Positions 1 through 56,996 of a stretch of 56,996 bases of DNA are shown here, one piece after another. The notes under the pieces are model-generated. The model was not told the origin of the DNA. It saw nothing but the letters and a program-made list of their open reading frames with translations, and did no database searches. Every line of letters starts with the position of its first letter. Position 1 is the stretch's first letter. Both the position numbers and the translations under genes were made by a program. The stretch spans positions 1-56,996 of the forward strand of contig JBGPQV010000020.1 of assembly GCA_041489255.1 (NCBI GenBank), read 5' to 3'. Origin of the DNA: Thermoplasmata archaeon. GTDB lineage: Archaea; Thermoplasmatota; Thermoplasmata; RBG-16-68-12; JAFNFQ01.

Positions 1-3000
1 CCTATGTATGTGTAGGGTTCAGCGCCGGAGGGGTTGTACATCTCCCCGAACGGGCGGTAGTCGGTCTGGAAGATTGTGGCCCTGCTCGCGTCTGTCATGA
101 CGCGGACGTGGCCCATGTTGTCCTGGTGGTAGTACGTCGTGCTTGAGCCGATGATCTTTGCGATTCGCAACCCGCCAGCCGTCACGTACTTCGTTGTCTG
201 TCCCGTGGGATTTTTTTCAAAGAGCACCTGGCCTCCGGCGAAGGCGAAGTGTGTCGTAGTGCCGCCCTCGACCGACTTCACACGTTGTCCGGTAGGGTCG
301 TATGTGAATGTGGCGAGTGTTTGCGCGTTCTTCATGACCTGCGTGAGCTCGTTCCGTGCGTTGAACGTGTATGACCAGGAGTCCCCGCCTGATTGGGACC
401 GCGTCAGGATGTTGCCGTTGTTGTCGTATGTGAACGAGACAGGCTGCTGCATTCCGGACTGGTAGGAATTGAGGCGGTTATACACTCCGTATTGATACGA
501 AGTCGCGACGCTGCCTTCTGTCTGCGTGAGCCGGTTTCCGACCTCATCGTATGTCCAGCCTAGGGTCCCCCAAGGGCCCGTCGATGATGTGAGGCGTCCG
601 AGCAAATCGTAGTTGTTCGCGTAATTCGTCCAGCTGCTGCATAAGCCATTCGTCCACGCAGAGCATTTCGCTGAAGTTCGAATGTTCGAGGCGGCGTCGG
701 GGAGCCATGTCATCTCAAGACGCCCTTCTGACGGCGTGGTCGAGGTCGCGCGGACAGTGACATATACTTGACTGGCACGAATCCAGCCTACATCCACGTA
801 GTTGACCTGGACACCTGCGATAAGTGCATTGACAGCTGCCTGTGTCCACACCTGTCCTGTGGCTGGATTCGTCGTCCATCGGAATCCGATGACGGCGTAA
901 GTCGTCCTGAGGGGTATCGCCGGACTCGGATAATCGACGCCATTGATTCGAAGCACGAGATTGATGCTCGCCAATTCCTCAATTTGCCTCTGAGTGACTC
1001 GTGCGACGACCGTCAAATCGACGGACTCTATCGATGCCCCTTGTGGGGCCTGCCAATCAGTAAGGCCGTATAGGTCCTTCTTTCCGACCGAGTTGGCATA
1101 GACATATGACGCATCGTAGTCCAGAGAAGTGTCGTCGACCTTCTCGTAGTTTGCGCCTGCGGACGGATAGTCCGACCATTGCACGCTCGCATCGCCCATG
1201 GGGCGGAGGATGAAGGAGCTTGTGGTCGAGGAGCTCTCGCGATACACCTTCAGACCCGTCATCCGTCCCAATGAATCGTAGCCATACCATGTCCGCAGGC
1301 CATTGGACAAATCGAAATATCTCAACTGGTCGTCCTTATCGTATGTGAACCCAGAGGCATAGCCTGTCACGGAAGTGACGCGGTCGAACTCGTCATACAG
1401 GTAGTTCACTACTGAAGTGTCTGGGTACGTGATCTTGGCTATGTTGCCCGCCGGGTCATAATCGAAATTGAATTGGTACGTGGCCACGTCGAACTGGGAC
1501 GTTTCGCGCAAGAGCCTCTGGCGCAGATCATAATCGTAGGAGACCGACATCGAACCCTCCGCGGCCATCTTGACATTGCCGTTCTTGTCATAGGTATAAG
1601 CGATCGTTCCGACATCGTCAGCGAGAGTGGTCATCCGCCCGAGACTGTCGTAACCGAATGTGGCGACGTTTTCGGACCGGTCGCGTTTCTGGCTGAGCTT
1701 TCCCACCTCATCGTACTTGAACGTCTCGAATCCCCCGTCAGGATAGTCTACACGAATCCGGTTCCCCCACTCGTCATAGCTTTGGTATGTCGTTCCCTTC
1801 TGATCCTTCACGAATATGACATTGCCCATATGGTCATACGCGAGGGTGGCCACGTATGTAACTGTCGCGTCTTTGTACTCCCGGGACTGCAGGAGCTGCC
1901 CCACCTCATCGTACGTCTCGACGACCTTCTGGCGGATTGTCGCGCCATTTGACTCATAAACCTCGTTCGTGACGGTATTTACCAGGTCGTCATAGGTGAT
2001 TTTCACGAACGTACCGTCGGGGCGAGTGATTCGTGTCGGTCGACTGAAGAAATCATATTGCTTGTCATAGACCATACCTTCGGCGGTGCGGTACCAGACA
2101 AGTTGGTCCCGCCAATCGTCCTTGTAATACTCGGTAGAGTAAACGGTCATTCCGGAATCGGAGTTGAGCCGCTCCACGCGAATCAGCCGCCCAATGCCGT
2201 CGTAGTAGCGCTTCGATTTGTATCCTCTCTCATTCGTGATGGTCACGGAGGAACCGGGGTCGTCGTAGGCATTCGTGATCGTGTAACGAACTCCCATCCG
2301 GTCCGGCGGAAGCGTGACCGTCGTGACTCGCCCATTTGCATCATAGCCATAATCCGTCCGTGCTCCTTCCGCATCTTGCTCCCAACGGAGCCGTCCGGTG
2401 GTGAAATCATAGTCGTAGGACGTGGAAACGACCGTCCCCGCCACGCGGCGAACCAAGCGCATGATCTGCGTCACAAGTATCCCCGCGGCATCGTTTACGA
2501 AGCCGACCTCAACCCCTGCCTCGAGGTTGTCCACCTCGGACTTCGTCCAAGTCATCCCAGTGGATGGGTTCGCGTATAGCCGGAAAGTCATTGTTGAGTA
2601 GGATGTGCCGAGACCGAATGGCTCCGACTCCTCAGTGCCTATCAGAAGAAGCAACCTCGAGGCCACTTGGCCAACCCCTGGTGTTGAGCCTGCGCGTGCC
2701 GTGACACGAATCTCGACGTAGGAAATCCTGTCGCCAGAGACTCCCGTGTCGTAGAAGCCAAAGAGGCTTCGCGTAGCCAGTCCGTAGCCTTGAATGTACG
2801 TGAGGTCCCCATCGGCCGGCGATTCGTCCACGCACTGCCATTCATTCAATTCATTATCGCATCCTGGCATGACCGTCCAATCATTGCGCGCCCCGTTCGA
2901 ATTCGGGGGTAGGACCTCTTCCGTCGCAGTGTCGGTGCGCATGCCTGAGGTAGCGGTCACATATGCGGAGTTAAACGCCGCTCCGTACTCGAAAGAGTAG

Positions 3001-6000
3001 TGTTCCCCTGAAGGTCCGATAGTCTCGACAATGTTGCCATTCGCGTCATTGGGGGAGTATTGCCGCAGGACGAAGGTCGAATTGCGCGTATAGGACCCGA
3101 TCGCCACCCCGGCTGTGTCCAAGATGTTCATTGTGCGGATCGCCGTCGGATATTGCCCGCGGCGCAGGGCCGCCACCTCAGTGGCAGTCAAGGCGCGGGA
3201 GGTCACGACGACTTCATCAATTCGCCCATCGAGGGTCTTGCCGGTCTGATGTGTGTATCCCACGAGAAGATCGCGGGGCATTTCGCAGAATCCTTGTGGG
3301 CTACTGACCACTTGCCAGCCGAGGTCGTTTCCATCCACATAGAGGTGCTGGGACCGCCCATCGAATGTTCCAGCCACATGAATCCATTCTCCCGTTGGGA
3401 GCCAATCAAGCCCCGGTATGACATGGGACGATGCATACACACATGGTGTTTCCGGGTTCGTTGTCAGATATGTCGTGAAGTCGATGACCCAACCGGACAA
3501 GGAGTATCTCAACGAAAACTGCCAAGCAACTGTGTCATCATCTATCGTGCCAAGCGCCAACGGATAGACCATATCGTAGGTATTTGACGGAAACGCGTCC
3601 ACCCAAAGCCAGAACGACGCGGTCATTTGTCTTCTGGGTCTTATTGTGCTGGAATAAGGAATCCTGAGATAGTCACCTGAACCATCTCCCCGGAATTCTC
3701 GGGCTCGGCCGAATACACCAGCGGCATCAACTGTGCCTGTGATCCACGCATCGTTTCCCAAGCCTGATGAGTCTCGCAAACTGGACGCGCCACTTGGCGA
3801 ATGCGCCAAGGAGGGAGTTTCCATATCTAGGCGAACCACATCGTCCAATGACTTGTTCGTCCATGATATGGAGGCGAGCAGTCCTCTGTGATTTCGTGTA
3901 TTAGTTGGAGTCGAATATGGTGATTGAGGGCGCGAGTAGGCAAACACGTCTCCTGGCCAGACCTCGTCAAAGATCGGACTCTCATATTCAATCGTCGTGC
4001 CATCCACGTCGTACACTCGGAAGAAGGCGGAAATCGGGAAGGCCGTTCGAGAGCCAAAATAATAGATCCATAAATCGACCGTGGAGTCCTCGGCAGTCAG
4101 TTGGTCCATAAGCCATCCGTCGCCAGAGAATGCCTTCACAAGTTGACCCGGGCGCAGGCCCTGGACTCGAACCTTGAACTTAGAGAGTTCGTCGTCTACG
4201 GTCGTGATGTCCCAGAAGGCGGCACCCCCACGGACTCTATATTTCGCGCACGAAAAATAGCGGGTTGATGTGATTCCTATATCACTAGCCCTCGCAAGAA
4301 GCATCGACCATCCATTCGTTTTCGAGGGGAGAGGCCCCGCCATGACACCTTCGACCTCTGCAGATTTTCCCCATCTCGCCGTATAGTATGCGCTCGGAGT
4401 GCCCAACGCCAAATCGATTCTCGATGGAACAGAACCCTCCGGAATATACACGTACTGGATGATGACGTCGTCTGGAGAAACCTCCAGGTATGTGGGAGGA
4501 TTCTTGTAGTAGATCGAGTGCTGATGCCATCCCGGCGCCACCGGAGGGCTGTAATGACTCTGAGTTCCACTTGGAGGGAAAGGATACTCAACCCAATGCC
4601 AGCCGTCCTGATCATCTCTGGGCTCATTCGGGGCGGGGTATTCATCTACCCAGAATGGCGTATCGCCCTGAGTGAGAAAGCCTGAGCGGGTCTTAATCAT
4701 GGGCTGGAACTCTCGCGGCGGCCAAAAGGTGTATTGATCGCCTCGGAAGTAGAGGCCGGGTCTCTGAAGTAATTCAGAGCCATCTGAATCGTAGACTGTG
4801 AGAACAGCCTTAGGCGATGAATTGGGAGGCATTTCGAGAATTACCTCATCCGCCCCATAGTCCTCAACGAAATCTGAGGCAAACAGCCCGGTCCATGGAT
4901 CGACGAGCGTAGCCCACTGACCTTTCGCCAAGTTCGATATGCGAATGGACTCCGAGCCGTGCACTGCCGTTTCCGCGACCCGCAGCGTTGACACGGGGTA
5001 GGTAATGAGTTTCACGGTGGTAATCGCTCCCTGTGCCTGAGCGAATCTCTTAACTCCCTGTCTCATAAGAAACCCGTTTATGTAGATGTCATAATCGTCT
5101 TGGCGAACAGAGAAGGCTATCCTGTACCAGTTCCCCGCAACGTAATCCGCGATAGGGTCCCAGCCGTCGGGAGACTCAGAGCCCATTTTCCCTTCATCGA
5201 ATGCGAACATCAAGGCCACACCACCCGACGAATAGAGGATAATTCTGTGGAACTGGTTAGATTCTCCCGGCGAGACGACGAATGAATATGTTCCTTCGTT
5301 AAGCGGCGCAGACAGCTGAAGTACTGCGGCTTCCGCTTCCGACGACGTCGATTTGATGAGCATGCTTGGAGCAACCCGATAGAAATTCGAGTAGTCGAAT
5401 TCAATCGATCCCAGACCCGAAGCCTGCCATTGCCCCATTTGTCGGTCCTCGAAGTCTGAGAATTGGACCAGACCACTTGCAGTCTGATCAACGCTTGCTG
5501 GTCGTCGCAAGAAACCGGCGCTGTCGGTATTCTCATAGGATGAAACCGTCTCGCGACCGATAGCATCCTTGGAGTAGACAAGGTTGCCCCAGTCGTCGTA
5601 TGAGCTGACCGTCGACGTTGACTCACTGGTGGAGCCGCCCTCATAGACGACTCCGCGAGCGGGCGCACCGTCTGAACCCAAGAATGTCACGGTGCGGCGC
5701 AGCTCATTGTTCCCCGCGTCCCGGACGATATGCGTTGATCCGGGGAAGGTGCCGTCGCCGAATAGATAGCTCTCGCTGCCGCGATTTTGGGAATCGGAAT
5801 ACGTGAATTTCGCGTATGTGACGCGGCCGTCGAGGAAAGTCCAGTCCATGCCCACACTCTTCAGGGGTACGCGACCCCTGTCAAACGTGCTTTGCTTCGT
5901 GACCACGTAGGTAAAAGCCTCCGTGCCCACATACGCCTTTTTGTAGCAATACTCCATACTCCCGCCCGTGGGGAATTTCGTGCTTCTAAGAAGGTACTTA

Positions 6001-9000
6001 TTCGCAAGGGTGTCGAGACATACATTTGAGGAACCGTACGCGAACTCAGTCGCAGGCCGATCGGCATCCGGACTCCGGACCTTCGAGAGACGGCCATCCG
6101 CGTCGTACTCGTATCGGATCGTGCGGTCGCCCTGCGAAATCGTCGTGACATGTCCATAAGCCCACGTGAAATGTACATCGCGCCTGGCGTCTCCGAGGGT
6201 GTCTCGAATGTAGTCAATATCGTGATAGCTATCGTACACCACATCAATCAGATTCCCTTGCAGGTCTTGGATATAGTCCAAGAGGTATGCCTGGCCCGTC
6301 CCTGCAAAGTTCGAGACGAGCCTGTAGCGAATACCCGCAGAGTTGAATAAATCGAACTCGTATTGGTTGACAATGGTGAGTGTGAATTGCTCGCCTTGCT
6401 TATTCTCGAAAATCCCTCTGGAATCGAAGTTGATATAATACGCTTGTCCGTCCCATAAGTGAAGGAATGGCAATCGAATCGAAGGCAGGTTCAGGCGCCA
6501 GCCCGGTCCGAAAGCCCTGTAACCGTCTTCTGTGTAAAGATATGGACGGTCTACACCCCCACTGGAGACAAAAAGCGTGGGCGGTCGATATACGCGCGAG
6601 ATTGAAACATCAAGTCCGCGACCAGGGAGGAACAGGTCCGTTTGCCTGATTGTGAGCTGGCCATTTCCTGGAGAGATGAATTGCTCCAGTTGCTGGAAAT
6701 AGGATTCATACGGGGAGAGCCCCTCGCGGCTCCATGTCTCCCCAAGCCCCGCTCCAGTCGCAGCAGAGAGTGGAAGCGACGCGAAGCGGACTTCGCAGTC
6801 TCCGAAATTATAGCCTACGCTCACATCTATAGTCCATACGAGGGTGGCCATGCGAATGGACTGACGAGCCGCGCTAAGGAACGTTGGATGCTTCATCTCC
6901 ACCATAATTCTCTCACTGTCAAGCCATCCGACATCCGTCCTCCTCTTGTGCCAAATATCGAGGTTACGGCTCGGGTCATAAGTTGAGTAGTATCCCCAGA
7001 AAATGTGGATGTTATTGTCAAGGTCTACCGAGATGGTCGGCGAATTGACGAACTGTGTGTAGTCCACGACCTGATAGGAGCCACTGTATGGAGTGCTCAA
7101 GGTTGCGTACCCCAGGGTACCATCATGTCCCAATCGGGACACATAAGCAATATGAACCACGTCGTTTGAATCGACCGCAGCACTCCATTGTGTTTCCTTG
7201 TTCACATTCTGGCGAAGACCGATGTTCAGAATCTGCGGTCCCTGTTGAGGCAGCCATCCGTTCGCGGTGTAGTCCCTCCAGCGAATGGACGAGGAGGTGT
7301 AATGAGCCGAGACAACGCGGAGCTGGCCAGCCGAAAGCGGGATAAGGCTAATAGCCTCCCGGCCGTCAGCGGGAATCTCCGTGGGCCATTCACCAATCTG
7401 GGTGAAGCTGGAACCCCCGAGAATCGTCGAGCGGAATATGCGGATGTGGGCGGTACCGGGTGGAACGGGGTCATGAATGAAGACTCCGCCGCACCAGAAG
7501 AATCCGTCTGTGCCAATGGCAACTGAAACCGGCATTTTCGATTTCTCGCCGGCGGAATAAGTATCATACACCAACGAAACAGAAGGCCAGCTTATTCCGT
7601 AATCACCTATGGAGCCCAACAGGAAATACATATCCATCCACGTCGGATCAAGCAAGCACAGCGCTACGGATGACCCGACCTGATCCACGTCGAAGGATAC
7701 TGGCGAGATACTGAGCCCAACAGAGGATACGCCCGCCCAAGTCTTCCCGTCTCGGGATGAAGTGTAGGCGATGTCTGAGCCAGTATTGAAGAAAACCCAG
7801 TATCTTCCGTTCGCTTCGAATGTTTTTCTCTGCGTGGAATATGATGTGGCCATGTAGCTGTGAGAACGGGCGGCTGTTGATGGGTCCAGGTAGGATACTC
7901 CGAACGGGAACTCAACCACTATGCCCGGATAGGGTTCTCCATGAATAGCGACCGGACCCGCCAGCATCTGGCCAATGCCGACATCCGCCCAGTCAAAACG
8001 GACGCGTTCCAGCCATTGCCCGGGATCGCCTGATTCGCCAACATCTGCCCTGAGCAGCGGCGTATCGAGGGTTGTGAGCTGGGAGAATCCCCCGAAGTCC
8101 GTTACTGTATCATCCTCTGTCTGCACAAACGTATTCCTCGTTTGAGATTTCCATGTCAGACGGTAACTGCTTATCGTCGAGTTCCATGACTGCTGGAAGT
8201 CTACTGTGATTTTCACGGGTGACGATTCGTTGAACACGTAGGTCATTGTGACGTTGCCTTGATTGATACTGTCGATGACTACATCGTAGCGACTCTGGAA
8301 GAATGAGTCGTTCCAAGCTTCAATTCTGGAATCAGAAATATTCGAAGTCGGTGTCGTTTCGAGGATGAAAGTGCTCGCTGAAATCTGTTGGAGGCCGGTC
8401 TGATCACTCAGTTCGAGCATGTGAGGATCCCTTTTGTTGAAGGAGTAGTTGCCATCGCGCGTGATATAGACGATTTGATCGGTGAAGTTGGTGGCAAATG
8501 GGGAGAAATCGCCTGACGCAGGTGTGGAGCTCACCACGCCGGGAGAGCGGAAGATGGCATCCACGTTACCTTCCGGAAGACTCGGCGTGACATGAACGTC
8601 GATCCTCAAGACATCCAAAGTCGCGATTCCTTGTACAGTGTCGTCAGGAGTGTCCACTTGGGCATCCCACAGTCGCACGACGGGGGATCCTTGGTTGATC
8701 TCTGTTTCATTGAGTGGGATTGGGTCGAACCACTGGTCGACATCCGAATTGCATATCGCGACCGTTCTCCATGCGGAGGGGTAGGCACCACCTTGGCCCA
8801 CCTGAACGAGCACGTTTTCCGAGCCCGGGCTGAGTCGGCTGCATTCGACGACCAAAAACGTCGATTCGCCGAGTTGCGAAACACCTGACCATGAGAACCG
8901 GATTTCCAGGGCAAATTCCGGATTGTAGACGGCATCGATTTTCGTCTGCATCTGCGTTACGCGGTTATCCGGTGAGCAGTCGACGCATCGGACTCCGACT

Positions 9001-9740
9001 TTCAGGTTGTTGATGTCCGTGGAGGTCCATTCAGAACCGGTAATCGGGTTCTTGGCGTCCGTCCTGCTGTACCGCACATATGAGGTCGTCGTACTCTGTG
9101 TCGCCCCGTTGTTGTAGCTTGAGTCTCCCACTTTGACATCTATTGCGACGGAGGCGGCCTGGCTCGAGGTCTTCTTGACCGCAGCAGACGATGTCACCGT
9201 GAAATCGTCGACGTCAGGGGGATCGGTGAGGCTTGGATTCTGCATCGTCACCCCCACGCGATTTCCGTTTGTGTGGCCTTGCCTGCAAGTCGCATCCCCG
9301 TCATGAGTATCCGCCCCATCGTCTAGCTCGTCCCAAGGTGTTGCGTCCGTAGAACACGGCGTCCCCACAGCCCAGCCGTTCACGTCTGTCCCATCGGGTA
9401 GTAGAACGAGACCTAACTGATTCGTTGGGCTTCTGTCCACCTCCCTATAGGAGCAACGAGCATCATCCGACTCGTTGAGGTCAGTCCGATTGCCCCCGCA
9501 ATTCCCGCCGGTCAAAGTGCCATTAATCAGCGACTGGGATGTGGGCAGGTAGTGTTCGACGGACCCTGATTGGCTTTCGCTGTCAGGTCCTGAAGAAGTC
9601 ATCGTCCCGCTATTCACCGGTGGTCGGGGTTCCGTTCCACCTCCCGAGATCGGGTCCGCGGCCACAGGTCCCACCAGTGGCGAGAATACAGTCAACAACA
9701 TCGCCAAAGCTACACATACGCATGTAATGCGTCCAAGCAT
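1..9740 (-). CDS. Giant secreted RHS/YD-repeat protein (at least 3246 aa; 3' end beyond the left edge), probable polymorphic toxin or adhesin
   Basis: Translated by hand from ATG 9740 (GGAGG upstream; in-frame TGA at 9744-9746 just before it). N-terminal signal peptide MLGRITCVCVALAMLLTVFSPLVGPVAA-DP. DUF6531-like segment ISPGNGQLTIRQTDLFLPGRGLDVSISRVY...FGPGWRL at ~6480-6680. Many YDxxGR/N repeats. RHS core YYHQDNMGHVRVMTD...TDYRPFGE...PYTYIG at 1-140. The ORF track lists no stop-terminated ORF in this frame below 9744, consistent with an open frame to the edge. Confidence 0.93.
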   Translation of the reverse strand, partial: MLGRITCVCVALAMLLTVFSPLVGPVAADPISGGGTEPRPPVNSGTMTSSGPDSESQSGSVEHYLPTSQSLINGTLTGGNCGGNRTDLNESDDARCSYREVDRSPTNQLGLVLLPDGTDVNGWAVGTPCSTDATPWDELDDGADTHDGDATCRQGHTNGNRVGVTMQNPSLTDPPDVDDFTVTSSAAVKKTSSQAASVAIDVKVGDSSYNNGATQSTTTSYVRYSRTDAKNPITGSEWTSTDINNLKVGVRCVDCSPDNRVTQMQTKIDAVYNPEFALEIRFSWSGVSQLGESTFLVVECSRLSPGSENVLVQVGQGGAYPSAWRTVAICNSDVDQWFDPIPLNETEINQGSPVVRLWDAQVDTPDDTVQGIATLDVLRIDVHVTPSLPEGNVDAIFRSPGVVSSTPASGDFSPFATNFTDQIVYITRDGNYSFNKRDPHMLELSDQTGLQQISASTFILETTPTSNISDSRIEAWNDSFFQSRYDVVIDSINQGNVTMTYVFNESSPVKITVDFQQSWNSTISSYRLTWKSQTRNTFVQTEDDTVTDFGGFSQLTTLDTPLLRADVGESGDPGQWLERVRFDWADVGIGQMLAGPVAIHGEPYPGIVVEFPFGVSYLDPSTAARSHSYMATSYSTQRKTFEANGRYWVFFNTGSDIAYTSSRDGKTWAGVSSVGLSISPVSFDVDQVGSSVALCLLDPTWMDMYFLLGSIGDYGISWPSVSLVYDTYSAGEKSKMPVSVAIGTDGFFWCGGVFIHDPVPPGTAHIRIFRSTILGGSSFTQIGEWPTEIPADGREAISLIPLSAGQLRVVSAHYTSSSIRWRDYTANGWLPQQGPQILNIGLRQNVNKETQWSAAVDSNDVVHIAYVSRLGHDGTLGYATLSTPYSGSYQVVDYTQFVNSPTISVDLDNNIHIFWGYYSTYDPSRNLDIWHKRRTDVGWLDSERIMVEMKHPTFLSAARQSIRMATLVWTIDVSVGYNFGDCEVRFASLPLSAATGAGLGETWSREGLSPYESYFQQLEQFISPGNGQLTIRQTDLFLPGRGLDVSISRVYRPPTLFVSSGGVDRPYLYTEDGYRAFGPGWRLNLPSIRLPFLHLWDGQAYYINFDSRGIFENKQGEQFTLTIVNQYEFDLFNSAGIRYRLVSNFAGTGQAYLLDYIQDLQGNLIDVVYDSYHDIDYIRDTLGDARRDVHFTWAYGHVTTISQGDRTIRYEYDADGRLSKVRSPDADRPATEFAYGSSNVCLDTLANKYLLRSTKFPTGGSMEYCYKKAYVGTEAFTYVVTKQSTFDRGRVPLKSVGMDWTFLDGRVTYAKFTYSDSQNRGSESYLFGDGTFPGSTHIVRDAGNNELRRTVTFLGSDGAPARGVVYEGGSTSESTSTVSSYDDWGNLVYSKDAIGRETVSSYENTDSAGFLRRPASVDQTASGLVQFSDFEDRQMGQWQASGLGSIEFDYSNFYRVAPSMLIKSTSSEAEAAVLQLSAPLNEGTYSFVVSPGESNQFHRIILYSSGGVALMFAFDEGKMGSESPDGWDPIADYVAGNWYRIAFSVRQDDYDIYINGFLMRQGVKRFAQAQGAITTVKLITYPVSTLRVAETAVHGSESIRISNLAKGQWATLVDPWTGLFASDFVEDYGADEVILEMPPNSSPKAVLTVYDSDGSELLQRPGLYFRGDQYTFWPPREFQPMIKTRSGFLTQGDTPFWVDEYPAPNEPRDDQDGWHWVEYPFPPSGTQSHYSPPVAPGWHQHSIYYKNPPTYLEVSPDDVIIQYVYIPEGSVPSRIDLALGTPSAYYTARWGKSAEVEGVMAGPLPSKTNGWSMLLARASDIGITSTRYFSCAKYRVRGGAAFWDITTVDDELSKFKVRVQGLRPGQLVKAFSGDGWLMDQLTAEDSTVDLWIYYFGSRTAFPISAFFRVYDVDGTTIEYESPIFDEVWPGDVFAYSRPQSPYSTPTNTRNHRGLLASISWTNKSLDDVVRLDMETPSLAHSPSGASSLRDSSGLGNDAWITGTVDAAGVFGRAREFRGDGSGDYLRIPYSSTIRPRRQMTASFWLWVDAFPSNTYDMVYPLALGTIDDDTVAWQFSLRYSLSGWVIDFTTYLTTNPETPCVYASSHVIPGLDWLPTGEWIHVAGTFDGRSQHLYVDGNDLGWQVVSSPQGFCEMPRDLLVGYTHQTGKTLDGRIDEVVVTSRALTATEVAALRRGQYPTAIRTMNILDTAGVAIGSYTRNSTFVLRQYSPNDANGNIVETIGPSGEHYSFEYGAAFNSAYVTATSGMRTDTATEEVLPPNSNGARNDWTVMPGCDNELNEWQCVDESPADGDLTYIQGYGLATRSLFGFYDTGVSGDRISYVEIRVTARAGSTPGVGQVASRLLLLIGTEESEPFGLGTSYSTMTFRLYANPSTGMTWTKSEVDNLEAGVEVGFVNDAAGILVTQIMRLVRRVAGTVVSTSYDYDFTTGRLRWEQDAEGARTDYGYDANGRVTTVTLPPDRMGVRYTITNAYDDPGSSVTITNERGYKSKRYYDGIGRLIRVERLNSDSGMTVYSTEYYKDDWRDQLVWYRTAEGMVYDKQYDFFSRPTRITRPDGTFVKITYDDLVNTVTNEVYESNGATIRQKVVETYDEVGQLLQSREYKDATVTYVATLAYDHMGNVIFVKDQKGTTYQSYDEWGNRIRVDYPDGGFETFKYDEVGKLSQKRDRSENVATFGYDSLGRMTTLADDVGTIAYTYDKNGNVKMAAEGSMSVSYDYDLRQRLLRETSQFDVATYQFNFDYDPAGNIAKITYPDTSVVNYLYDEFDRVTSVTGYASGFTYDKDDQLRYFDLSNGLRTWYGYDSLGRMTGLKVYRESSSTTSSFILRPMGDASVQWSDYPSAGANYEKVDDTSLDYDASYVYANSVGKKDLYGLTDWQAPQGASIESVDLTVVARVTQRQIEELASINLVLRINGVDYPSPAIPLRTTYAVIGFRWTTNPATGQVWTQAAVNALIAGVQVNYVDVGWIRASQVYVTVRATSTTPSEGRLEMTWLPDAASNIRTSAKCSAWTNGLCSSWTNYANNYDLLGRLTSSTGPWGTLGWTYDEVGNRLTQTEGSVATSYQYGVYNRLNSYQSGMQQPVSFTYDNNGNILTRSQSGGDSWSYTFNARNELTQVMKNAQTLATFTYDPTGQRVKSVEGGTTTHFAFAGGQVLFEKNPTGQTTKYVTAGGLRIAKIIGSSTTYYHQDNMGHVRVMTDASRATIFQTDYRPFGEMYNPSGAEPYTYI

Positions 9741-9745
9741 TCTTC

Positions 9746-9812
9746 AAACCTCCTGCCGAGCAAATGAGCGGCAAAGCGGCCATTGGATCGAATCTATATA
9801 GCGCTTTCTACA
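9746..9812 (-). promoter_or_regulatory. Putative BRE/TATA promoter and Shine-Dalgarno of the RHS gene
   Basis: Minus strand reads GAAAGCGCTATATAGA about 55 nt upstream of the ATG, and GGAGG 7 nt before the ATG. Confidence 0.5.
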
Positions 9813-10250
9813 GCTATGCTGCAAAGAAGTGCTGAGAATCACTTCAACGGGATTCATGGAATTCGTGGGATTCCACTCTCTGAACCTATTCAGTCCATGT
9901 GATATCATTGACGGGGCACGACCTAACGTCCGGAGAATCCATCCGAGATAGGTACGGCAACCCGTGCCTTGACGACCTTCTCCCAAAGCAGGCTGAGAGG
10001 GCCCCGCGAGAGTGCCTCGATGCGCTGGAGTCGACGGAGGTCAAGTTGACCAAAGGCCTCCCGATTGTCATCGTAGCTTCTGCTCGACATTCTCCGTCCC
10101 TTGGGCGTTACATCTTCTGCGCCCTTAATACCGTGAATCCCCCACCAGAAATTTCTCAGAATTATAGAACTAACAGTTTCGACAGAGAATGAGCAGAGAT
10201 GAGACTGGACAACCCGCTTCAACTGAGTCCACTCACCTTGACTGGGATCA

Positions 10251-10499
10251 TCAAGGTTGCAGGTTCGACGCTCTCCTCTTCATGAGCTTCATCCAGCCGC
10301 CAGACTCGTAGATCCCGAGCTGCCTGCGCGTCAGAATCTTCTCGAACTCGGTCCAGTCGATCATCTCCAGCCTATCGTTCCTCCCGTTGGAGAATCTCAG
10401 GGTGCTGGTGCCTCTGACCCTGCTGGGCAAGAGGCCGCGGCTGACGGCTATGCGCTTCGCTTCCTCTAGATCGATTTCCCGCAGTTCCGGCATGCCCAT
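10251..10499 (-). CDS. Small conserved-looking hypothetical protein
   Basis: 82-aa ORF with native-looking codon usage and motif PSRVRGT..LRF...LEMIDWTEFEKIL. Confidence 0.7.
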   Translation of the reverse strand: MGMPELREIDLEEAKRIAVSRGLLPSRVRGTSTLRFSNGRNDRLEMIDWTEFEKILTRRQLGIYESGGWMKLMKRRASNLQP

Positions 10500-10708
10500 C
10501 CCTTCGCTGCGAACAGACGTCTGAAAGGGCTGTATGCCAAGAAGGGTATTTCTGTCTTTCGATTGTCAGACAAACTAGCAGTTCTCTGCCTATCTGGCTA
10601 GTGTCAGACGAAATGCCAGTTCCACTGGCAGTGGAGGGGCGTCCAGACCCTCCGGCCAGAAGCGAGGGAAGTCTTATTGTGCTGGATGGCCCATTCGTGC
10701 CCGATCCC

Positions 10709-11587
10709 ATGCCGTTCGAATTGGTCGTTTACCGCCCGCGCGGAAGGCCCCCGGTGACCGTGGACGAAATTGACAGAATCGTCGACCAGCTCCCTCACTT
10801 CACGAAGGAGGAGCTCGGCGGGAACCGCGTGCAGTGGCGGTACAGGAACCCCGAGACCGGGGTCCACTTCGGCATCAAGTACGACCCCGAGCAGAGGCAC
10901 CAGGCACAGTTCGAATGGAACGACTCGCCCATGAGCATCTCCATGGCCCTCGGCAGGCCGATGTTCTTCGGCCAGGAAGCGGCGCCGCTTATCGACATGA
11001 TACTGAAGAACCTGAACCTCGCGGTCCAGGACATCCAGAAGACCGCCCTCTACAGGCAGCCCGCCAAGCTGACGGCGGAGCAGATCAGGGAATCGTGGGA
11101 GAAGAGCAACGCGGAGGAGTCCAGCGCCATCCTCTCCGCCGACAAGAGGGTCACGAAGGCCACCCGCGACAAGATGGACTACTTCTGGGGCTTCACGAGC
11201 GCGAAGGCGAAGCTCCAGGAATCGTACGGGCCGGATGTCCTCGTCCCTTCCATAAACCTGCACCGCGGGAGGGAAAACACGGTCAGGACGTCGTGCATAT
11301 GGCCTGACACCGCGAAGGTCGCGCTGCCCGAGGTCGACTTCGTGCTCGTGCAGAGAGTGCAGAAGAGCCTGCTGTCGAAGACTACTGTCTCCGGTGTCGC
11401 CGTGTATGCCAGGATTGCTGAGATCCTGAAGCCCAGGAGCGAGGAGAAGACGGATCCGGTGAGGCACCTGTTCTTCAACCAGGCCCCCGACAAGGGGCTC
11501 CTGCGGTACCTCTCCGAGATGAAGCTCTACTCCATCAAGTCCTATCCGAAGGTGTCGCCGGACGAGATAGTCGAGATCGGCAAGTAG
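10709..11587 (+). CDS. Hypothetical protein (~292 aa)
   Basis: Long ORF with strong GC3 bias starting at ATG 10709 (MPFELVVYRP). The track's extension to 10601 runs through a palindrome-rich intergenic stretch. Confidence 0.75.
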   Translation: MPFELVVYRPRGRPPVTVDEIDRIVDQLPHFTKEELGGNRVQWRYRNPETGVHFGIKYDPEQRHQAQFEWNDSPMSISMALGRPMFFGQEAAPLIDMILKNLNLAVQDIQKTALYRQPAKLTAEQIRESWEKSNAEESSAILSADKRVTKATRDKMDYFWGFTSAKAKLQESYGPDVLVPSINLHRGRENTVRTSCIWPDTAKVALPEVDFVLVQRVQKSLLSKTTVSGVAVYARIAEILKPRSEEKTDPVRHLFFNQAPDKGLLRYLSEMKLYSIKSYPKVSPDEIVEIGK

Positions 11588-11590
11588 AGC

Positions 11591-11983
11591 TCACCGGCGT
11601 CTCGACGACGGTTTGCCCCGCTTCAACGACGAAAGGTAGGATATCCTTAGGAGTCTCAGGGCTGCCGCCGCACCTCCGTTCCCATCGACCATGAACTTCG
11701 ACTTGAACCAGCCCCAGCCTTGGCTCGGCGGCGCTCTGTCGATCATTCGGCTGAACCCGAGCTCGCGAGGCGGCGGGAGGATGAAGACCTCAATCCTCTC
11801 CTTGCTCGGGCGCAGTTCCGCGAACACTCGCCCGCCATTCTTGCTCTTCAAGGAGATCCACTGCGACATCACCCGCACGACGATGTCATCATTTCTGGAG
11901 GATGCGAACTCTCTCAACTCGTCGAGCAATCTCCTGAGGCACGCCCTTGTCTCAAGTCCCGCACGAGTCATCGCGTTGGCCAA
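11591..11983 (-). CDS. DUF5655-like small protein
   Basis: WISLK...VFAELRPSKERIEVFI...GWG pattern; starts 1 nt after the methyltransferase stop. Confidence 0.55.
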   Translation of the reverse strand: MANAMTRAGLETRACLRRLLDELREFASSRNDDIVVRVMSQWISLKSKNGGRVFAELRPSKERIEVFILPPPRELGFSRMIDRAPPSQGWGWFKSKFMVDGNGGAAAALRLLRISYLSSLKRGKPSSRRR

Positions 11984-11984
11984 G

Positions 11985-12731
11985 CTAGCCCTCCACCGCC
12001 ATCTTCCTCATGATGAAGAGGTACTTGAAGCCCCGAAGGAAGAAATTCCGCTCTCTCGCCTTATGCTCCCACATCGGATTGGATCCGCTGTCGTGGTGTC
12101 TCACCAACACCACGGTGTCCACAGGCTCGAAGAGTCCCGCCAAGATGCCGTAGAGCCTGAAGCCGACAGGCGTGTAGCACCTGCGCCTGTACTCGTCGGA
12201 GATTACCCAGGCGGCATGCTTCCCTGGCTTCAGAGTCCTGTGGATTTCTGTGGCGACCTTCGCGATTTCCTCGAAGAAGCGTTCCGTGTTGGCGGGGATC
12301 TTGCCGATGCACCGCCCGTCGCCGGAGTAACGAATGTTGTCGGAATATGGCGAATCGACGAAATGGAAGTCAACGCTGTCGTCTTCGAACGGGAGATGGC
12401 GGGCGTCGTTCCTGACGATGTCCGGCCTGGATGGGTTCAGGTCGAGCCCGATGACCCGCCGCCCGAGCGCTCTCGCCACGTCAATAGTCGTGCCGCTTCC
12501 CGCCATGCAATCCACCACGAGATCCCCGGGCCGGGTGTACCTCTTCAGGAGATTCCACACCGCCATGGCGGGAGTGCATCCCTTGTACCTGTTGCTACCG
12601 AAGACCGACCCATCGGGGCTCTGATATGGGAAGTCCCAACACGTCGACGCTTCAATACTGGTGCACCATGAGGGCTTATCGATTTCCCCCGCCAAAATCA
12701 TGCGATTGAGCTGCTGAGACAAGCCGACCAC
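11985..12731 (-). CDS. SAM-dependent amino-methyltransferase (N4/N6 DNA methylase or Trm11-like family)
   Basis: YTRPGDLVVDCMAGSGTT SAM-binding motif, GLDLNP, NDARHLP and motif IV variant DSPY. Start may be ATG 12701. Confidence 0.8.
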   Translation of the reverse strand: MVGLSQQLNRMILAGEIDKPSWCTSIEASTCWDFPYQSPDGSVFGSNRYKGCTPAMAVWNLLKRYTRPGDLVVDCMAGSGTTIDVARALGRRVIGLDLNPSRPDIVRNDARHLPFEDDSVDFHFVDSPYSDNIRYSGDGRCIGKIPANTERFFEEIAKVATEIHRTLKPGKHAAWVISDEYRRRCYTPVGFRLYGILAGLFEPVDTVVLVRHHDSGSNPMWEHKARERNFFLRGFKYLFIMRKMAVEG

Positions 12732-12810
12732 CCGGTGGAATCCTGACTCTCGACTGGCGGTTCGACCTTTAATCGTGTGGCGGGAGTGTAGCGAGTCTGG
12801 CGGCTACACC

Positions 12811-13566
12811 TTAAACGAGTTCTGGCGGGACTCTGTCCGGTCTGTGGGCGGTTGCGGCGACCAACCCTTTCTCCTTCAGGCGTTTCACGACGTGCGGGTA
12901 GAGGATGAGCTCCTCGACCTCGATGTTGTCGACGGTGTCCTGACTGATCTGACCGAGACGTTCTCGGAGTCTCGCGAGATTCTCTTCGGACGAGAACGAT
13001 GTCATCACGGCGGCGTGAAAGATCGCTCCCGCCTCATTGAGATTCTCCAGCGCCTTGATCTGCAGCTCGAATCCCTCCGGCTTGGCACCGGTGAGCATCG
13101 AGAACTCCCCCTCGCTCGCTCCCTTCAGAGAGACGCGGACACTCGACCTCCTGAAACCCGCGAGGGCCGCCGCATAGTCTGGATCACCGCCAATCAGGAT
13201 GCCGTTTGTTTCCAAGATAAAGGTGTGCGGCGACTTGTCGACCAACTTCAACAGCGACAGCAGATGCTCCCGCCCGATCGTCGGCTCCTGGCCGCTCAGT
13301 CTCAGCTGGCGGTACCCCTTGGATTTGGCGATGCGGTCCAATCTGGAGAAGCTCTGCTCTGCACTGCAGAATTCTCCCGCCTTCGAAGGCTGCAGCCTGA
13401 TCTCGTCCCTCGCCCAGCAGAAATGGCAGAAGAGGTTGCACCCGACCACGTCGCCCGTGGCGATGCCGCCATACCACCGTGCACCCCTGAACCTGTGATA
13501 ACGCCTCTCCTCGCCTCTCGCGACGACCTTCTCGAGCGCTTGACCGAGACGTAGTGCATCGTACAA
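12811..13566 (-). CDS. Radical SAM protein (archaeal COG5014-like Fe-S oxidoreductase)
   Basis: GCNLFCHFCW (CxxxCxxC), LSGQEPT, FILETNG and FRGARWYGGIATGD. Confidence 0.85.
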   Translation of the reverse strand: MYDALRLGQALEKVVARGEERRYHRFRGARWYGGIATGDVVGCNLFCHFCWARDEIRLQPSKAGEFCSAEQSFSRLDRIAKSKGYRQLRLSGQEPTIGREHLLSLLKLVDKSPHTFILETNGILIGGDPDYAAALAGFRRSSVRVSLKGASEGEFSMLTGAKPEGFELQIKALENLNEAGAIFHAAVMTSFSSEENLARLRERLGQISQDTVDNIEVEELILYPHVVKRLKEKGLVAATAHRPDRVPPELV

Positions 13567-13616
13567 GCATCTCAGCCATGCTCAATCGGCGAGAATAATC
13601 TTGCGCGCCCGATCGC

Positions 13617-16064
13617 TCAGAAGAAGTCCTCGATCTTCAGCGACTTGTCAGTCCTCTTCACCTGCGGCTTCTCCTTCTTGCTCGCCCCGTTGAATTCCTC
13701 GTGGAAGAGCACCTCTTGCTTCGCGGCCTGCTTGCCGGTGAGCAGAGCCTTCTCGTCCCAACCATAGACCTCTGTGACATATGACAGGGTCTGCGCCAAC
13801 CGCCGCGCGTAGTATTCCCAGTCCGGCTTGATGGTGAACTGGATCCCGCTCACGTAGGGTTCGACCTGCTGCGGGCTCGACTTGCCGTCGGTCACGATCC
13901 ACGACACCTTCATCCCCGACACGACCTCCTGCCCCATCTTCCTGAGCTTCTGCGCCGCCTGCACGTTGCTCATCGACTCGGGGCGGTCGTACTCGTTCTC
14001 CTCCTTCACCGACCTGGATATCACCAGTATCTCGATGTCCTGGGCATCCTGCGGGACGAATTCCTTCGGGATGACGCCGGACTTCAATCGAGACACGAGA
14101 TCCTTGGCCAGCTCGATTGCCCCGTTGGTGTCCCCGTTCAGGAGAAGCTCGAACAGCTTCATCTGCGAAGCCGACTGCAGCTCGAACGCGTCGGTCCGCC
14201 TGATCTCGTAGCCGCGCACGATCAGGTCCTCGTAGGGCCAGACGACCTTGCCGGCGTACCTCTTCTTCTTGCCGTGAGAGAAGAACGACCGCATGACCTT
14301 CTCGAAGTCCATGCTGATCGTGCCGTGACTGAACCTCTCGGCGATCTTTTTCGCGTGCTCGCAGGTCTGATCGAGGTTCTGGTAAGGCGACTGGTAGAAA
14401 ATCGAGTCCGTGTCAGCGTAGAGGACCTTCACTCCCTCGCTCTCCAGCTGCTGTATGATGCTCGTGATATTCTGGCGGGCGAATGCGGTGATGCTCCCGC
14501 CGATCTCTGGGTTGGTGAACCTGTAAAACGAGGACGCCAAGACGCCGTAGAAGGCGTTCATCAGGACCTTGATCGCGTCCTGGAGGCGGCGGTAGTACTC
14601 CTTCTTCTCCGGATCCTTCTCCTCCCGCATCTTCTTCTTGGTCGCATCCCGCTCCTTCATCAAGTTCTTGAGGATGCGTGGAAGCAGACCCGCCCTGACG
14701 TCCTTGCTCACGAACCTGACACCTGTGGGGCTCACGATCGTGCCGTCGGGGTCGAGGGTCGTGAAGCAGATGTTGTTCTCGATGATGATGGACGGATACA
14801 TGCTCTTGAAATCCAGCGTCACCACCCATTCGAACAACCCCGGACTGAGCGTGTGCACGTAGCCGCCCTCGATGCCCTCCCTCGTGCGGCCTACCCGGGT
14901 CATCGGCACGCCTATATGCTCGCGGTCTGCCTCGCGTATCAGGATCGAGTCGATCAGCGTCGATGTCCTGCTGTTGAAGGCGTCGTCAAGCGCGAGCATC
15001 GAAACCGTCGCCAGCTCCATCGACTTGTCGAGCCTTGCGAGCTTCTCCAATATCCTCAATGCCAGCTCCGCGTCCTTCTTGCAATACTCCATCACTTTTT
15101 CCTTGTCTTTGACCCACTCCTCGTCCATCATTGTCCGGTCGACTTCGTGCTTCCCTTCGCCGAGCAGCTGGCGGGCGACGTAGTCCAGCGTCTCCTGCTT
15201 GGGCTTCAGCTCCATCTTCACGCTCCACCAGGCGTCGGCGATTATTCTGCCGTGGCACCGCCAGAACCTGTCCCCGAAGCTGCTCGCCACCCCGCCATCG
15301 CGCGCCAGAGACAGCGACCTCATGCCGAGCTTCTCCGCGCGTTCCAGCAGGAGAGGGAGATCGTACCCGTCGATGTTGTACCCGCTGATGACGTCCGGAT
15401 CCTCCATCTGGACCAGCTCGACGAACCTCTGGATGATCTTCTTCTCGTCGCCGGAAAAGCAGTCGGTGACTATCTTCCCCTCCTTGCGCAGCGCGTAACC
15501 GAGGCAGAGGATGTGCGGGTCCTTGAGGGTGTTCTCCAGGTCGAAGCTGAGGATCTTCAGTGGCGGGGCGAAGGGCTCGCAAGGCTCGAACTTCTCCCCT
15601 TCGACTTTCAATTCGGTGGTGTACCGCTTCCCCTCGATCTCCTTTCCGTGGACCGTGAAGCACGCCTGGATGTCCATGTCGAACATGAAACGCAGGGGGA
15701 ACGGGATGTCCGCCGCCAGGACCTCCGACCCTTGCCTCCTGCACCTTTCCCTGTAGTCCGGCGTGACCCACGGATGGTGGAGGATGACCTTGCCGCACTT
15801 CCTCTTCTCGAGCTTGAAGTCCTTCTCCCGCCCAACTTCGAGTTCGACCATCTGGACATCGATGACCTCTTTGTCCCTCTTCAGGGAGCTGACGAGCGTG
15901 TCGGTCGGCTCGATGCAGTAGAAATACGGCTGGAACTCCCAGAATTCTATTGCGATGCTTTTACCTTCGCGCGTCCGACCGAAGAACTCGATGACCGGCT
16001 CTTCCTGCGGCCCCTCTCTCCTGTAGGATGCAGTGAGCAGCCGCACGTCCCACTTCCCCGCCAT
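13617..16064 (-). CDS. polB: Family B DNA polymerase
   Basis: Exonuclease motifs SFDLE and GYNIDGYD; polymerase motifs LDFKSMYPSII, KVLMNAFYG, YADTDS, KKRY; C-terminal PIP-box-like SLKIEDFF. Confidence 0.97.
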   Translation of the reverse strand: MAGKWDVRLLTASYRREGPQEEPVIEFFGRTREGKSIAIEFWEFQPYFYCIEPTDTLVSSLKRDKEVIDVQMVELEVGREKDFKLEKRKCGKVILHHPWVTPDYRERCRRQGSEVLAADIPFPLRFMFDMDIQACFTVHGKEIEGKRYTTELKVEGEKFEPCEPFAPPLKILSFDLENTLKDPHILCLGYALRKEGKIVTDCFSGDEKKIIQRFVELVQMEDPDVISGYNIDGYDLPLLLERAEKLGMRSLSLARDGGVASSFGDRFWRCHGRIIADAWWSVKMELKPKQETLDYVARQLLGEGKHEVDRTMMDEEWVKDKEKVMEYCKKDAELALRILEKLARLDKSMELATVSMLALDDAFNSRTSTLIDSILIREADREHIGVPMTRVGRTREGIEGGYVHTLSPGLFEWVVTLDFKSMYPSIIIENNICFTTLDPDGTIVSPTGVRFVSKDVRAGLLPRILKNLMKERDATKKKMREEKDPEKKEYYRRLQDAIKVLMNAFYGVLASSFYRFTNPEIGGSITAFARQNITSIIQQLESEGVKVLYADTDSIFYQSPYQNLDQTCEHAKKIAERFSHGTISMDFEKVMRSFFSHGKKKRYAGKVVWPYEDLIVRGYEIRRTDAFELQSASQMKLFELLLNGDTNGAIELAKDLVSRLKSGVIPKEFVPQDAQDIEILVISRSVKEENEYDRPESMSNVQAAQKLRKMGQEVVSGMKVSWIVTDGKSSPQQVEPYVSGIQFTIKPDWEYYARRLAQTLSYVTEVYGWDEKALLTGKQAAKQEVLFHEEFNGASKKEKPQVKRTDKSLKIEDFF

Positions 16065-16065
16065 C

Positions 16066-17256
16066 TCAAGCCCTCGCGATTATCTTCAGGACGTCGTTGT
16101 CCTTGACTTCGTAGTCGTGGCCAACGACCATCTTCGTCCTCGCGTTGATGGCCCTGATGAAGTTTTTCCCCAGGTCTGTGTGCACCTTGAACGCCATGTC
16201 CTTGGCGGTGCTGCCGCGCGGGATCAGGTACGCGTCAGGGAGGACGTTACCCTTCTTGTCGGTCCAGTGCGTCTCGTCCTCGACCGGGTAGACCACTATC
16301 AGGTTGAGCAGCTTCCTCACCGTCTCCTCGACGCACTGCTGCACGCCCGTGCTGCCGCCCTGCTTCATCAGCTCGGATATCTTGTCGAGCGCCTTCGTCT
16401 GCCCCGCCGACAGCTTCGAGCGGTCCTTGACATTGAACTCCGAGGCCCCGGGGATGTAGTCGATTATCCCCGCCTTCGCTGCCTTGCGCAGCGCCAGCTC
16501 GAACTCAGCGCTCGTAGGCACGACGATGCGGCCCTCCAGCGCCTTGAGCGCATCGATGTTCTCCTTCGGCGCCACGTCCCACTTGTTCGCGGCGATAACC
16601 ATCGGCTTCCCGCGCAGCTGCAGTTTGTGACCGAGGCGCAGCGTGTCCTCCTTAGTCCACTTCGTCGGCTTCACATCCATATAAGAATCGCGGATCGCGA
16701 GGTGTATCTGCGTCTCGGTGAAGCCGAGCCCCGTGAGCTTCTCGTGGAGCGCCTTCTCGATCGCCACCTCCTCGAGCTCCGCCTTCCTCGCCACCTTCTC
16801 CCAGCCCCGCTGGATTATCCCGGAGATCCAGTGCGCCAGCTCGTCCTCGAGGAAATTGACGTCGTCGACGGGATTGTGCGAGCCCGGCGGGCAGACGTTC
16901 CCCTCAAAATCGGTACCGCCTGATGCGTCGACTATGTGTATCAACGCGCTTGCCTGCCTCAGGTCGTCCAGGAATTGGTTGCCCAGGCCTCGCCCCTCAT
17001 GCGCTTTTGGAACCAAACCCGCCACGTCGAGCATGTCAACGGGCACCAGCCTGACGCCGTTGTCGCACAGTGCGTTGTTGGGATTGCACGGCTTCCCGAT
17101 GTCGACATGCGGGCAGGCCGCGCGGATGTAGGCCACGCCCCTGTTCGGCTCCACGGTCGTGAAAGGGTAGTTCGCTATCTCGGCGGGAGCGAGTGTTGCG
17201 GCGGAGAAGAACGTGCTCTTCCCGACATTCGGCTTGCCGACGATGCCGACTTCCAC
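16066..17256 (-). CDS. ychF: Redox-regulated ATPase/GTPase YchF (Obg family)
   Basis: GKPNVGKS, NYPFTT, DVAGLV, GLGNQFL, NKWD and C-terminal TGS domain. Start trimmed to GTG 17256 (396 aa). Confidence 0.95.
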   Translation of the reverse strand: MEVGIVGKPNVGKSTFFSAATLAPAEIANYPFTTVEPNRGVAYIRAACPHVDIGKPCNPNNALCDNGVRLVPVDMLDVAGLVPKAHEGRGLGNQFLDDLRQASALIHIVDASGGTDFEGNVCPPGSHNPVDDVNFLEDELAHWISGIIQRGWEKVARKAELEEVAIEKALHEKLTGLGFTETQIHLAIRDSYMDVKPTKWTKEDTLRLGHKLQLRGKPMVIAANKWDVAPKENIDALKALEGRIVVPTSAEFELALRKAAKAGIIDYIPGASEFNVKDRSKLSAGQTKALDKISELMKQGGSTGVQQCVEETVRKLLNLIVVYPVEDETHWTDKKGNVLPDAYLIPRGSTAKDMAFKVHTDLGKNFIRAINARTKMVVGHDYEVKDNDVLKIIARA

Positions 17257-17263
17257 GGCGGAC

Positions 17264-20200
17264 TCAATGCTCTCTGGGCTTATTGTTTTTGCCGGGCCGG
17301 CGACGCTGCAGGATGACCAGTATGGCTGGGATGAGAACCAGCAGAGGGATGACATCCTGGAATTCTGGGATTTGTAGGTCCTTGAAGGTGGACGGGTCGT
17401 TCAGATTGTTCGAGCCCCAGTAGTACTCCGCACTTGGTGGCTCGTCATCGTGCGCGTGAATCGCAAGGCCGGCCTGTTGATTCGGACCAGGATTCGACAT
17501 GTTCCAAACTTCAGGGAAAGGAATCGCGAACTCATATGTGATGTAGCCACCACTGTCGGTGTCCAAGATCCCGTTCGCCTCCCACGCATACGGCGATACG
17601 TAGGAGGAATTCCATCCAGTGCCGTTCCCGTTGTAGGAGCTATTGATTGTCGAACCGTCAGGGTCGGTCGCGTTGAACTTCTTGTCCCATTGGTCCGGCG
17701 CGGGCTCGTTGCCATCATCTGTATCAAAGGCCAGCTCCGCGTAGTCTCCAACGTTGTAGACCGTGTCGCTTTTCACGCGGATGCACATGAACAGATAGGT
17801 TCCGTTCTGCATCGCGTAGACCATCATGTCGCCCGTATCGTTCGAATCAGCGTCCTGCCACTCGGTTGAAATCCAGTCGCCATTAATTGTCGGAGCAGAA
17901 GAAGTCGGCTTGGCGTAGAGGAGTGAGTCGCTACCCATCACTATGACGTAGGTCCCTCGCGTGCGCGATTCCGCCCCGCCTCTTGTCCCGGATGCGACCG
18001 TCTCGTCGCCGATGTTCCGCCAGTTCCTGGTCTGGATTACGTAGGATGCATTGGCCAGGTCAAGACCATTGATGCTCGCGGACATCTCCACCTGATTCGT
18101 CATGATCGCAATCTTCGGGGCCCCCTGGAAAATCACCCACCTTCCCTGCCATTGATACGTCGAGATCGAATGGATGAAACCGAACTGCCCCTTCGCCTCT
18201 ATCATGTAATCAGCGAGGATTCCGCCGATGGGGAAACCGTCCTGGATGGACGAGTTGGACTCCATGAAAACCCGGGCAATGCTCTCCCCGGTCAACCCAT
18301 GTGGCGGGGGCGAACTCCCGCCACCCGTGCTTGGCGAGGAGAAGACCCTCTGCTGATGTTTGGGAGTGAGGCTCCCCTCGAAGGAATCCGTGACCGTCCG
18401 GAAGTAGAAGAACGCGGTCTCGCCTGAGGCATTTGCAGCGTACGCCTCGATGTCCACTTCAGTATCGACCATGGGCGGTCCAATGGAATCGGCGTGGGGC
18501 GACGGCCAATCACCGAAGAGCCCGTCGACCCTTTTCCCGGTTGGCGGGGAGAGGACATAGGCCCTCGCACCGCTGCCCACTATCGTTACAGGTCGGTCCG
18601 CCGTGACGGATGTGAGCGACGCCCAAGCGACCTCGCCTGTCGCGATCACTGAAGCGTCCAACGTCAAGGTGATGGTCCTCTGATTTCCCTCGGACACAGT
18701 CATCGAACCCGCAATCCCGTTGACCTGCGTGCCAGGTGTGTGCGAGATGACGATGTCGCCGGCATCAAGTGTCAATGCCGGCCCAATCACCTCGAACGTC
18801 AGCTCTAGGAAATCGACTGATCCGGTCGACAGCACTTGGGTGAGCCCCCGCTGGGTCACCTTCAGGAAGCCATAGTCGAGCCCGATCGCCACTGCGCTCT
18901 GACTCACCCCTCCTTCTTGATCATCGACGACGAATCTGGCCAATACCCTGCCGGGATCCGGCAGCGACATCGCCGCTGTCTGCAACTCCCCCTCGATCCT
19001 GTCACCGGAGACGGCGATATATGCCGCTGCAAAGCTGGACCATCCGTTCCAGTCCGACCGGTCCTGCCCGTTGAACGCCTGCAGCGAGGCCCCCGAAACG
19101 GATGAATTGAAGCCGTCCACAATCACCATGTATTCAGCACCGAGCGTGCCGCACGAGTAGCCTGTCGAGTTGTCAGCGTCCACGTCGAGGAATATGTAGA
19201 AGGAGTCGTAGCCCTGAGCATCGCCGAAAAGTGTCCCCTCGACCCGCGCCATGAAGAAGAGCGACTGACCCTCGAGTTTCAACGCGTATGAAACCATGTT
19301 GGTGTCGGGGTTGCCGGAGACGGTCGCCTCGTGGTAGGTGCCGACCGGCTGCCAGTCCCCGAAGCTCCCATCGATCTGGATCGACCTGCCAGGTTGGACT
19401 CGGAGCTGGAGTGAGCTGTTGACGATGAGGAATATCGCCAGGAGGAAGGCGGCAACAGCCGTATACCTGTGGACCGTATTGCCCCTCGGCAGAGCCACTT
19501 CAGATATCGTGCCACCATTGACGAAACCGTTGCCGTTGATCAGGCCGTTGACCCTTCCCCCGCCATTCACCAAGCCATAACCCGTTAGAAGAGGCCTTCG
19601 ACCCGATATGATAGAGCCACGCGAGGTTCTTGCCGTATTCGTCATCTTTGCCAGTTCTATCTTCTGTGGGGATTCCGCGATGACAAACTCGGGCACCTCT
19701 CGCGGCTGTGATTCTTGCTGCTCTGCCGGAACCTCCTTCGCTGGCGAGGCCTGAGCCGTCACCGGCGGTTCCTTCCAAAGGATCTCCCCTTGTTTCTCTA
19801 CAATCACCTTCAGCTCCTCGAGGGATTCGAGGCTGCTGACCTCCCCGGTCTTCTCCACGCTGATGCCTGAGGGCTTCTCTTGCGGAATCTCAGGAGGCTT
19901 GACGATAACAATCTCCGCGATCGGTGCGACCTCTTCTGGCGGTTTCGATTCAGCGACAGGTATCTCCGCCGGTCTCGGGGGGAGTTGCGGCGGTGGTTCG
20001 GTGCCCACTCCCGCAGGTCTTTCCTCTTTCTCCATGACGGGGATGGGCTTCGTCTGACGCTTGAGTCTCTCCTCGAAATCTCGGAACTTGGGATTTTCGG
20101 GATCCAGTTTTTTGGCTTTCCTGACTGCCTTCATCGCCGCGTCCACACGCTCAGCCGCGCTTAGTGCGAGACCGAGCGCGTACCAGAGCTGGGCGTCGTC

Positions 20201-20926
20201 CGCCGTCCTGTACAGCATCCGCCCATAGCACTCAATGATCGCGTCGATGCCCATGCGTTCGAACTCGCGCCGAATCGTCTCGTCGAAATCCTCGACCTCG
20301 AACGTGCTGCCGCACTCCAAGCATTTATCGGAGAAAACCGGCGTCGGCAGTCCGCACTTCGCGCACTTCCGCTCTTCCTCGAATACATCCTCTTTCGATT
20401 GTCTGCGGGGGAGGAGTAGAATCAGGGTCGTCGTGGCCTTGATGCTCTTTGCCAGCTCAGGTCCGATTCCCGGCACCGCGGAAAGAACCTCCTGACTTGC
20501 GCTCTTGATTTTCTTGATGCTGTTGAAGCCGGCCCTGCAGAGCAGCTCTGCTTTTTTATTGCCGACGCCCGGGATGCGAGCGACCTCTCTGACATCGCTC
20601 TCGTCGAACTCTCCCTTCAGTCTCCGTGGCGGTCTCTTGTGAACCGGCGTCTCCGGCGATCTCGGTGCCTGGGGCGCTTCCTTCTGGAGAGGAGCAACGC
20701 CCTCCGCGCTTTCCTTGACCACTTCCTCGTAGAGGTATCGTGTACCGCAGTTCTTGCATGCGAATTGGACGGGGATGGATTCATTGCATGCCGGGCAGGT
20801 CCACGTGCGACCGGAGGAGTAGGTCTCCGGTGGGTGCGAAATGCTGCAATGGTTGCATACGCAGAGTGACCCGAGCGGCCCGCCGCAGACCGTGCACCTC
20901 TCCAGCTTCCTGGTCGCCAGCGTCAA
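17264..20926 (-). CDS. Membrane-spanning multidomain protein: Zn ribbons, HhH, TPR, Pro-rich linker, xNG repeats, TM, beta-rich ectodomain, PEF-CTERM-like tail
   Basis: Six CxxC pairs; IPGVGNKKA and VPGIGPELA HhH motifs; LWYALGLAL TPR; GLVNGGGRVNGLINGNGFVNG; one hydrophobic helix; IDGSFGDW, VDGLFGDW and INGDW domain starts; IPEF followed by TM and RRR. Confidence 0.88.
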   Translation of the reverse strand: MTLATRKLERCTVCGGPLGSLCVCNHCSISHPPETYSSGRTWTCPACNESIPVQFACKNCGTRYLYEEVVKESAEGVAPLQKEAPQAPRSPETPVHKRPPRRLKGEFDESDVREVARIPGVGNKKAELLCRAGFNSIKKIKSASQEVLSAVPGIGPELAKSIKATTTLILLLPRRQSKEDVFEEERKCAKCGLPTPVFSDKCLECGSTFEVEDFDETIRREFERMGIDAIIECYGRMLYRTADDAQLWYALGLALSAAERVDAAMKAVRKAKKLDPENPKFRDFEERLKRQTKPIPVMEKEERPAGVGTEPPPQLPPRPAEIPVAESKPPEEVAPIAEIVIVKPPEIPQEKPSGISVEKTGEVSSLESLEELKVIVEKQGEILWKEPPVTAQASPAKEVPAEQQESQPREVPEFVIAESPQKIELAKMTNTARTSRGSIISGRRPLLTGYGLVNGGGRVNGLINGNGFVNGGTISEVALPRGNTVHRYTAVAAFLLAIFLIVNSSLQLRVQPGRSIQIDGSFGDWQPVGTYHEATVSGNPDTNMVSYALKLEGQSLFFMARVEGTLFGDAQGYDSFYIFLDVDADNSTGYSCGTLGAEYMVIVDGFNSSVSGASLQAFNGQDRSDWNGWSSFAAAYIAVSGDRIEGELQTAAMSLPDPGRVLARFVVDDQEGGVSQSAVAIGLDYGFLKVTQRGLTQVLSTGSVDFLELTFEVIGPALTLDAGDIVISHTPGTQVNGIAGSMTVSEGNQRTITLTLDASVIATGEVAWASLTSVTADRPVTIVGSGARAYVLSPPTGKRVDGLFGDWPSPHADSIGPPMVDTEVDIEAYAANASGETAFFYFRTVTDSFEGSLTPKHQQRVFSSPSTGGGSSPPPHGLTGESIARVFMESNSSIQDGFPIGGILADYMIEAKGQFGFIHSISTYQWQGRWVIFQGAPKIAIMTNQVEMSASINGLDLANASYVIQTRNWRNIGDETVASGTRGGAESRTRGTYVIVMGSDSLLYAKPTSSAPTINGDWISTEWQDADSNDTGDMMVYAMQNGTYLFMCIRVKSDTVYNVGDYAELAFDTDDGNEPAPDQWDKKFNATDPDGSTINSSYNGNGTGWNSSYVSPYAWEANGILDTDSGGYITYEFAIPFPEVWNMSNPGPNQQAGLAIHAHDDEPPSAEYYWGSNNLNDPSTFKDLQIPEFQDVIPLLVLIPAILVILQRRRPGKNNKPREH

Positions 20927-21649
20927 TCACCTCCCCCTCACTCTGAGCGACTTGACGCGCACAGCTGACGACTCCGCGAAGCCCGGCTCCAGTTCCAATG
21001 CCCGCTCCATGCAGATTTGCGCGCTGTCCCTGTTCCCGGCAAGTATGAGGGCCCTGGCCTTCTGGTACCATGCGTCGGGGAAATCCGGGCGCTGGGCGAG
21101 TGCCTTGTTGAACGCTTCGACGGCTTCCTCCGCTTTCCCAAGCTTCAGCAGCGCGACGCCCTTGTTCACCCAGGTGAGAGCGTACTTCTCGTCGAGCCGG
21201 ATCGCCTTATCATAGCAAACGATGGCCGCTTCATGGCTGTTCTGTCTGGAGAGGATGACTCCCTTATTCATCAGGGCCACGGGGTTCTCAGGGACAATCT
21301 TGAGAGACCTATCGAGGCATTCTACCGCCTTGCTCTCCCTTCCGAGGCGGTGGAGGACCATCCCCTTGTTGCACCACGCCGCCGCGTACCTCGGTCTCAG
21401 CTTGATCGCCTTGTTGTAATGCTTCAGCGCGTCCCGCGCTCGACCGGCATTTTCAGCGACCACACCCAGATTATTCCACGCCTCGGGGCTGTTCGAATCG
21501 TGCTCTATGGCCTTCTCGTAGGCGGCCTGAGCCTCTTTAAGATGACCTGATCGCAGCGCATCGTTCCCTCGCTCCACCTCGATTGAGGTTGGACTCGCGG
21601 CTCGGCGGCGATGTTTATCACTAGCGCTCCGCTTGAGCCTCGAAAGCAT
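20927..21649 (-). CDS. Tetratricopeptide repeat protein
   Basis: About six tandem TPRs (AWNNLG, AWCNKG, ALMNKG, TWVNKG, AWYQKA). Confidence 0.92.
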   Translation of the reverse strand: MLSRLKRSASDKHRRRAASPTSIEVERGNDALRSGHLKEAQAAYEKAIEHDSNSPEAWNNLGVVAENAGRARDALKHYNKAIKLRPRYAAAWCNKGMVLHRLGRESKAVECLDRSLKIVPENPVALMNKGVILSRQNSHEAAIVCYDKAIRLDEKYALTWVNKGVALLKLGKAEEAVEAFNKALAQRPDFPDAWYQKARALILAGNRDSAQICMERALELEPGFAESSAVRVKSLRVRGR

Positions 21650-21785
21650 AACGTTCGACGACTTTCAAGTGCCTTTAAAGGAGTATGTCCACGATTATCA
21701 GATGTGAGAGTTTGAAGCTGGATTGCCACTCGAGGGCCAAGCTTTTTCATTCGAGAGCCGATTGTCATTGCGGTGCTCTGAGCAA

Positions 21786-22532
21786 ATGGACGTGCCAAAG
21801 TCTCATCCAAGGTATCGCTCGCTCCTCAATCGAAAAAAGCTCGCAGACGCGGTGAAGAGCGGGCTCGTCGTGCATCAAGGATTGATTGCTCAAGGCAGGG
21901 GAGAGGCCTTCGACTATCTGTTCGGGGAGGAAACCATGCCTCCCGCCATGAAAGCGGAGAAGGCGGCGGGGGCTTACCTCGTGCTCGCAAGGCATCCAGT
22001 GATTTCGGTCAATGGCAACGTTGCGGCGCTCGCCGCTCGCGACGTGGTCAAGTTGGCGAGGGCGGTTCCCGCAAGAATCGAGGTCAACCTTTTCTACAGG
22101 ACCGAGCCGAGGGTCAGGAAAGTTGCTGAGTGCCTGCTGATGGCGGGAGCGAAAGTGGTGCTCGGCACCAAACCGGACGCCCGGATACCTGGACTGGACG
22201 GCAAGCGGGCGCTTTGTTCCCGCCAAGGCATCTACTCCGCCGACGTGGTCCTCGTGCCCCTGGAGGATGGCGACCGCACTCAGGCTCTCGTCAAGATGGA
22301 GAAGGTCGTCTTGGCGGTTGATTTGAATCCTTTGTCCCGCACCTCGCGCGCCGCAACCGTGACGATAGTTGATGAGCTGTCGCGAGCCTTGGCCAACATC
22401 ACCAAATTCATTCCCGCCATGAAGAAGGACTTGGCGGCCGCAGAGAGGGTCGTCCGGTCATTCGACAACACAGAGAACCTGAGAGCTGTGTACAAGCGTC
22501 TTGACGCTCGCCTCCGGAGACTCCATCGCTGA
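21786..22532 (+). CDS. 4-phosphopantoate--beta-alanine ligase (archaeal phosphopantothenate synthetase)
   Basis: VPKSHPRYRSL, GRGEAFDYL, ISVNGN, VPLEDGDR and DLNPLSRT. Start trimmed to ATG 21786. Confidence 0.95.
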   Translation: MDVPKSHPRYRSLLNRKKLADAVKSGLVVHQGLIAQGRGEAFDYLFGEETMPPAMKAEKAAGAYLVLARHPVISVNGNVAALAARDVVKLARAVPARIEVNLFYRTEPRVRKVAECLLMAGAKVVLGTKPDARIPGLDGKRALCSRQGIYSADVVLVPLEDGDRTQALVKMEKVVLAVDLNPLSRTSRAATVTIVDELSRALANITKFIPAMKKDLAAAERVVRSFDNTENLRAVYKRLDARLRRLHR

Positions 22533-22622
22533 GCGGGAAGCGCCGGAATCATTCTTCTCAGTTCAATCTCCTCGCACAAAACTATTTGCACCAGCACCGC
22601 AATCGTGAAATCCCGTGATGAA

Positions 22623-24215
22623 ATGAAATACGTTGTAGTCACGGGCGGAGTTTTGTCTGGCCTGGGAAAAGGCATCTCCACTTCGTCAATCGGCGTCCTG
22701 CTCAAGTCCCGCGGGCTGAAGGTCACCGCGATAAAAATCGACCCGTACCTGAACTGCGATGCGGGCACCATGAACCCCTATCAGCACGGCGAGGTCTTCG
22801 TCCTCGACGATGGCGGGGAGGTCGACCTGGATCTCGGGAACTATGAGAGGTTCCTAGACACCAGCCTCTCGAAGGATCACAACATCACCACGGGCAAAGT
22901 CTATCATACGGTCATCGAGAAGGAGAGGAGGGGCGACTACCTCGGCAGGACCGTGCAGATAATCCCGCACATCACCAACGAAATCAAGCAGGAAATCAAG
23001 GCGGTTGCGGAGAAGGAGAAGGTGGATGTCTGCCTGATCGAGATGGGCGGGACTGTCGGTGACATCGAGGGCATGCCCTTTCTCGAGGCGGTGAGACAAC
23101 TCCACATGGAGGCGGGGAAGAGCAACGTCTGCTTCGTGCACACAACTCTCGTCCCGATCCTCGGCACAGTCGGAGAGCAGAAGACGAAGCCCACCCAGCA
23201 GTCCGTCCGGGAGTTGCGCTCCGTCGGAATCCAGCCGAACGCGATCGTTGCCCGCGGGGAGAAATCGCTGGATCCGGAGATCAAGAAGAAGATCGCATTC
23301 TTCTGCGATGTGCCGGTCGAGGGCGTCATCAGCGCACCGGATGCGCCATCGATATACGATGTCCCGATCCTTTTCGAGGAGCAGGGATTCTCCGACTACC
23401 TCATCAGGGCGCTCGACCTAGGGCCGAAAACGGAGGACCTCAAGGAGTGGAAGGATTTTCTTGTCCGCCTGAAGAGCCCGGTGAAGAAAGTCGAAATCGC
23501 CGCGGTTGGTAAGTATACGTCGCTCAAGGACTCGTACATCTCGCATATCGAGGCTTTCCACCACGCGGAAGCGGCAACTAGGACGAAGGTCGATCTCCGC
23601 TGGGTCGAGAGCACGGACATCGAGTCCAAGGGCACCGAATTGCTCGAAGGGGTCCAAGGCATTCTCGTGCCCGGAGGTTTCGGCGACAGAGGGACCGAGG
23701 GGAAGATCGCAGCGGTCAAGTTCGCCCGCGAGAAACGCATCCCGTTCCAAGGCGTCTGCCTTGGATTCCAGCTGGCGACTGTCGAGTTCGCAAGGAATGT
23801 CCTCGGGCTCAAGGACGCAAACAGCTCGGAGTTCAATCCGAAGACCGCCAATCCGGTGATCGACCTGCTGCCGGAGCAGAAGGACGTCAAGGACATGGGC
23901 GCCACCATGAGACTGGGCGCGCATGTGGTCGGGCTCACCGATGATTGCAGGACGACCAAGATGTATGGTTCCACCGAGATTTCAGAGAGACACCGCCACA
24001 GGTATGAGGTCAACCCGAATTACATCGAGGAATTCGAGAAGCACGGGATGAAGTTCGTCGGACGGTCCGATGGCGGTAGGAGGATGGAGGTCCTTGAGCT
24101 GCAGGACCACCCATACTTCGTCGCCTCGCAGTTCCACCCAGAGCTGAAGTCGAGGCCGTTCAGACCATCGCCGATCCATATGGGGCTCGTGAAAGCGGCG
24201 GCTGGCCTGACGTAA
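22623..24215 (+). CDS. pyrG: CTP synthase
   Basis: [39 protein letters not shown] and QFHPE. Confidence 0.98.
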
Positions 24216-24251
24216 GTCCGACCGCAACCTTATTCGCTTCCGCCAAAATGG

Positions 24252-24662
24252 GTGAGTCTGATGCACGTCGTGCTCTTCGTCTGCGTCGAGAACACCTTCC
24301 GGAGCGTTATGGCCGAGGCGATTTTCAACGCAAAGGCACCACCCGGATGGGGAGCGAAGAGCGCTGGTGTGCAGCCAGCCACCGCAATCAATCCCGTTGT
24401 CATCGCCCTCCTTCGAGAGATTGGCATAGAACTCGGACCAAAGAGGCCTAGGCTCGTCACGCCAGATATTATCGAGAGAGCGTGGCGGATCATTACCTTC
24501 GGATGCCTCGACCGATGCCCGCCTCGGACGAAAGGGAAGTCCGAGGATTGGCCCGTGCCCGGATCGACCGGAAAAACGGACGCCCAGCTCAAGACGATTC
24601 GAGACGACATCACTCGCCGCATCGAACGCTTAATCGAGGAAATCGAAGGAAGTAAACCATAA
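24252..24662 (+). CDS. Low-molecular-weight phosphatase / thioredoxin-type arsenate reductase
   Basis: CVENTFRS (CX5R) P-loop, SAG, downstream GCLDRCP and EDW. Confidence 0.85.
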   Translation: MSLMHVVLFVCVENTFRSVMAEAIFNAKAPPGWGAKSAGVQPATAINPVVIALLREIGIELGPKRPRLVTPDIIERAWRIITFGCLDRCPPRTKGKSEDWPVPGSTGKTDAQLKTIRDDITRRIERLIEEIEGSKP

Positions 24663-24701
24663 CGCAATCTTTAAACAGCCGCGCCTCATGCAATCTGACA
24701 C

Positions 24702-25322
24702 ATGCAGTCTGGCGGCTACGAGGACCTTCTGAAACGTGCGAAAGCGAACCTGCCCAAGACAGTCGAAGCCCACGAGCGATTCCAGATCCCGCAGGCCGAC
24801 ATCCAGATCGAGGGCAAGACCACAATCCTGCGTAACTTCATCGACATCTGCGAGGCGATCAACAGGTCTCCGGACCAGGTGCTCGCCTACCTTTTGAGGG
24901 AGATTGGCACGGCCGGCGTGCTGGAGGATAGGCGAGTCGTTTTCAAGGGCAAGGTCACCACCACCCAAGTCCAAGACCGCATTCAGGGATACGTCGACAA
25001 CTACGTCCTGTGCACCGAATGCAACCGGCCCGATACGAGATTGATCAAAGAGGGACGCGTGGCCATACTCGAGTGCGACGCATGCGGCGCCCGTCGCTCT
25101 GTCAGGGCAATAAAGAAACAGGCGAAGGTGGAGGAGGTCGCCTTGGAGGAAGGTAAGGTCTACGAGCTGATGATACAGGACATCGGCCGGAAGGGCGACG
25201 GGATAGCGAAGAAGGACAGGTACATCATCTACGTCCCCGGGACAACGAAGGGCTCCATAGCCAAAATCTACATCGAGAAGATCACGGGCACCGTCGCCTT
25301 CGGTCATGTGTCTAGGGAGTAG
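24702..25322 (+). CDS. Translation initiation factor aIF2 beta with C-terminal TRAM domain
   Basis: YEDLLKRA, TILRNF, CTECNRPDT...CDACG zinc ribbon and IGRKGDGIAK TRAM. Confidence 0.96.
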   Translation: MQSGGYEDLLKRAKANLPKTVEAHERFQIPQADIQIEGKTTILRNFIDICEAINRSPDQVLAYLLREIGTAGVLEDRRVVFKGKVTTTQVQDRIQGYVDNYVLCTECNRPDTRLIKEGRVAILECDACGARRSVRAIKKQAKVEEVALEEGKVYELMIQDIGRKGDGIAKKDRYIIYVPGTTKGSIAKIYIEKITGTVAFGHVSRE

Positions 25323-25324
25323 GG

Positions 25325-26284
25325 ATGCGCAGAGAGATCGTCTCGACAGTCGCGATGGCCTGCAGCATCGTCATCTCCCAGAGTGTCGCCCTGCTGCTCG
25401 CCCCGTTCTTCATCGAAGCCGACGCCACCGCGTTCCCGGACCCGAACAACGCCGCGAACCCCATCATATACGTCATCCTCATCCTCGCCTTCACCGCCCT
25501 CATACTCTTCATCGTCAAGAAGCGCAGGGAGAACATCTTGAAGTACATCATCCTCGGCTCGATGTTCCTCTCGATGATCTTCGTCTTCTACATCCCAGCC
25601 CTGTTCGGCCTCTACCCATTCGTCGGCGACCTTGCATTCAACCTAGCCCTTGTGCTGAGTTTGGTGGTTTCTGGAATCCTGACATTCGCCCTCTTCAAGT
25701 ATCCTGAATGGTACGTCGTGGACGCCGTCGGAATCTCGGTGGCCGCGGGGGTGACCGCCATAATGGGCATCTCGTTCACGATCTTCCCCACGCTCATCCT
25801 ATTGATACTCCTGGCCGTCTACGACGCCATCTCCGTCTACAAAACGAAGCACATGGTGACCCTCGCGGATGCCGTGGCGGCTGAGAAGCTTCCGATACTC
25901 CTCGTCATCCCGAAGAAGCTCGATTACTCCTACAAGGATCAGGAGAGCATCAAGAAACAGATTTCATCTGGAGAGGAGAGGGAGGCCATGTTCATGGGTC
26001 TCGGAGACATGATTATACCCGGTGTGCTCGTGGTCTCGGCCCTCGCCTCCAATGCTGACAAGCTGTCGACCCTGGTTTTCGGAATCCCCGGCCCACTCAT
26101 CGTCTCCATCGGGACGCTCATCGGGGGCCTCGTGGGCTTCGCTGTCCTGATGAAGTTCGTGATGAAGGGCAACCCGCAGGCGGGTCTGCCGCTGCTCAAC
26201 TCGGGAGTCATTATGGGCTACTTCGTCACGTACTACCTCGTGTTCCAGGAGCTTTCCTTCGGCATCAGGCTGGGATGGTTCTGA
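25325..26284 (+). CDS. Presenilin-family intramembrane aspartyl protease (PSH)
   Basis: About nine TM segments, AVYDAISVYKTKHM (YD), MGLGD (GxGD) and PQAGLPLLN. Confidence 0.95.
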   Translation: MRREIVSTVAMACSIVISQSVALLLAPFFIEADATAFPDPNNAANPIIYVILILAFTALILFIVKKRRENILKYIILGSMFLSMIFVFYIPALFGLYPFVGDLAFNLALVLSLVVSGILTFALFKYPEWYVVDAVGISVAAGVTAIMGISFTIFPTLILLILLAVYDAISVYKTKHMVTLADAVAAEKLPILLVIPKKLDYSYKDQESIKKQISSGEEREAMFMGLGDMIIPGVLVVSALASNADKLSTLVFGIPGPLIVSIGTLIGGLVGFAVLMKFVMKGNPQAGLPLLNSGVIMGYFVTYYLVFQELSFGIRLGWF

Positions 26285-26904
26285 AGATCCTTGTGGCGTC
26301 CGATATCCACGGGGCTGAGCGCGCAATTCCGACGATCCACGCCGCCATCGATGGCATGTCCCCCGATGTCTTCGTCGCCTGTGGCGACATAACAAACTTC
26401 GGTCCGACGACATTCGCCATCGATCTGCTGCGGGATATATCCGTCAAGACGTTCGCCGTGCCTGGGAACTGCGATCCACCGGAGCTTGTCGAGAGCCTCG
26501 AGGAACTCGGGGTGAACCTGCACGGCAAGAGGGTCGAGTTCGGCGGGAAGGTCTTCGTGGGCCTAGGCGGGTCCAACACCCCGCCGTTCGACACCATGTT
26601 CGAGCTTAGCGAGGACGACATAGCGAAAATCCTCGAACCGATAATGGAGAAGAACGCGATACTCGTGAGCCACCCGCCGCCACTTGGCTTCTGCGATGTT
26701 GCCGGGGACGGGTCTCACGCGGGGAGCAGCGCCGTCAGGTCCATCGTTGACAAGTTCAAACCACGCCTGGTCCTGACCGGACACATCCACGAAGGCCGCG
26801 GCGTGCACAAGGGCAAGACCACGGTCGTCAACCCGGGCATGGCGGCCACAGGAAATCTGGCGCTCATCGATATGAACGGCGAGATAGAGGTCAAGCTTCT
26901 TTAG
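26275..26904 (+). CDS. Calcineurin-like metallophosphoesterase
   Basis: SDIHG, GDIT, GNCD, SHPPP and GHIHE. Confidence 0.93.
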   Translation: MVLKILVASDIHGAERAIPTIHAAIDGMSPDVFVACGDITNFGPTTFAIDLLRDISVKTFAVPGNCDPPELVESLEELGVNLHGKRVEFGGKVFVGLGGSNTPPFDTMFELSEDDIAKILEPIMEKNAILVSHPPPLGFCDVAGDGSHAGSSAVRSIVDKFKPRLVLTGHIHEGRGVHKGKTTVVNPGMAATGNLALIDMNGEIEVKLL

Positions 26905-27000
26905 GCCAGCTCGGCCGGTCAGTTTTCGCGACTTGACACTTGACATGTCTAGATTTGGCTTATATGAGCTCAGAGCAGTCATGAAGTGAAGGTGGACGAA

Positions 27001-30000
27001 ATGTCCGATGAACCTAAAAGGCGGGCGGCCCTGCGCAGACAGAGACAGTCGTTTTTCGGGAAAATCATCGTGTTCTGCACGATTGCGGCGGTGATGGGCA
27101 GCGGTCTCGTCGCCTACAACACGTCGCGTTTCATCCTGACCGACAGGAACAACGTGACGGCATACATCCCGGACACGATCCTCACCGATGCTCCCGGCAG
27201 CGCCCTCGTGATGCTGACAGACAGACACGGCGCCCCCCTCGCGGGGGAGCCTGTGACGGTGGAGGTCACACGAGATGGCAACCTGGTCTGGACGGAAACA
27301 GCGATGACAGACGAGGGTGGTGTCGCAACCCCGTCTTTCACGGGACTGTCTCTCACCGGGTCGTCGGAGGTTACAGTCAGGGGGGCCGGAGAGGTCCTGA
27401 CGAAGAAGGTCACTGTGAAGACGACCACGCGCATCTTCCTGCAGACGGACAAGCCGATCTACCAGCCTGGCCAGGTCGTCCACATACGCACGCTCGCCTT
27501 TTCCGGCACGTCTCCGACGGTCTCTCTGCAGAACGTCACACTGGAGATATCCACGCCAGAGGGCGATAGGATATTCCGCAAGATCCTCGCGCCTGATGAA
27601 TATGGCATAGCCAGCTATGACTACCAGCTGGGAAGTAGACTCCCCTTAGGACTGTACAAGATCAAGGCGGCAGTAGGATCGGAGAGCACTGAGAAGGCGT
27701 TCGGCGTACAGAGATACGTCCTGCCCAGGTTCGTGATCGAGTTCAGGGACATGCGCGGTTGGTACGGATTCGCTGACGACATCGACGGCAGGGTCTGCGT
27801 CGATTATGTCTTCGGCGAGCATGTCCAGGGGACCGCGACCCTGAGCGTGAGAGCGTTCGTGGGCGACTGGCATGACGTGACAGTTGTCACACGAAGCCTC
27901 TCAAACGGCTGCATGAGTCTGCACGTTCCCGCCACAGACCTGCCGCATGACGGCGCCACGGGATATGCCGAGCTCAAAGCCACGGTGACAGACACGGCCG
28001 GGCACTCCGAGAGCAAGACGAAAGATATCCCCCTGTCGAGCACGCCGATACTGATCACGGCCCTCTCGGACACGAACGTGCCGGGCGCCCAGTCCAACTA
28101 CTACATCGTGGCGCGATGGCCCGACGGGACGCCTGTCTCATCCGCGCAGGTCAGATCCTATTCCAACGGCTACAGGGACACCACTACCGATGTCAGAGGC
28201 GTCGCGCTTGTCTCTTTCACATATCAGGGTCAAGACTCGCTCAGCATCACCGTCACGAAGGGCAATTACTCGAGCACCCTCAGCACCGGCTTGCGCTCGG
28301 AGGCTGGCATTAAGGTTGTCGCGGATAAAGCTCATTACGAAGTCGGCGAGACCGCGAACTTCCAGGTCTACTTCTCTGGCAGCACACTCACCAACTGGGC
28401 ATACTACGAGGTCGTCGCGAGGGATTTCGTAATCATGACCGGCCGCGTCACGCTGACCGGCGGCACATCCTCGTTCTCCATGCAAATCGATAGGCCCATG
28501 GTCCCGCTCGCGGAGGTCCGCGTCTACAAGACCCTCTCAGACCTGACCGTGTCCAAGGACAACGTCGTGTTCACGGTCGGCACATTCTCCGATCTGAGGG
28601 TGAATATCACCGCGGACAAGCAGGAATACCGCCCGGGAGAGGATGTGAGATTGGACTTTGCGGTGAGCGATGGCGCTCAACCGACAGCGGCCGCGCTCGG
28701 AATCGCGATAGTCGACAGAGCGGTGTACGAGGTCGATGAAAGGTTCAAGGGCCTCGAGGACGCGCTCAACGGAAACCATGGCGACGTCTCCTATGACTCG
28801 CAGGTGATTGACTATGTGTACGGGGAGAGCTCGATTCCCCCGGACGCAGGAGCACCGCTCGTCGTGTCGCCTGAAGCCGCCGCCGAAGGGCAGATGCAGA
28901 GCACACTGCCGGTGAAGCGGCAGATGGCCGCGCAGGCCCAGGACTCGGCGGTATCGTTCTTCTGGTCAGCACTCCTGTTCGTCGGTCTGACGGGCTACGT
29001 CGGGCTCGTCGTCCTAGGCATCCGCAACAGGAAGTACGCCGCAGTGGTCGTTGCGTTGGCGGTCATGATTCCCGCGTTCGCCGCCCTAGGCTACTTCGCG
29101 CAGAGGAACTACACCTCATTCCCATCTGACTCCGGTTTCGGCGGCGCTCTCCTTGGAAGTGGCAGTGGCGGCGCAGGCATGGGATTTCCGACTGCGGGTA
29201 GTGCACCGGTTCTCCTTGGTGGCGGCAATGAGCGGTGGTTCTATGGCGATCAAGGCGGGCAGACAGGGATTACTGGCGGGTTGATAGCCGCGCCCGCGAG
29301 GGTCAGGACATTCTTCCCCGAGACATGGTATTGGAATCCCTCGCTGATCGTCGGCCCGGACGGCGTGGGCAACGTGACCCTCCCGGCTCCAGACTCCATC
29401 ACCACCTGGATGGTCGATGCTGTTGCCTCGACGAAGGATGCGAAGTTCGGCAGCGGCAGCTCGGAGGTGCGTGTCTTCCAGGAGTTCTTCGTGGAGCCTG
29501 ACATCCCCGTTGCGGCTGTTAAAAACGACACCTTTGATCTTGATGTCTCGGTGTTCAATTACGTGAGCGACCTGAACGTCACGAACGATGTGACGGTGCA
29601 GTTGATGCCTGACTCCTGGTTCACGATTACGGGACCCTCGCAGAAGTCTCTCTCACTTCCTCCTTTCAGCGTCCTGAGCACCTACTTCACGATCACCGCC
29701 ACGGAGATAGGAGAACACAATGTCACCGTCCTAGCGGGAAATGCCAGGATAAGCGACGCGGTCGTCAGAGTCATCCGAGTGGACCCGCGCGGCTCGCCTA
29801 CCGATGAGACGTTCGGCGGGCGCCTCACAGGCAGTGAAACGAAGTCGGTGACTCTCGTTCTGCGAACCGACAGGATCCCGGGGACGGAATCAGCATCCCT
29901 GAGGATACAGCCGTCCATGGCCGCCGCCGTCCTCGACGGCGCGGACAACTACATACATTATGTCTCCGGGTGCGGCGAACAATCGATGTCGACCCTCAAC

Positions 30001-31473
30001 ATCGATGTCCTCGCGTTCAGGCTTGTCTCGGAGGGTACCTCTGACCAGAGGATGCTCGGGCTGGAGCAGATAGTCAACCAGGGGGTACAGCATGAGATGC
30101 AGTTCCTGGTGCAGGCGCAGAACGGTCAGGGGCGGGGCATCGTGTGGTTCCCCGGGGACCAAGACGCGCACCCGTGGCTGACCTCATGGGGCCTGATCAC
30201 ATTCAAGGACGCAATCGATGCGGGATTCGGCGTCGACGAGAAGGTCCTCACCCATATGCAGTCCTGGCTGGGCTCCATCCAGAACTCCGACGGCAGCTGG
30301 CAGTTCCCGGAATGGGGTATCTACGAGTTCAACAACCCGATATTGAAGAGCAAGCAGATTGCGACGACCGCGTACATAGCCCGTGCCCTGATCTATTCTG
30401 GATATCCCGCGGACGGCCCGGCGGTTCAGAAGGCCCTGGGCTACGTGCAGTCGAAGGTGCACGACAGCTGGGACGACCCCTACATGCTCGCGCTGTCGCT
30501 CATCGTGCTTGTCGATGGAGATGGGCCATCAGCTCTCCGAAGCGATATCGCGGCACGTCTCGTCGAGCTCAAACAGGTGGACAACGGCACGGCTTACTGG
30601 AAGTCACCGAGTTCCCTCCTCTCCGATGGCAATTACCGCTGGGGCGGGTACTTGGGAGCCTACGACAGCAGGACGAGCGAGACGACCGGCTATGTGGTCA
30701 TGGCCCTGCAAAAGCAGAGCGGGATCACGGGAGACGTCTCGGCGGGCGTGGAGTTCTTGCTCTCCAGACGCAACGAGTTCGGAGGATATCTGTCGACGCA
30801 GGACACCGTCGTGGCCTTGCAGGCGCTCCTCGCGATCGGAAGTGGAAGCGCTGCGGACAACCTTGACGTGACGGTTGAGATTGGCGGGGCGACTGTTGGC
30901 TCCGTCCACTTCGACCAGACTTCGAGGGACATCACCTACATGCTCGACATCACGAGCCACCTCGACACGGTCACTCTCGTGAACATCTCCTCGAGCGGCG
31001 CGGGCTCCGTGGTCTACCAGGTGGTGCTGAGCCAGTACATCCCCTGGGATGAGGTCGTACAGCCGCCATGCGAGCTTTGCTTCGATCTCTCCTACAGCGA
31101 CACGGCTATCCAGGTCGGTGAGAGAATCACCGCCAATGCCGAACTCACATACAACGGGGAAGCGCCCCAACTCAAGATGGTCCTCGTGACGATCAAGTCG
31201 GGAGTCGGCTTGACGTTCGACGCCGCGGCGCTGGACGCCATGGTCTCCAACCAGACGTATGCCAATGGGACAATCTCGCTCTACGAGCTCGGTGAGAACT
31301 CGGTCGTCCTGTACCTGCAAAACATCAACAAGGGAGAGACTCTCCGCTTCAGCTTGATTCTGATCGGCTCGACGCCATTCCTCGGCACGATCGAAGGCTG
31401 CCAGGCCCAGGACCTCTACGACCCTGGCTTGGTGACCGTGATACAACCGGTCCAGATGACCGTCACCCGCTAG
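27001..31473 (+). CDS. Alpha-2-macroglobulin / thioester-containing protein, membrane anchored
   Basis: QTDKPIYQPGQ (MG2), YVLPRF, RTFFPETWYW, PDSITTW, VFQEFFV, thioester GCGEQ (CGEQ at 29971-29982), QNSDGSW and GGYLSTQDTVVALQAL. Start is ATG 27001 (AGGTG upstream) or GTG 26986. Confidence 0.95.
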   Translation: MSDEPKRRAALRRQRQSFFGKIIVFCTIAAVMGSGLVAYNTSRFILTDRNNVTAYIPDTILTDAPGSALVMLTDRHGAPLAGEPVTVEVTRDGNLVWTETAMTDEGGVATPSFTGLSLTGSSEVTVRGAGEVLTKKVTVKTTTRIFLQTDKPIYQPGQVVHIRTLAFSGTSPTVSLQNVTLEISTPEGDRIFRKILAPDEYGIASYDYQLGSRLPLGLYKIKAAVGSESTEKAFGVQRYVLPRFVIEFRDMRGWYGFADDIDGRVCVDYVFGEHVQGTATLSVRAFVGDWHDVTVVTRSLSNGCMSLHVPATDLPHDGATGYAELKATVTDTAGHSESKTKDIPLSSTPILITALSDTNVPGAQSNYYIVARWPDGTPVSSAQVRSYSNGYRDTTTDVRGVALVSFTYQGQDSLSITVTKGNYSSTLSTGLRSEAGIKVVADKAHYEVGETANFQVYFSGSTLTNWAYYEVVARDFVIMTGRVTLTGGTSSFSMQIDRPMVPLAEVRVYKTLSDLTVSKDNVVFTVGTFSDLRVNITADKQEYRPGEDVRLDFAVSDGAQPTAAALGIAIVDRAVYEVDERFKGLEDALNGNHGDVSYDSQVIDYVYGESSIPPDAGAPLVVSPEAAAEGQMQSTLPVKRQMAAQAQDSAVSFFWSALLFVGLTGYVGLVVLGIRNRKYAAVVVALAVMIPAFAALGYFAQRNYTSFPSDSGFGGALLGSGSGGAGMGFPTAGSAPVLLGGGNERWFYGDQGGQTGITGGLIAAPARVRTFFPETWYWNPSLIVGPDGVGNVTLPAPDSITTWMVDAVASTKDAKFGSGSSEVRVFQEFFVEPDIPVAAVKNDTFDLDVSVFNYVSDLNVTNDVTVQLMPDSWFTITGPSQKSLSLPPFSVLSTYFTITATEIGEHNVTVLAGNARISDAVVRVIRVDPRGSPTDETFGGRLTGSETKSVTLVLRTDRIPGTESASLRIQPSMAAAVLDGADNYIHYVSGCGEQSMSTLNIDVLAFRLVSEGTSDQRMLGLEQIVNQGVQHEMQFLVQAQNGQGRGIVWFPGDQDAHPWLTSWGLITFKDAIDAGFGVDEKVLTHMQSWLGSIQNSDGSWQFPEWGIYEFNNPILKSKQIATTAYIARALIYSGYPADGPAVQKALGYVQSKVHDSWDDPYMLALSLIVLVDGDGPSALRSDIAARLVELKQVDNGTAYWKSPSSLLSDGNYRWGGYLGAYDSRTSETTGYVVMALQKQSGITGDVSAGVEFLLSRRNEFGGYLSTQDTVVALQALLAIGSGSAADNLDVTVEIGGATVGSVHFDQTSRDITYMLDITSHLDTVTLVNISSSGAGSVVYQVVLSQYIPWDEVVQPPCELCFDLSYSDTAIQVGERITANAELTYNGEAPQLKMVLVTIKSGVGLTFDAAALDAMVSNQTYANGTISLYELGENSVVLYLQNINKGETLRFSLILIGSTPFLGTIEGCQAQDLYDPGLVTVIQPVQMTVTR

Positions 31474-31530
31474 CACACAGGCCGGCAAATACGTTAAATA
31501 GAGGGGCCAGCCGTGATTGCACGGGTGGCG

Positions 31531-33441
31531 ATGAAGACGGAGACAGAGGGCACCTTCCGGATTACTGTCAACGACAAGATACTCGTGCATCTGCTCGAGT
31601 ACACCCGCTACAATGATCGGCCGGAGGTGCCGAGGGAGATCACTCAGCAGGGAATCTCGGAGATCGTCGGCGCCAGGCGCTCTCACGTCTCGCTCGCGCT
31701 CTCGACCCTGAAAGAACGTTCCCTCGTCGAGGAGAAGACCGTAAGGGTCACTGACGAGGTCAGGAGGAGGAAGGGCTACTTCCTCACCTCCAAGGGCTTC
31801 GAGACCGCGAAGGGTCTCGCCGAGAAGTACCAGATGTTCAAAGTCAGGATCGAGGAGGCTGGCGGCGTAAAGGAGGCCATGATTTCCGAGCTGCCCCAGC
31901 TACTCGGAGAGAAGTACTACCTCGTTGACGTCCTGTGCTGCCTCAACAAGGATGGCACTCTCGACATTGCAGAGTTGACCGGTCAGAAAGCCGAGGCAAT
32001 CCAGGAAGACAAGACGAAAGCGCCCCTGGCTAGGGCGATGGCCGCATGCCCGATGTGCTCGACGAGGGTCGAGTTCCCGTACGACAACGAGGCGATACTT
32101 ACTGTCGTGTGTGGGTCGTGCGGCAACACGTTCAGGACTTCTGTCGGCTCCCCGGTCTATGCGCCGCAATCACAGGTCCAAGTCGAGATGACGGCGCCAG
32201 TCGCAGCGACTCAGAAGAGAGGCACTGAGACCGGGCTGATGACCCTCCTCGCGGGATTGGCGATATCGGTTGCAGTCTCGCTGATCATGTTGACTTCGCT
32301 CTTTTTCATCTCATGCGGGCTGCTTCTCGGTGCATTTCCATTGCTGCTGGTCTCCATTTTCTCCCTGAAAAAACAGGAGGATCGCGCGCAGGTCGCATTT
32401 GGTGCCTCCATGCTGTTTGCAGCCCCGTTTTTCGTCCTGTCCGACAGCCTCAGGGTCTTCTGGGTCGGGTTGCAGTTCGCAGGGACGTTCGCGCTCGCGG
32501 CCGCTGTCGCGAATCTCGTCATTAAGTCTCTTCGGCTCAGGCTGACCATGGCGGGGGCGTACGCGATTGCCGCAAGCCTCGTCCCGGCCGCGGTACCCTG
32601 GGGGATTCCTCTCGGATTCGGTCTCCTTATCGGGTGCGCCGCATTGATGACCGCCATCATGTTCACTGCGGAGATCAAGGAAACTCGCGAAAAGGACGCT
32701 ATTGCGGTAGCCGGTTTCGTCGCTGCCTTCGGGGCCGTCTCATACATGCATTGGATGACAGTGCCGACCTGGGACATGCTGGCCATAGCCAGGATCGCGC
32801 TGGTCACCGCCACTCTGTACGCCTTTGCCGCCTTCGCAAAACCGGTCGCGGCCAAGACGCGCGCCGAGATTGTGTCCGTTCTCGGTGTTTTCCTCATTGC
32901 ACTGGGGACGTTCACGGCGGTGGCATCCCCCTTCATCGGCTGGCAGTCCGACCTCGCCGCGTACCTGGCTGTGTTTGGCGGTGGTGCGGTATGTGCGGCT
33001 AGAATGATCCGGAAACAGGATGATCTGTGGGCCCAAGTCTGCATGGGATCCGGCTTTTTCCTCGCCGTGATTAGTGTGTCTTTGATCGTTGCTAGGTCGT
33101 CCACGCTTTCGCTTCCATGGTTGGTGTCCCTCGGCCTCTGGCTCGCCGTGGGGCTTTCGCTGTGCGCGATTCGATTCGCCCGCGAAGTCACGGAATGGAT
33201 TGTTTCGGTCAGGGCAGGCACCATTGCCGCCGCCGGAGCATCGGTCATCTTGGCGGGAGTGTACATGCTGATGCTGGGGTTCGGGGCAGAGGGGGCGGTC
33301 GAGCTCGCCCTCGGAACCCCACTTGTCGGTTACGCGGTGTTTCGGAGCGGGGCGCCGTGGGTGCCGCGGCTGGCGGTCAGCTCATTGCTAATCGCGACCG
33401 TGGCGGCAACCTGGTATGCGGTCGTGATTGGACTCGGTTGA
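31531..33441 (+). CDS. Winged-helix + zinc ribbon + polytopic membrane domain protein (putative membrane-bound regulator)
   Basis: ITQQGISEIVGARRSHVSLALSTLKERSLV...YFLTSKG wHTH; CPMC...CGSC; then more than 10 hydrophobic helices. Start is ATG 31531 or GTG 31513. Confidence 0.85.
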   Translation: MKTETEGTFRITVNDKILVHLLEYTRYNDRPEVPREITQQGISEIVGARRSHVSLALSTLKERSLVEEKTVRVTDEVRRRKGYFLTSKGFETAKGLAEKYQMFKVRIEEAGGVKEAMISELPQLLGEKYYLVDVLCCLNKDGTLDIAELTGQKAEAIQEDKTKAPLARAMAACPMCSTRVEFPYDNEAILTVVCGSCGNTFRTSVGSPVYAPQSQVQVEMTAPVAATQKRGTETGLMTLLAGLAISVAVSLIMLTSLFFISCGLLLGAFPLLLVSIFSLKKQEDRAQVAFGASMLFAAPFFVLSDSLRVFWVGLQFAGTFALAAAVANLVIKSLRLRLTMAGAYAIAASLVPAAVPWGIPLGFGLLIGCAALMTAIMFTAEIKETREKDAIAVAGFVAAFGAVSYMHWMTVPTWDMLAIARIALVTATLYAFAAFAKPVAAKTRAEIVSVLGVFLIALGTFTAVASPFIGWQSDLAAYLAVFGGGAVCAARMIRKQDDLWAQVCMGSGFFLAVISVSLIVARSSTLSLPWLVSLGLWLAVGLSLCAIRFAREVTEWIVSVRAGTIAAAGASVILAGVYMLMLGFGAEGAVELALGTPLVGYAVFRSGAPWVPRLAVSSLLIATVAATWYAVVIGLG

Positions 33442-33542
33442 GCTCCGGCGACCCCTGTTCCCGCCATTTGAAACCCCTCCATCCAAACCGCAATGGATTT
33501 ATACCATAGGATTCTTGGTCTGCTTCCCAACGGAGATTCCGC

Positions 33543-33929
33543 ATGGCGCAGTGGCAAGGTAGGTCGAGACGCAAGCCCTCTGGCGGCAGGTACAGGCCCC
33601 AGCGCAAGAAGCGCAGGTTCGAGATAGGCCGTGAGCAGCAGTACGCCTCCATAGGGACTCAGCGCCTGAAGCTCTACAGGACCAAGGGCGGAAACCAGAA
33701 GGTCAGGATGCTCGCCGCGGAGTTCGCGAACGTGACCGACCTCGCCAGCGGCCAGACGAAGAAGGTCAAGATCGTGACCGTCAAGGACAACCCCAGCAAT
33801 CCTCACTTCGTCACGAGGAACATCGTCACCCGCAGTGCGATAATCCAGACCGAGCTGGGCATGGCCAGAGTTACTTCGAAGCCCGGGCAACATGGCGTCA
33901 TCAACGCCGTCCTCGTGAAGACCAGCTAG
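33543..33929 (+). CDS. rps8e: 30S ribosomal protein S8e
   Basis: MAQWQGRSRRKPSGGR, RTKGGN and VTSKPGQHGVINAVL. Confidence 0.98.
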   Translation: MAQWQGRSRRKPSGGRYRPQRKKRRFEIGREQQYASIGTQRLKLYRTKGGNQKVRMLAAEFANVTDLASGQTKKVKIVTVKDNPSNPHFVTRNIVTRSAIIQTELGMARVTSKPGQHGVINAVLVKTS

Positions 33930-34843
33930 TCCTCGTCTCGCTCGTCCTCAGGGACTTCCAGCTTCTCCCACCGCGCTTCCTCTTTCTCTGGCTCCTTCCA
34001 GAATCGCTCGACATATTTCTGGTAGTTCTTGACGATCGTATCGGCCAGACTGGGCGACACGAGGAATTTGAGCTTCCCGCCTTTCCTCAGTTTGATCGTG
34101 ACAACCATCACATTTCTCAGACCCCTCATGTGGGATTTCGGCTCCTCCGCTATGGCGTCCCAGGAGAGTTCCACCACATTCTCCTTCGCCCCGTACCGCA
34201 GATGCAGGTCGTCCGCCTCGATCGTCCCGCCATAGACCGGTCCGACCCCTTTGAGGAAGAACCAGCCCTTGTGCGCCTCCACCTTATCCTTGATCGCCTT
34301 CCTGAACTTCCCCCAATTGCCGATCAATTCCTTCGGCACGATGAGCGGGTCGGCCTCGGGGTCCTTGAGTGTCATGACGAAGTAAGGGAAGTTCAGTCCC
34401 GCCTCGTTCGGGTAGAAAGCGGCAATCTCGCTGGAGAACACGAACCTCGGAGGGCGGCCGTGATCGAAGTCGTCCTCCGAGCCTATGGGCAGTCTTACGC
34501 CGAGCTCGTAGACCCTCAGCGGCTTCACCGCCCGCCTGATCCGCCTCGTGTCGCCGACGAAGAGCGCTGCCCAATACAGGAGCGCCCCGGCGAGAAGAGC
34601 GCCGAGCGCCTGGACGTACAGGGGGAATTGCATGACATAAAAGACGAACACGAGGATTATCACGGCGAATCCGATGAAAGCCGCGATAGCCAAGATGTCG
34701 CCCACGATGTAAGTCCGGCGGACGCCACGGGATTTCTTGTTCTTGCCTTCTCCATAGACGATCACACCCCTTTCGGGATGGATTGCCGGCTTCGCACCCG
34801 CTGCCGGCGCCTCGGTCTTCGCCTGTGCTCCAGCGTCCATCAC
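33926..34843 (-). CDS. Hypothetical membrane protein (2 TM plus soluble domain)
   Basis: 305-aa GC3-biased ORF with two hydrophobic helices; overlaps the tldE stop, suggesting translational coupling. Confidence 0.75.
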   Translation of the reverse strand: MMDAGAQAKTEAPAAGAKPAIHPERGVIVYGEGKNKKSRGVRRTYIVGDILAIAAFIGFAVIILVFVFYVMQFPLYVQALGALLAGALLYWAALFVGDTRRIRRAVKPLRVYELGVRLPIGSEDDFDHGRPPRFVFSSEIAAFYPNEAGLNFPYFVMTLKDPEADPLIVPKELIGNWGKFRKAIKDKVEAHKGWFFLKGVGPVYGGTIEADDLHLRYGAKENVVELSWDAIAEEPKSHMRGLRNVMVVTIKLRKGGKLKFLVSPSLADTIVKNYQKYVERFWKEPEKEEARWEKLEVPEDERDED

Positions 34844-36153
34844 TCAGCCGACCTCGTGAAACCAATCTTCGTGGCGAGAGCGTAGGGCATGAACGATGGC
34901 ACTGCGACCTCGCCCCACCATTCGACCTCATGCGTCTCCCTGCTCAGGGCCTTCACGTTCTGCCAGAGGTGTAGCAAGTTGTCTGTCAACCTGACGTCCT
35001 TCCACGTCCCGACTATCTCACCCTTCTTCACCCTGAAGATGCCGTCGCGCGGAATCGTGCTGAAATCTCCGGTCGTGTAGTTCTGGTACCTCGTGTACCA
35101 CGTGTTGGTTACGTAGACGCCGTCCTTGCACTCCTCGAACAGCTCCTCCGTCTTCCAGTCGCCGGGTTTCAACACGACTTGATGCGGGTCAGGCCCGACG
35201 AGCCCGGCGTTCGCTGTCGTCTTCGTCTTGAAGATCTTGGCGGTGGACGTGTTGTGCAGGTGTGTCTTCAGTATCCCATTCTGGACAATCGCCGTCCTTC
35301 TCGCAGGGACTCCTTCTGCATCGAACCTCTTCCGACCCCGCCCATCCGCCGTGGCGTCGTCATAGATTGTGACGGCACTGGACGCGACCTTCTTTCCTAT
35401 CTTCTTGCCGAACGGCGACAGGCCTGCCATGACGGCGAAAGCCGAGTTCCTGATGGCCATCTGGTCCGCCATGGAACCCAGGAAGAGCGGCTCGAAGATG
35501 ACGTCGAACTTGCCCGCCTCGCCCCGCTTAGGATCCTTCGCCATAGCGGCAATCTGCCCCGCCTTCTCTCCCGCCTTCTCCGGCCTGAACTTCGTGAAGT
35601 GCGTCGCGCACTCGACCCCGTGTCCACTCGACTCTGGCCCCGCCATGGCCCTGATTGAGAGGTAGAGGTCAGCCCTTCTGTCCTTCGCCTCGACGCCGTT
35701 CGAGGTGGCTAGGTAGTGCGTCTGGTCGTTCTTGAGGAAACTTCCTGCCGTCTCCTTCGCTCCTTCGGCTAGCGCGGCATTTACGGCGGAGTAGACGAAG
35801 TCCGAACCCTCACTGAGCGAGGTTATCCTTTTGTCAACCGCCAGAGGCGGGTACTTGAACGGGCCCTTGGCGATGCCGCCGTATTCCGGGTTCTTCTGAG
35901 ACACCTTCGCGATCCTGACGACCTTCCCGACGGCCTCGTCACTCTTGCTCAGATCCCTGATGTCCGTCATGACCACACGCTTCTCGTAGACTATGAAAAG
36001 CGACGCCGCCTGTTCCCTCCACGAGTTGGTGATGTCGATCTGGTTCTGGCTGAACCTTATTTGGAAGCTGTTGGTCTCGTAGACGTCGGCGACGGCGTCC
36101 TCGCAGCCGAGGCTCAAGGCCTTCTTGACGATCCTGTTGGCGTTGTCTTCCAT
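34840..36153 (-). CDS. TldE/PmbA family protein
   Basis: FDAEGVP, IVQNGIL and GDFST; no HExxxH; follows tldD. Confidence 0.92.
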   Translation of the reverse strand: MEDNANRIVKKALSLGCEDAVADVYETNSFQIRFSQNQIDITNSWREQAASLFIVYEKRVVMTDIRDLSKSDEAVGKVVRIAKVSQKNPEYGGIAKGPFKYPPLAVDKRITSLSEGSDFVYSAVNAALAEGAKETAGSFLKNDQTHYLATSNGVEAKDRRADLYLSIRAMAGPESSGHGVECATHFTKFRPEKAGEKAGQIAAMAKDPKRGEAGKFDVIFEPLFLGSMADQMAIRNSAFAVMAGLSPFGKKIGKKVASSAVTIYDDATADGRGRKRFDAEGVPARRTAIVQNGILKTHLHNTSTAKIFKTKTTANAGLVGPDPHQVVLKPGDWKTEELFEECKDGVYVTNTWYTRYQNYTTGDFSTIPRDGIFRVKKGEIVGTWKDVRLTDNLLHLWQNVKALSRETHEVEWWGEVAVPSFMPYALATKIGFTRSAE

Positions 36154-36157
36154 GTGA

Positions 36158-37570
36158 TCACCTCAAAGCTATGTTGCGAAGGCGCATCGTCGGCCCGCCG
36201 AATGCAGCGTCGAGGGCCTGGGTCGGGTCGCTCTTCCCGCAGAAGCCCGCCTCGAACTCAAGGTCCTTGCCAACAGCGTCCACCGCGGACCAGAAAGCCG
36301 GGGTGGTCACTTCTAGAACGGTCTTGCGCACCGGGTGCTTCACCTCGCCGTTCTCTATGAGGTAGGCCTCTCGACCGACGTATTTCCCGTTCCACCTCTT
36401 GTCGTCGATGTTCCACTCCATGAACGACTTCATGTATACGCCGGACTTCACCTCTTCCAGCATCTCTTCGACCCCCCAGTCCTTCGGCTCCACGAATGTG
36501 TTCGCCATCCGCACGATCGCCTCGCGGTCATAGTTGGTCGCCCTCGCGGCGCCGTTGCTCCTGGTGCCGAGCTTCGCCGCCGTCTCGCGGTTCTGGAGGA
36601 ACTCGTTGATCCTGCCTTCCTTGTAAAGATACCTCCGGCGGGACTTGACGCCCTCATCGTCGTAGGCGTAGAAGGCGATCGCGTTGGCCAGAGTGGGGTC
36701 ATCCACAACGTTCACGGATGCACTCCCAACCTTCTTTCCGATCATGTCCGGAGTGATGAACGACTTGCCAGCCTGAGAGGCCTCCCTCCCGAGGATCCTG
36801 TCCGCCTCAGTCGGATGCCCGCAGCTCTCGTGAGAGGCAATCCCGCTCACCTGCGGCCCCACGACCAAGTCCATCTTCCCCTCTGGCGACTTCTTGCCTT
36901 TCTCGAGCGTCAGCTGCAGGCTCTTCGCTTCCTCGATGACCTTATCCATTATCTGTAACTCGTCGAGCGCTTCCCACCCGCCGCTCCATCCGTAGTTACG
37001 GTAGCTCTGCTCTGCGTCCCCCTTCCCCGCCACGGTGAGATAGTAGTAGAGCCGGATGCGCGGCGAATACGACTTGATCTCCGAGCCTTCGCTGTTGACG
37101 AACAGCTTCCTTATCCTGTTGTGGGACATGATGAACATCCTGGCGGGCATCTTCAGCTTCAGACCGAGCACGGCCTCGTCAAGTTCCACAAGGTCCCTTA
37201 TCTTCCGGTCGGTCGGGACGTCGGCGATCTTCACCTTCTCGGGGACGGACCACTCAGTCACCACAGTATCCTCTTTCACGAACGATATCGGGTCCTTCCT
37301 CGCGGCACCCTTCGCCTTTTTCATGGCGGAGTCGACCGCGTCGCGCACATCGCCCTTGTTGAGGCGGTTCGTAGAGGAGAACGCGAGTCCTCCCTTCGCG
37401 AGCACGCGGACGCCTATCCCGGTGTCCTCGGAGAAACCGAGCGCGTCGAGCACCCCGTTCTTCAGTATCATCTGCTCGCCAATCTGGTATTCGTGCCGGG
37501 CTTCAGCATAGCTGGCGCCCCTGCTCCTCGCATACTCGACGGCAAAATGGGCTAGGTCTTCCCCTGACAT
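36158..37570 (-). CDS. tldD: TldD family metalloprotease
   Basis: GIGVRVL, HESCGHPTEADR (HExxxH), YDDEGV, RMANT and CGK. Start trimmed to MSGEDL. Confidence 0.93.
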   Translation of the reverse strand: MSGEDLAHFAVEYARSRGASYAEARHEYQIGEQMILKNGVLDALGFSEDTGIGVRVLAKGGLAFSSTNRLNKGDVRDAVDSAMKKAKGAARKDPISFVKEDTVVTEWSVPEKVKIADVPTDRKIRDLVELDEAVLGLKLKMPARMFIMSHNRIRKLFVNSEGSEIKSYSPRIRLYYYLTVAGKGDAEQSYRNYGWSGGWEALDELQIMDKVIEEAKSLQLTLEKGKKSPEGKMDLVVGPQVSGIASHESCGHPTEADRILGREASQAGKSFITPDMIGKKVGSASVNVVDDPTLANAIAFYAYDDEGVKSRRRYLYKEGRINEFLQNRETAAKLGTRSNGAARATNYDREAIVRMANTFVEPKDWGVEEMLEEVKSGVYMKSFMEWNIDDKRWNGKYVGREAYLIENGEVKHPVRKTVLEVTTPAFWSAVDAVGKDLEFEAGFCGKSDPTQALDAAFGGPTMRLRNIALR

Positions 37571-37648
37571 GAGACCCATCTCCTTGGCGTTCTGCGAATG
37601 CATGCGGCGCATTAAACCTATGCCGAGATGGAGGGAGGCCGCTCTGTC

Positions 37649-38584
37649 TCAAGGCATGCAGGTGCAGCTGAAGAGGTCGGTGGAAAGGTACCTCAACGCG
37701 CAGTCGGGGAGCAGTGTGACAACTCGTCCCTTCCTCATCTTCTTCGCCAGCTTCAGCGCCGCGAAGACGTTCGCGCCGGAGGATATGCCCGCCAAGACTC
37801 CCTCCTCCTTCGCGAGGCGCCTGGCCGTCTGCATGGCCTCATCGTCGGTGACCGTGACCACCTCGTCGTAGAGAGATGTGTCCAAGACGCCGGGGATGAA
37901 CCCCTCGCCGATTCCCTCGATCTTGTGATATCCGGGCTTGCCTCCGGAAAGCACCGGCGATCCCGCCGGTTCGACTATGACTATCCTCACTCCGGGCACC
38001 TTCTTCCTCAGGGCCCGCGCGACTCCCGAAATCGTCCCGCCAGTCCCGGCAGCCGCGACGAAGACGTCCAGCTTCCCGCCGGTCTGTGCCACGATCTCCT
38101 TCCCCGTGGTCCTCTGGTGGGCCAATGGATTGTTGATGTTCTCGAACTGATGAGGCATGAACGCGCCCGGTGTCTTCTCCAGGATATCGTGCGCCTTGCG
38201 GAGAACCCCCGGGATTCCATCTTCCTTCCTTGTCAGGACGACTTTGGCGCCCAGCGTCTCGCAGATAATCCTTCTCTCCTTGCTGACGAACTCCGGCATG
38301 ACCACAATCATTTTGTATCCTTTCAGGGAAGCGACGAGTGAGAGAGCGATGCCGGTGTTGCCCGTGGTAGGTTCGACGATTGTGGCACCGGGTTTCAGAT
38401 CCCCCCTCTTCTCCGCCTCCTCGATCATGAACAGGGCGATCCGGTCCTTCACGCTGCAGGTCGGGTTCATGAACTCCATCTTCACGAGGACCTCGGCCTT
38501 GAGGCCCTTCCCCATCTTGTTCAGCCTCAGCATCGGCGTCGAACCAATCATGTCGAGGACGCTGTCGTAGATCGGGGCCTTCAT
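37649..38584 (-). CDS. cysK: Cysteine synthase (O-acetylserine sulfhydrylase family)
   Basis: IGSTPM, SVKDR (PLP Lys), TTGNTG, GTGGT, HKIEGIG, GISSGA and RYLST. Confidence 0.92.
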   Translation of the reverse strand: MKAPIYDSVLDMIGSTPMLRLNKMGKGLKAEVLVKMEFMNPTCSVKDRIALFMIEEAEKRGDLKPGATIVEPTTGNTGIALSLVASLKGYKMIVVMPEFVSKERRIICETLGAKVVLTRKEDGIPGVLRKAHDILEKTPGAFMPHQFENINNPLAHQRTTGKEIVAQTGGKLDVFVAAAGTGGTISGVARALRKKVPGVRIVIVEPAGSPVLSGGKPGYHKIEGIGEGFIPGVLDTSLYDEVVTVTDDEAMQTARRLAKEEGVLAGISSGANVFAALKLAKKMRKGRVVTLLPDCALRYLSTDLFSCTCMP

Positions 38585-38699
38585 GGATGTCCCGTCATCT
38601 GTCGCGTCCTTGCGAACACATGCGACCCATTAAACCTATGCAGAAGTCAGGGCGGCGAGGCGTGGGCAATTCTTATATCCCGAGGCCATTGGGTGATTC

Positions 38700-38996
38700 G
38701 TGGCCAAGAAGGAGAAGCCGATAGTACTCTACCCCGCATACTTCGATTTGGGGCGGAGCAGGGAAGAGGGCCGCAGGGTGCCGAGGAACATGGCGATCCA
38801 GAGCCCCAAGGTCGAGGAGGTGCATCAGGCGGCCAAAGCCCTCGGGCTGCAAGCCATAATAGACCCCGACAGGAGCCACCCCACGACCCCGTTCCAGAAG
38901 GAAGGGCGGGTGCTGATCCAGGGGAACTATGTGAAGACCTCCATCATCAGAAGGATCGCCGAGAACCTGATAGCGACGCGCGCGTCGCCGCGGTAG
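38700..38996 (+). CDS. srp19: Signal recognition particle protein SRP19
   Basis: VLYPAYFD...SREEGRRVP and HP...GRV. Confidence 0.95.
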   Translation: MAKKEKPIVLYPAYFDLGRSREEGRRVPRNMAIQSPKVEEVHQAAKALGLQAIIDPDRSHPTTPFQKEGRVLIQGNYVKTSIIRRIAENLIATRASPR

Positions 38997-39011
38997 CTCG
39001 GAGAGTCTCAA

Positions 39012-39305
39012 TCAAGGTTTCTGAACGCGCTTCAGCGGCTCGTCCACGAGCTTCCTTCCACACGTAACACTGTCTATCGAATGTATGACCGCCCCAGCCG
39101 ACCTGATCGCCTCGGCGACCTTCTCGTAGTCTATCCCGTCGCCCTCCACAGTCACGTGGAGGCTCTCCGTCTCCTGGTCGACTTCTTCGATCGTGCAATT
39201 CACGCCATGCACACCTTCGCAGAGGGCGACCTTCTTCGAGAGTTCCACGATTGACGGACTGTGCGGTTTCAGGACATCGAGCACTATTCGCCGGATCTTG
39301 TTCAC
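39012..39305 (-). CDS. DUF211 family protein
   Basis: IRRIVLDVLKPH.P and GAVIHSID. Confidence 0.9.
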   Translation of the reverse strand: MNKIRRIVLDVLKPHSPSIVELSKKVALCEGVHGVNCTIEEVDQETESLHVTVEGDGIDYEKVAEAIRSAGAVIHSIDSVTCGRKLVDEPLKRVQKP

Positions 39306-39360
39306 TGAATCCCTCTATCGTCTGCTCGAAGGCCCGACCCGATAATAAACGTTGCTGAGT

Positions 39361-40251
39361 TCACGCGGTGGTGAGCTTAGCGCCCTCGTCGGTCACGAGC
39401 ATCGTGTGCTCCGTCTGCGCGACCATGCCGTTGCCGATGTCCACAAGCTGTTTGTACGCGGTGACCAGCCCGGCCCTCTGCAGCTTCTTCAGGATGGCGG
39501 GAGCTTTCTCGTCGAAGCGGTAGCACCACCTCTCCGCGAAAGGCAGGCCCCTGCAGCTCTCTTCGATGAACTTGACCATGCGGTTCACCGATTCGTTCTT
39601 CATGTCGCGAGCCCTGAGGAGCCTGTAAATGTTCGAGGGTTTGCGCCCCTCGACCTTCCCTGCTCCGGCGCTGGAGAAGGGCTCTATCGCCACGACGTCT
39701 CCTTTCGCGAGAACGTCGCTCGTCCTGTCTCCGACGTTCGGGATCGATTTGCCAGCGTGCAGGACGTACCTCTCGATGCTGTGGCCTGTGAGATTCATCA
39801 CCGGCCTGAAGCCGTAAGACTCGATCGTCCTCTCGACAGCCGAGCCGATCATTCGCGTCGGCACGTTCGATCTCACCGTGTCTATCGCCGTCTCGAGCGC
39901 GACCTCCGATGCCTTGATCAACTCAGACCAGCTGTTCGTGGTTATCTCGACCGTCCTTGCGATGTCGGCGATATAGCCGTCGACATGGGCACCCAAATCT
40001 ATCTTCACGACCTGCCCGCGCCTGAGGACAAGAGGGTCGTCGTGCGTCGGAGAGTAGTGCGCGGCCACCTCGTTGATGCAGATGTTGACTGGAAACGCCG
40101 GCTTCGCGCCGAGCTGCCTCACGCGGGCTTCGACGGTCTCGGCTATGTCGAGAAGCCTTGCGCCTTCCTTTGCAAGACCCACGCCGAGCTTCAGCGCGTC
40201 CGCGCCGGCTTTCCCCGCCAGCTGGAGCTTTTCCCACGCCTCCGGGTCCAT
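39361..40251 (-). CDS. map: Type II methionine aminopeptidase
   Basis: PAFPVN, AAHYSP, KIDLGAHVDGYIAD, NLTGH, AIEPF and QTEHT. Start trimmed to MDPEAW at 40251. Confidence 0.96.
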   Translation of the reverse strand: MDPEAWEKLQLAGKAGADALKLGVGLAKEGARLLDIAETVEARVRQLGAKPAFPVNICINEVAAHYSPTHDDPLVLRRGQVVKIDLGAHVDGYIADIARTVEITTNSWSELIKASEVALETAIDTVRSNVPTRMIGSAVERTIESYGFRPVMNLTGHSIERYVLHAGKSIPNVGDRTSDVLAKGDVVAIEPFSSAGAGKVEGRKPSNIYRLLRARDMKNESVNRMVKFIEESCRGLPFAERWCYRFDEKAPAILKKLQRAGLVTAYKQLVDIGNGMVAQTEHTMLVTDEGAKLTTA

Positions 40252-40252
40252 C

Positions 40253-40888
40253 TCACAGAGCCTGCTCCGACAATGCGCCCCGCCTGATAATGCTTGTCTC
40301 CCCGCCGCTGAGATCCACGACCGTGCTCTCCTGACCGTACCTGCACGGGCCAGAGTCGATGTAGATATCGACATCCTTGCCAAGCTGGTCCATAGCTTCG
40401 GCGCAGGTGGTCGGCGGTTGGCGGCCGTGGCGGTTCGCGCTTGTGGCGGTGAGAGGTGAATATGCCTTGAGAAGCTGCACGGCGACAGGGTGGTCTGGGA
40501 CGCGGAGGCCGAGCAGTCGGCTTTTGGAGAGAAGCGATGGCGGGGCCAGAGAGGTCGCACTCAGGAGGACGGTGACCGGCCCAGGCATGTGCTTTTCGCA
40601 GAAATCCCTCGAGCGCTCATCGAATACTCCATAGAACCATAGCGCCTCCGGTGTCGGCACCGCCATGGAGATCGGCATCGATGCGGGCCTTCGCTTGACC
40701 TTGAAGACTCTCTTGACCGCGCCCTCGTCGAACGGGTCCGCGCCGAGGCCATAAACCGTCTCGGTCGGATAGACCACCAGGCCCCCCGATGCGATGACCC
40801 CGAGCACCTCTGCAAGTGCCGCCCTGCCGAGTCTGAAATCCCCGCCAACCTTCCTGCATTTCATGACTTGCATCTGGCGCCTCACCAC
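40253..40888 (-). CDS. tsaC: L-threonylcarbamoyladenylate synthase (single-domain TsaC/YrdC type)
   Basis: YPTETVYGL, KRRP, PGPVT, GLRVP, TSAN and STVVD; no SUA5 C-terminal domain. Confidence 0.92.
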   Translation of the reverse strand: MVRRQMQVMKCRKVGGDFRLGRAALAEVLGVIASGGLVVYPTETVYGLGADPFDEGAVKRVFKVKRRPASMPISMAVPTPEALWFYGVFDERSRDFCEKHMPGPVTVLLSATSLAPPSLLSKSRLLGLRVPDHPVAVQLLKAYSPLTATSANRHGRQPPTTCAEAMDQLGKDVDIYIDSGPCRYGQESTVVDLSGGETSIIRRGALSEQAL

Positions 40889-41547
40889 AGGAAAGACTTC
40901 AGGGCATCCATCCCCATTTTCAGATGCTCCTTCGCATCACCTTCGGAGAAAGGCCCGTGACCCGGATAGATATTCTCGACATCCATGGCATTGAGCTTCT
41001 CCAGCGCCTGGACTAGCTGGGCGTAATCGCCTGTCGAGAGATCCCAGCGACCGACGCTCCCCCCGCAGAATACAACATCCCCTGTGAAAAGCGACTTCGA
41101 CTTCTCGTGATAGAGGCATATCGCGCCCTCGGTGTGGCCGGGGGTGTGCAGGGCCAGAAGATTGCCGTCTCCGATATCGAACCTGGCGCCGTACGCGATG
41201 GTCTTGGCGGGAATCGGCAGGAGTCTCCCGCCGAAAGACGCCGCGCCTGTCGTCATCTGATCGCCATCGATCAAGCACTTCGCCTCCGGCGGCGACGCGA
41301 AAACCTCGGTCGAGAACTTGGACATGAGCTCTGCCGCGCCACCGGTGTGATCGAAGTGACGGTGAGTGAGGATGATTGCGGCGAGCTGACGGCCCTCCAG
41401 AAGCTGGTGCACCATCGACGCAATCCTCCGCCCGTCCGCCCCCAGTCCGCTGTCAATCAAGACGGGTTTTGGAGCATCGATTAAGTAGAGATTGACCTCG
41501 AAACTCAAATCGACTATCTGGTGAACCTTCACGTCCAGACCTACCAA
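40882..41547 (-). CDS. Metallo-beta-lactamase fold hydrolase
   Basis: THRHFDHTGG, HTPGHT, FTGD and PGHG. Confidence 0.93.
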   Translation of the reverse strand: MVGLDVKVHQIVDLSFEVNLYLIDAPKPVLIDSGLGADGRRIASMVHQLLEGRQLAAIILTHRHFDHTGGAAELMSKFSTEVFASPPEAKCLIDGDQMTTGAASFGGRLLPIPAKTIAYGARFDIGDGNLLALHTPGHTEGAICLYHEKSKSLFTGDVVFCGGSVGRWDLSTGDYAQLVQALEKLNAMDVENIYPGHGPFSEGDAKEHLKMGMDALKSFLW

Positions 41548-41581
41548 GAGAGTGATATTAAGGCTTTCAGTGCGGGGGTGC

Positions 41582-42562
41582 TTAGGGAATGAGCGATGTG
41601 GGGAACGGCAGAATCAGGAACCAAGCGAAGATCACGCAAAGAAGAGCGCCCACGTAGCCTCCGATGAGAGCTAGGCCCACGGCTGTCTTTCCTTCTGGGA
41701 AATGCATGATGGCTTCGAATTCCGCCGTGGCAACCCCGAACTGCATCAGCGCTGATGTCAAGACCGCCAGAATGACCGTGTCGTTGAAACCCGTCAACAA
41801 TATCAGTGACGGTCCGAGAACGAACGTGAGGACCGTCCACACGAGAAGAATCGACGGCAGAATCCATCTCTCGGTTGGCAGCAAGGGCCTGCGGTCCACC
41901 CACACGAAGAGAAACAAGAGGAACACCGAAAGCAGAATCCAGAGGGCTGGCCAGAGTATCCATACCATCGGGAAGCCGCCGGTCTGCTCCAAGTCAAGGC
42001 TCATCCTGCAAATTCCCGCGGACGCGAGAATCATCAGGCAGGCGATTGGCATGATCGACATCCAGAGTCCCGAGACTCCAGAGCCGGAGCGGTTTGCCAT
42101 TTCATCCCACGAGAGAGCGAGGATGATGGCGTTCACGGCGATCATGAAGATGAAAATGCTGAGGCAGCCAGATCCTCCAGGGATTCCAATCCGGAATAGG
42201 AACTGGAGAATAATCATGTCCACTATTGGCGTGATGTACAGGAGGGGGTAGACCTTCTCCACGAGATGTATCTGGAGGAGGACCACCACGAACGTGAGGC
42301 CGATGCTGAAGACGGAGAAGAAGCAGAGGGTATCGAACGGTCTCACAAAAGGGTCGTTGATTGTCCCCAGACGTATCTGCCAGTACCAATAGACCTGCCA
42401 CGAAATCACGAACGTCATGACCCACGCGAACACGAGGGCGAACACTCGTCCGCCTCGCGGATCTTCCTTGAACAACGGCACCTGCGAAGCCGCAGTCTCC
42501 ACGGCACGCAGATTGACCCAAGAGATAATAATGTTCCCCGGTCGGACTGCCCTCTGGCTCAC
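41582..42562 (-). CDS. Hypothetical polytopic membrane protein
   Basis: 326 aa with about nine hydrophobic segments; start overlaps the upstream stop (GTGA). Confidence 0.7.
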   Translation of the reverse strand: MSQRAVRPGNIIISWVNLRAVETAASQVPLFKEDPRGGRVFALVFAWVMTFVISWQVYWYWQIRLGTINDPFVRPFDTLCFFSVFSIGLTFVVVLLQIHLVEKVYPLLYITPIVDMIILQFLFRIGIPGGSGCLSIFIFMIAVNAIILALSWDEMANRSGSGVSGLWMSIMPIACLMILASAGICRMSLDLEQTGGFPMVWILWPALWILLSVFLLFLFVWVDRRPLLPTERWILPSILLVWTVLTFVLGPSLILLTGFNDTVILAVLTSALMQFGVATAEFEAIMHFPEGKTAVGLALIGGYVGALLCVIFAWFLILPFPTSLIP

Positions 42563-43233
42563 AACTTGTCCAGGATTCTCTCTGCGACAAGCCTTCTCCG
42601 CTGGCTCAGCTTGCCGCGCCTCTCAGGCCCCGACAGGTATCTCTCGCAGACCGCTGAGGCGTGCCTCATCTCCTCCCTTGCAGCAGCGGAGTCCATGTCG
42701 CCCAAGGCGAGGAGGGTGTAGTGGAACGGGAAGCGCCTCCAGGTCCCGTCGTCTTTCCTGTGGGTCTTGAGCGTCTTCATCCCCCTTGCGACCCATGACT
42801 TGGATTCCTTGCGATCCGCCACTAGCAGATGACGCCAGACGCTGACTGTGCAAGGTCCGCAACAGAATATCCCCGAGGGGAACAAGTGTGGCTTGATTCT
42901 ATTGAGTATCTGTGTCTGCGCCCTGTCGAGTGCCTGCTGGACTTCCTCTTCATCCACATCGAGAAGCAGCAGCGCCCTGCACGCCTCCTCCCCGAGGATG
43001 TGACGCGCGGCAGCGTATTCGTATCTCTCCCCGGTGAAGACCTTGACACCCGTCTCGATGTCCTTCTTCGTCGGGGCGAAAAGACCCCAGTAGGCGCCAG
43101 GCCCGCCTCTCCTGCCAGCTATCCACCGAGCGACCTTCTTCCGTTCGAGGGCGGGCAGCTTCCTCTCGAGAAAGAACGCCTCATTCACTCTATCGACCGT
43201 CTCGGCTAGGCTCCTGGAGTTGAGGATGCTCAA
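42559..43233 (-). CDS. Hypothetical protein with CCGPC motif
   Basis: 224-aa ORF with AGGTGA upstream; motifs FTGE, ILGEEACRAL, CCGPC and GTWRRFPFHYTLLAL. Confidence 0.75.
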   Translation of the reverse strand: MSILNSRSLAETVDRVNEAFFLERKLPALERKKVARWIAGRRGGPGAYWGLFAPTKKDIETGVKVFTGERYEYAAARHILGEEACRALLLLDVDEEEVQQALDRAQTQILNRIKPHLFPSGIFCCGPCTVSVWRHLLVADRKESKSWVARGMKTLKTHRKDDGTWRRFPFHYTLLALGDMDSAAAREEMRHASAVCERYLSGPERRGKLSQRRRLVAERILDKL

Positions 43234-43339
43234 TGTCCGTCACCTGATCCGCGATGCGCGAGCCAGCTGTACAGAGGATATTCACGCCGTGACTCAAAGG
43301 AGAGACGGCATTGGTGCTTGATCGCGTGGGGCTCGGACA

Positions 43340-44281
43340 TCAGTCCCTGACCCCGTCCTCCGACACCGTGAACACCGCCTCCGCCTCTGGCAGGTTCGGC
43401 GAGTCGATCAGTCTTGCTATTCTCTTCCCACCCTTGCTCTTCCTAAGGTACACGCGGAAAGTCGCACTGTGCCCGACCACGTGCCCCCCAACAGGCCTGG
43501 TCGGGTCCCCGAAGAAGGCGTCCGGCTTCGCGTGCACCTGATTGGTCACATAGATGACCGCGTTGTGCACGTCCCCGAACCTCATCAGATCGTGAATGTG
43601 CTTGTTCAGGAGTTGCTGCCTCTCCGCGAGCACCCCGCGACCGATGTACTCGGCCCTGAAGTGCGCGGTGAGCGAGTCGACGATTATGAGCCTGATCGGG
43701 AAGTCCTTGACCAGCTCGTTGGCCTTGTCGACAAGGAGCATCTGGTGATGAGAGTTGAACGCCCTGGCCACGTGAACCCTCTTCAGAATCGCTTCGGTAT
43801 CGAGTCCGAACGCGTCGGACATCTGCTTGATCCTCTCGGGCCTGAATGTCTGCTCAGAGTCAATCCAGACTGTGTCCGCGTCCAGACCGCCCTCATCGAG
43901 GCCGCGGGTAACGTTCACCGCGAGCTGATGAGCTATCTGCGACTTCCCCGCCCCAAATTCACCATAGCACTCGGTTATCGCCTGTGACTCCAGACCGCCG
44001 CCGAGCAGCTCATCCAGGGCTTTCGCGCCCGTCGTCAGCTTCGCCACGGACTTCCGGCGTTCCAGGATGATGTCGCCTGTCTCGAAACCGCCAACGTCGG
44101 CGGCCTCGCGAGCGGCGATGATTATCTTCTGCGCCACGTTCGTCCCGATCTCCGCCACATCGGCGAGCGTGGCGGGCGAGGCGACGGCCACGGCCATGAG
44201 ATCGTTCAGTCCTGCCGCTCTCAGCTTCTCTGCGGTCGCTGGCCCGACTCCGGGCAACTCTTCTATCGTCTTGGCGGGCAT
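43340..44281 (-). CDS. radA: DNA repair and recombination protein RadA
   Basis: N-terminal Hh[10 protein letters not shown] Walker A, IIVDS Walker B, LAERQQ and DSPNLPE. Start is ATG 44281 or GTG 44311. Confidence 0.97.
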
Positions 44282-44496
44282 CTTTCCACCGCGTTTCTCA
44301 TTGTCGGGCACGTCTTATGAATAGCGGTCGGGGGTATGTGAATGTATGGCTGGCTCTTGGTCTGGCGAGGGGTGACATGGAGGTACTTTCGCCGGGGTCT
44401 GCTCTCATTTAAAAGGCAATACTTTCTCGGCGTGTATAGACGGAGCGGTCAAGAGTCGAGGGGCTTTTTGCCCGACTACAGAAGAAGGGTGAGAAG

Positions 44497-45534
44497 ATGA
44501 CGAAGGATCACTATGGTAGGGTGCGAGTCAAGACGCTGGAACCGATGAGGATCGCCTGCTACAGAGCCGCCAGCGCGACGCCCGAGATGGATTCGATAGG
44601 GTGCATGAGGGAATGGCTGGCGAAGCAGAAGCTCGGGGCAACAAGCGGGGCTCGCACGTTCGGATTCGACGCGGATGTCACACCAGAGCAGCAGAAGAGA
44701 GGGATGAGGGGCTATGAGGTCTGGGTTTCCGTCCCCGAGAGTGTCAGGTCCTCCGGAGGAGTGACTGTCAAGGACTTCGCCGGCGGCCTCTATGCCGTGA
44801 TGAAGATCAATGATCCATTCAAGAATCCCTTCGAGGTGATTCCGGCAGGATGGAACAGGCTCGTCGGATGGGTCAAGACGAGCGACAAGTACGGGTTCGG
44901 CAAGCATCAATGCCTGGAGGAGCATGTCGAGGGAGAAGGCGGGACCTACCTGGACATTCATCTTCCTGTTGTGAAGAAAAAGATGCGGAGAGGGTTTCAG
45001 GCAGCGAAGTCCATTCCCCGCCAAGCGGCTGTCGATATGCTCATACGAGACGCGAGAAGAGACGACACTGCGAACATTTCCGAGCTATCCGTCCTGATCA
45101 GAAAGAAGTCGTATCAGGAGATGGAAGGGTCATTTTATCCACGCGAGGCGTTCGAGGGCGAACTCCTCCTTTATTCTCCAGAGGTTCTTGGGAAGTACAT
45201 CGGGTCGCCCGACAGGTTCGCGAAGGTAGCGGAGGATGGCGGGAGAATGGTCGGCCTGGCAATCGGGAAGCTGGACCGCGACACGGGGGTCGCTGACCTT
45301 GGATGGATAGGAGTCGCACTCGAGAACCGCCATCGTGGCATCGCGAGAGCCTTGATGGACGGAGTGTGCGCCGACGCGAGGAGAGCCGGATGCCACAAGC
45401 TCATTGCGTTCACAATGGCCAGGCTCGACTCCGCCTGCGCGATGTACGAACGCTGCGGCTTCGTGCGAGAGGCTATGATGAAACGGCACTGGATCAAAAT
45501 CGATTTCGTGATGTACAGCAAGTGGCTGGAGTAG
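44497..45534 (+). CDS. GyrI-like effector-binding domain fused to GNAT acetyltransferase
   Basis: FGFD...GYEVWV...FAGGLYAV...CLEEH (GyrI-like), then WIGV...RHRGIARAL...MYERCGF (GNAT). Confidence 0.85.
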   Translation: MTKDHYGRVRVKTLEPMRIACYRAASATPEMDSIGCMREWLAKQKLGATSGARTFGFDADVTPEQQKRGMRGYEVWVSVPESVRSSGGVTVKDFAGGLYAVMKINDPFKNPFEVIPAGWNRLVGWVKTSDKYGFGKHQCLEEHVEGEGGTYLDIHLPVVKKKMRRGFQAAKSIPRQAAVDMLIRDARRDDTANISELSVLIRKKSYQEMEGSFYPREAFEGELLLYSPEVLGKYIGSPDRFAKVAEDGGRMVGLAIGKLDRDTGVADLGWIGVALENRHRGIARALMDGVCADARRAGCHKLIAFTMARLDSACAMYERCGFVREAMMKRHWIKIDFVMYSKWLE

Positions 45535-45536
45535 AC

Positions 45537-46331
45537 TCAAGCGATTTCTTGAGGAGCTCCCGCCAAGACCACCAATGCCTCTTTCTCCGTGAAGTGAAGT
45601 TTGCCTGGTAGGACGATGCAGTGGAGCGGGTCTCCGAAGTCCCTGCCGATCATGTCACTCACCAATCCTGCCCGCGCGAGCGGATTCGCCGAACCGGCCC
45701 TGCCCAGGACGCACACCAGCGAATCCTGCGTGAACGTCCCGAACTTCATGTTGCTCTCCTGCTCGACGAGGTAGCTCATCCCCTCGTTGGCCGTCATATA
45801 CTTCCCGCCCTCCTTGAGGTCGAGGAGGACGAGCGTGTGCAATCCCGCCTGGCGGTTCTGGGAAATCATCTCGTAGGGGCTCGTCGGCTTGAACCACGCC
45901 TCCTGGAAAGGTATCGTGACGGTTCTCCCGAACTTATACGCTTGAAGGCCGAGGAGACCCGCCGCGGCGGTGAGTATCGAGACTCCGTGGATCACCCGGG
46001 TGGTGATTCCCTGCTTGGCGGCTCTGAGGCGCAGGTCGACATGCGTGGTCGCAGTCATCGGGTCTCCCGCCACAAGAAATCCGACTCTCTTCGCCGCCGC
46101 CTCTCGCACGATGATGTCACCGCTCTCTACGTCCTCTCTCTTGAGAACCGCGATGTCCTTCCCGAGCAGTTCCTTGAGTCGGTCGAGCGTCGTCCCCCTC
46201 ATGGCGGAGGTGTAGAACTCCGCGAAGAGAACCTGACACTGCTTCGCCTCCTCGATCGCCCTCAGCGTGAGGTCCTTTTCATCGTAGAGACCGAGGCCTA
46301 TGAAGACGAGTTCGCCCATTTTCGGAAGCAT
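45537..46331 (-). CDS. dph5: Diphthine synthase
   Basis: FIGLGL, EFYTS, GDPMTATTH, YKFGRTVT and GLHTLVLLD. Confidence 0.97.
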   Translation of the reverse strand: MLPKMGELVFIGLGLYDEKDLTLRAIEEAKQCQVLFAEFYTSAMRGTTLDRLKELLGKDIAVLKREDVESGDIIVREAAAKRVGFLVAGDPMTATTHVDLRLRAAKQGITTRVIHGVSILTAAAGLLGLQAYKFGRTVTIPFQEAWFKPTSPYEMISQNRQAGLHTLVLLDLKEGGKYMTANEGMSYLVEQESNMKFGTFTQDSLVCVLGRAGSANPLARAGLVSDMIGRDFGDPLHCIVLPGKLHFTEKEALVVLAGAPQEIA

Positions 46332-46455
46332 AGTGCCGCCCGGGATTAATAAGCTATCAGAGGGCTCTCTGAGGTTCGAGCACGGCCTTCTCGTCGGTGG
46401 GCCAATTTTAAATACTGAACACCTTCTCTATTGACCTTCACAAGGTGGCCCTCTG

Positions 46456-47529
46456 GTGGCGTTCGAAGCTGAGAGTTTCTCGAAGTCAAAGGCCATGGAG
46501 TTGCCGCGCTGCGTGGTGGTAGGCCACGACGCACTCCTCGACCTGGGCGATGTCTGCGCCCGCATCAAGCTCGGGAAGAAGGCGGTGATCGTGGCCGACG
46601 GCACGACGATGAAGGTGGCGGGGGACAAAGCGGCCCAGCTTCTCCATGCGAAGGGCTTCAAGGTCAAGGACTACCTCATCGCAGACGCGAGCATCGACGA
46701 GGTGAGGTCGGCCGAGGCTTTCCTCAAGGATAAGAAGGCGGACTTCGCGCTTGGCATCGGCGGCGGGAGACCGATCGACGTCGCGAAGTGCGCCTCATTC
46801 AACGTCGGCATCCCATTCATCTCCGTCCCCACCGCCGCGAGCCACGACGGAGTCGTCAGCGCGAGAGCCTCGCTCACGGCCAACGGCCAGAGGACGAGCT
46901 TCCAGGGACAGACTCCCATCGCCGTCATAATGGACACCAGGATCATCGCGGAGTCGCCCTTCAGGCTTCTTGCTGCAGGCTGCGGCGACATCATCTCCAA
47001 CCTCGTGGCGGTGAAGGACTGGGCGCTGGCCAGAAATCTGAGGAACGAATATTACTCCTCCTATGCAGCCGCCCTCTCTGAGCTGGCGGCGAAGCTCCTC
47101 ATCGAGAACGCCCACACCATCAAACCCAGGATAGAGGAGAGCGCCTGGTTCGTGTGCAAGGCCCTAGTCTCGAGCGGCGTCGCAATGAGCATAGCAGGTT
47201 CGTCCCGCCCCGCCAGCGGCTCGGAACACAAGTTCAGTCACTCCCTCGACAGGATCGCGAAGAAGCCGGCCCTGCACGGAGAGCAGTGCGGCGTCGGGAC
47301 GATCATGATGATGTACCTCCATGGCGGGAACTGGCAGAGCGTGAGGGATTCGCTCTTGACCATCGGTGCTCCGACCACCGCCAGGGCGCTCGGCGCCACA
47401 GACGAGGAGCTCATTGAGGCCCTCATACACGCGCACGAAATTGCGAAGGAGAGGTACACGATCCTGGGCGACGAGGGCCTGAACTACGAGGCGGCGGAGA
47501 GGCTCGCGAGGATCACCAAGGTCATCTGA
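46456..47529 (+). CDS. egsA: sn-glycerol-1-phosphate dehydrogenase
   Basis: GGGRPIDVAK, PTAASHDG, SSRPASGSEHKFSH and LHGEQCG. Confidence 0.97.
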   Translation: MAFEAESFSKSKAMELPRCVVVGHDALLDLGDVCARIKLGKKAVIVADGTTMKVAGDKAAQLLHAKGFKVKDYLIADASIDEVRSAEAFLKDKKADFALGIGGGRPIDVAKCASFNVGIPFISVPTAASHDGVVSARASLTANGQRTSFQGQTPIAVIMDTRIIAESPFRLLAAGCGDIISNLVAVKDWALARNLRNEYYSSYAAALSELAAKLLIENAHTIKPRIEESAWFVCKALVSSGVAMSIAGSSRPASGSEHKFSHSLDRIAKKPALHGEQCGVGTIMMMYLHGGNWQSVRDSLLTIGAPTTARALGATDEELIEALIHAHEIAKERYTILGDEGLNYEAAERLARITKVI

Positions 47530-47556
47530 GCCGGACCATTACGATTGTTTCTTGCA

Positions 47557-47856
47557 TCACTCGAAAGTCCTCAGCGCCTCCGTTGGAGGCATCCTCGACG
47601 CGCGGATTGCCGGACTTGCGGACGCGAGAACCGCGCCTACGAACGCAATCACGCTCAGGAGAATGAGGGTGCCCCAAGGGATGATGAAGTAGCCTTGGCT
47701 CGCGAAGAAATGCAAGTACAAGTCATAGAAAATCGCAACGCCGAGGATGCCCCCCATGAGTATCCCTGTGAGGGCGATGAAGGACAGCTCGAAGAGATAG
47801 GACCGCATGACCATTGACTTGCGGAAGCATAGAGCGCGCAGAGCGCCAATCTCCGT
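47557..47856 (-). pseudogene. C-terminal remnant of an FtsX/MacB-type ABC permease
   Basis: In-frame EIGALRALCFRKSMV...E...G...G...PAIRASRMPPTEALR. An in-frame TAA lies a few codons upstream and the rest of the gene is absent. Confidence 0.75.
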
Positions 47857-47922
47857 TGAATCGTGCCCCGCATAGATTTATCGTTTTCAACGTCCTCACG
47901 TGAGAACGGGAGGTCGGGGCTT

Positions 47923-48360
47923 TTGCCGTCGGTCACGATGATACAGAAGGAGCAGGCACAAGTCGGTCATGAGTTCGTGTACCTCGGGCCCGGGACCCAG
48001 TGCCAGGACTGCAGGGTCAAGGCGGCCTGCCTCAACCAGAGCCCCCGCAAGCGGTACAAGGTCGTGAAGCTGCGGGACGTCACCCACGATTGTCTCCTCA
48101 ACGGAGACGTTGTCAGGGTCGTTGAGGTCGAGCCGTCGGCACCTCCTGCCAGTCTCGACTTCAGCAGCGCGAGGGAAGGCTCGATCGTGGTCTATCAGTC
48201 GAGCGGCTGCTGGGACCTTTCATGCAGCCATTATTTCCTCTGTCACCCTAGCGGTTTGGAGAGCGGGCAGAAGATCCAAGTTCTTGAAGTCGGGGACAGG
48301 TTGGATTGCGCCCTCGGCCGCGAGCTCGTTGCGGTGAAGGTCGCGTACGCGTCGGACTGA
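47923..48360 (+). CDS. UPF0179 family protein
   Basis: VTMI...GHEFVYLG...CQDC...C...C..H..C.P. TTG start with GGAGG upstream. Confidence 0.88.
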   Translation: MPSVTMIQKEQAQVGHEFVYLGPGTQCQDCRVKAACLNQSPRKRYKVVKLRDVTHDCLLNGDVVRVVEVEPSAPPASLDFSSAREGSIVVYQSSGCWDLSCSHYFLCHPSGLESGQKIQVLEVGDRLDCALGRELVAVKVAYASD

Positions 48361-48566
48361 CTCTTCGGATTGACTGGCGGGGAATGGTTCGGGGGACGGC
48401 ATCAGTTCGCCGAAATGTGCTGATGGATCCGGAATTTCTAGCCGTCCGGGGGCAAGCTTCAAATCGCATCGAGGATTCCATCACCCAGAAGCTGGCGGAG
48501 CACTGGCCGCCAATCGGCACACGAGAATCAAGGGATGACAGCCGAAGCAAGCACGGAAGGTGAATC

Positions 48567-49010
48567 ATGACGGGGAGAGAGAGAATCTTGAGCTTGGTTG
48601 CGATCGCGATGTCCATTGTGGCAATCACCATGTCCTGCGCGGCATACATATCTCCAGGCGCTCAGGGGCCGGTGGGTGCCACTGGCGTCCAGGGGCCACC
48701 CGGACCGGCGCCGAACAGGACTGGTGTCTATGCCATCGCGACGTGCACGAACAACACGCCTCCTGCGCCTATCGAGTACTCCGTCGACGTGTTCATGGTG
48801 AATTTCGGCGATGCCAGGCACTTCGACTACAAGATCAGGTACTTCTACGGCGACGGGACGACGCTCGCGGACGAGATTGACTACGGCGCGTCCATCGCTC
48901 CATGGAGCGTCGACAAGATGACTGTCCACGCGGATGTTCTGACCGACACTGGCTGCGCGTTTCCCCACATCCTGTGGGAAGGATACACGAAGATAGTCCG
49001 CTGGAGCTAG
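48567..49010 (+). CDS. Small exported or membrane-anchored protein with short collagen-like repeat
   Basis: AGGTG SD, N-terminal hydrophobic helix and (GXY)6 at 48657-48710. Confidence 0.75.
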   Translation: MTGRERILSLVAIAMSIVAITMSCAAYISPGAQGPVGATGVQGPPGPAPNRTGVYAIATCTNNTPPAPIEYSVDVFMVNFGDARHFDYKIRYFYGDGTTLADEIDYGASIAPWSVDKMTVHADVLTDTGCAFPHILWEGYTKIVRWS

Positions 49011-49082
49011 CCCTTCAGCACCGCCGCCAACTCCAGACAGAAAAGGCTAAGTCCGCACGGTCATAACCTCGGAGAGATTGCC

Positions 49083-49499
49083 TTGTTCGGCGCAGTACCC
49101 AAACGCATCCTCGTCGCGAACCTCGAAGTGGTCCTCGCCTCGCTGGGGTACCGCGTTTCTCGCGAGCCTTTTCAAGTCGTCGCCTTCAAATCCGTCGGTC
49201 AGAAGCAGCGGCTCCACCTGAAGATCGAGACGTTCGGCGGTAGCATGGTGCCCAAGGACGCGCCGATCGACCTGCACATCGATATCCTCTCGCAGCCGAT
49301 GAAGTATCACAAATCGATCGCGTTCGACGCAAGGATTGCGGGGGAGATGGAGGCGTTGGAGGAGGCGATCAACACATCGGAATGGCGGGTGCGGGGAGGA
49401 GACTGGATCGCGACCTGCCCTGTCTGCGGCAAGGAGATGGGCGGGCGCTTCCTGAGTGGTCACATCAAGGTCAACCATCCGAAGTCTAGAAGAGGATGA
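49083..49499 (+). CDS. Hypothetical protein with C-terminal C2H2-type zinc finger
   Basis: CPVCGKEMGGRFLSGHIKVNH. Confidence 0.65.
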   Translation: MFGAVPKRILVANLEVVLASLGYRVSREPFQVVAFKSVGQKQRLHLKIETFGGSMVPKDAPIDLHIDILSQPMKYHKSIAFDARIAGEMEALEEAINTSEWRVRGGDWIATCPVCGKEMGGRFLSGHIKVNHPKSRRG

Positions 49500-50691
49500 C
49501 CTGGACGGTCTCCCCCGCCTCGACGAGGTCGACGTTGGCGGGGATCCTGATGTAGCCGTCGGCGTTCGCCATGCTCGTTATCGCCCCGCTCTCCTTGTAG
49601 ACCGGCACAGCCCTGCCCGTCTCGATCTTGACCGTGTGGAACTCGGTGCGGCCAATCGCGGAGACGACGCGGCGGGAAAGGGGCAACTCGATTGTCTTCT
49701 CCAGCTTTGGCGGGAGCCTGGCCATCTTCCGGAGCATCGGCACGAGGATCATGTAGGCATTGCTGAGGCATGATGTCGGGTATCCGGGCATACCTAGGAC
49801 CGGGGTCTTGCCGACGCGACCGAAGACCGTTGGCTTCCCCGGCTTGACCGCGACTCCGTGGAACTTCACTTCGCCGAGCTGCTTGAGGACGTCCATGATG
49901 AGGTCCTTCTCACCGACAGACGAGCCGCCGGAGAAGACGACAAGATCGAACTTGGCGGCTTTCTTCAGGGATGCACGGAGCGATTCGACGTCGTCAGGGG
50001 CGCGAGGGAAACGCTTCGGTTCCCCGCCATTCTCCTCGATCACCGCCGAGAGCGTGTAGGCGTTGATGTCGTAGACCTGCCCGGGGCGGATCGGCCTGCC
50101 CGGCTCGATGACCTCGTCGCCTGTCGTGAGCACCGCCACGACGGGCTTGCGGTAGACAGAGGCATGTCTCACTCCAACCGCCGCCAACGCGCCTATCTTG
50201 GCGGGGGAGAGGACCTCGCCTTCAGAGATCACCTTGTCTCCCTTCCTGATGTCTTCGCCCTCGGGGGAGATGTTCTCGCCAGGATGCACGGGTGAATGAA
50301 TCGAGATGCGATCGCCCTTCTTCTCGGTGTCCTCGACCATCACGACCGCGTCGGCGCCCTCGGGGACTGTCGACCCTGTCGCCACTTCGACGCATTTTCC
50401 TTTGGAGACTCGCCTCTTCGGAACAGAGTTGGCGTAGAGAGTTTCGATTCTCTGGAGGATCTTGGGCTTGAACTTGCCCGCCCCATAGGTGTCCGCCGCT
50501 CTCACAGCGTAGCCATCCATCGCAGCTCGATCTGCGAGTGGGACCGATATCCTTGCGCGGACTTCCGATCCGGACACCCGCCCCGTGGCCCGTTCAATCG
50601 GAACCGATTCCTTCGTCGCAAATGGGCTCACGGCGTCCATGCAAATCTTCAGAGCCTCGTCGAGAGAGATGAGGGCCTTGAAAGGGCGCAT
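49486..50691 (-). CDS. moeA: Molybdopterin molybdotransferase MoeA
   Basis: AAMDGYAV, VATG, TTGDE, SGGSSVG, KPGKP and GMPGYP. Start trimmed to MRPFK at 50691. Confidence 0.96.
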   Translation of the reverse strand: MRPFKALISLDEALKICMDAVSPFATKESVPIERATGRVSGSEVRARISVPLADRAAMDGYAVRAADTYGAGKFKPKILQRIETLYANSVPKRRVSKGKCVEVATGSTVPEGADAVVMVEDTEKKGDRISIHSPVHPGENISPEGEDIRKGDKVISEGEVLSPAKIGALAAVGVRHASVYRKPVVAVLTTGDEVIEPGRPIRPGQVYDINAYTLSAVIEENGGEPKRFPRAPDDVESLRASLKKAAKFDLVVFSGGSSVGEKDLIMDVLKQLGEVKFHGVAVKPGKPTVFGRVGKTPVLGMPGYPTSCLSNAYMILVPMLRKMARLPPKLEKTIELPLSRRVVSAIGRTEFHTVKIETGRAVPVYKESGAITSMANADGYIRIPANVDLVEAGETVQVILF

Positions 50692-50738
50692 TAGTCGAAG
50701 ATAGAATAGCGGGAGATAAGGCCTTTGCGAATGGAATC

Positions 50739-51269
50739 TTAGGGATGCTGCGGGTGTCCCTTCGTCAGGCCAATGATGTGGCTGAGTTCGGGCAGGATCA
50801 ATTCCTCCATCGCCAATGACACCGCACCAAGACTCCCGGGCAGGCAGAACACGACGGCCTCGCCTATTGTCCCAGCCACCGCCCTGCTCAGCATCGCCGC
50901 GCTTCCGATCTCTTTGTAGCTCAGCTGCCTGAAGAGCTCCCCGAATCCATCTATCCTCTTTTCGAGTCGTGGAGCAGCCGTTTCGATAGTGATGTCCCGA
51001 GGAGATATTCCAGTCCCGCCATTGAAGATGATCACATCGCATCCGGTGGCCAGCGAGGCCTTTAGCTCCTCCTCGATTTTCGAGGGCTCGTCCAGGCAGA
51101 GCCCGTGCCGGACGACCTTGTGCCCCTTCGCGATCAGCCGTTCCTCAATCAGCTTGCCGCTCTCGTCCGTCTTGTAGGTCCTGGTGTCGCTGACCGTGAC
51201 TATGGCGGCAGTGACGCTCTTCGGTCCTTCGACCCTGTGCTTCCTCGCCGTTGAGGACCTCTTAGCCAT
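50739..51269 (-). CDS. moaB: Molybdopterin adenylyltransferase MoaB/Mog
   Basis: TVSDTR, NGGTG..RDIT, GFGELFR, LSRA and CLPGS. Confidence 0.95.
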
Positions 51270-51702
51270 CGCCCTTCACCTTCGACACGAGACGGATGTC
51301 CCTGATCTTCGTGCCGGGATATTGCCCGGCCTCATCCTTCTCCAGCGACTTGACCATGTCCCAGACGGTCAGCAGTGCGACGGACACACCGTAGAGCGCT
51401 TCCATTTCCACTCCAGTCTTGTAGGTGGCCTCCACCGTCACTGTCGCCGAGACGACCCCGTCGCCAACCTTCAAATTGACACCTGCAGAGGTTATCGGGA
51501 TCTGGTGGGTGTGTGGCAGGACCTCCCAGACCTTCTTGATCGCCTGGAGGGCTGCCACCTCGGCCGCCGCTAAGGCGTCGCCCTTAGCGATCCGCCCCGC
51601 CTTGATCGCCGTCAATGTCGCCGGCTTCAGGACTATCTCGCCTGTCGCTACGGCCTTGCGCTTCACGTCCTTCTTCCCGCCAACGTCCACCATTCGCGCC
51701 AT
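51262..51702 (-). CDS. moaC: Cyclic pyranopterin monophosphate synthase MoaC
   Basis: [23 protein letters not shown] and WDMVKS. Start trimmed to 51702. Confidence 0.95.
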
Positions 51703-51703
51703 G

Positions 51704-52066
51704 TCATACCTCCCTTTTCCAGATCGGGACGACCTTCTTGACCTCGGAGATAAGCCACTCGCACGCCTTGAAAGCTTCCTTCCTGTGAGGGGCGCTGCAG
51801 GCCACAATGACCACCTTCTCGCCAACCTTGAGGCGGCCCTTGCGGTGGACCACTGTGGCATCGGTCAACTTGAACTTCCTGATGGCTTGCAAGCGGAGCT
51901 CCTCCAGCTTGCTGCTCGCCATCTCGTCGTACGCCTCGTAGTCGATCACCCTGAGACCGCGTTCTCTCCTGACGGTCCCGATGAAGGAGACGACCGCCCC
52001 CGCCTTGGAGTCCATCACGTCCTCCAGAACCCGCTTAATCGAGAAGTCTCTCTTTTGGATCGTCGT
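51704..52066 (-). CDS. moaE: Molybdopterin synthase catalytic subunit MoaE
   Basis: [29 protein letters not shown] and VPIWKRE. MoaE-like N-terminus continues upstream of the first canonical start (GTG 52018) up to the moaD stop. Confidence 0.92.
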
Positions 52067-52312
52067 TCAACCACCTCCAATCGGGGGCATGAGAGCCACC
52101 TCATCGTTTTCTTTCAGTTTCGTCTCAGAATCCGCGAAGTCCCTGTTCACCGCGAGAACGACGGACCTTTCGAGGGGTTTCAATCTCGGATAACGATGCA
52201 GGAGCTCTTCAAATAAGTCGCCTAGGGTCGCACCCCGAACCACGTCAATAATCATCTCTTTGGATCCTACGATGTCCCGGTAGACGGAGAAGAGCCTGAG
52301 GTTGACTTTCAT
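52067..52312 (-). CDS. moaD: MoaD/ThiS ubiquitin-like sulfur carrier
   Basis: LFS.YRD..G, AVN and DEVALMPPIGGG C-terminus. Confidence 0.95.
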   Translation of the reverse strand: MKVNLRLFSVYRDIVGSKEMIIDVVRGATLGDLFEELLHRYPRLKPLERSVVLAVNRDFADSETKLKENDEVALMPPIGGG

Positions 52313-52455
52313 GGGAAACGGGCCCGGTTCCTTTGGAAATTCTGCGCGTCATATCATATCATGCGATCATTCTTAAACCCTGTCCCCCACCCCTCCATTT
52401 CCAATGGAGAACCTAGCTGTGACCGGATACGCAGTGCGTAAGAAAGATTGCCGAT

Positions 52456-52842
52456 TTAGTCGATTTTGAACTCCTTCTTCTTCGCTTCCACCTGTTTTTC
52501 AAGGCGAGAGGAGAGGAGCCAAGCAAGATATTCTATCCTATCCTGATTCTGAACGAACCTTGCTTTGCTATCCGTATCCATCAGCTTGTTGAATTCCCTG
52601 AACTTCTTGATAGTGTCTCCAAGATAGAAGATACCCGCCAGCAGCAGGATCGGTCCGAGGAACATTATCCAGACCATCCAGTTGTCTATCTTGACCTTAA
52701 TCAAATCATAGAAGAAATTAGATGGTTCGGGAGGTGTGGATGGTAAGGTGAAGCTGATAATCGTGAGAATGGTCATGACGAGGCCGGCGATGAAGATCAT
52801 CGCGGCGACCTCTAAACGGAATTCCCTGTACAGGCGTGCCAC
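52456..52842 (-). CDS. DUF3198-like two-TM protein
   Basis: Two hydrophobic helices followed by FNKLMDTDSKARF...IEYLAWLL. Confidence 0.65.
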   Translation of the reverse strand: MARLYREFRLEVAAMIFIAGLVMTILTIISFTLPSTPPEPSNFFYDLIKVKIDNWMVWIMFLGPILLLAGIFYLGDTIKKFREFNKLMDTDSKARFVQNQDRIEYLAWLLSSRLEKQVEAKKKEFKID

Positions 52843-52950
52843 ACTTTCCGTAAGAAAACTTCTCGTTAATAAGCTTTGGAGTAGGCTGGCGCCGTCCAGG
52901 GGAAACAGTGGGGTGGGGGTCTGAATGGACTTTGCCGGCTCAAAATGCGC

Positions 52951-52970
52951 TCACCGTGCTATCACGGTGA
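52951..52970. promoter_or_regulatory. Perfect inverted repeat TCACCGTG-CTAT-CACGGTGA
   Basis: Read directly in the divergent intergenic region upstream of nrdJ. Confidence 0.5.
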
Positions 52971-53021
52971 ATACATTGCCTCCACCTCACGAAAGACACA
53001 AGAATTCCGACCGCCCTTGAT

Positions 53022-53038
53022 ACCTCATTCAATGAGGT
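53022..53038. promoter_or_regulatory. Perfect inverted repeat ACCTCATT-C-AATGAGGT
   Basis: Read directly about 70 nt upstream of the TATA-like CTTTATGT of nrdJ. Confidence 0.5.
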
Positions 53039-53110
53039 CAAGTAGTTGGTAGCAGGTCTGATAACAAACACCGTAGATACAGGTAACAGAAATGTTTCAG
53101 AAAGGGCTTT

Positions 53111-56100
53111 ATGTCTACCAGAGCTACGGCTCGCTCACCCCCAATTCCCCTGTCGCTCATCAAGTCAAACCCCCATCGTCAGGGAGGTGTTGCAACGAAC
53201 CTAGTAGAAGGAAAAGGTCATCCTCGCTCTCGCTCACACCCGGATCTCGCTCCCCCCCAGCTCACGGAGAACGCTCTCCGTGTCCTCGAGAAACGCTATC
53301 TGAACAGGAACGAGACGGGCAAGGCGATCGAGAACCCGACGGAGATGTTCTGGCGGGTCGCGAAGAACCTCGCGCAGGCGGAGGCCTTGTACGGCGCCAC
53401 CGACAGCCAGGTCGAGACGGTGGCAAAGGAGTTCTACCGCCTCATGTCGAGCATGGAGTTCCTGCCGAACAGCCCGACCCTCATGAACGCCGGGAATGAG
53501 CTGCAGCAGCTCGCCGCCTGCTTCGTCCTGCCGATAGAGGACTCGATCGAGGGCATATTCAACACGCTGAAGCACCAAGCCCTCATCCACAAGTCCGGCG
53601 GCGGGACCGGCTTCGCGTTCTCCCGCCTCAGGCCGAAGAACGACTTCGTACAAAGCACGAGCGGCGTGGCCTCCGGCCCCGTCAGCTTCATGAAGATCTT
53701 CGATGCGGCGACGCAGCAAATCAAGCAGGGCGGGAAGAGGCGGGGCGCCAACATGGGCATACTCCGCGTCGACCACCCGGACATCCTCGAGTTCATCTCC
53801 TGCAAGGACGACATCACTCAGATTACCAACTTCAACATCTCCGTGGCGGTCACGGACACCTTCATGCGGGCGGTGAGGGCTTCGAAGAACTACGACCTCC
53901 TCAACCCCAGGACCAGGAAGAACGCCGGTCAGCTGAACGCCCGCGAGGTATTCGACAAGATTGCGCAGCAGGCGTGGAAGAACGGAGAGCCTGGATTGTT
54001 CTTCATCGACAAGACGAACGCGATGAACGCGTGCCCCGCACTCGGCGAGATAGAGGCCACGAACCCGTGCGTCGCGGGCGACACGCTCGTGGCGACGGAG
54101 CGGGGCCTGATGACCATCAGGGAGATGGCCGAGCGGTATCCCAACGGCGGCATTTCCATCGTCACCGACCGGCGAGTGCAGGCTGAGGTCGTGACGGAAT
54201 CGGGCGGCCTGTTGCTTGTTTCCGCCGACGAGGCAGAGAGCGGCACGCGACTCGGACCGATCATCGGCGCATGGTGCTCGGGCGTGAAGCCGGTGTGGCG
54301 GCTGGTCACCAAGGGAGGCTTGGAACTGAAGCTGACCGGCGATCACAAGGTCCGGACGACCGAGGGCTGGGTGCCCGCAGGCGAATTGATACCAGGACAT
54401 CACAGGCTTCTGGTCCAGTCGGGCGAGGGCGCCTTCCCATCGGACCGGAATCTTCCCTTCAAACCCGCAAGCCTCTTCATTGGAAAGAACGGAAAGGTCA
54501 CTAAGCTGAACCTCCCGCACGAATGGTCCAGGGAGCTCGGGCTCGCCCTGGGCTGGCTGGTCGGGGACGGCTGGTTGCGCTCAGGTGACCGGAACTGCCG
54601 TGTCGGGTTCACGTTCTCCCGCGAGGACGCGCCGATGTTCGCGAGGCTCAGGCCGTTCTTGGACGGATTGTACGGGCGTCGAGTCCGCGCGGTGCGCAGG
54701 TCCAACGGCGTCTATAACCTGTCGTACCACGCGCGTCCGTTCGTGGATTTCTTCGAGTCACTCGGCGTGCACTCATGGGATTCGGCATGCAAGGAGGTGC
54801 CCGAGGCTGTGTTCCGCGCTCCGCGAGACGTCGTGGTGGCATTCCTCCAGGCGCTGTTTACCGCCGACGGCACCGTCAGGAAAAACCCGAAGGCGAACAG
54901 CTCGTGGGTCGCCCTCACGTCGAAGAGCCGGCGCCTCTTGCAGGGCGTGCAGTTGCTGTTGCTGAACCTCGGGATTAGATCACAGATATTGGACCGGAGC
55001 AGACCTCCACGCAAGACTGGATTGACTTACACCAAGAAGGACGGGACGCTGAAGGCCTACAGCTCGGACGGAGTCCTGTACGAACTCGCGGTCTTCGGCC
55101 AGAGCAGGGAGAAATTCCGGAATGAAGTCGGCTTCCTCGACGAGAAGCAGATGCGCCTCTCGTCAATGCCGTTCCGCAGATTCTACGGCACGAAGTTCGA
55201 GGATTTGCTCGTGGCGAAGGAGTTCGTCGGGGACAGCGAGGTGTACGACCTCACTGAGCCGATGTCGCACTCGATGACCTGCAACGGCATCGTCGTGCGG
55301 CAGTGCGGGGAGCAGCCCCTCTTGCCCTACGAGTCCTGCAACCTCGGCTCGATCAACCTCGACTCGCACCTCAGGCAGATCAAGGGCAAGTGGGAGGTCG
55401 ACTGGAAGAAGCTCGAGAGGAACATGCGGACGGCAGCGCGTCTGCTCGACGATGTCATAGACATGAACAAGTACCCGGTCAAGCAGATCGAGGAGATGAC
55501 AAAGAGGACCAGGAAGATCGGGCTCGGGGTCATGGGTTTCGCGCGATTGCTTTTCAAGCTCGGTATTCCCTACGACTCGGACGAGGCCCTGGCCATGGCC
55601 AGGAAGGTCATGAAGGCCATTCAGGATACGGGCTTCGACGAGAGCAAGAAGCTGGCGGCGGAGAGAGGCGTGTTCCCCGCATGGGACAAGTCTGTTTTCA
55701 AGGAGAAGGGGCTCAAGGTGCGCAACTCCGCCGTCACGACGGTGGCCCCGACGGGCACGCTGTCCATGATCGCGGACGCGTCAGGCGGGTGCGAGCCGGA
55801 ATACAGCCTCATCTGGTACAAGCGCGTGATGGAGGGCGAGCGCCTGCCCTACGTCCTCGACTACTTCATCGAGGTCGCGAAGAGGGAGGGCTTCTGGACA
55901 GACGAGCTCATGAAGAAGATAGCGGAGAACAAGGGGTCGGTGCGCGGCCTCAAGGAGGTCCCCGAGAAGTGGCAGAGGGTCTTCGTGACAGCGCACGACG
56001 CCTCGCCGGACTGGCACGTGAAGATGCAGGCGGCGTTCCAGGAGTTCACCGACTCTGCGGTATCGAAGACGATCAACATGCCGAAGGAGGCCACGGTCGA

Positions 56101-56785
56101 GGACGTCAAGTCGGCCTACATGCTCGCGTACGACCTCGGCTGCAAGGGCATCACGGTGTACCGCGACGGCTCGAGGGCGGAGCAGGTGATGAACGTCGGG
56201 ACGGAGGAGATGGCGGTGCAGAAGCCGGCGGGAACGGAGGAGGGCGTGAGGAAGCCCCGCGCCAGGCCGGACACCATAGAGGGCAGGACGCAGAAGATCA
56301 TCACGGGCTATGGCTCGCTGTACATCACGATCAACGAGGACGACAAGGGCCTGTTCGAGGTGTTCGCGCAGATAGGCAGGGCAGGCGGGTACACCGACTC
56401 GTTCACCGAGGCGCTCGCGAGGCTGATCAGCCTGTGCCTGAGGAGCGGGATACCCGTCGACGAGATTATCGACCAGCTCGAGGGCATAAGGTCGCCGAGG
56501 ATAGCGATAGACCACCAGGTGCGCATATTCTCCATACCGGACGCGCTGGCGAAAGCCCTGAAGAGGCACATGGGCATCACGAAGCTCGGACTGCAGCCAC
56601 CGGTCGAGTCCTTCGAGGAGCATGGCACGATCCACGCCGACGACGAGATGGACAAGGAGCACCGCGAGGACTACGAGGTCATAGTCAGGAAAGGCCTCAA
56701 CCCCGAGTGCCCGGAGTGCGGCAACGCCCTCGTCTACGAGGAAGGCTGCGTCAAGTGCCACACGTGCGGATACTCTGAATGCTGA
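53111..56785 (+). CDS. nrdJ: Class II (adenosylcobalamin-dependent) ribonucleotide reductase with intein, C-terminal TSCPD domain and Zn ribbon
   Basis: FLPNSPTL, ACFV, SGGGTG, RRGANM, NP|CGEQPL, CNLGSIN, APTGT, SKTIN, KGITVYRDGSR and CPECG...CHTCGYSEC. Start uncertain (see findings). Confidence 0.96.
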   Translation: MSTRATARSPPIPLSLIKSNPHRQGGVATNLVEGKGHPRSRSHPDLAPPQLTENALRVLEKRYLNRNETGKAIENPTEMFWRVAKNLAQAEALYGATDSQVETVAKEFYRLMSSMEFLPNSPTLMNAGNELQQLAACFVLPIEDSIEGIFNTLKHQALIHKSGGGTGFAFSRLRPKNDFVQSTSGVASGPVSFMKIFDAATQQIKQGGKRRGANMGILRVDHPDILEFISCKDDITQITNFNISVAVTDTFMRAVRASKNYDLLNPRTRKNAGQLNAREVFDKIAQQAWKNGEPGLFFIDKTNAMNACPALGEIEATNPCVAGDTLVATERGLMTIREMAERYPNGGISIVTDRRVQAEVVTESGGLLLVSADEAESGTRLGPIIGAWCSGVKPVWRLVTKGGLELKLTGDHKVRTTEGWVPAGELIPGHHRLLVQSGEGAFPSDRNLPFKPASLFIGKNGKVTKLNLPHEWSRELGLALGWLVGDGWLRSGDRNCRVGFTFSREDAPMFARLRPFLDGLYGRRVRAVRRSNGVYNLSYHARPFVDFFESLGVHSWDSACKEVPEAVFRAPRDVVVAFLQALFTADGTVRKNPKANSSWVALTSKSRRLLQGVQLLLLNLGIRSQILDRSRPPRKTGLTYTKKDGTLKAYSSDGVLYELAVFGQSREKFRNEVGFLDEKQMRLSSMPFRRFYGTKFEDLLVAKEFVGDSEVYDLTEPMSHSMTCNGIVVRQCGEQPLLPYESCNLGSINLDSHLRQIKGKWEVDWKKLERNMRTAARLLDDVIDMNKYPVKQIEEMTKRTRKIGLGVMGFARLLFKLGIPYDSDEALAMARKVMKAIQDTGFDESKKLAAERGVFPAWDKSVFKEKGLKVRNSAVTTVAPTGTLSMIADASGGCEPEYSLIWYKRVMEGERLPYVLDYFIEVAKREGFWTDELMKKIAENKGSVRGLKEVPEKWQRVFVTAHDASPDWHVKMQAAFQEFTDSAVSKTINMPKEATVEDVKSAYMLAYDLGCKGITVYRDGSRAEQVMNVGTEEMAVQKPAGTEEGVRKPRARPDTIEGRTQKIITGYGSLYITINEDDKGLFEVFAQIGRAGGYTDSFTEALARLISLCLRSGIPVDEIIDQLEGIRSPRIAIDHQVRIFSIPDALAKALKRHMGITKLGLQPPVESFEEHGTIHADDEMDKEHREDYEVIVRKGLNPECPECGNALVYEEGCVKCHTCGYSEC
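54068..55303 (+). mobile_element. Intein with LAGLIDADG homing endonuclease (412 aa)
   Basis: Block A CVAGDTLV, block B LTGDHKV, endonuclease motifs LGWLVGDG and LQALFTADG, blocks F/G VYDLTEP...NGIVVRQ/C. It splits the conserved NPCGEQ. Confidence 0.95.
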
Positions 56786-56791
56786 AGAGAC

Positions 56792-56996
56792 TCAATCCGG
56801 CATTGGGGTCTTCTTGCGCACTCTGAGGACAGTCACCGCTAGGCCCGCGACCAGTATGACCAGGTCGACGCCTGTGCCGATTCCGATGACTGGCGGTATC
56901 GAGAGGTATCCCGTGACCAGGGACGCCATTCCCGTGGCGGTCTCGATGAGGACGAATGGCAGTGAGAAGATCGTGAACGCCTTCACCACCGCCATC
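56792..56996 (-). CDS. C-terminal part of a membrane protein (5' end beyond the window)
   Basis: Two hydrophobic helices and a basic tail; the frame is open to the right edge. Confidence 0.65.
   Translation of the reverse strand, partial: MAVVKAFTIFSLPFVLIETATGMASLVTGYLSIPPVIGIGTGVDLVILVAGLAVTVLRVRKKTPMPD

Follow-up and report, generated by a model that had tools for sequence, protein, structure and literature searches.

What kind of protein is encoded by a single open frame of more than three thousand codons that runs off the end of an archaeal contig? The DNA analysed here (the window) is a stretch of 56,996 nt, contig bases 1-56996, with window base 1 being contig base 1, and the frame in question lies at its left end. 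RHS ‘cocoon’ proteins are used by bacteria for toxin delivery to neighbours, and RHS polymorphic toxins follow a common plan in which a YD shell with an N-terminal plug (DUF6531) leads through a core to a PxxxxDPxG autoprotease site, a variable toxin and a downstream immunity gene. We propose, with a probability of roughly 0.85, that the product of the window gene is a polymorphic-toxin precursor of the RHS (YD-repeat) type, exported through Sec by a sediment archaeon of Thermoplasmata type. It is a new, truncated representative of the already known Sec-dependent RHS polymorphic toxins, and its toxin end (DPxG, C-terminal domain, immunity gene) is predicted solely from paralogs and relatives.

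The gene occupies 3..9740 on the minus strand, as do its features given below, and appears in the ORF listing as a single ORF of 3246 aa with an ATG start and an open 3’ end, reading as an RHS polymorphic-toxin precursor without the last ~60 core residues, the toxin domain and the stop. The first-pass annotation of this DNA had described one uninterrupted minus-strand frame of at least 3246 codons and had named an in-frame stop within 1-9740 as evidence against itself; translation of 3..9740 was free of stops. The stop-to-stop frame measures 3247 codons, a single codon separating the upstream stop from the ATG, and among the 21 ORFs of at least 100 aa that overlap 1..12000 the runner-up in length within 1-9740 has 175 aa. 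A Shine-Dalgarno sequence had also been claimed, and a Shine-Dalgarno-like hexamer, GGAGGT (9748..9753), can be read by eye at 9753-9748, with 7 nt between it and the ATG (9740-9738). A TATATA stretch lies near the gene start, at 9795-9800. The N-terminal sequence fits the proposed Sec signal peptide (residues 1-28; 9657..9740), judged on hydrophobicity and by eye: MLGR is followed by a 19-residue hydrophobic core (mean Kyte-Doolittle 2.42) and GPVAA-DP, with predicted cleavage between VAA and DP. This leader is the sole TM-like stretch among the 3246 residues, and a hydrophobic leader likewise stands at the N-terminus of 9/9 relatives examined.

The assignment to the RHS family, with YD repeats, was upheld by RHS_repeat (PF05593; E 2.5e-36, six stretches, Pfam scan of the whole protein), by YD_repeat_2x (TIGR01643; E 2.2e-20, NCBIfam scan) and by sequence matches to solved Rhs shells (8h8a 5e-21, 8qja 4e-13, 7pq5 1e-7). 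A DUF6531-like plug and the first RHS/YD repeat block make up residues 1011-1400 (5541..6710; Pfam/NCBIfam), the main RHS/YD repeat block lies at residues 2440-2860 (1161..2423; Pfam, NCBIfam and solved-shell homology), and the last RHS repeats with the first part of the RHS-associated core, aligned with a paralog and with the near relative L023, fill residues 3020-3246 (3..683), which end in ...YRPFGEMYNPSGAEPYTYI at the contig end. The DUF6531-like segment of the first-pass annotation held up in part: there is a match at residues 1022-1085 (6486-6677), but it is weak, scoring 19.1 bits in the whole protein and 22.2 bits alone, under the Pfam cut-off of 24.1 bits.

About 60% of the protein is non-RHS, and the shell insertions, lectin-type domains among them, total ~1000 residues. 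Ahead of the shell lie an optional N-module (residues 39-388; 8577..9626), delimited by comparison with paralog C32 and relatives, and an N-terminal family-specific region (residues 389-1010; 6711..8576) modelled by AF2 as a beta-sandwich followed by a 7-bladed beta-propeller. Inserted in the shell are a ConA-like lectin/glucanase beta-sandwich (residues 1422-1598; 4947..5477; AF2 and VIA), a beta-rich stretch without assigned family that is kept in 7/7 aligned members (residues 1599-2010; 3711..4946), and a Laminin_G_3 (ConA-like) domain (residues 2019-2190; 3171..3686; Pfam E 2.5e-18, 67.1 bits), a region that exceeds its counterparts in the relatives by ~100 residues. The outward-facing beta-rich parts are the sandwich and propeller before the shell, the two ConA/LamG-type domains and three phage-related copies of a further domain described below.

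The AF2 model of residues 389-1010 has a pLDDT of 85.7 and a pTM of 0.75, and its propeller carries an SxDGxTW box. Foldseek and VIA matched it best to enzymes active on carbohydrates and to lectin propellers (5mum Z 28.9, PLL 5c9o Z 26.6, CylK 7ron Z 29.9), against VIA scores of Z ~22-23 for generic WD40 propellers. The modelled propeller is therefore only moderately nearer to the carbohydrate-active propellers (Z 27-30) than to the WD40s, so that we infer glycan binding by the propeller from fold. A ‘sialidase’ label, to which Foldseek matches to NanB/NanC and putative neuraminidases pointed, was set aside, as the VIA margin over WD40s was moderate. In the model of residues 1422-1598, VIA matched an accessory domain of sialidase BT_1020 (5mqs_A; Z 22.0, rmsd 2.0 over 164) and the lectin domain of V. 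cholerae sialidase (2w68; Z 16.9), and the same residues gave a weak Laminin_G_3 match (E 1.6e-4). The AF2 model of residues 1400-2260 reaches pLDDT ~50-90 from 1599 to ~1940 and is poor beyond (pLDDT <50 for model residues 540-861); the assignment of residues 1940-2260 comes from Pfam Laminin_G_3 alone. Folds of this kind could also belong to a toxin-less surface adhesin or glycan-processing enzyme, in which the YD shell would be a mere scaffold, as in teneurins, and the propeller and lectin domains would be the functional parts: well over half of the protein is non-RHS, glycoside hydrolases and lyases are among the top propeller matches, ConA-type domains are present, and the toxin end lies outside the data. 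We return to this alternative where the complete relatives are described.

The same genome holds two complete RHS paralogs, on contigs C8 and C32, each with NNPxxxxDPxG and a C-terminal domain, and five co-linear giants occur in other members of the same archaeal order; with the two proteins of genome G021 (G021a/b) the window protein is co-linear at 33-34% identity over ~1930 residues. When residues 1001-3246 were used as query, 13/41 genomes of the order gave a match, the own genome included, and the same-genus genome G001 gave none. The N-terminal region (389-1010) matches 301 library representatives at E<=1e-3 and 103 at E<=1e-10. Pfam PF25023 (teneurin-like YD-shell) is present in database members of the family, one named member comes from a Methanomassiliicoccales MAG, and the top database matches outside the family are bacterial RHS proteins. 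The family is a sizeable one, of secreted RHS proteins of 2,500-3,400 residues that share one N-terminal architecture.

The N-module varies within this family. Residues 39-388 share 61% identity with residues 42-377 of paralog C32, the module is found in G021a/b as well, it is missing from C8, G011 and G024, and a segment scan of it matched no Pfam family. Inside it lies copy A (residues 121-271; 8928-9380) of a repeated ~150-aa domain, with copy B in the shell (residues 2286-2436; 2433..2885) and copy C at residues 2865-3003 (732..1148); all three were detected by masked segment searches, whole-protein blastp against itself having given the identity match only. Among 7 members aligned, copy B is shared with G021a/b only and copy C is unique to the window protein. 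Copy B matched phrog_2448 (E 1.4e-4), and copy C matched phrog_6368 (E 1.7e-16) and phrog_2448 (E 6.4e-14); the repeated domain is phage-related, and two of its three copies sit within shell sequence. In the ESM Atlas the top score of copy B, 0.80, was to viral clusters, which we regard as a lead only.

A protein with such bacterial company raises the question of whether the gene belongs to its contig. Elsewhere the window encodes archaeal markers (PolB, RadA, an archaeal phosphopantothenate synthetase, a presenilin-type SPP and a G1P-dehydrogenase-type Fe-ADH_2), and among the 120 RadA homologs listed the 9 that are organism-named are 9/9 archaeal, at 80-87% identity (6 ‘Thermoplasmata archaeon’, 3 ‘Euryarchaeota archaeon’), in agreement with the Thermoplasmatota host first proposed. 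The own genome shows no sign of methanogenesis, since McrA was not found in it. An assembly or binning artefact, in which a bacterial RHS fragment was misjoined to an archaeal contig near 9.8 kb, would account for the position of the gene at a contig end, its lower GC (0.549 vs 0.591 for the genome, z -2.3), its atypical tetranucleotide profile (r 0.78 vs a genome mean of 0.94) and its bacterial top matches beyond the family. However, paralogs C8 and C32 are equally biased in composition (r 0.69 and 0.75, GC 0.527 and 0.565), co-linear homologs exist in other archaeal genomes of the same order, including one on a single contig of 1.99 Mb, and the Methanomassiliicoccales MAG has its own family member. 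Moreover, another sample (X3) yielded a contig of 1269 nt that covers 9427-10695 and is identical to it throughout, and a 53,419-nt contig from X1, which may be the source sample, covers 112-12000. Because an independent sample bridges the junction, the chimeric bacterial join at ~9.8 kb against which the first-pass annotation had warned is unlikely, and the artefact is the reading to which we give least credence. Among the contigs listed for runs X4 and X5 none bridges 9.6-10.0 kb, which is uninformative either way.

At the other end of the gene, the start of the RHS core had been placed at the window edge, and this agrees with the last 75 residues, which align at 44% identity with the C8 paralog immediately ahead of its NNPVSFTDPTG autoprotease motif; the frame stops ~60 residues short of that motif. 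The RHS-associated core family TIGR03696 gave no score on the window and scored above cut-off at two further loci of the genome, C8 and C32. The contig end cuts the gene before the autoprotease motif, so that neither the toxin domain nor an immunity gene falls within the data. No k-mer overlap (21-127 nt) joined window base 1 to any other contig of the assembly, the 900-nt ends of 41 contigs contained no core-end motif, a genome-wide regular-expression search for the missing core end returned nothing, and a tblastn search of the assembly, for which the core ends of C8 and C32 served as queries, matched C8, C20 and C32 only. Weak tblastn matches on C13 and C30, considered as the missing core end, proved to be noise on inspection.

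The assembly probably broke at base 1 because another RHS copy or variant also contains the segment 1..141. In run X1 a 580-nt contig, with a depth of 33.3 vs 15.4, covers 1-141 and extends 439 nt past base 1, and run X4 branches at 141, reading LRIAKVTTT in place of LRIAKIIGS; this shared end of 141 nt points to a further copy of the core. In L023 the same tail (79% identity) reads on to NNPLKNADPSG, and a C-terminal domain (256 aa) and an ORF (152 aa) follow. These observations bear on whether the gene might be decaying, its locus truncated or disrupted just past the window and its toxin no longer functional. Fragments are frequent in RHS loci, short frames occur in G010, G136 and G183, and the end of the window gene is outside the data; but 3246 codons without stop or frameshift, X1 sequence that goes at least 439 nt past base 1 and a near relative that reads straight into the cleavage motif make decay very improbable.

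Complete relatives indicate what the toxin end should look like. NPxxxxDPxG stands near the C-terminus in 9/9 full-length frames examined (C8, C32, G027, G011, G021a, G021b, G024, G010a and G010b). The C-terminal domains of the relatives differ among themselves, and one of the seven scanned contains a Pfam toxin family, Ntox24 in the co-linear giant G027 (27.1 bits vs a cut-off of 24); a TM-like, GxxxG-rich segment is present in all nine examined C-terminal domains that reach 100 aa. Orphan-type cassettes or core fragments occur in the order and phylum (G010:C37, G183:C3, with short frames also in G136), and on G010:C37 a full gene is followed by two short frames, each a core fragment with DPSG. 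In 8/8 related loci an ORF of 70 aa or more on the same strand starts -32 to +72 nt from the RHS stop; these putative immunity ORFs were called mechanically in DNA of 59% GC and match no family. Against the toxin-less surface protein considered above, the window frame enters the RHS-associated core, which in every complete relative leads to a cleavage motif and a C-terminal domain, and both the Ntox24 domain and the orphan-type cassettes speak for toxins; we consider it improbable.

For the Sec-exported RHS toxin that we prefer, we can present a proposal of how it would act. Some 60 residues past the contig end the core would close with NNPxxxxDPxG, going by the paralogs and relatives, and an aspartyl autoprotease at this motif would cleave off a C-terminal domain of ~110-260 residues that would be kept inside the shell. 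This domain would consist of a hydrophobic GxxxG-rich segment followed by a toxin part that is soluble and variable. A small immunity gene would come next, and nearby the core end would occur once more, as an orphan cassette or as a second allele. After Sec export the RHS protein would remain at or near the cell surface, where its propeller and lectin domains, to judge by their folds, could bind the glycans of neighbours. The toxin would then be released, with the hydrophobic segment aiding target-membrane entry or permeabilisation, and no T6SS or Tc-type injector would take part in delivery.

WapA of Bacillus subtilis is one of the Sec-dependent RHS toxins of monoderm bacteria, in which cell-wall-binding repeats anchor the protein to peptidoglycan. 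The window protein likewise has a signal peptide in place of PAAR/VgrG and a long YD-repeat shell, a C-terminal toxin and immunity gene are expected here, and delivery would proceed without a dedicated injector. It differs in that its host is an archaeon without peptidoglycan, in being ~900 residues longer, and in having the beta-sandwich and 7-bladed propeller, the ConA/LamG domains and a ~1000-residue shell insertion. No cell-wall-binding family was found in it by Pfam at E<=0.1 for the whole protein or E<=1 for nine segments. The description ‘WapA-like’ is thus apt, as a heuristic, for the signal peptide and the lack of an injector-adaptor domain, and fails for the cell-wall-binding repeats; since these were not found, the protein would work like WapA but is no WapA ortholog.

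T6SS Rhs effectors have a PAAR, VgrG or prePAAR N-terminus. The window YD shell is homologous by sequence to those of such effectors (8h8a/8h8b, 8qja, 7pq5 Tre23), but the protein carries none of these domains and begins with a signal peptide instead. The earlier remark that no PAAR or VgrG features were visible proved correct: Pfam found none in the protein, and neither PAAR (PF05488) nor TssC/VipB (PF05943) was found in the 96.5%-complete genome, in searches whose controls matched. The relatives’ C-terminal domains resemble Tse5 in being rich in GxxxG hydrophobic helices, Tse5 reportedly being a pore-forming T6SS toxin described with helices of this type. TcB-TcC cocoons and eukaryotic teneurins combine a YD shell with a beta-propeller and a plug domain, as does the window protein with its putative plug; its own propeller, by contrast, is N-terminal to the shell and best matches carbohydrate-active/lectin propellers. 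SpvB and TcdB-mid domains were not found in a Pfam scan of the window protein, and a VRP1 search for a TcA partner found nothing, though no positive-control genome matched.

Inter-archaeal conflict systems are poorly known, and the family offers material on how a toxin that has no injector might pass through an S-layer and a membrane of ether lipids, even though the window gene itself is incomplete and the kind of system is already known in archaea. New here in detail are the N-terminal sandwich and 7-bladed propeller, the ~1000-residue shell insertions and the three phage-related copies. A bolder idea, which we hold only tentatively and think rather unlikely, is that the family is a lineage-specific archaeal contact-dependent weapon without injector, with exchangeable modules (propeller, ConA/LamG domains and phage-derived ~150-aa domains in loops of the shell) on a cocoon and a C-terminal domain with its own membrane-entry segment. 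If so, the modules would pick which neighbour’s glycosylated surface is bound, the N-module (61% identity) being swapped between paralogs, the GxxxG-rich segment of the encapsulated C-terminal domain would carry the variable toxin across the archaeal lipid membrane, and target range would be reprogrammable at both ends of the protein.

Toxins of this kind have been known in archaea since 2012, when RHS polymorphic toxins were described in Methanosarcina acetivorans (Zhang et al., 2012; PMC3482391). Makarova et al. (2019, as related by citing papers) predicted polymorphic toxin systems in archaea, and according to PMC8416519 the predicted systems were uncharacterised experimentally as of 2021. 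Our searches found no literature joining Thermoplasmata with RHS repeats and, by title and abstract opening, nothing relevant since 2019 on archaeal Sec-linked YD-repeat toxins. M. acetivorans has a classical archaeal RHS-repeat locus, of which the cassette-like core fragments in the window protein’s relatives are reminiscent; the window protein comes from another phylum (Thermoplasmata-type), a close relation is not shown, and the family’s N-terminal region and shell insertions are not described in the available portions of PMC3482391. The RHS core family (TIGR03696), for which M. acetivorans matched as positive control, was detected in 27/401 genomes of our phylum sample, the own genome included.

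The minus strand of the window's left end carries a single 3246-codon frame (3..9740) that starts with ATG and stays free of stops through base 1, as the first-pass annotation had read it. The second-longest ORF within 1-9740 has 175 aa, so this is not a chance ORF. Its ATG and the upstream stop are one codon apart, and GGAGGT, 7 nt ahead of the ATG, would be the Shine-Dalgarno sequence proposed earlier. The product begins with MLGR, followed by 19 hydrophobic residues (mean Kyte-Doolittle 2.42) and GPVAA-DP, which agrees with the signal peptide and VAA-DP site that had been suggested (residues 1-28, minus strand, from leader sequence and hydrophobicity); no other part of the protein is TM-like. 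The contig, one of 41 in a 2.74-Mb genome that is 96.5% complete, starts at the same base as the window, so the gene is cut by the assembly and not by the window. We put at roughly 85% the probability that it encodes the precursor of a Sec-exported RHS polymorphic toxin.

The YD repeats reported at first reading are well supported, with RHS_repeat matching in six stretches (Pfam, E 2.5e-36) and YD_repeat_2x at E 2.2e-20 beside a partial RHS_core match (NCBIfam), and phmmer against PDB sequences matched four solved Rhs proteins (8h8a at 5e-21, 8h8b, 8qja and 7pq5). The DUF6531-like segment held up in part: a match lies at residues 1022-1085, with 19.1 bits (22.2 for the segment alone), both below the Pfam cut-off of 24.1. 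The Rhs-associated core model TIGR03696 gave no score on the window; elsewhere in the same genome it exceeds its cut-off twice, in the complete paralogs on contigs C8 (2791-aa frame) and C32 (1781 aa). The start of the RHS core does lie at the window edge, since the last 75 residues align to the C8 paralog at 44% identity and end about 60 residues short of its NNPVSFTDPTG motif. The cleavage motif, toxin domain and any immunity gene of the window gene fall outside the data.

No continuation of the frame was found among the contigs of its own assembly. Public contigs were compared with bases 1-12000. Run X1, possibly from the source sample, has a 53,419-nt contig extending over 112-12000 (depth 15.4) and a 580-nt contig of depth 33.3 that takes in 1-141 and reaches 439 nt past base 1; in run X4, a contig sharing 1-141 then branches, encoding LRIAKVTTT where the window has LRIAKIIGS. 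The depth of the short X1 contig and the X4 branch indicate that the core end is common to two RHS variants or copies, which is probably why the contig stops at base 1. Shared core ends are usual at polymorphic-toxin loci with orphan cassettes and are a typical cause of contig breaks. With the last 227 residues as query, metagenome contigs yielded 382 relatives (611 matched stretches), one of them close: locus L023, 79% identical over the last 146 residues, the runner-up reaching at most 41%. It continues from EPYTYI through GEFRD...NNPLKNADPSG into a 256-aa C-terminal domain, and a 152-aa ORF begins 72 nt past its RHS stop. As the missing piece of the window gene it was ruled out, its DNA being only 78% identical, and it is instead a relative. 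Its 533-aa frame (L023:151-1752, plus strand) opens with a hydrophobic, signal-like stretch and goes on through some 200 residues of the RHS core and DPSG to the C-terminal domain; on this short contig it could be a 'mini-RHS' or else an orphan cassette.

The nine full-length frames examined all finish with NPxxxxDPxG and a domain C-terminal to it, save that in G021a, one of two proteins of genome G021, the contig ends just past the motif. The C-terminal domains examined that reach 100 aa, nine in number, all start with a TM-like, GxxxG-rich segment, after which comes a dissimilar soluble part. That of genome G027 matches the toxin family Ntox24 (Pfam, E 5.3e-6, 27.1 bits, cut-off 24), and a Pfam scan of six others found no family. 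At all eight loci an ORF of 70 aa or more on the same strand starts between -32 and +72 nt relative to the RHS stop; being mechanical, uncontrolled calls in GC-rich DNA with no family match, these ORFs are no more than candidate immunity genes. At the C8 paralog the next ORF overlaps it and has 135 aa and no family (L021:2925-3332, minus strand); after it comes a 409-aa ORF (L021:1550-2779, minus strand) in which a C-5 cytosine DNA methylase domain is represented by its C-terminal part only.

Of 41 same-order genomes (own included), 13 matched residues 1001-3246, as did 5 of 21 in the high-quality subset; the sole same-genus genome did not. Five giants are co-linear: those of G027 (2233 aa with the N-terminus masked, on a single contig of 1.99 Mb), G011 (2784), G021 (3029 and 3332) and G024 (2754). 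Both G021 proteins share 33-34% identity with the window protein from residue 1 to about 1935, and the top match in a large protein database is just 34% identical. Database members are mostly nameless or called 'RHS repeat-associated protein'; one, labelled hypothetical, comes from a Methanomassiliicoccales MAG. Across a phylum sample, TIGR03696 exceeds its cut-off in 27/401 genomes (own included), 13/262 high-quality genomes and 22/162 genera. Some archaeal loci, such as G010:C37:28001-46000 (L020) and G183:C3:327908-332484, have behind a full-length RHS gene two or three short frames that each contain part of the core and a separate DPxG, which is the classical orphan-cassette arrangement.

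Behind the leader, the window protein has an N-module (residues 39-388, window 8577-9626, minus strand), of which residues 39-381 share 61% identity with 42-377 of the C32 paralog (G000:C32, L022:1695-7019); outside it, identity between the two proteins falls to about 25%. The G021 proteins have this module, and C8, G011 and G024 lack it; the window protein and the C32 paralog apparently came to share it by exchange or recent duplication. The family-specific region that follows (389-1010) was modelled by AF2 from 43 aligned sequences (pLDDT 85.7, pTM 0.75) as a beta-sandwich and a 7-bladed propeller. The propeller best matches CylK (Z 29.9), glycoside hydrolase 5mum (28.9) and rhamnose-glucuronate lyase (27.7), then the lectins BP39L (27.0) and PLL (26.6), against about 22-23 for generic WD40 propellers. 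The family consensus of the N-terminal region keeps an SxDGxTW box, which we take to be an Asp-box. Residues 389-1010 alone matched 301 representatives at E<=1e-3 (103 of them at E<=1e-10, 18 at E<=1e-30), mostly N-terminally in proteins of 2500-3400 residues.

A plug-like segment and the first RHS block (1011-1400; Pfam, NCBIfam) lead to an insertion of about 1000 residues that interrupts the shell (1400-2440) and is conserved to about 2010 in 7/7 aligned members. It contains a ConA-like domain (1422-1598) resembling the accessory domain of sialidase BT_1020 (VIA Z 22.0, rmsd 2.0 over 164 residues) and the Vibrio cholerae sialidase lectin domain (VIA Z 16.9), a beta-rich part without family, and a Laminin_G_3 domain (2019-2190; Pfam, E 4.6e-18 for the whole protein). 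The other RHS blocks and the beginning of the core occupy 2440-2860 and 3020-3246 (Pfam, NCBIfam, C8 alignment). A repeated domain of about 150 residues occurs as copies A (121-271, window 8928-9380), B (2286-2436, window 2433-2885) and C (2865-3003, window 732-1148), all on the minus strand and matching one another at E 5e-6 to 1e-13, two of the three inside RHS shell sequence. Among seven aligned members, B is otherwise found only in the G021 proteins and C in the window protein only. Copy C, the best-scoring, matches the C-terminal third of phrog_6368 (1.7e-16) and phrog_2448 (6.4e-14), phage protein families without assigned function; for copy B, ESM Atlas gave weak viral leads only (score 0.80).

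The other 47 kb of the window carry archaeal genes, including a family-B DNA polymerase, RadA, archaeal phosphopantothenate synthetase, a presenilin-type signal-peptide peptidase and a G1P-dehydrogenase-type Fe-ADH_2 protein. Nine of 120 listed RadA homologs have an organism name (80-87% identity; six 'Thermoplasmata archaeon', three 'Euryarchaeota archaeon'); McrA was not found in the genome. The RHS gene is lower in GC (0.549 vs a genome mean of 0.591 in 9.7-kb windows, z -2.3), and its tetranucleotide correlation to the genome is 0.78 (genome mean 0.94, 5th percentile 0.825), as might be expected had it been joined to the archaeal contig in a chimera, possibly at the bacterial join near 9.8 kb considered in the first-pass annotation. 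However, the paralogs deviate in the same direction (C8 0.69, C32 0.75), so the bias is a trait of the gene family, for which amino-acid content or foreign origin may be responsible, and a 1269-nt contig from another sample (X3) bridges 9427-10695 with zero differences, leaving a chimera highly improbable.

The evidence for a Sec-exported toxin precursor is divided between the window protein, with its leader, shell homology, core start and accessory folds, and the paralogs and relatives, in which the architecture is complete. Such a protein would be exported by Sec, enclose its C-terminal toxin within the shell and cleave itself at DPxG; the propeller and lectin domains could bind neighbouring cells, and the hydrophobic segment might aid membrane entry. 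PAAR and TssC were not found in the genome (96.5% complete), and a TcA search of it, without positive control, gave no match. WapA-type toxins are Sec-dependent RHS toxins, and the window protein would work in the same way; however, Pfam finds no wall-binding repeats in it, so it is not a WapA ortholog. In Methanosarcina acetivorans, cassette-bearing RHS polymorphic toxins were reported in 2012 (PMC3482391), and polymorphic toxin systems were later predicted to be widespread in archaea (Makarova et al., 2019); our searches turned up no paper connecting Thermoplasmata with RHS repeats, and we believe that the architecture of this family merits description.

Elsewhere on this archaeal contig, 26986-31473 (plus strand) encodes a 1495-aa alpha-2-macroglobulin-type protein (MG2, A2M_BRD, A2M, TED), and the ORF after it (642 aa) has a weak HTH match. 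The ribonucleotide reductase large subunit (53111-56785, plus strand) is split by a LAGLIDADG_3 domain, probably an intein, and GC drops to 0.54-0.55 at about 51-54 kb. Finally, the genome has very many stop-to-stop frames of at least 1200 codons across many contigs, several of them ending in much the same hydrophobic sequence, ...G(V/I)GTAVDL(A/T)ILL..., suggesting a giant surface protein family whose members share a C-terminal anchor.

Follow-up and report, generated by a model that had tools for sequence, protein, structure and literature searches.

The locus described here raises the question of why a protein of the α2-macroglobulin (A2M)/TEP family should have hydrophobic segments in the middle of its bait interval. 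The window, the whole stretch of DNA analysed, comprises 56,996 nucleotides from a Thermoplasmata archaeon (contig JBGPQV010000020.1). The archaeon, a member of the Thermoplasmatota, is from sediment. An original prediction held that the window encodes an A2M/TEP with a transmembrane hairpin beside its bait, with both halves of the protein outside the cell and the middle pinned into the membrane. All of the sequence strings quoted in that prediction were located in a single open reading frame (Table 1).

The encoded protein of 1495 residues contains, in this order, the Pfam domains MG2 (residues 149-239, E value of 7.9e-23), MG3 (243-317), A2M_BRD (442-582, 1e-17), A2M (3e-20), and TED_complement. 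This means that the canonical MG domain array of the A2M/TEP/C3 superfamily is present. The CxEQ thioester motif is intact as GCGEQ at residues 995-999, and Gly995, Cys996, Gly997, Glu998, and Gln999 are each invariant in the 44 aligned sequences, as are Arg774, Phe777, Pro778, Glu779, Thr780, and Trp781. The segment ALGIAIVDRAVY occupies residues 570-581. The assignment as an A2M/TEP with an intact thioester was thus borne out by the Pfam domains and the motif. The fold of residues 430-960 matches those of CD109, C4, C5, A2ML1, and TEP1 with E values of 1e-22 to 1e-18 (Foldseek), and the profile of these residues served as the query for the protein-representative search. The nearest solved relatives are CD109, A2ML1, A2M, TEP1, C4, and C3. 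About 210 residues follow the thioester domain; no match to the C-terminal receptor-binding/MG8 domain (PF07677) was found in the query at E ≤ 0.01, and this domain is annotated in many homologues of the clade and is found in bacterial relatives as well. None of the PADLOC models matched the A2M or the partner protein described below, and NCBIfam gave only a sub-threshold chance match.

Table 1. Features of the A2M/TEP gene and its partner gene (nucleotide positions in the window; aa, residue numbers of the A2M/TEP protein; KD, Kyte-Doolittle value).
Feature	Position	Strand	Remarks
TATA-box-like element TTATATGA	26960..26967	+	19-26 nt 5' of GTG; from sequence; putative promoter role
A2M/TEP gene	26986..31473	+	1495 aa; GTG start; alternative in-frame ATG at 27001
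Arg/Lys-rich N-terminus (aa 1-21), predicted cytoplasmic	26986..27048	+	5 Arg and 2 Lys in first 21 residues
N-terminal transmembrane anchor (aa 22-45), predicted	27049..27120	+	KD 1.94
Outer half 1, MG domains to end of A2M_BRD (aa 46-582)	27121..28731	+	Pfam
Linker 1 (aa 586-639), candidate bait, predicted disordered	28741..28902	+	AF2 pLDDT 33-41, model residues 157-210
Helix leading into TM1 (aa 640-655)	28903..28950	+	AF2 helix, model residues 211-251, unbroken into TM1; conserved A...YW pattern
TM1 of hairpin, VSFFW...VLGI (aa 656-679)	28951..29022	+	KD, family conservation, AF2
Loop RNRK (aa 680-683), predicted cytoplasmic	29023..29034	+	Sequence; family loop composition
TM2 of hairpin, YAAVV...GYFA (aa 684-705)	29035..29100	+	KD, family conservation, AF2
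Linker 2 (aa 706-773), Gly-rich, predicted disordered, candidate bait	29101..29304	+	pLDDT ~30; at C3 alpha'NT position
RTFFPETW (aa 774-781)	29305..29328	+	Conserved fold restarts here
Thioester domain (aa 981-1281)	29926..30828	+	Pfam TED_complement 1.1e-31; GCGEQ at nt 29968-29982
Partner gene (P0122), 642 aa	31513..33441	+	In-frame ATG 31531; TTAAATA at 31494-31500

The bait interval (residues 583-773) contains two linkers, both predicted to be disordered, and two predicted membrane helices. The hairpin formed by these helices is located between the A2M_BRD and A2M domains, that is, at the bait/anaphylatoxin position. The highest Kyte-Doolittle values in windows of 19 residues are 2.13 and 2.31 for the hairpin helices and 1.94 for the N-terminal anchor. 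In the AF2 model, residues 640-680 and 682-709 form a pair of helices with pLDDT values of 69-82 between flanking linkers with values of 30-41. The AlphaFold model is therefore in agreement with the proposed hairpin, and the segment looks transmembrane. The N-terminal anchor following an Arg-rich segment was also recovered, as was the Gly-rich stretch after TM2: glycine accounts for 19 of the 68 residues of linker 2 (28%) as against 9.4% of the whole protein. Three predicted helices, the N-terminal anchor and the hairpin in the bait interval, would build the A2M/TEP into the cytoplasmic membrane.

Among 121 proteins (the query and 120 homologues with identities of 33-94%), 117 have exactly two uncharged stretches at the hairpin site, so the hairpin is conserved and is not a peculiarity of this assembly. 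The loop between them has a median length of 4 residues and contains on average 3.2 Lys/Arg and 0.18 Asp/Glu. The flanks are acidic and Gly-rich across the family, and the linker after TM2 comprises 40-160 residues (15% Gly, 12% Asp, and 8% Glu). Averaged over these 117 proteins, the net charge is -1.4 ahead of TM1, +3.0 for the loop, and -2.9 behind TM2. An uncharged hydrophobic stretch is present at the N-terminus in 109 of 119 near-full-length homologues, with a net charge of +3.3 in the preceding 15 residues and -0.9 after it (n = 109). This pattern, which follows the positive-inside rule throughout the family, supports the predicted topology: both large halves should be extracellular, and the cytoplasmic part of the hairpin should be the basic loop of 4 residues. 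At least one hydrophobic segment was found in all 47 clade loci in which the region is present, as against none of 26 loci with hairpin-less A2Ms, which were taken from other archaea (Methanolobus, Methanoperedens, and Hadarchaeota), where the proteins are of similar length, and from bacteria. When the hairpin columns were left out of the alignment, the resulting tree placed all hairpin carriers on one side of a single branch with a support of 100. The family, the thioester motif, the predicted hairpin with its position, topology signature, and conservation, and the gene pairing described below were established computationally.

Comparison with known members of the family shows what is particular to this protein. 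CD109 is the best match in both sequence (8s3o, E value of 1.2e-55) and fold (9fx3, Foldseek E value of 1.7e-22), and both proteins are thioester proteins displayed on the cell surface. Human CD109, however, has a C-terminal GPI anchor and a soluble bait, whereas the anchors of the archaeal A2M are the N-terminal helix and the hairpin in the bait interval. The sequence match to CD109 breaks before the hairpin and is picked up again at residues ~755-774. In C3, a linker separates the first part of MG6 from a helical insert, after which come a stretch prone to cleavage, an acidic segment, and FPE(S/T)W. The order of elements around the insertion site is the same in the archaeal A2M and in C3, C4, and C5, and the C3 match restarts at residue 774. 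The difference resides in the insert itself: C3 has the four-helix anaphylatoxin, a soluble domain that is set free, whereas the archaeal insert consists of two predicted membrane helices. No sign of convertase-type activation was seen in the archaeal A2M.

ECAM/YfhM and Salmonella SaA2M are periplasmic lipoproteins with a soluble bait and pbpC as a neighbour. The archaeal A2M is only weakly similar to the ECAM type (4u48, E value of 1.7e-6, in the MG2 region only) and has a different partner gene. No Pfam family of the type I bacterial proteins (bMG3, bMG5, bMG6, or bMG10) was found in the query, whose N-terminus has a basic tail and a hydrophobic helix of 24 residues without the lipobox cysteine motif. 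According to the abstract of PMC4498604, the type I proteins are, like the archaeal A2M, membrane-tethered and presumably monomeric thioester traps, and they are thought to guard the envelope against invading proteases. Archaeal A2M homologues with the TED and the CxEQ motif have been discussed as possible components of immunity or conflict systems (Makarova et al. 2021, PMC8416519); the words "Thermoplasma", "hairpin", and "bait" are absent from the main text of that paper, to which the comparison applies. No description of an A2M with a membrane hairpin at the bait was found in the literature searched. Three findings had been named in advance as refuting the original prediction, namely a segment not predicted as transmembrane, one confined to this assembly, or an A2M subfamily feature already described; none of them was obtained. 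The hairpin A2M is thus a variant of the known A2M/TEP family not previously described in that literature. These comparisons agree with the premise of a soluble bait in characterised A2Ms, but many uncharacterised A2Ms in the databases carry membrane inserts at this site.

Such inserts are found in bacteria, in 58 of 123 representatives and in 97 of 120 homologues of one bacterial protein (P0137). They comprise 2-10 hydrophobic helices, mostly 4-6, between A2M_BRD and A2M. The number of helices is mostly even: two in the archaeal clade and mostly six in the bacterial group. By their source names, the carriers belong to the Anaerolineae (including Longilinea arvoryzae), Armatimonadota, Firmicutes, and Poribacteria. 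Their Pfam order is the same as that of the archaeal A2M, and the thioester is intact (GCFEQ in 120 of 120). They differ in that some of them have a fused zf-HC2 domain, whereas in the archaeal proteins a short basic tail is all that precedes the anchor, and the winged-helix partner is a separate protein. This anti-sigma finger was found at the N-terminus of 10 of 33 bacterial relatives scanned, which were picked for long N-terminal parts and not at random. At one locus (L080), the only instance of the pairing, a gene for an ECF sigma factor lies 122 nt upstream of a zf-HC2 A2M with a two-helix insert. The query gave no match to zf-HC2 (ZAS-type) and has 21 residues before its anchor; it is not a member of this group, although by analogy it may work like one. 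In a metagenome scan with P0200, 47 of the 50 full-length genes encoded insert-less A2Ms. In a FastTree phylogeny with an arbitrary root, no group lies nearer to the archaeal clade than the bacterial insert A2Ms. On a FastTree of 127 proteins, 7-9 changes per state were counted for gains and losses of the insert; many forks of that tree are weak, so the order of these changes is unreadable. The literature searched contained no publication on the bacterial proteins with such inserts.

The gene downstream of the A2M encodes a winged helix (residues 13-110), a CxxC...CxxC zinc ribbon (179-207), and about 12 membrane helices (238-641), and in its family the winged helix is fused to about 9-12 such helices. 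HTH_Crp_2 matched the winged helix of the partner above the cut-off (E value of 8.4e-7) and was also found in 20 of 25 family members. The AF2 model has pLDDT values above 90 for residues 20-160, and the winged helix gave VIA Z values of 10-12 with MarR, PadR, and ArsR-type chains. The modelled domain thus has a MarR/PadR-type winged-helix fold, for which a DNA-binding role is predicted. Conservation of the membrane part is low, with columns averaging 23% identity in the family alignment, and a single-sequence search with the partner returned only seven relatives. The membrane domain matched no Pfam family, no PDB entry, no Foldseek target at E ≤ 0.001, and no Atlas model at ≥ 0.9; its VIA rows reached only the level of a helical bundle, and it showed no similarity to the bacterial six-helix block (hhalign probability of 4%). 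ArnR, BcrR, and ToxR/CadC are examples of membrane-bound one-component regulators. These proteins resemble the partner in that their cytoplasmic DNA-binding domain is attached directly to helices in the membrane; what sets the partner apart is its domain of about 9-12 helices without a known match.

The partner starts within 400 nt downstream of the A2M on the same strand in 27 of 43 related loci and farther off in 4 more, and was not found downstream of the A2M in the other 12. It is the sole broadly shared neighbour of the clade A2M genes. Of the 22 sampled genomes whose A2M match was strong, 14 had a full-length match to its profile, as did, among the matches listed, none of the other genomes; one genome with an A2M (G090, 97% complete) had no partner match at all. 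The winged-helix module alone occurs in 235 of 401 genomes of the phylum, joined to other C-terminal parts. Since it is so common, the adjacency could be that of an ordinary local regulator. The gap between the two genes is 39 nt and contains a TATA-like element of the partner's own, so co-transcription is not assured.

Protease trapping, cleavage of the linkers, and, most of all, the signalling step are inferences from these observations. The protein might be a surface thioester trap whose bait is pinned to the membrane and which reports attack to the winged-helix regulator, a reading to which we give nearly an even chance. The disordered linkers of ~55-70 residues flanking the hairpin would be the likely protease-sensitive bait. 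A protease from outside would cut a linker at the cell surface, and the macroglobulin body would be freed from its membrane pin. The conformational change usual in this family would then follow, and the thioester would capture the protease in a covalent bond at the cell surface. Since the bait runs directly into the membrane helices, the change would probably also be sensed within the membrane by the winged-helix regulator, and transcription adjusted. As the hairpin loop has only about 4 residues, such a signal would have to pass from helix to helix in the membrane.

Two consequences of bait cleavage had been proposed, and each stands in part. Release of the thioester half from all membrane anchors applies to the covalent chain only, and only after a cut in the linker following TM2. 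In C3 and TEP1, MG6 is built from strands of both halves, which remain associated once the chain is cut; physical release therefore seems doubtful. A signal may pass across the membrane, for which the conserved membrane-bound winged-helix neighbour and the bacterial anti-sigma fusions are circumstantial evidence.

Several other explanations of the hairpin were considered. A single Kyte-Doolittle window of at least 2.1 was reached in 706 of 2000 whole-protein shuffles and is uninformative alone, which would suit a chance hydrophobic stretch; only 7 of 5000 shuffles produced paired charge-free stretches (each of at least 20 residues, with KD ≥ 1.9, and separated by at most 10 residues). Conservation is a stronger argument than these statistics. 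The pair recurs at this site in 117 of the 121 proteins, the reading frame is uninterrupted with conserved domains on both sides, and independent contigs span the hairpin: an identical one from run X4 covers 28192-29196, and a variant from run X7 covers 27973-29578 with 155 differing letters over 1606 nt. An artefact, whether chimeric assembly, fusion of two genes, or chance, is ruled out for practical purposes by the homologues and the contigs. It is unlikely, too, that the hairpin is a device of biogenesis, in which TM2 would be an internal signal-anchor restarting export of the second half of 800 residues, perhaps cut by signal peptidase into two chains; furin processing likewise makes C3, C4, and C5 two-chain proteins. 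TM2 is laid out like a signal sequence, with a basic n-region (RNRK), a hydrophobic core, and small residues (AFAALGYFA), and even numbers of helices are what export of both halves requires. However, the hairpin-less archaeal A2Ms of similar length are evidently made without such a device, the alignment has no conserved small-x-small cleavage motif after TM2, and the conserved partner gene would be left unexplained. Far less probable is that a presenilin/signal-peptide-peptidase homologue cleaves the hairpin within the membrane. The gene for this SPP-type aspartyl protease (PF06550, E value of 7.4e-72) lies on the same strand at 25325-26284, two genes and ~700 nt upstream of the A2M start; of the loci fetched, only the near-identical L001 shares it and the other 77 lack it, which points to local gene order and not to a conserved link.

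It is also possible, though we do not regard it as probable, that the hairpin and the N-terminal helix merely hold a conventional trap flat on a cell without an outer membrane or periplasm, much as bacterial ECAM is tethered by its lipid and CD109 by its GPI anchor, and that the winged-helix protein simply regulates the locus without being physically connected to the hairpin. All of the structural evidence for the hairpin fits such a role equally well, and the absence of the partner from 12 loci and from the nearly complete genome, together with the generic nature of its winged-helix module, is in its favour. On the other hand, 109 of 119 homologues already have an N-terminal anchor, so a second one exactly at the bait needs a reason. 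The four to six or more helices of bacterial relatives go far beyond the need for anchoring, some of these proteins are fused to anti-sigma domains, and the full-length partner matches, among those listed, are confined to genomes with an A2M.

A trap that reports to a regulator would have consequences beyond this locus. In the textbook picture, A2M and complement proteins are soluble or peripherally tethered traps whose large conformational change is set off by a free bait loop. Here, and in many uncharacterised bacterial relatives, the bait interval passes through the membrane. This alters the ways in which the trigger can act, because the bait is mechanically pinned, and the conformational switch may be read inside the cell; this would join thioester proteins with ECF-sigma and one-component signalling, which have so far been unconnected. 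Prokaryotic membrane-integrated A2M/TEPs in general could then be protease-sensing receptors, in which the thioester neutralises the attack and the bait-linked helices report to a transcription factor, a separate winged-helix protein in Thermoplasmatota and a fused anti-sigma domain with an ECF sigma factor in bacteria. We put this generalisation forward only tentatively, as something less than probable. If it were true, complement-like proteins would have an old role in signalling across the membrane that has so far gone undescribed, and there would be a concrete, testable model of the way in which microbes that are wall-less or have a single membrane detect and withstand extracellular proteases in protein-degrading sediments. 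Furthermore, the archaeal A2Ms are more similar to animal CD109, A2M, and TEP than to E. coli ECAM, which bears on the origin of the animal family.

As to the other neighbours, the SPP-type gene and a metallophosphoesterase gene were rejected as partners, both being kept only in L001 and absent from the other 77 loci. Genes for a diphthamide synthase and a lysine-2,3-aminomutase-like protein recur in 9-10 loci of one subclade, which was read as inherited gene order.

The A2M gene encodes a complete A2M/TEP protein with an intact thioester motif, and its Pfam domains follow the canonical order from MG2, MG3 and A2M_BRD to A2M and the thioester domain. An in-frame ATG (27001) follows the GTG start, and the gene is single-copy in its own genome (2.74 Mb, 96.5% complete). 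Kyte-Doolittle peaks of this protein (the query) are located at residues 22-45 (1.94), 656-681 (2.13), and 682-706 (2.31). The latter two are separated by RNRK, and both fall between A2M_BRD and A2M, in a gap of 197 residues; glycine accounts for 28% of the first 68 residues that follow the second helix. All the strings quoted in the original prediction were located in the query where they had been placed. The protein belongs to the A2M/TEP superfamily and has a new architecture.

Features of the window and of the A2M protein (aa, residues of the query)
Feature	Position	Strand	Remarks
Stop-free frame	1-9743	-	at least 3247 codons; open at the window start
Presenilin/signal-peptide-peptidase homologue	25325-26284	+	PF06550, 7.4e-72; two genes 5' of A2M
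TTATATGA element before the A2M gene	26960-26967		sequence reading
A2M/TEP gene	26986-31473	+	1495 codons from GTG
MG2	aa 149-239		Pfam
MG3	aa 243-317		Pfam
A2M_BRD	aa 442-582		Pfam
A2M domain	aa 780-862		Pfam
Thioester domain	aa 981-1281		Pfam
GCGEQ thioester motif	aa 995-999
Partner gene	31513-33441	+	642 aa
TldD/PmbA metallopeptidase pair near the A2M locus	34840-37612	-	common only to L001
Ribonucleotide reductase large subunit	53111-56785	+	LAGLIDADG-type, intein-like insert (PF14528, aa 573-674 of the reductase); TSCPD domain

A single hydrophobic window of this height was reached in 706 of 2000 shuffles and is not rare for the composition; two adjacent charge-free hydrophobic stretches appeared in 7 of 5000. 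Conservation is a stronger argument than these statistics that the hairpin is more than chance or an artefact. A word-seeded search (8000 scored candidates) gave 265 homologues at E <= 1e-3. The 120 listed show 33-94% identity to the query, and their named sources are Thermoplasmata, Thermoplasmatota, or "Methanobacteriota" MAGs. In 117 of 121 proteins (the query and these 120), the 300 residues before FPETW contain exactly two uncharged hydrophobic stretches. Two of the exceptions have one stretch, another has a third, unrelated stretch, and in the fourth a long Ig-like insertion shifts the hairpin beyond the scanned range. The helices keep their position and hydrophobicity in the alignment, with variable individual residues; a YW...L...G pattern of the first helix (TM1) is kept at the 50% level among 44 sequences. 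A contig from the sediment metagenome run X4 is identical to the window over 28192-29196. A variant contig from another run, X7, spans 27973-29578 with 155 differing letters over 1606 nt, and its sole length change is an in-frame loss of 3 nt within the Gly-rich linker. Two hydrophobic helices joined by the RNRK loop at the bait interval, as originally predicted, are borne out by the hydropathy peaks, the conservation, and the paired shuffles.

The hairpin loop has a median of 4 residues across the family, with means of 3.2 Lys/Arg and 0.18 Asp/Glu. Net charge averages -1.4 over the 15 residues preceding TM1, +3.0 across the loop, and -2.9 after the second helix, TM2 (n = 117). Most near-full-length proteins (109 of 119) have an N-terminal hydrophobic stretch, with a mean net charge of +3.3 before it and -0.9 after it; the other ten start inside that helix and resemble short gene calls. 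According to the positive-inside rule, this charge pattern places the N-terminus inside, the first half outside, the loop inside, and the second half outside. Three membrane helices are predicted, with both halves outside, in agreement with the N-terminal anchor and topology proposed before.

The AlphaFold2 model of residues 430-960 (33-sequence alignment, mean pLDDT 71.8) contains helices at residues 640-680 and 682-709 (pLDDT 69-82). They are flanked by low-confidence linkers at residues 586-639 and 710-765 (pLDDT about 30-41), on either side of which the beta domains are well formed; in this model, the hairpin is predicted to lie between two disordered linkers. Foldseek matched the model to CD109, C4, C5, A2ML1, TEP1, and A2M (E values of 1.7e-22 to about 1e-15). 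By sequence, the closest solved chain was CD109 (1.2e-55), followed by A2ML1 and human A2M, whereas Salmonella A2M matched weakly (1.7e-6). The alignments to solved chains stop before the hairpin and restart at residues 755-774, which means that the hairpin occupies the bait/anaphylatoxin position. The layout of the query parallels that of C3: linker, helical insert, cleavable stretch, acidic segment, and FPE(T/S)W. However, the insert is the anaphylatoxin in C3, and membrane helices take its place in the query.

A pattern scan with one genome per species gave 78 loci. Every one of the 47 Thermoplasmatota-type loci that include the region shows one or more hydrophobic segments at this place; at the 1.6 threshold, six of them show a single segment. 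L043 and L044 are truncated at contig ends, and L045, L046, and L048 are without the region. The 26 A2M loci that are more distant have no hydrophobic segment at the bait site; their sources are Methanolobus and other Methanosarcinales, Methanoperedens, Hadarchaeota, Micrarchaeota, Planctomycetota, and Acidobacteriota. In a FastTree tree of the region C-terminal to FPETW (hairpin columns excluded, rows labelled by group), 43 Thermoplasmatota-type members are separated from these 26 by a branch with support of 100; the 43 take in L043 and L044, whose contigs do not reach the hairpin. The gene is distributed patchily in the phylum: of 401 genomes sampled, 31 have a match at E <= 1e-20 and 22 of these reach E <= 1e-100; by genus, 25 of 162 have a match. 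After clustering at 50%, at least one such stretch is present in 27 of the 28 best-scoring representatives and two or more in 25; P0135 is without the motif. The more divergent representatives P0154 and P0155 likewise carry such a stretch. The original observation is correct and does not go far enough: a sizeable archaeal clade is defined by the hairpin. In a FastTree tree of 127 C-terminal regions this clade (25 rows) is monophyletic and adjoins a mostly bacterial membrane-insert group; the root is arbitrary, and the tree does not settle the number of insert gains and losses.

The profile of residues 430-960 reached 1937 representatives (E <= 1e-30). Ranked below the archaeal clade, 58 of the 123 representatives listed next have internal hydrophobic stretches between A2M_BRD and A2M, typically 4-6 and at most about 10. 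For one such protein, P0137, the 7999 scored candidates included 2345 relatives (E <= 1e-50); among the 120 listed, 97 carry 4-6 stretches at this place and all carry GCFEQ. Sources of this group, to which P0353 also belongs, include Anaerolineae/Anaerolineales, Longilinea arvoryzae, Firmicutes, Poribacteria, and Armatimonadota. The hairpin A2Ms fall within a wider class of membrane-integrated A2Ms that seems not to have been described. Other inserts at the bait position are a YscJ/FliF ring-forming domain, a T2SS pseudopilin-like domain (PF08334), and DUF4159; bacterial A2Ms with such modules are P0142, P0160, and P0322.

An N-terminal zf-HC2 anti-sigma zinc finger was detected in 10 of 33 scanned membrane-insert A2Ms (P0142, P0200, P0152, P0161, P0165, P0192, P0219, P0233, P0244, and P0248), which is not a frequency because many of the 33 were picked for a long N-terminal cytoplasmic part. 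In one metagenome locus, L080, the 3' end of an ECF-type sigma gene (Sigma70_r2 and r4_2) lies 122 nt 5' of a zf-HC2 A2M gene (L080:3193-8743; zf-HC2 at 22.4 bits, just over the 22.2 cut-off). The encoded protein consists of zf-HC2, one membrane helix, MG domains, two bait-site helices, and a TED with GCFEQ. With the sigma gene directly upstream in L080, the zf-HC2 A2Ms are candidate "macroglobulin anti-sigma factors".

No description of membrane helices in the A2M bait region was found in the literature searched, whose coverage did not extend to subscription journals. A 2026 A2M review (PMC12939704) nowhere uses "transmembrane", "archaea", or "prokaryot". The archaeal A2M homologues reported by Makarova et al. 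2021 (PMC8416519) belong chiefly to Halobacteria and Methanomicrobia; they have signal peptides and other neighbours. For Vampirococcus (PMC8080830), a passage mentions two possibly defensive "large membrane proteins" with A2M domains and leaves their architecture undescribed.

The partner, encoded directly 3' of the A2M gene, begins with a winged helix (HTH_Crp_2; AlphaFold2 pLDDT above 90) that resembles MarR, PadR, and ArsR-type regulators (VIA Z 10-12), followed by a CxxC...CxxC zinc ribbon, a low-complexity linker, and about 12 membrane helices. HTH_Crp_2 was found in 20 of 25 family members, and no Pfam family was found for the membrane part in the 25. Clustering of all flanking ORFs of related loci gave the partner as the only broadly shared neighbour, in 27 loci including the window and leaving out L001, a near-identical locus. 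Among the 43 related loci that extend 1500 nt or more past the A2M gene, from which most queries for this count were drawn, the partner starts within 400 nt of the A2M stop on the same strand in 27, is 514-4931 nt away in four, and is absent in 12. In the phylum sample, matches spanning the whole partner profile were confined, among the best 150 of 548 matches listed, to genomes that match A2M strongly, of which 14 of 22 have one. One of the other eight has only an adjacent N-terminal fragment, six are MAGs (62-95% complete) with module matches only, and one genome (G090, 97% complete, strong A2M match) gave no partner match at all.

The winged-helix module alone (about 145 residues) is present in 235 of the 401 genomes, often in several copies. 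There it is joined to other, unrelated C-terminal parts, and the frames are about 350 or about 850-1100 aa long. It may represent a widespread family of membrane-associated one-component regulators. At L016:14844-18377 and L021:3692-5473, a secreted beta-propeller protein (PF09826) replaces the winged-helix membrane protein after the hairpin A2M. Upstream genes in the window, including eIF2-beta, the presenilin/SPP-type protease, and a metallophosphoesterase, recur only in L001; the pairing of the presenilin/SPP homologue with A2M is not conserved beyond that locus.

A protease-trap function of the hairpin A2M is likely. As family knowledge suggests, a protease would cut a linker, the body would be freed of restraint at MG6 and undergo an A2M/C3-type rearrangement, and the thioester would capture the protease. 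It had been proposed that cleavage releases the thioester half. A cut in linker 2, the Gly-rich one after TM2, would indeed leave the C-terminal chain without a covalent anchor. However, the two chains of C3 and of cleaved TEP1 are held together via the shared MG6 domain, so that the A2M complex would be expected to stay on the cell.

The hairpin, possibly together with the N-terminal helix, might contact the membrane domain of the partner and thereby couple bait cleavage to transcription. This coupling is probable but unproven, and a signalling function is an attractive and testable idea. The bacterial anti-sigma fusions make such use of this architecture plausible; caution seems necessary because the partner is absent from a quarter of loci, its gene has its own TATA-like element, and its membrane part is poorly conserved.

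It should be mentioned that the stop-free frame at the window start matches RHS repeats (2.5e-36) and a Laminin_G_3 domain in Pfam and looks like a giant RHS/YD-type surface or polymorphic-toxin-like archaeal protein. The GC content of this region is 0.54-0.56, against about 0.60 elsewhere.
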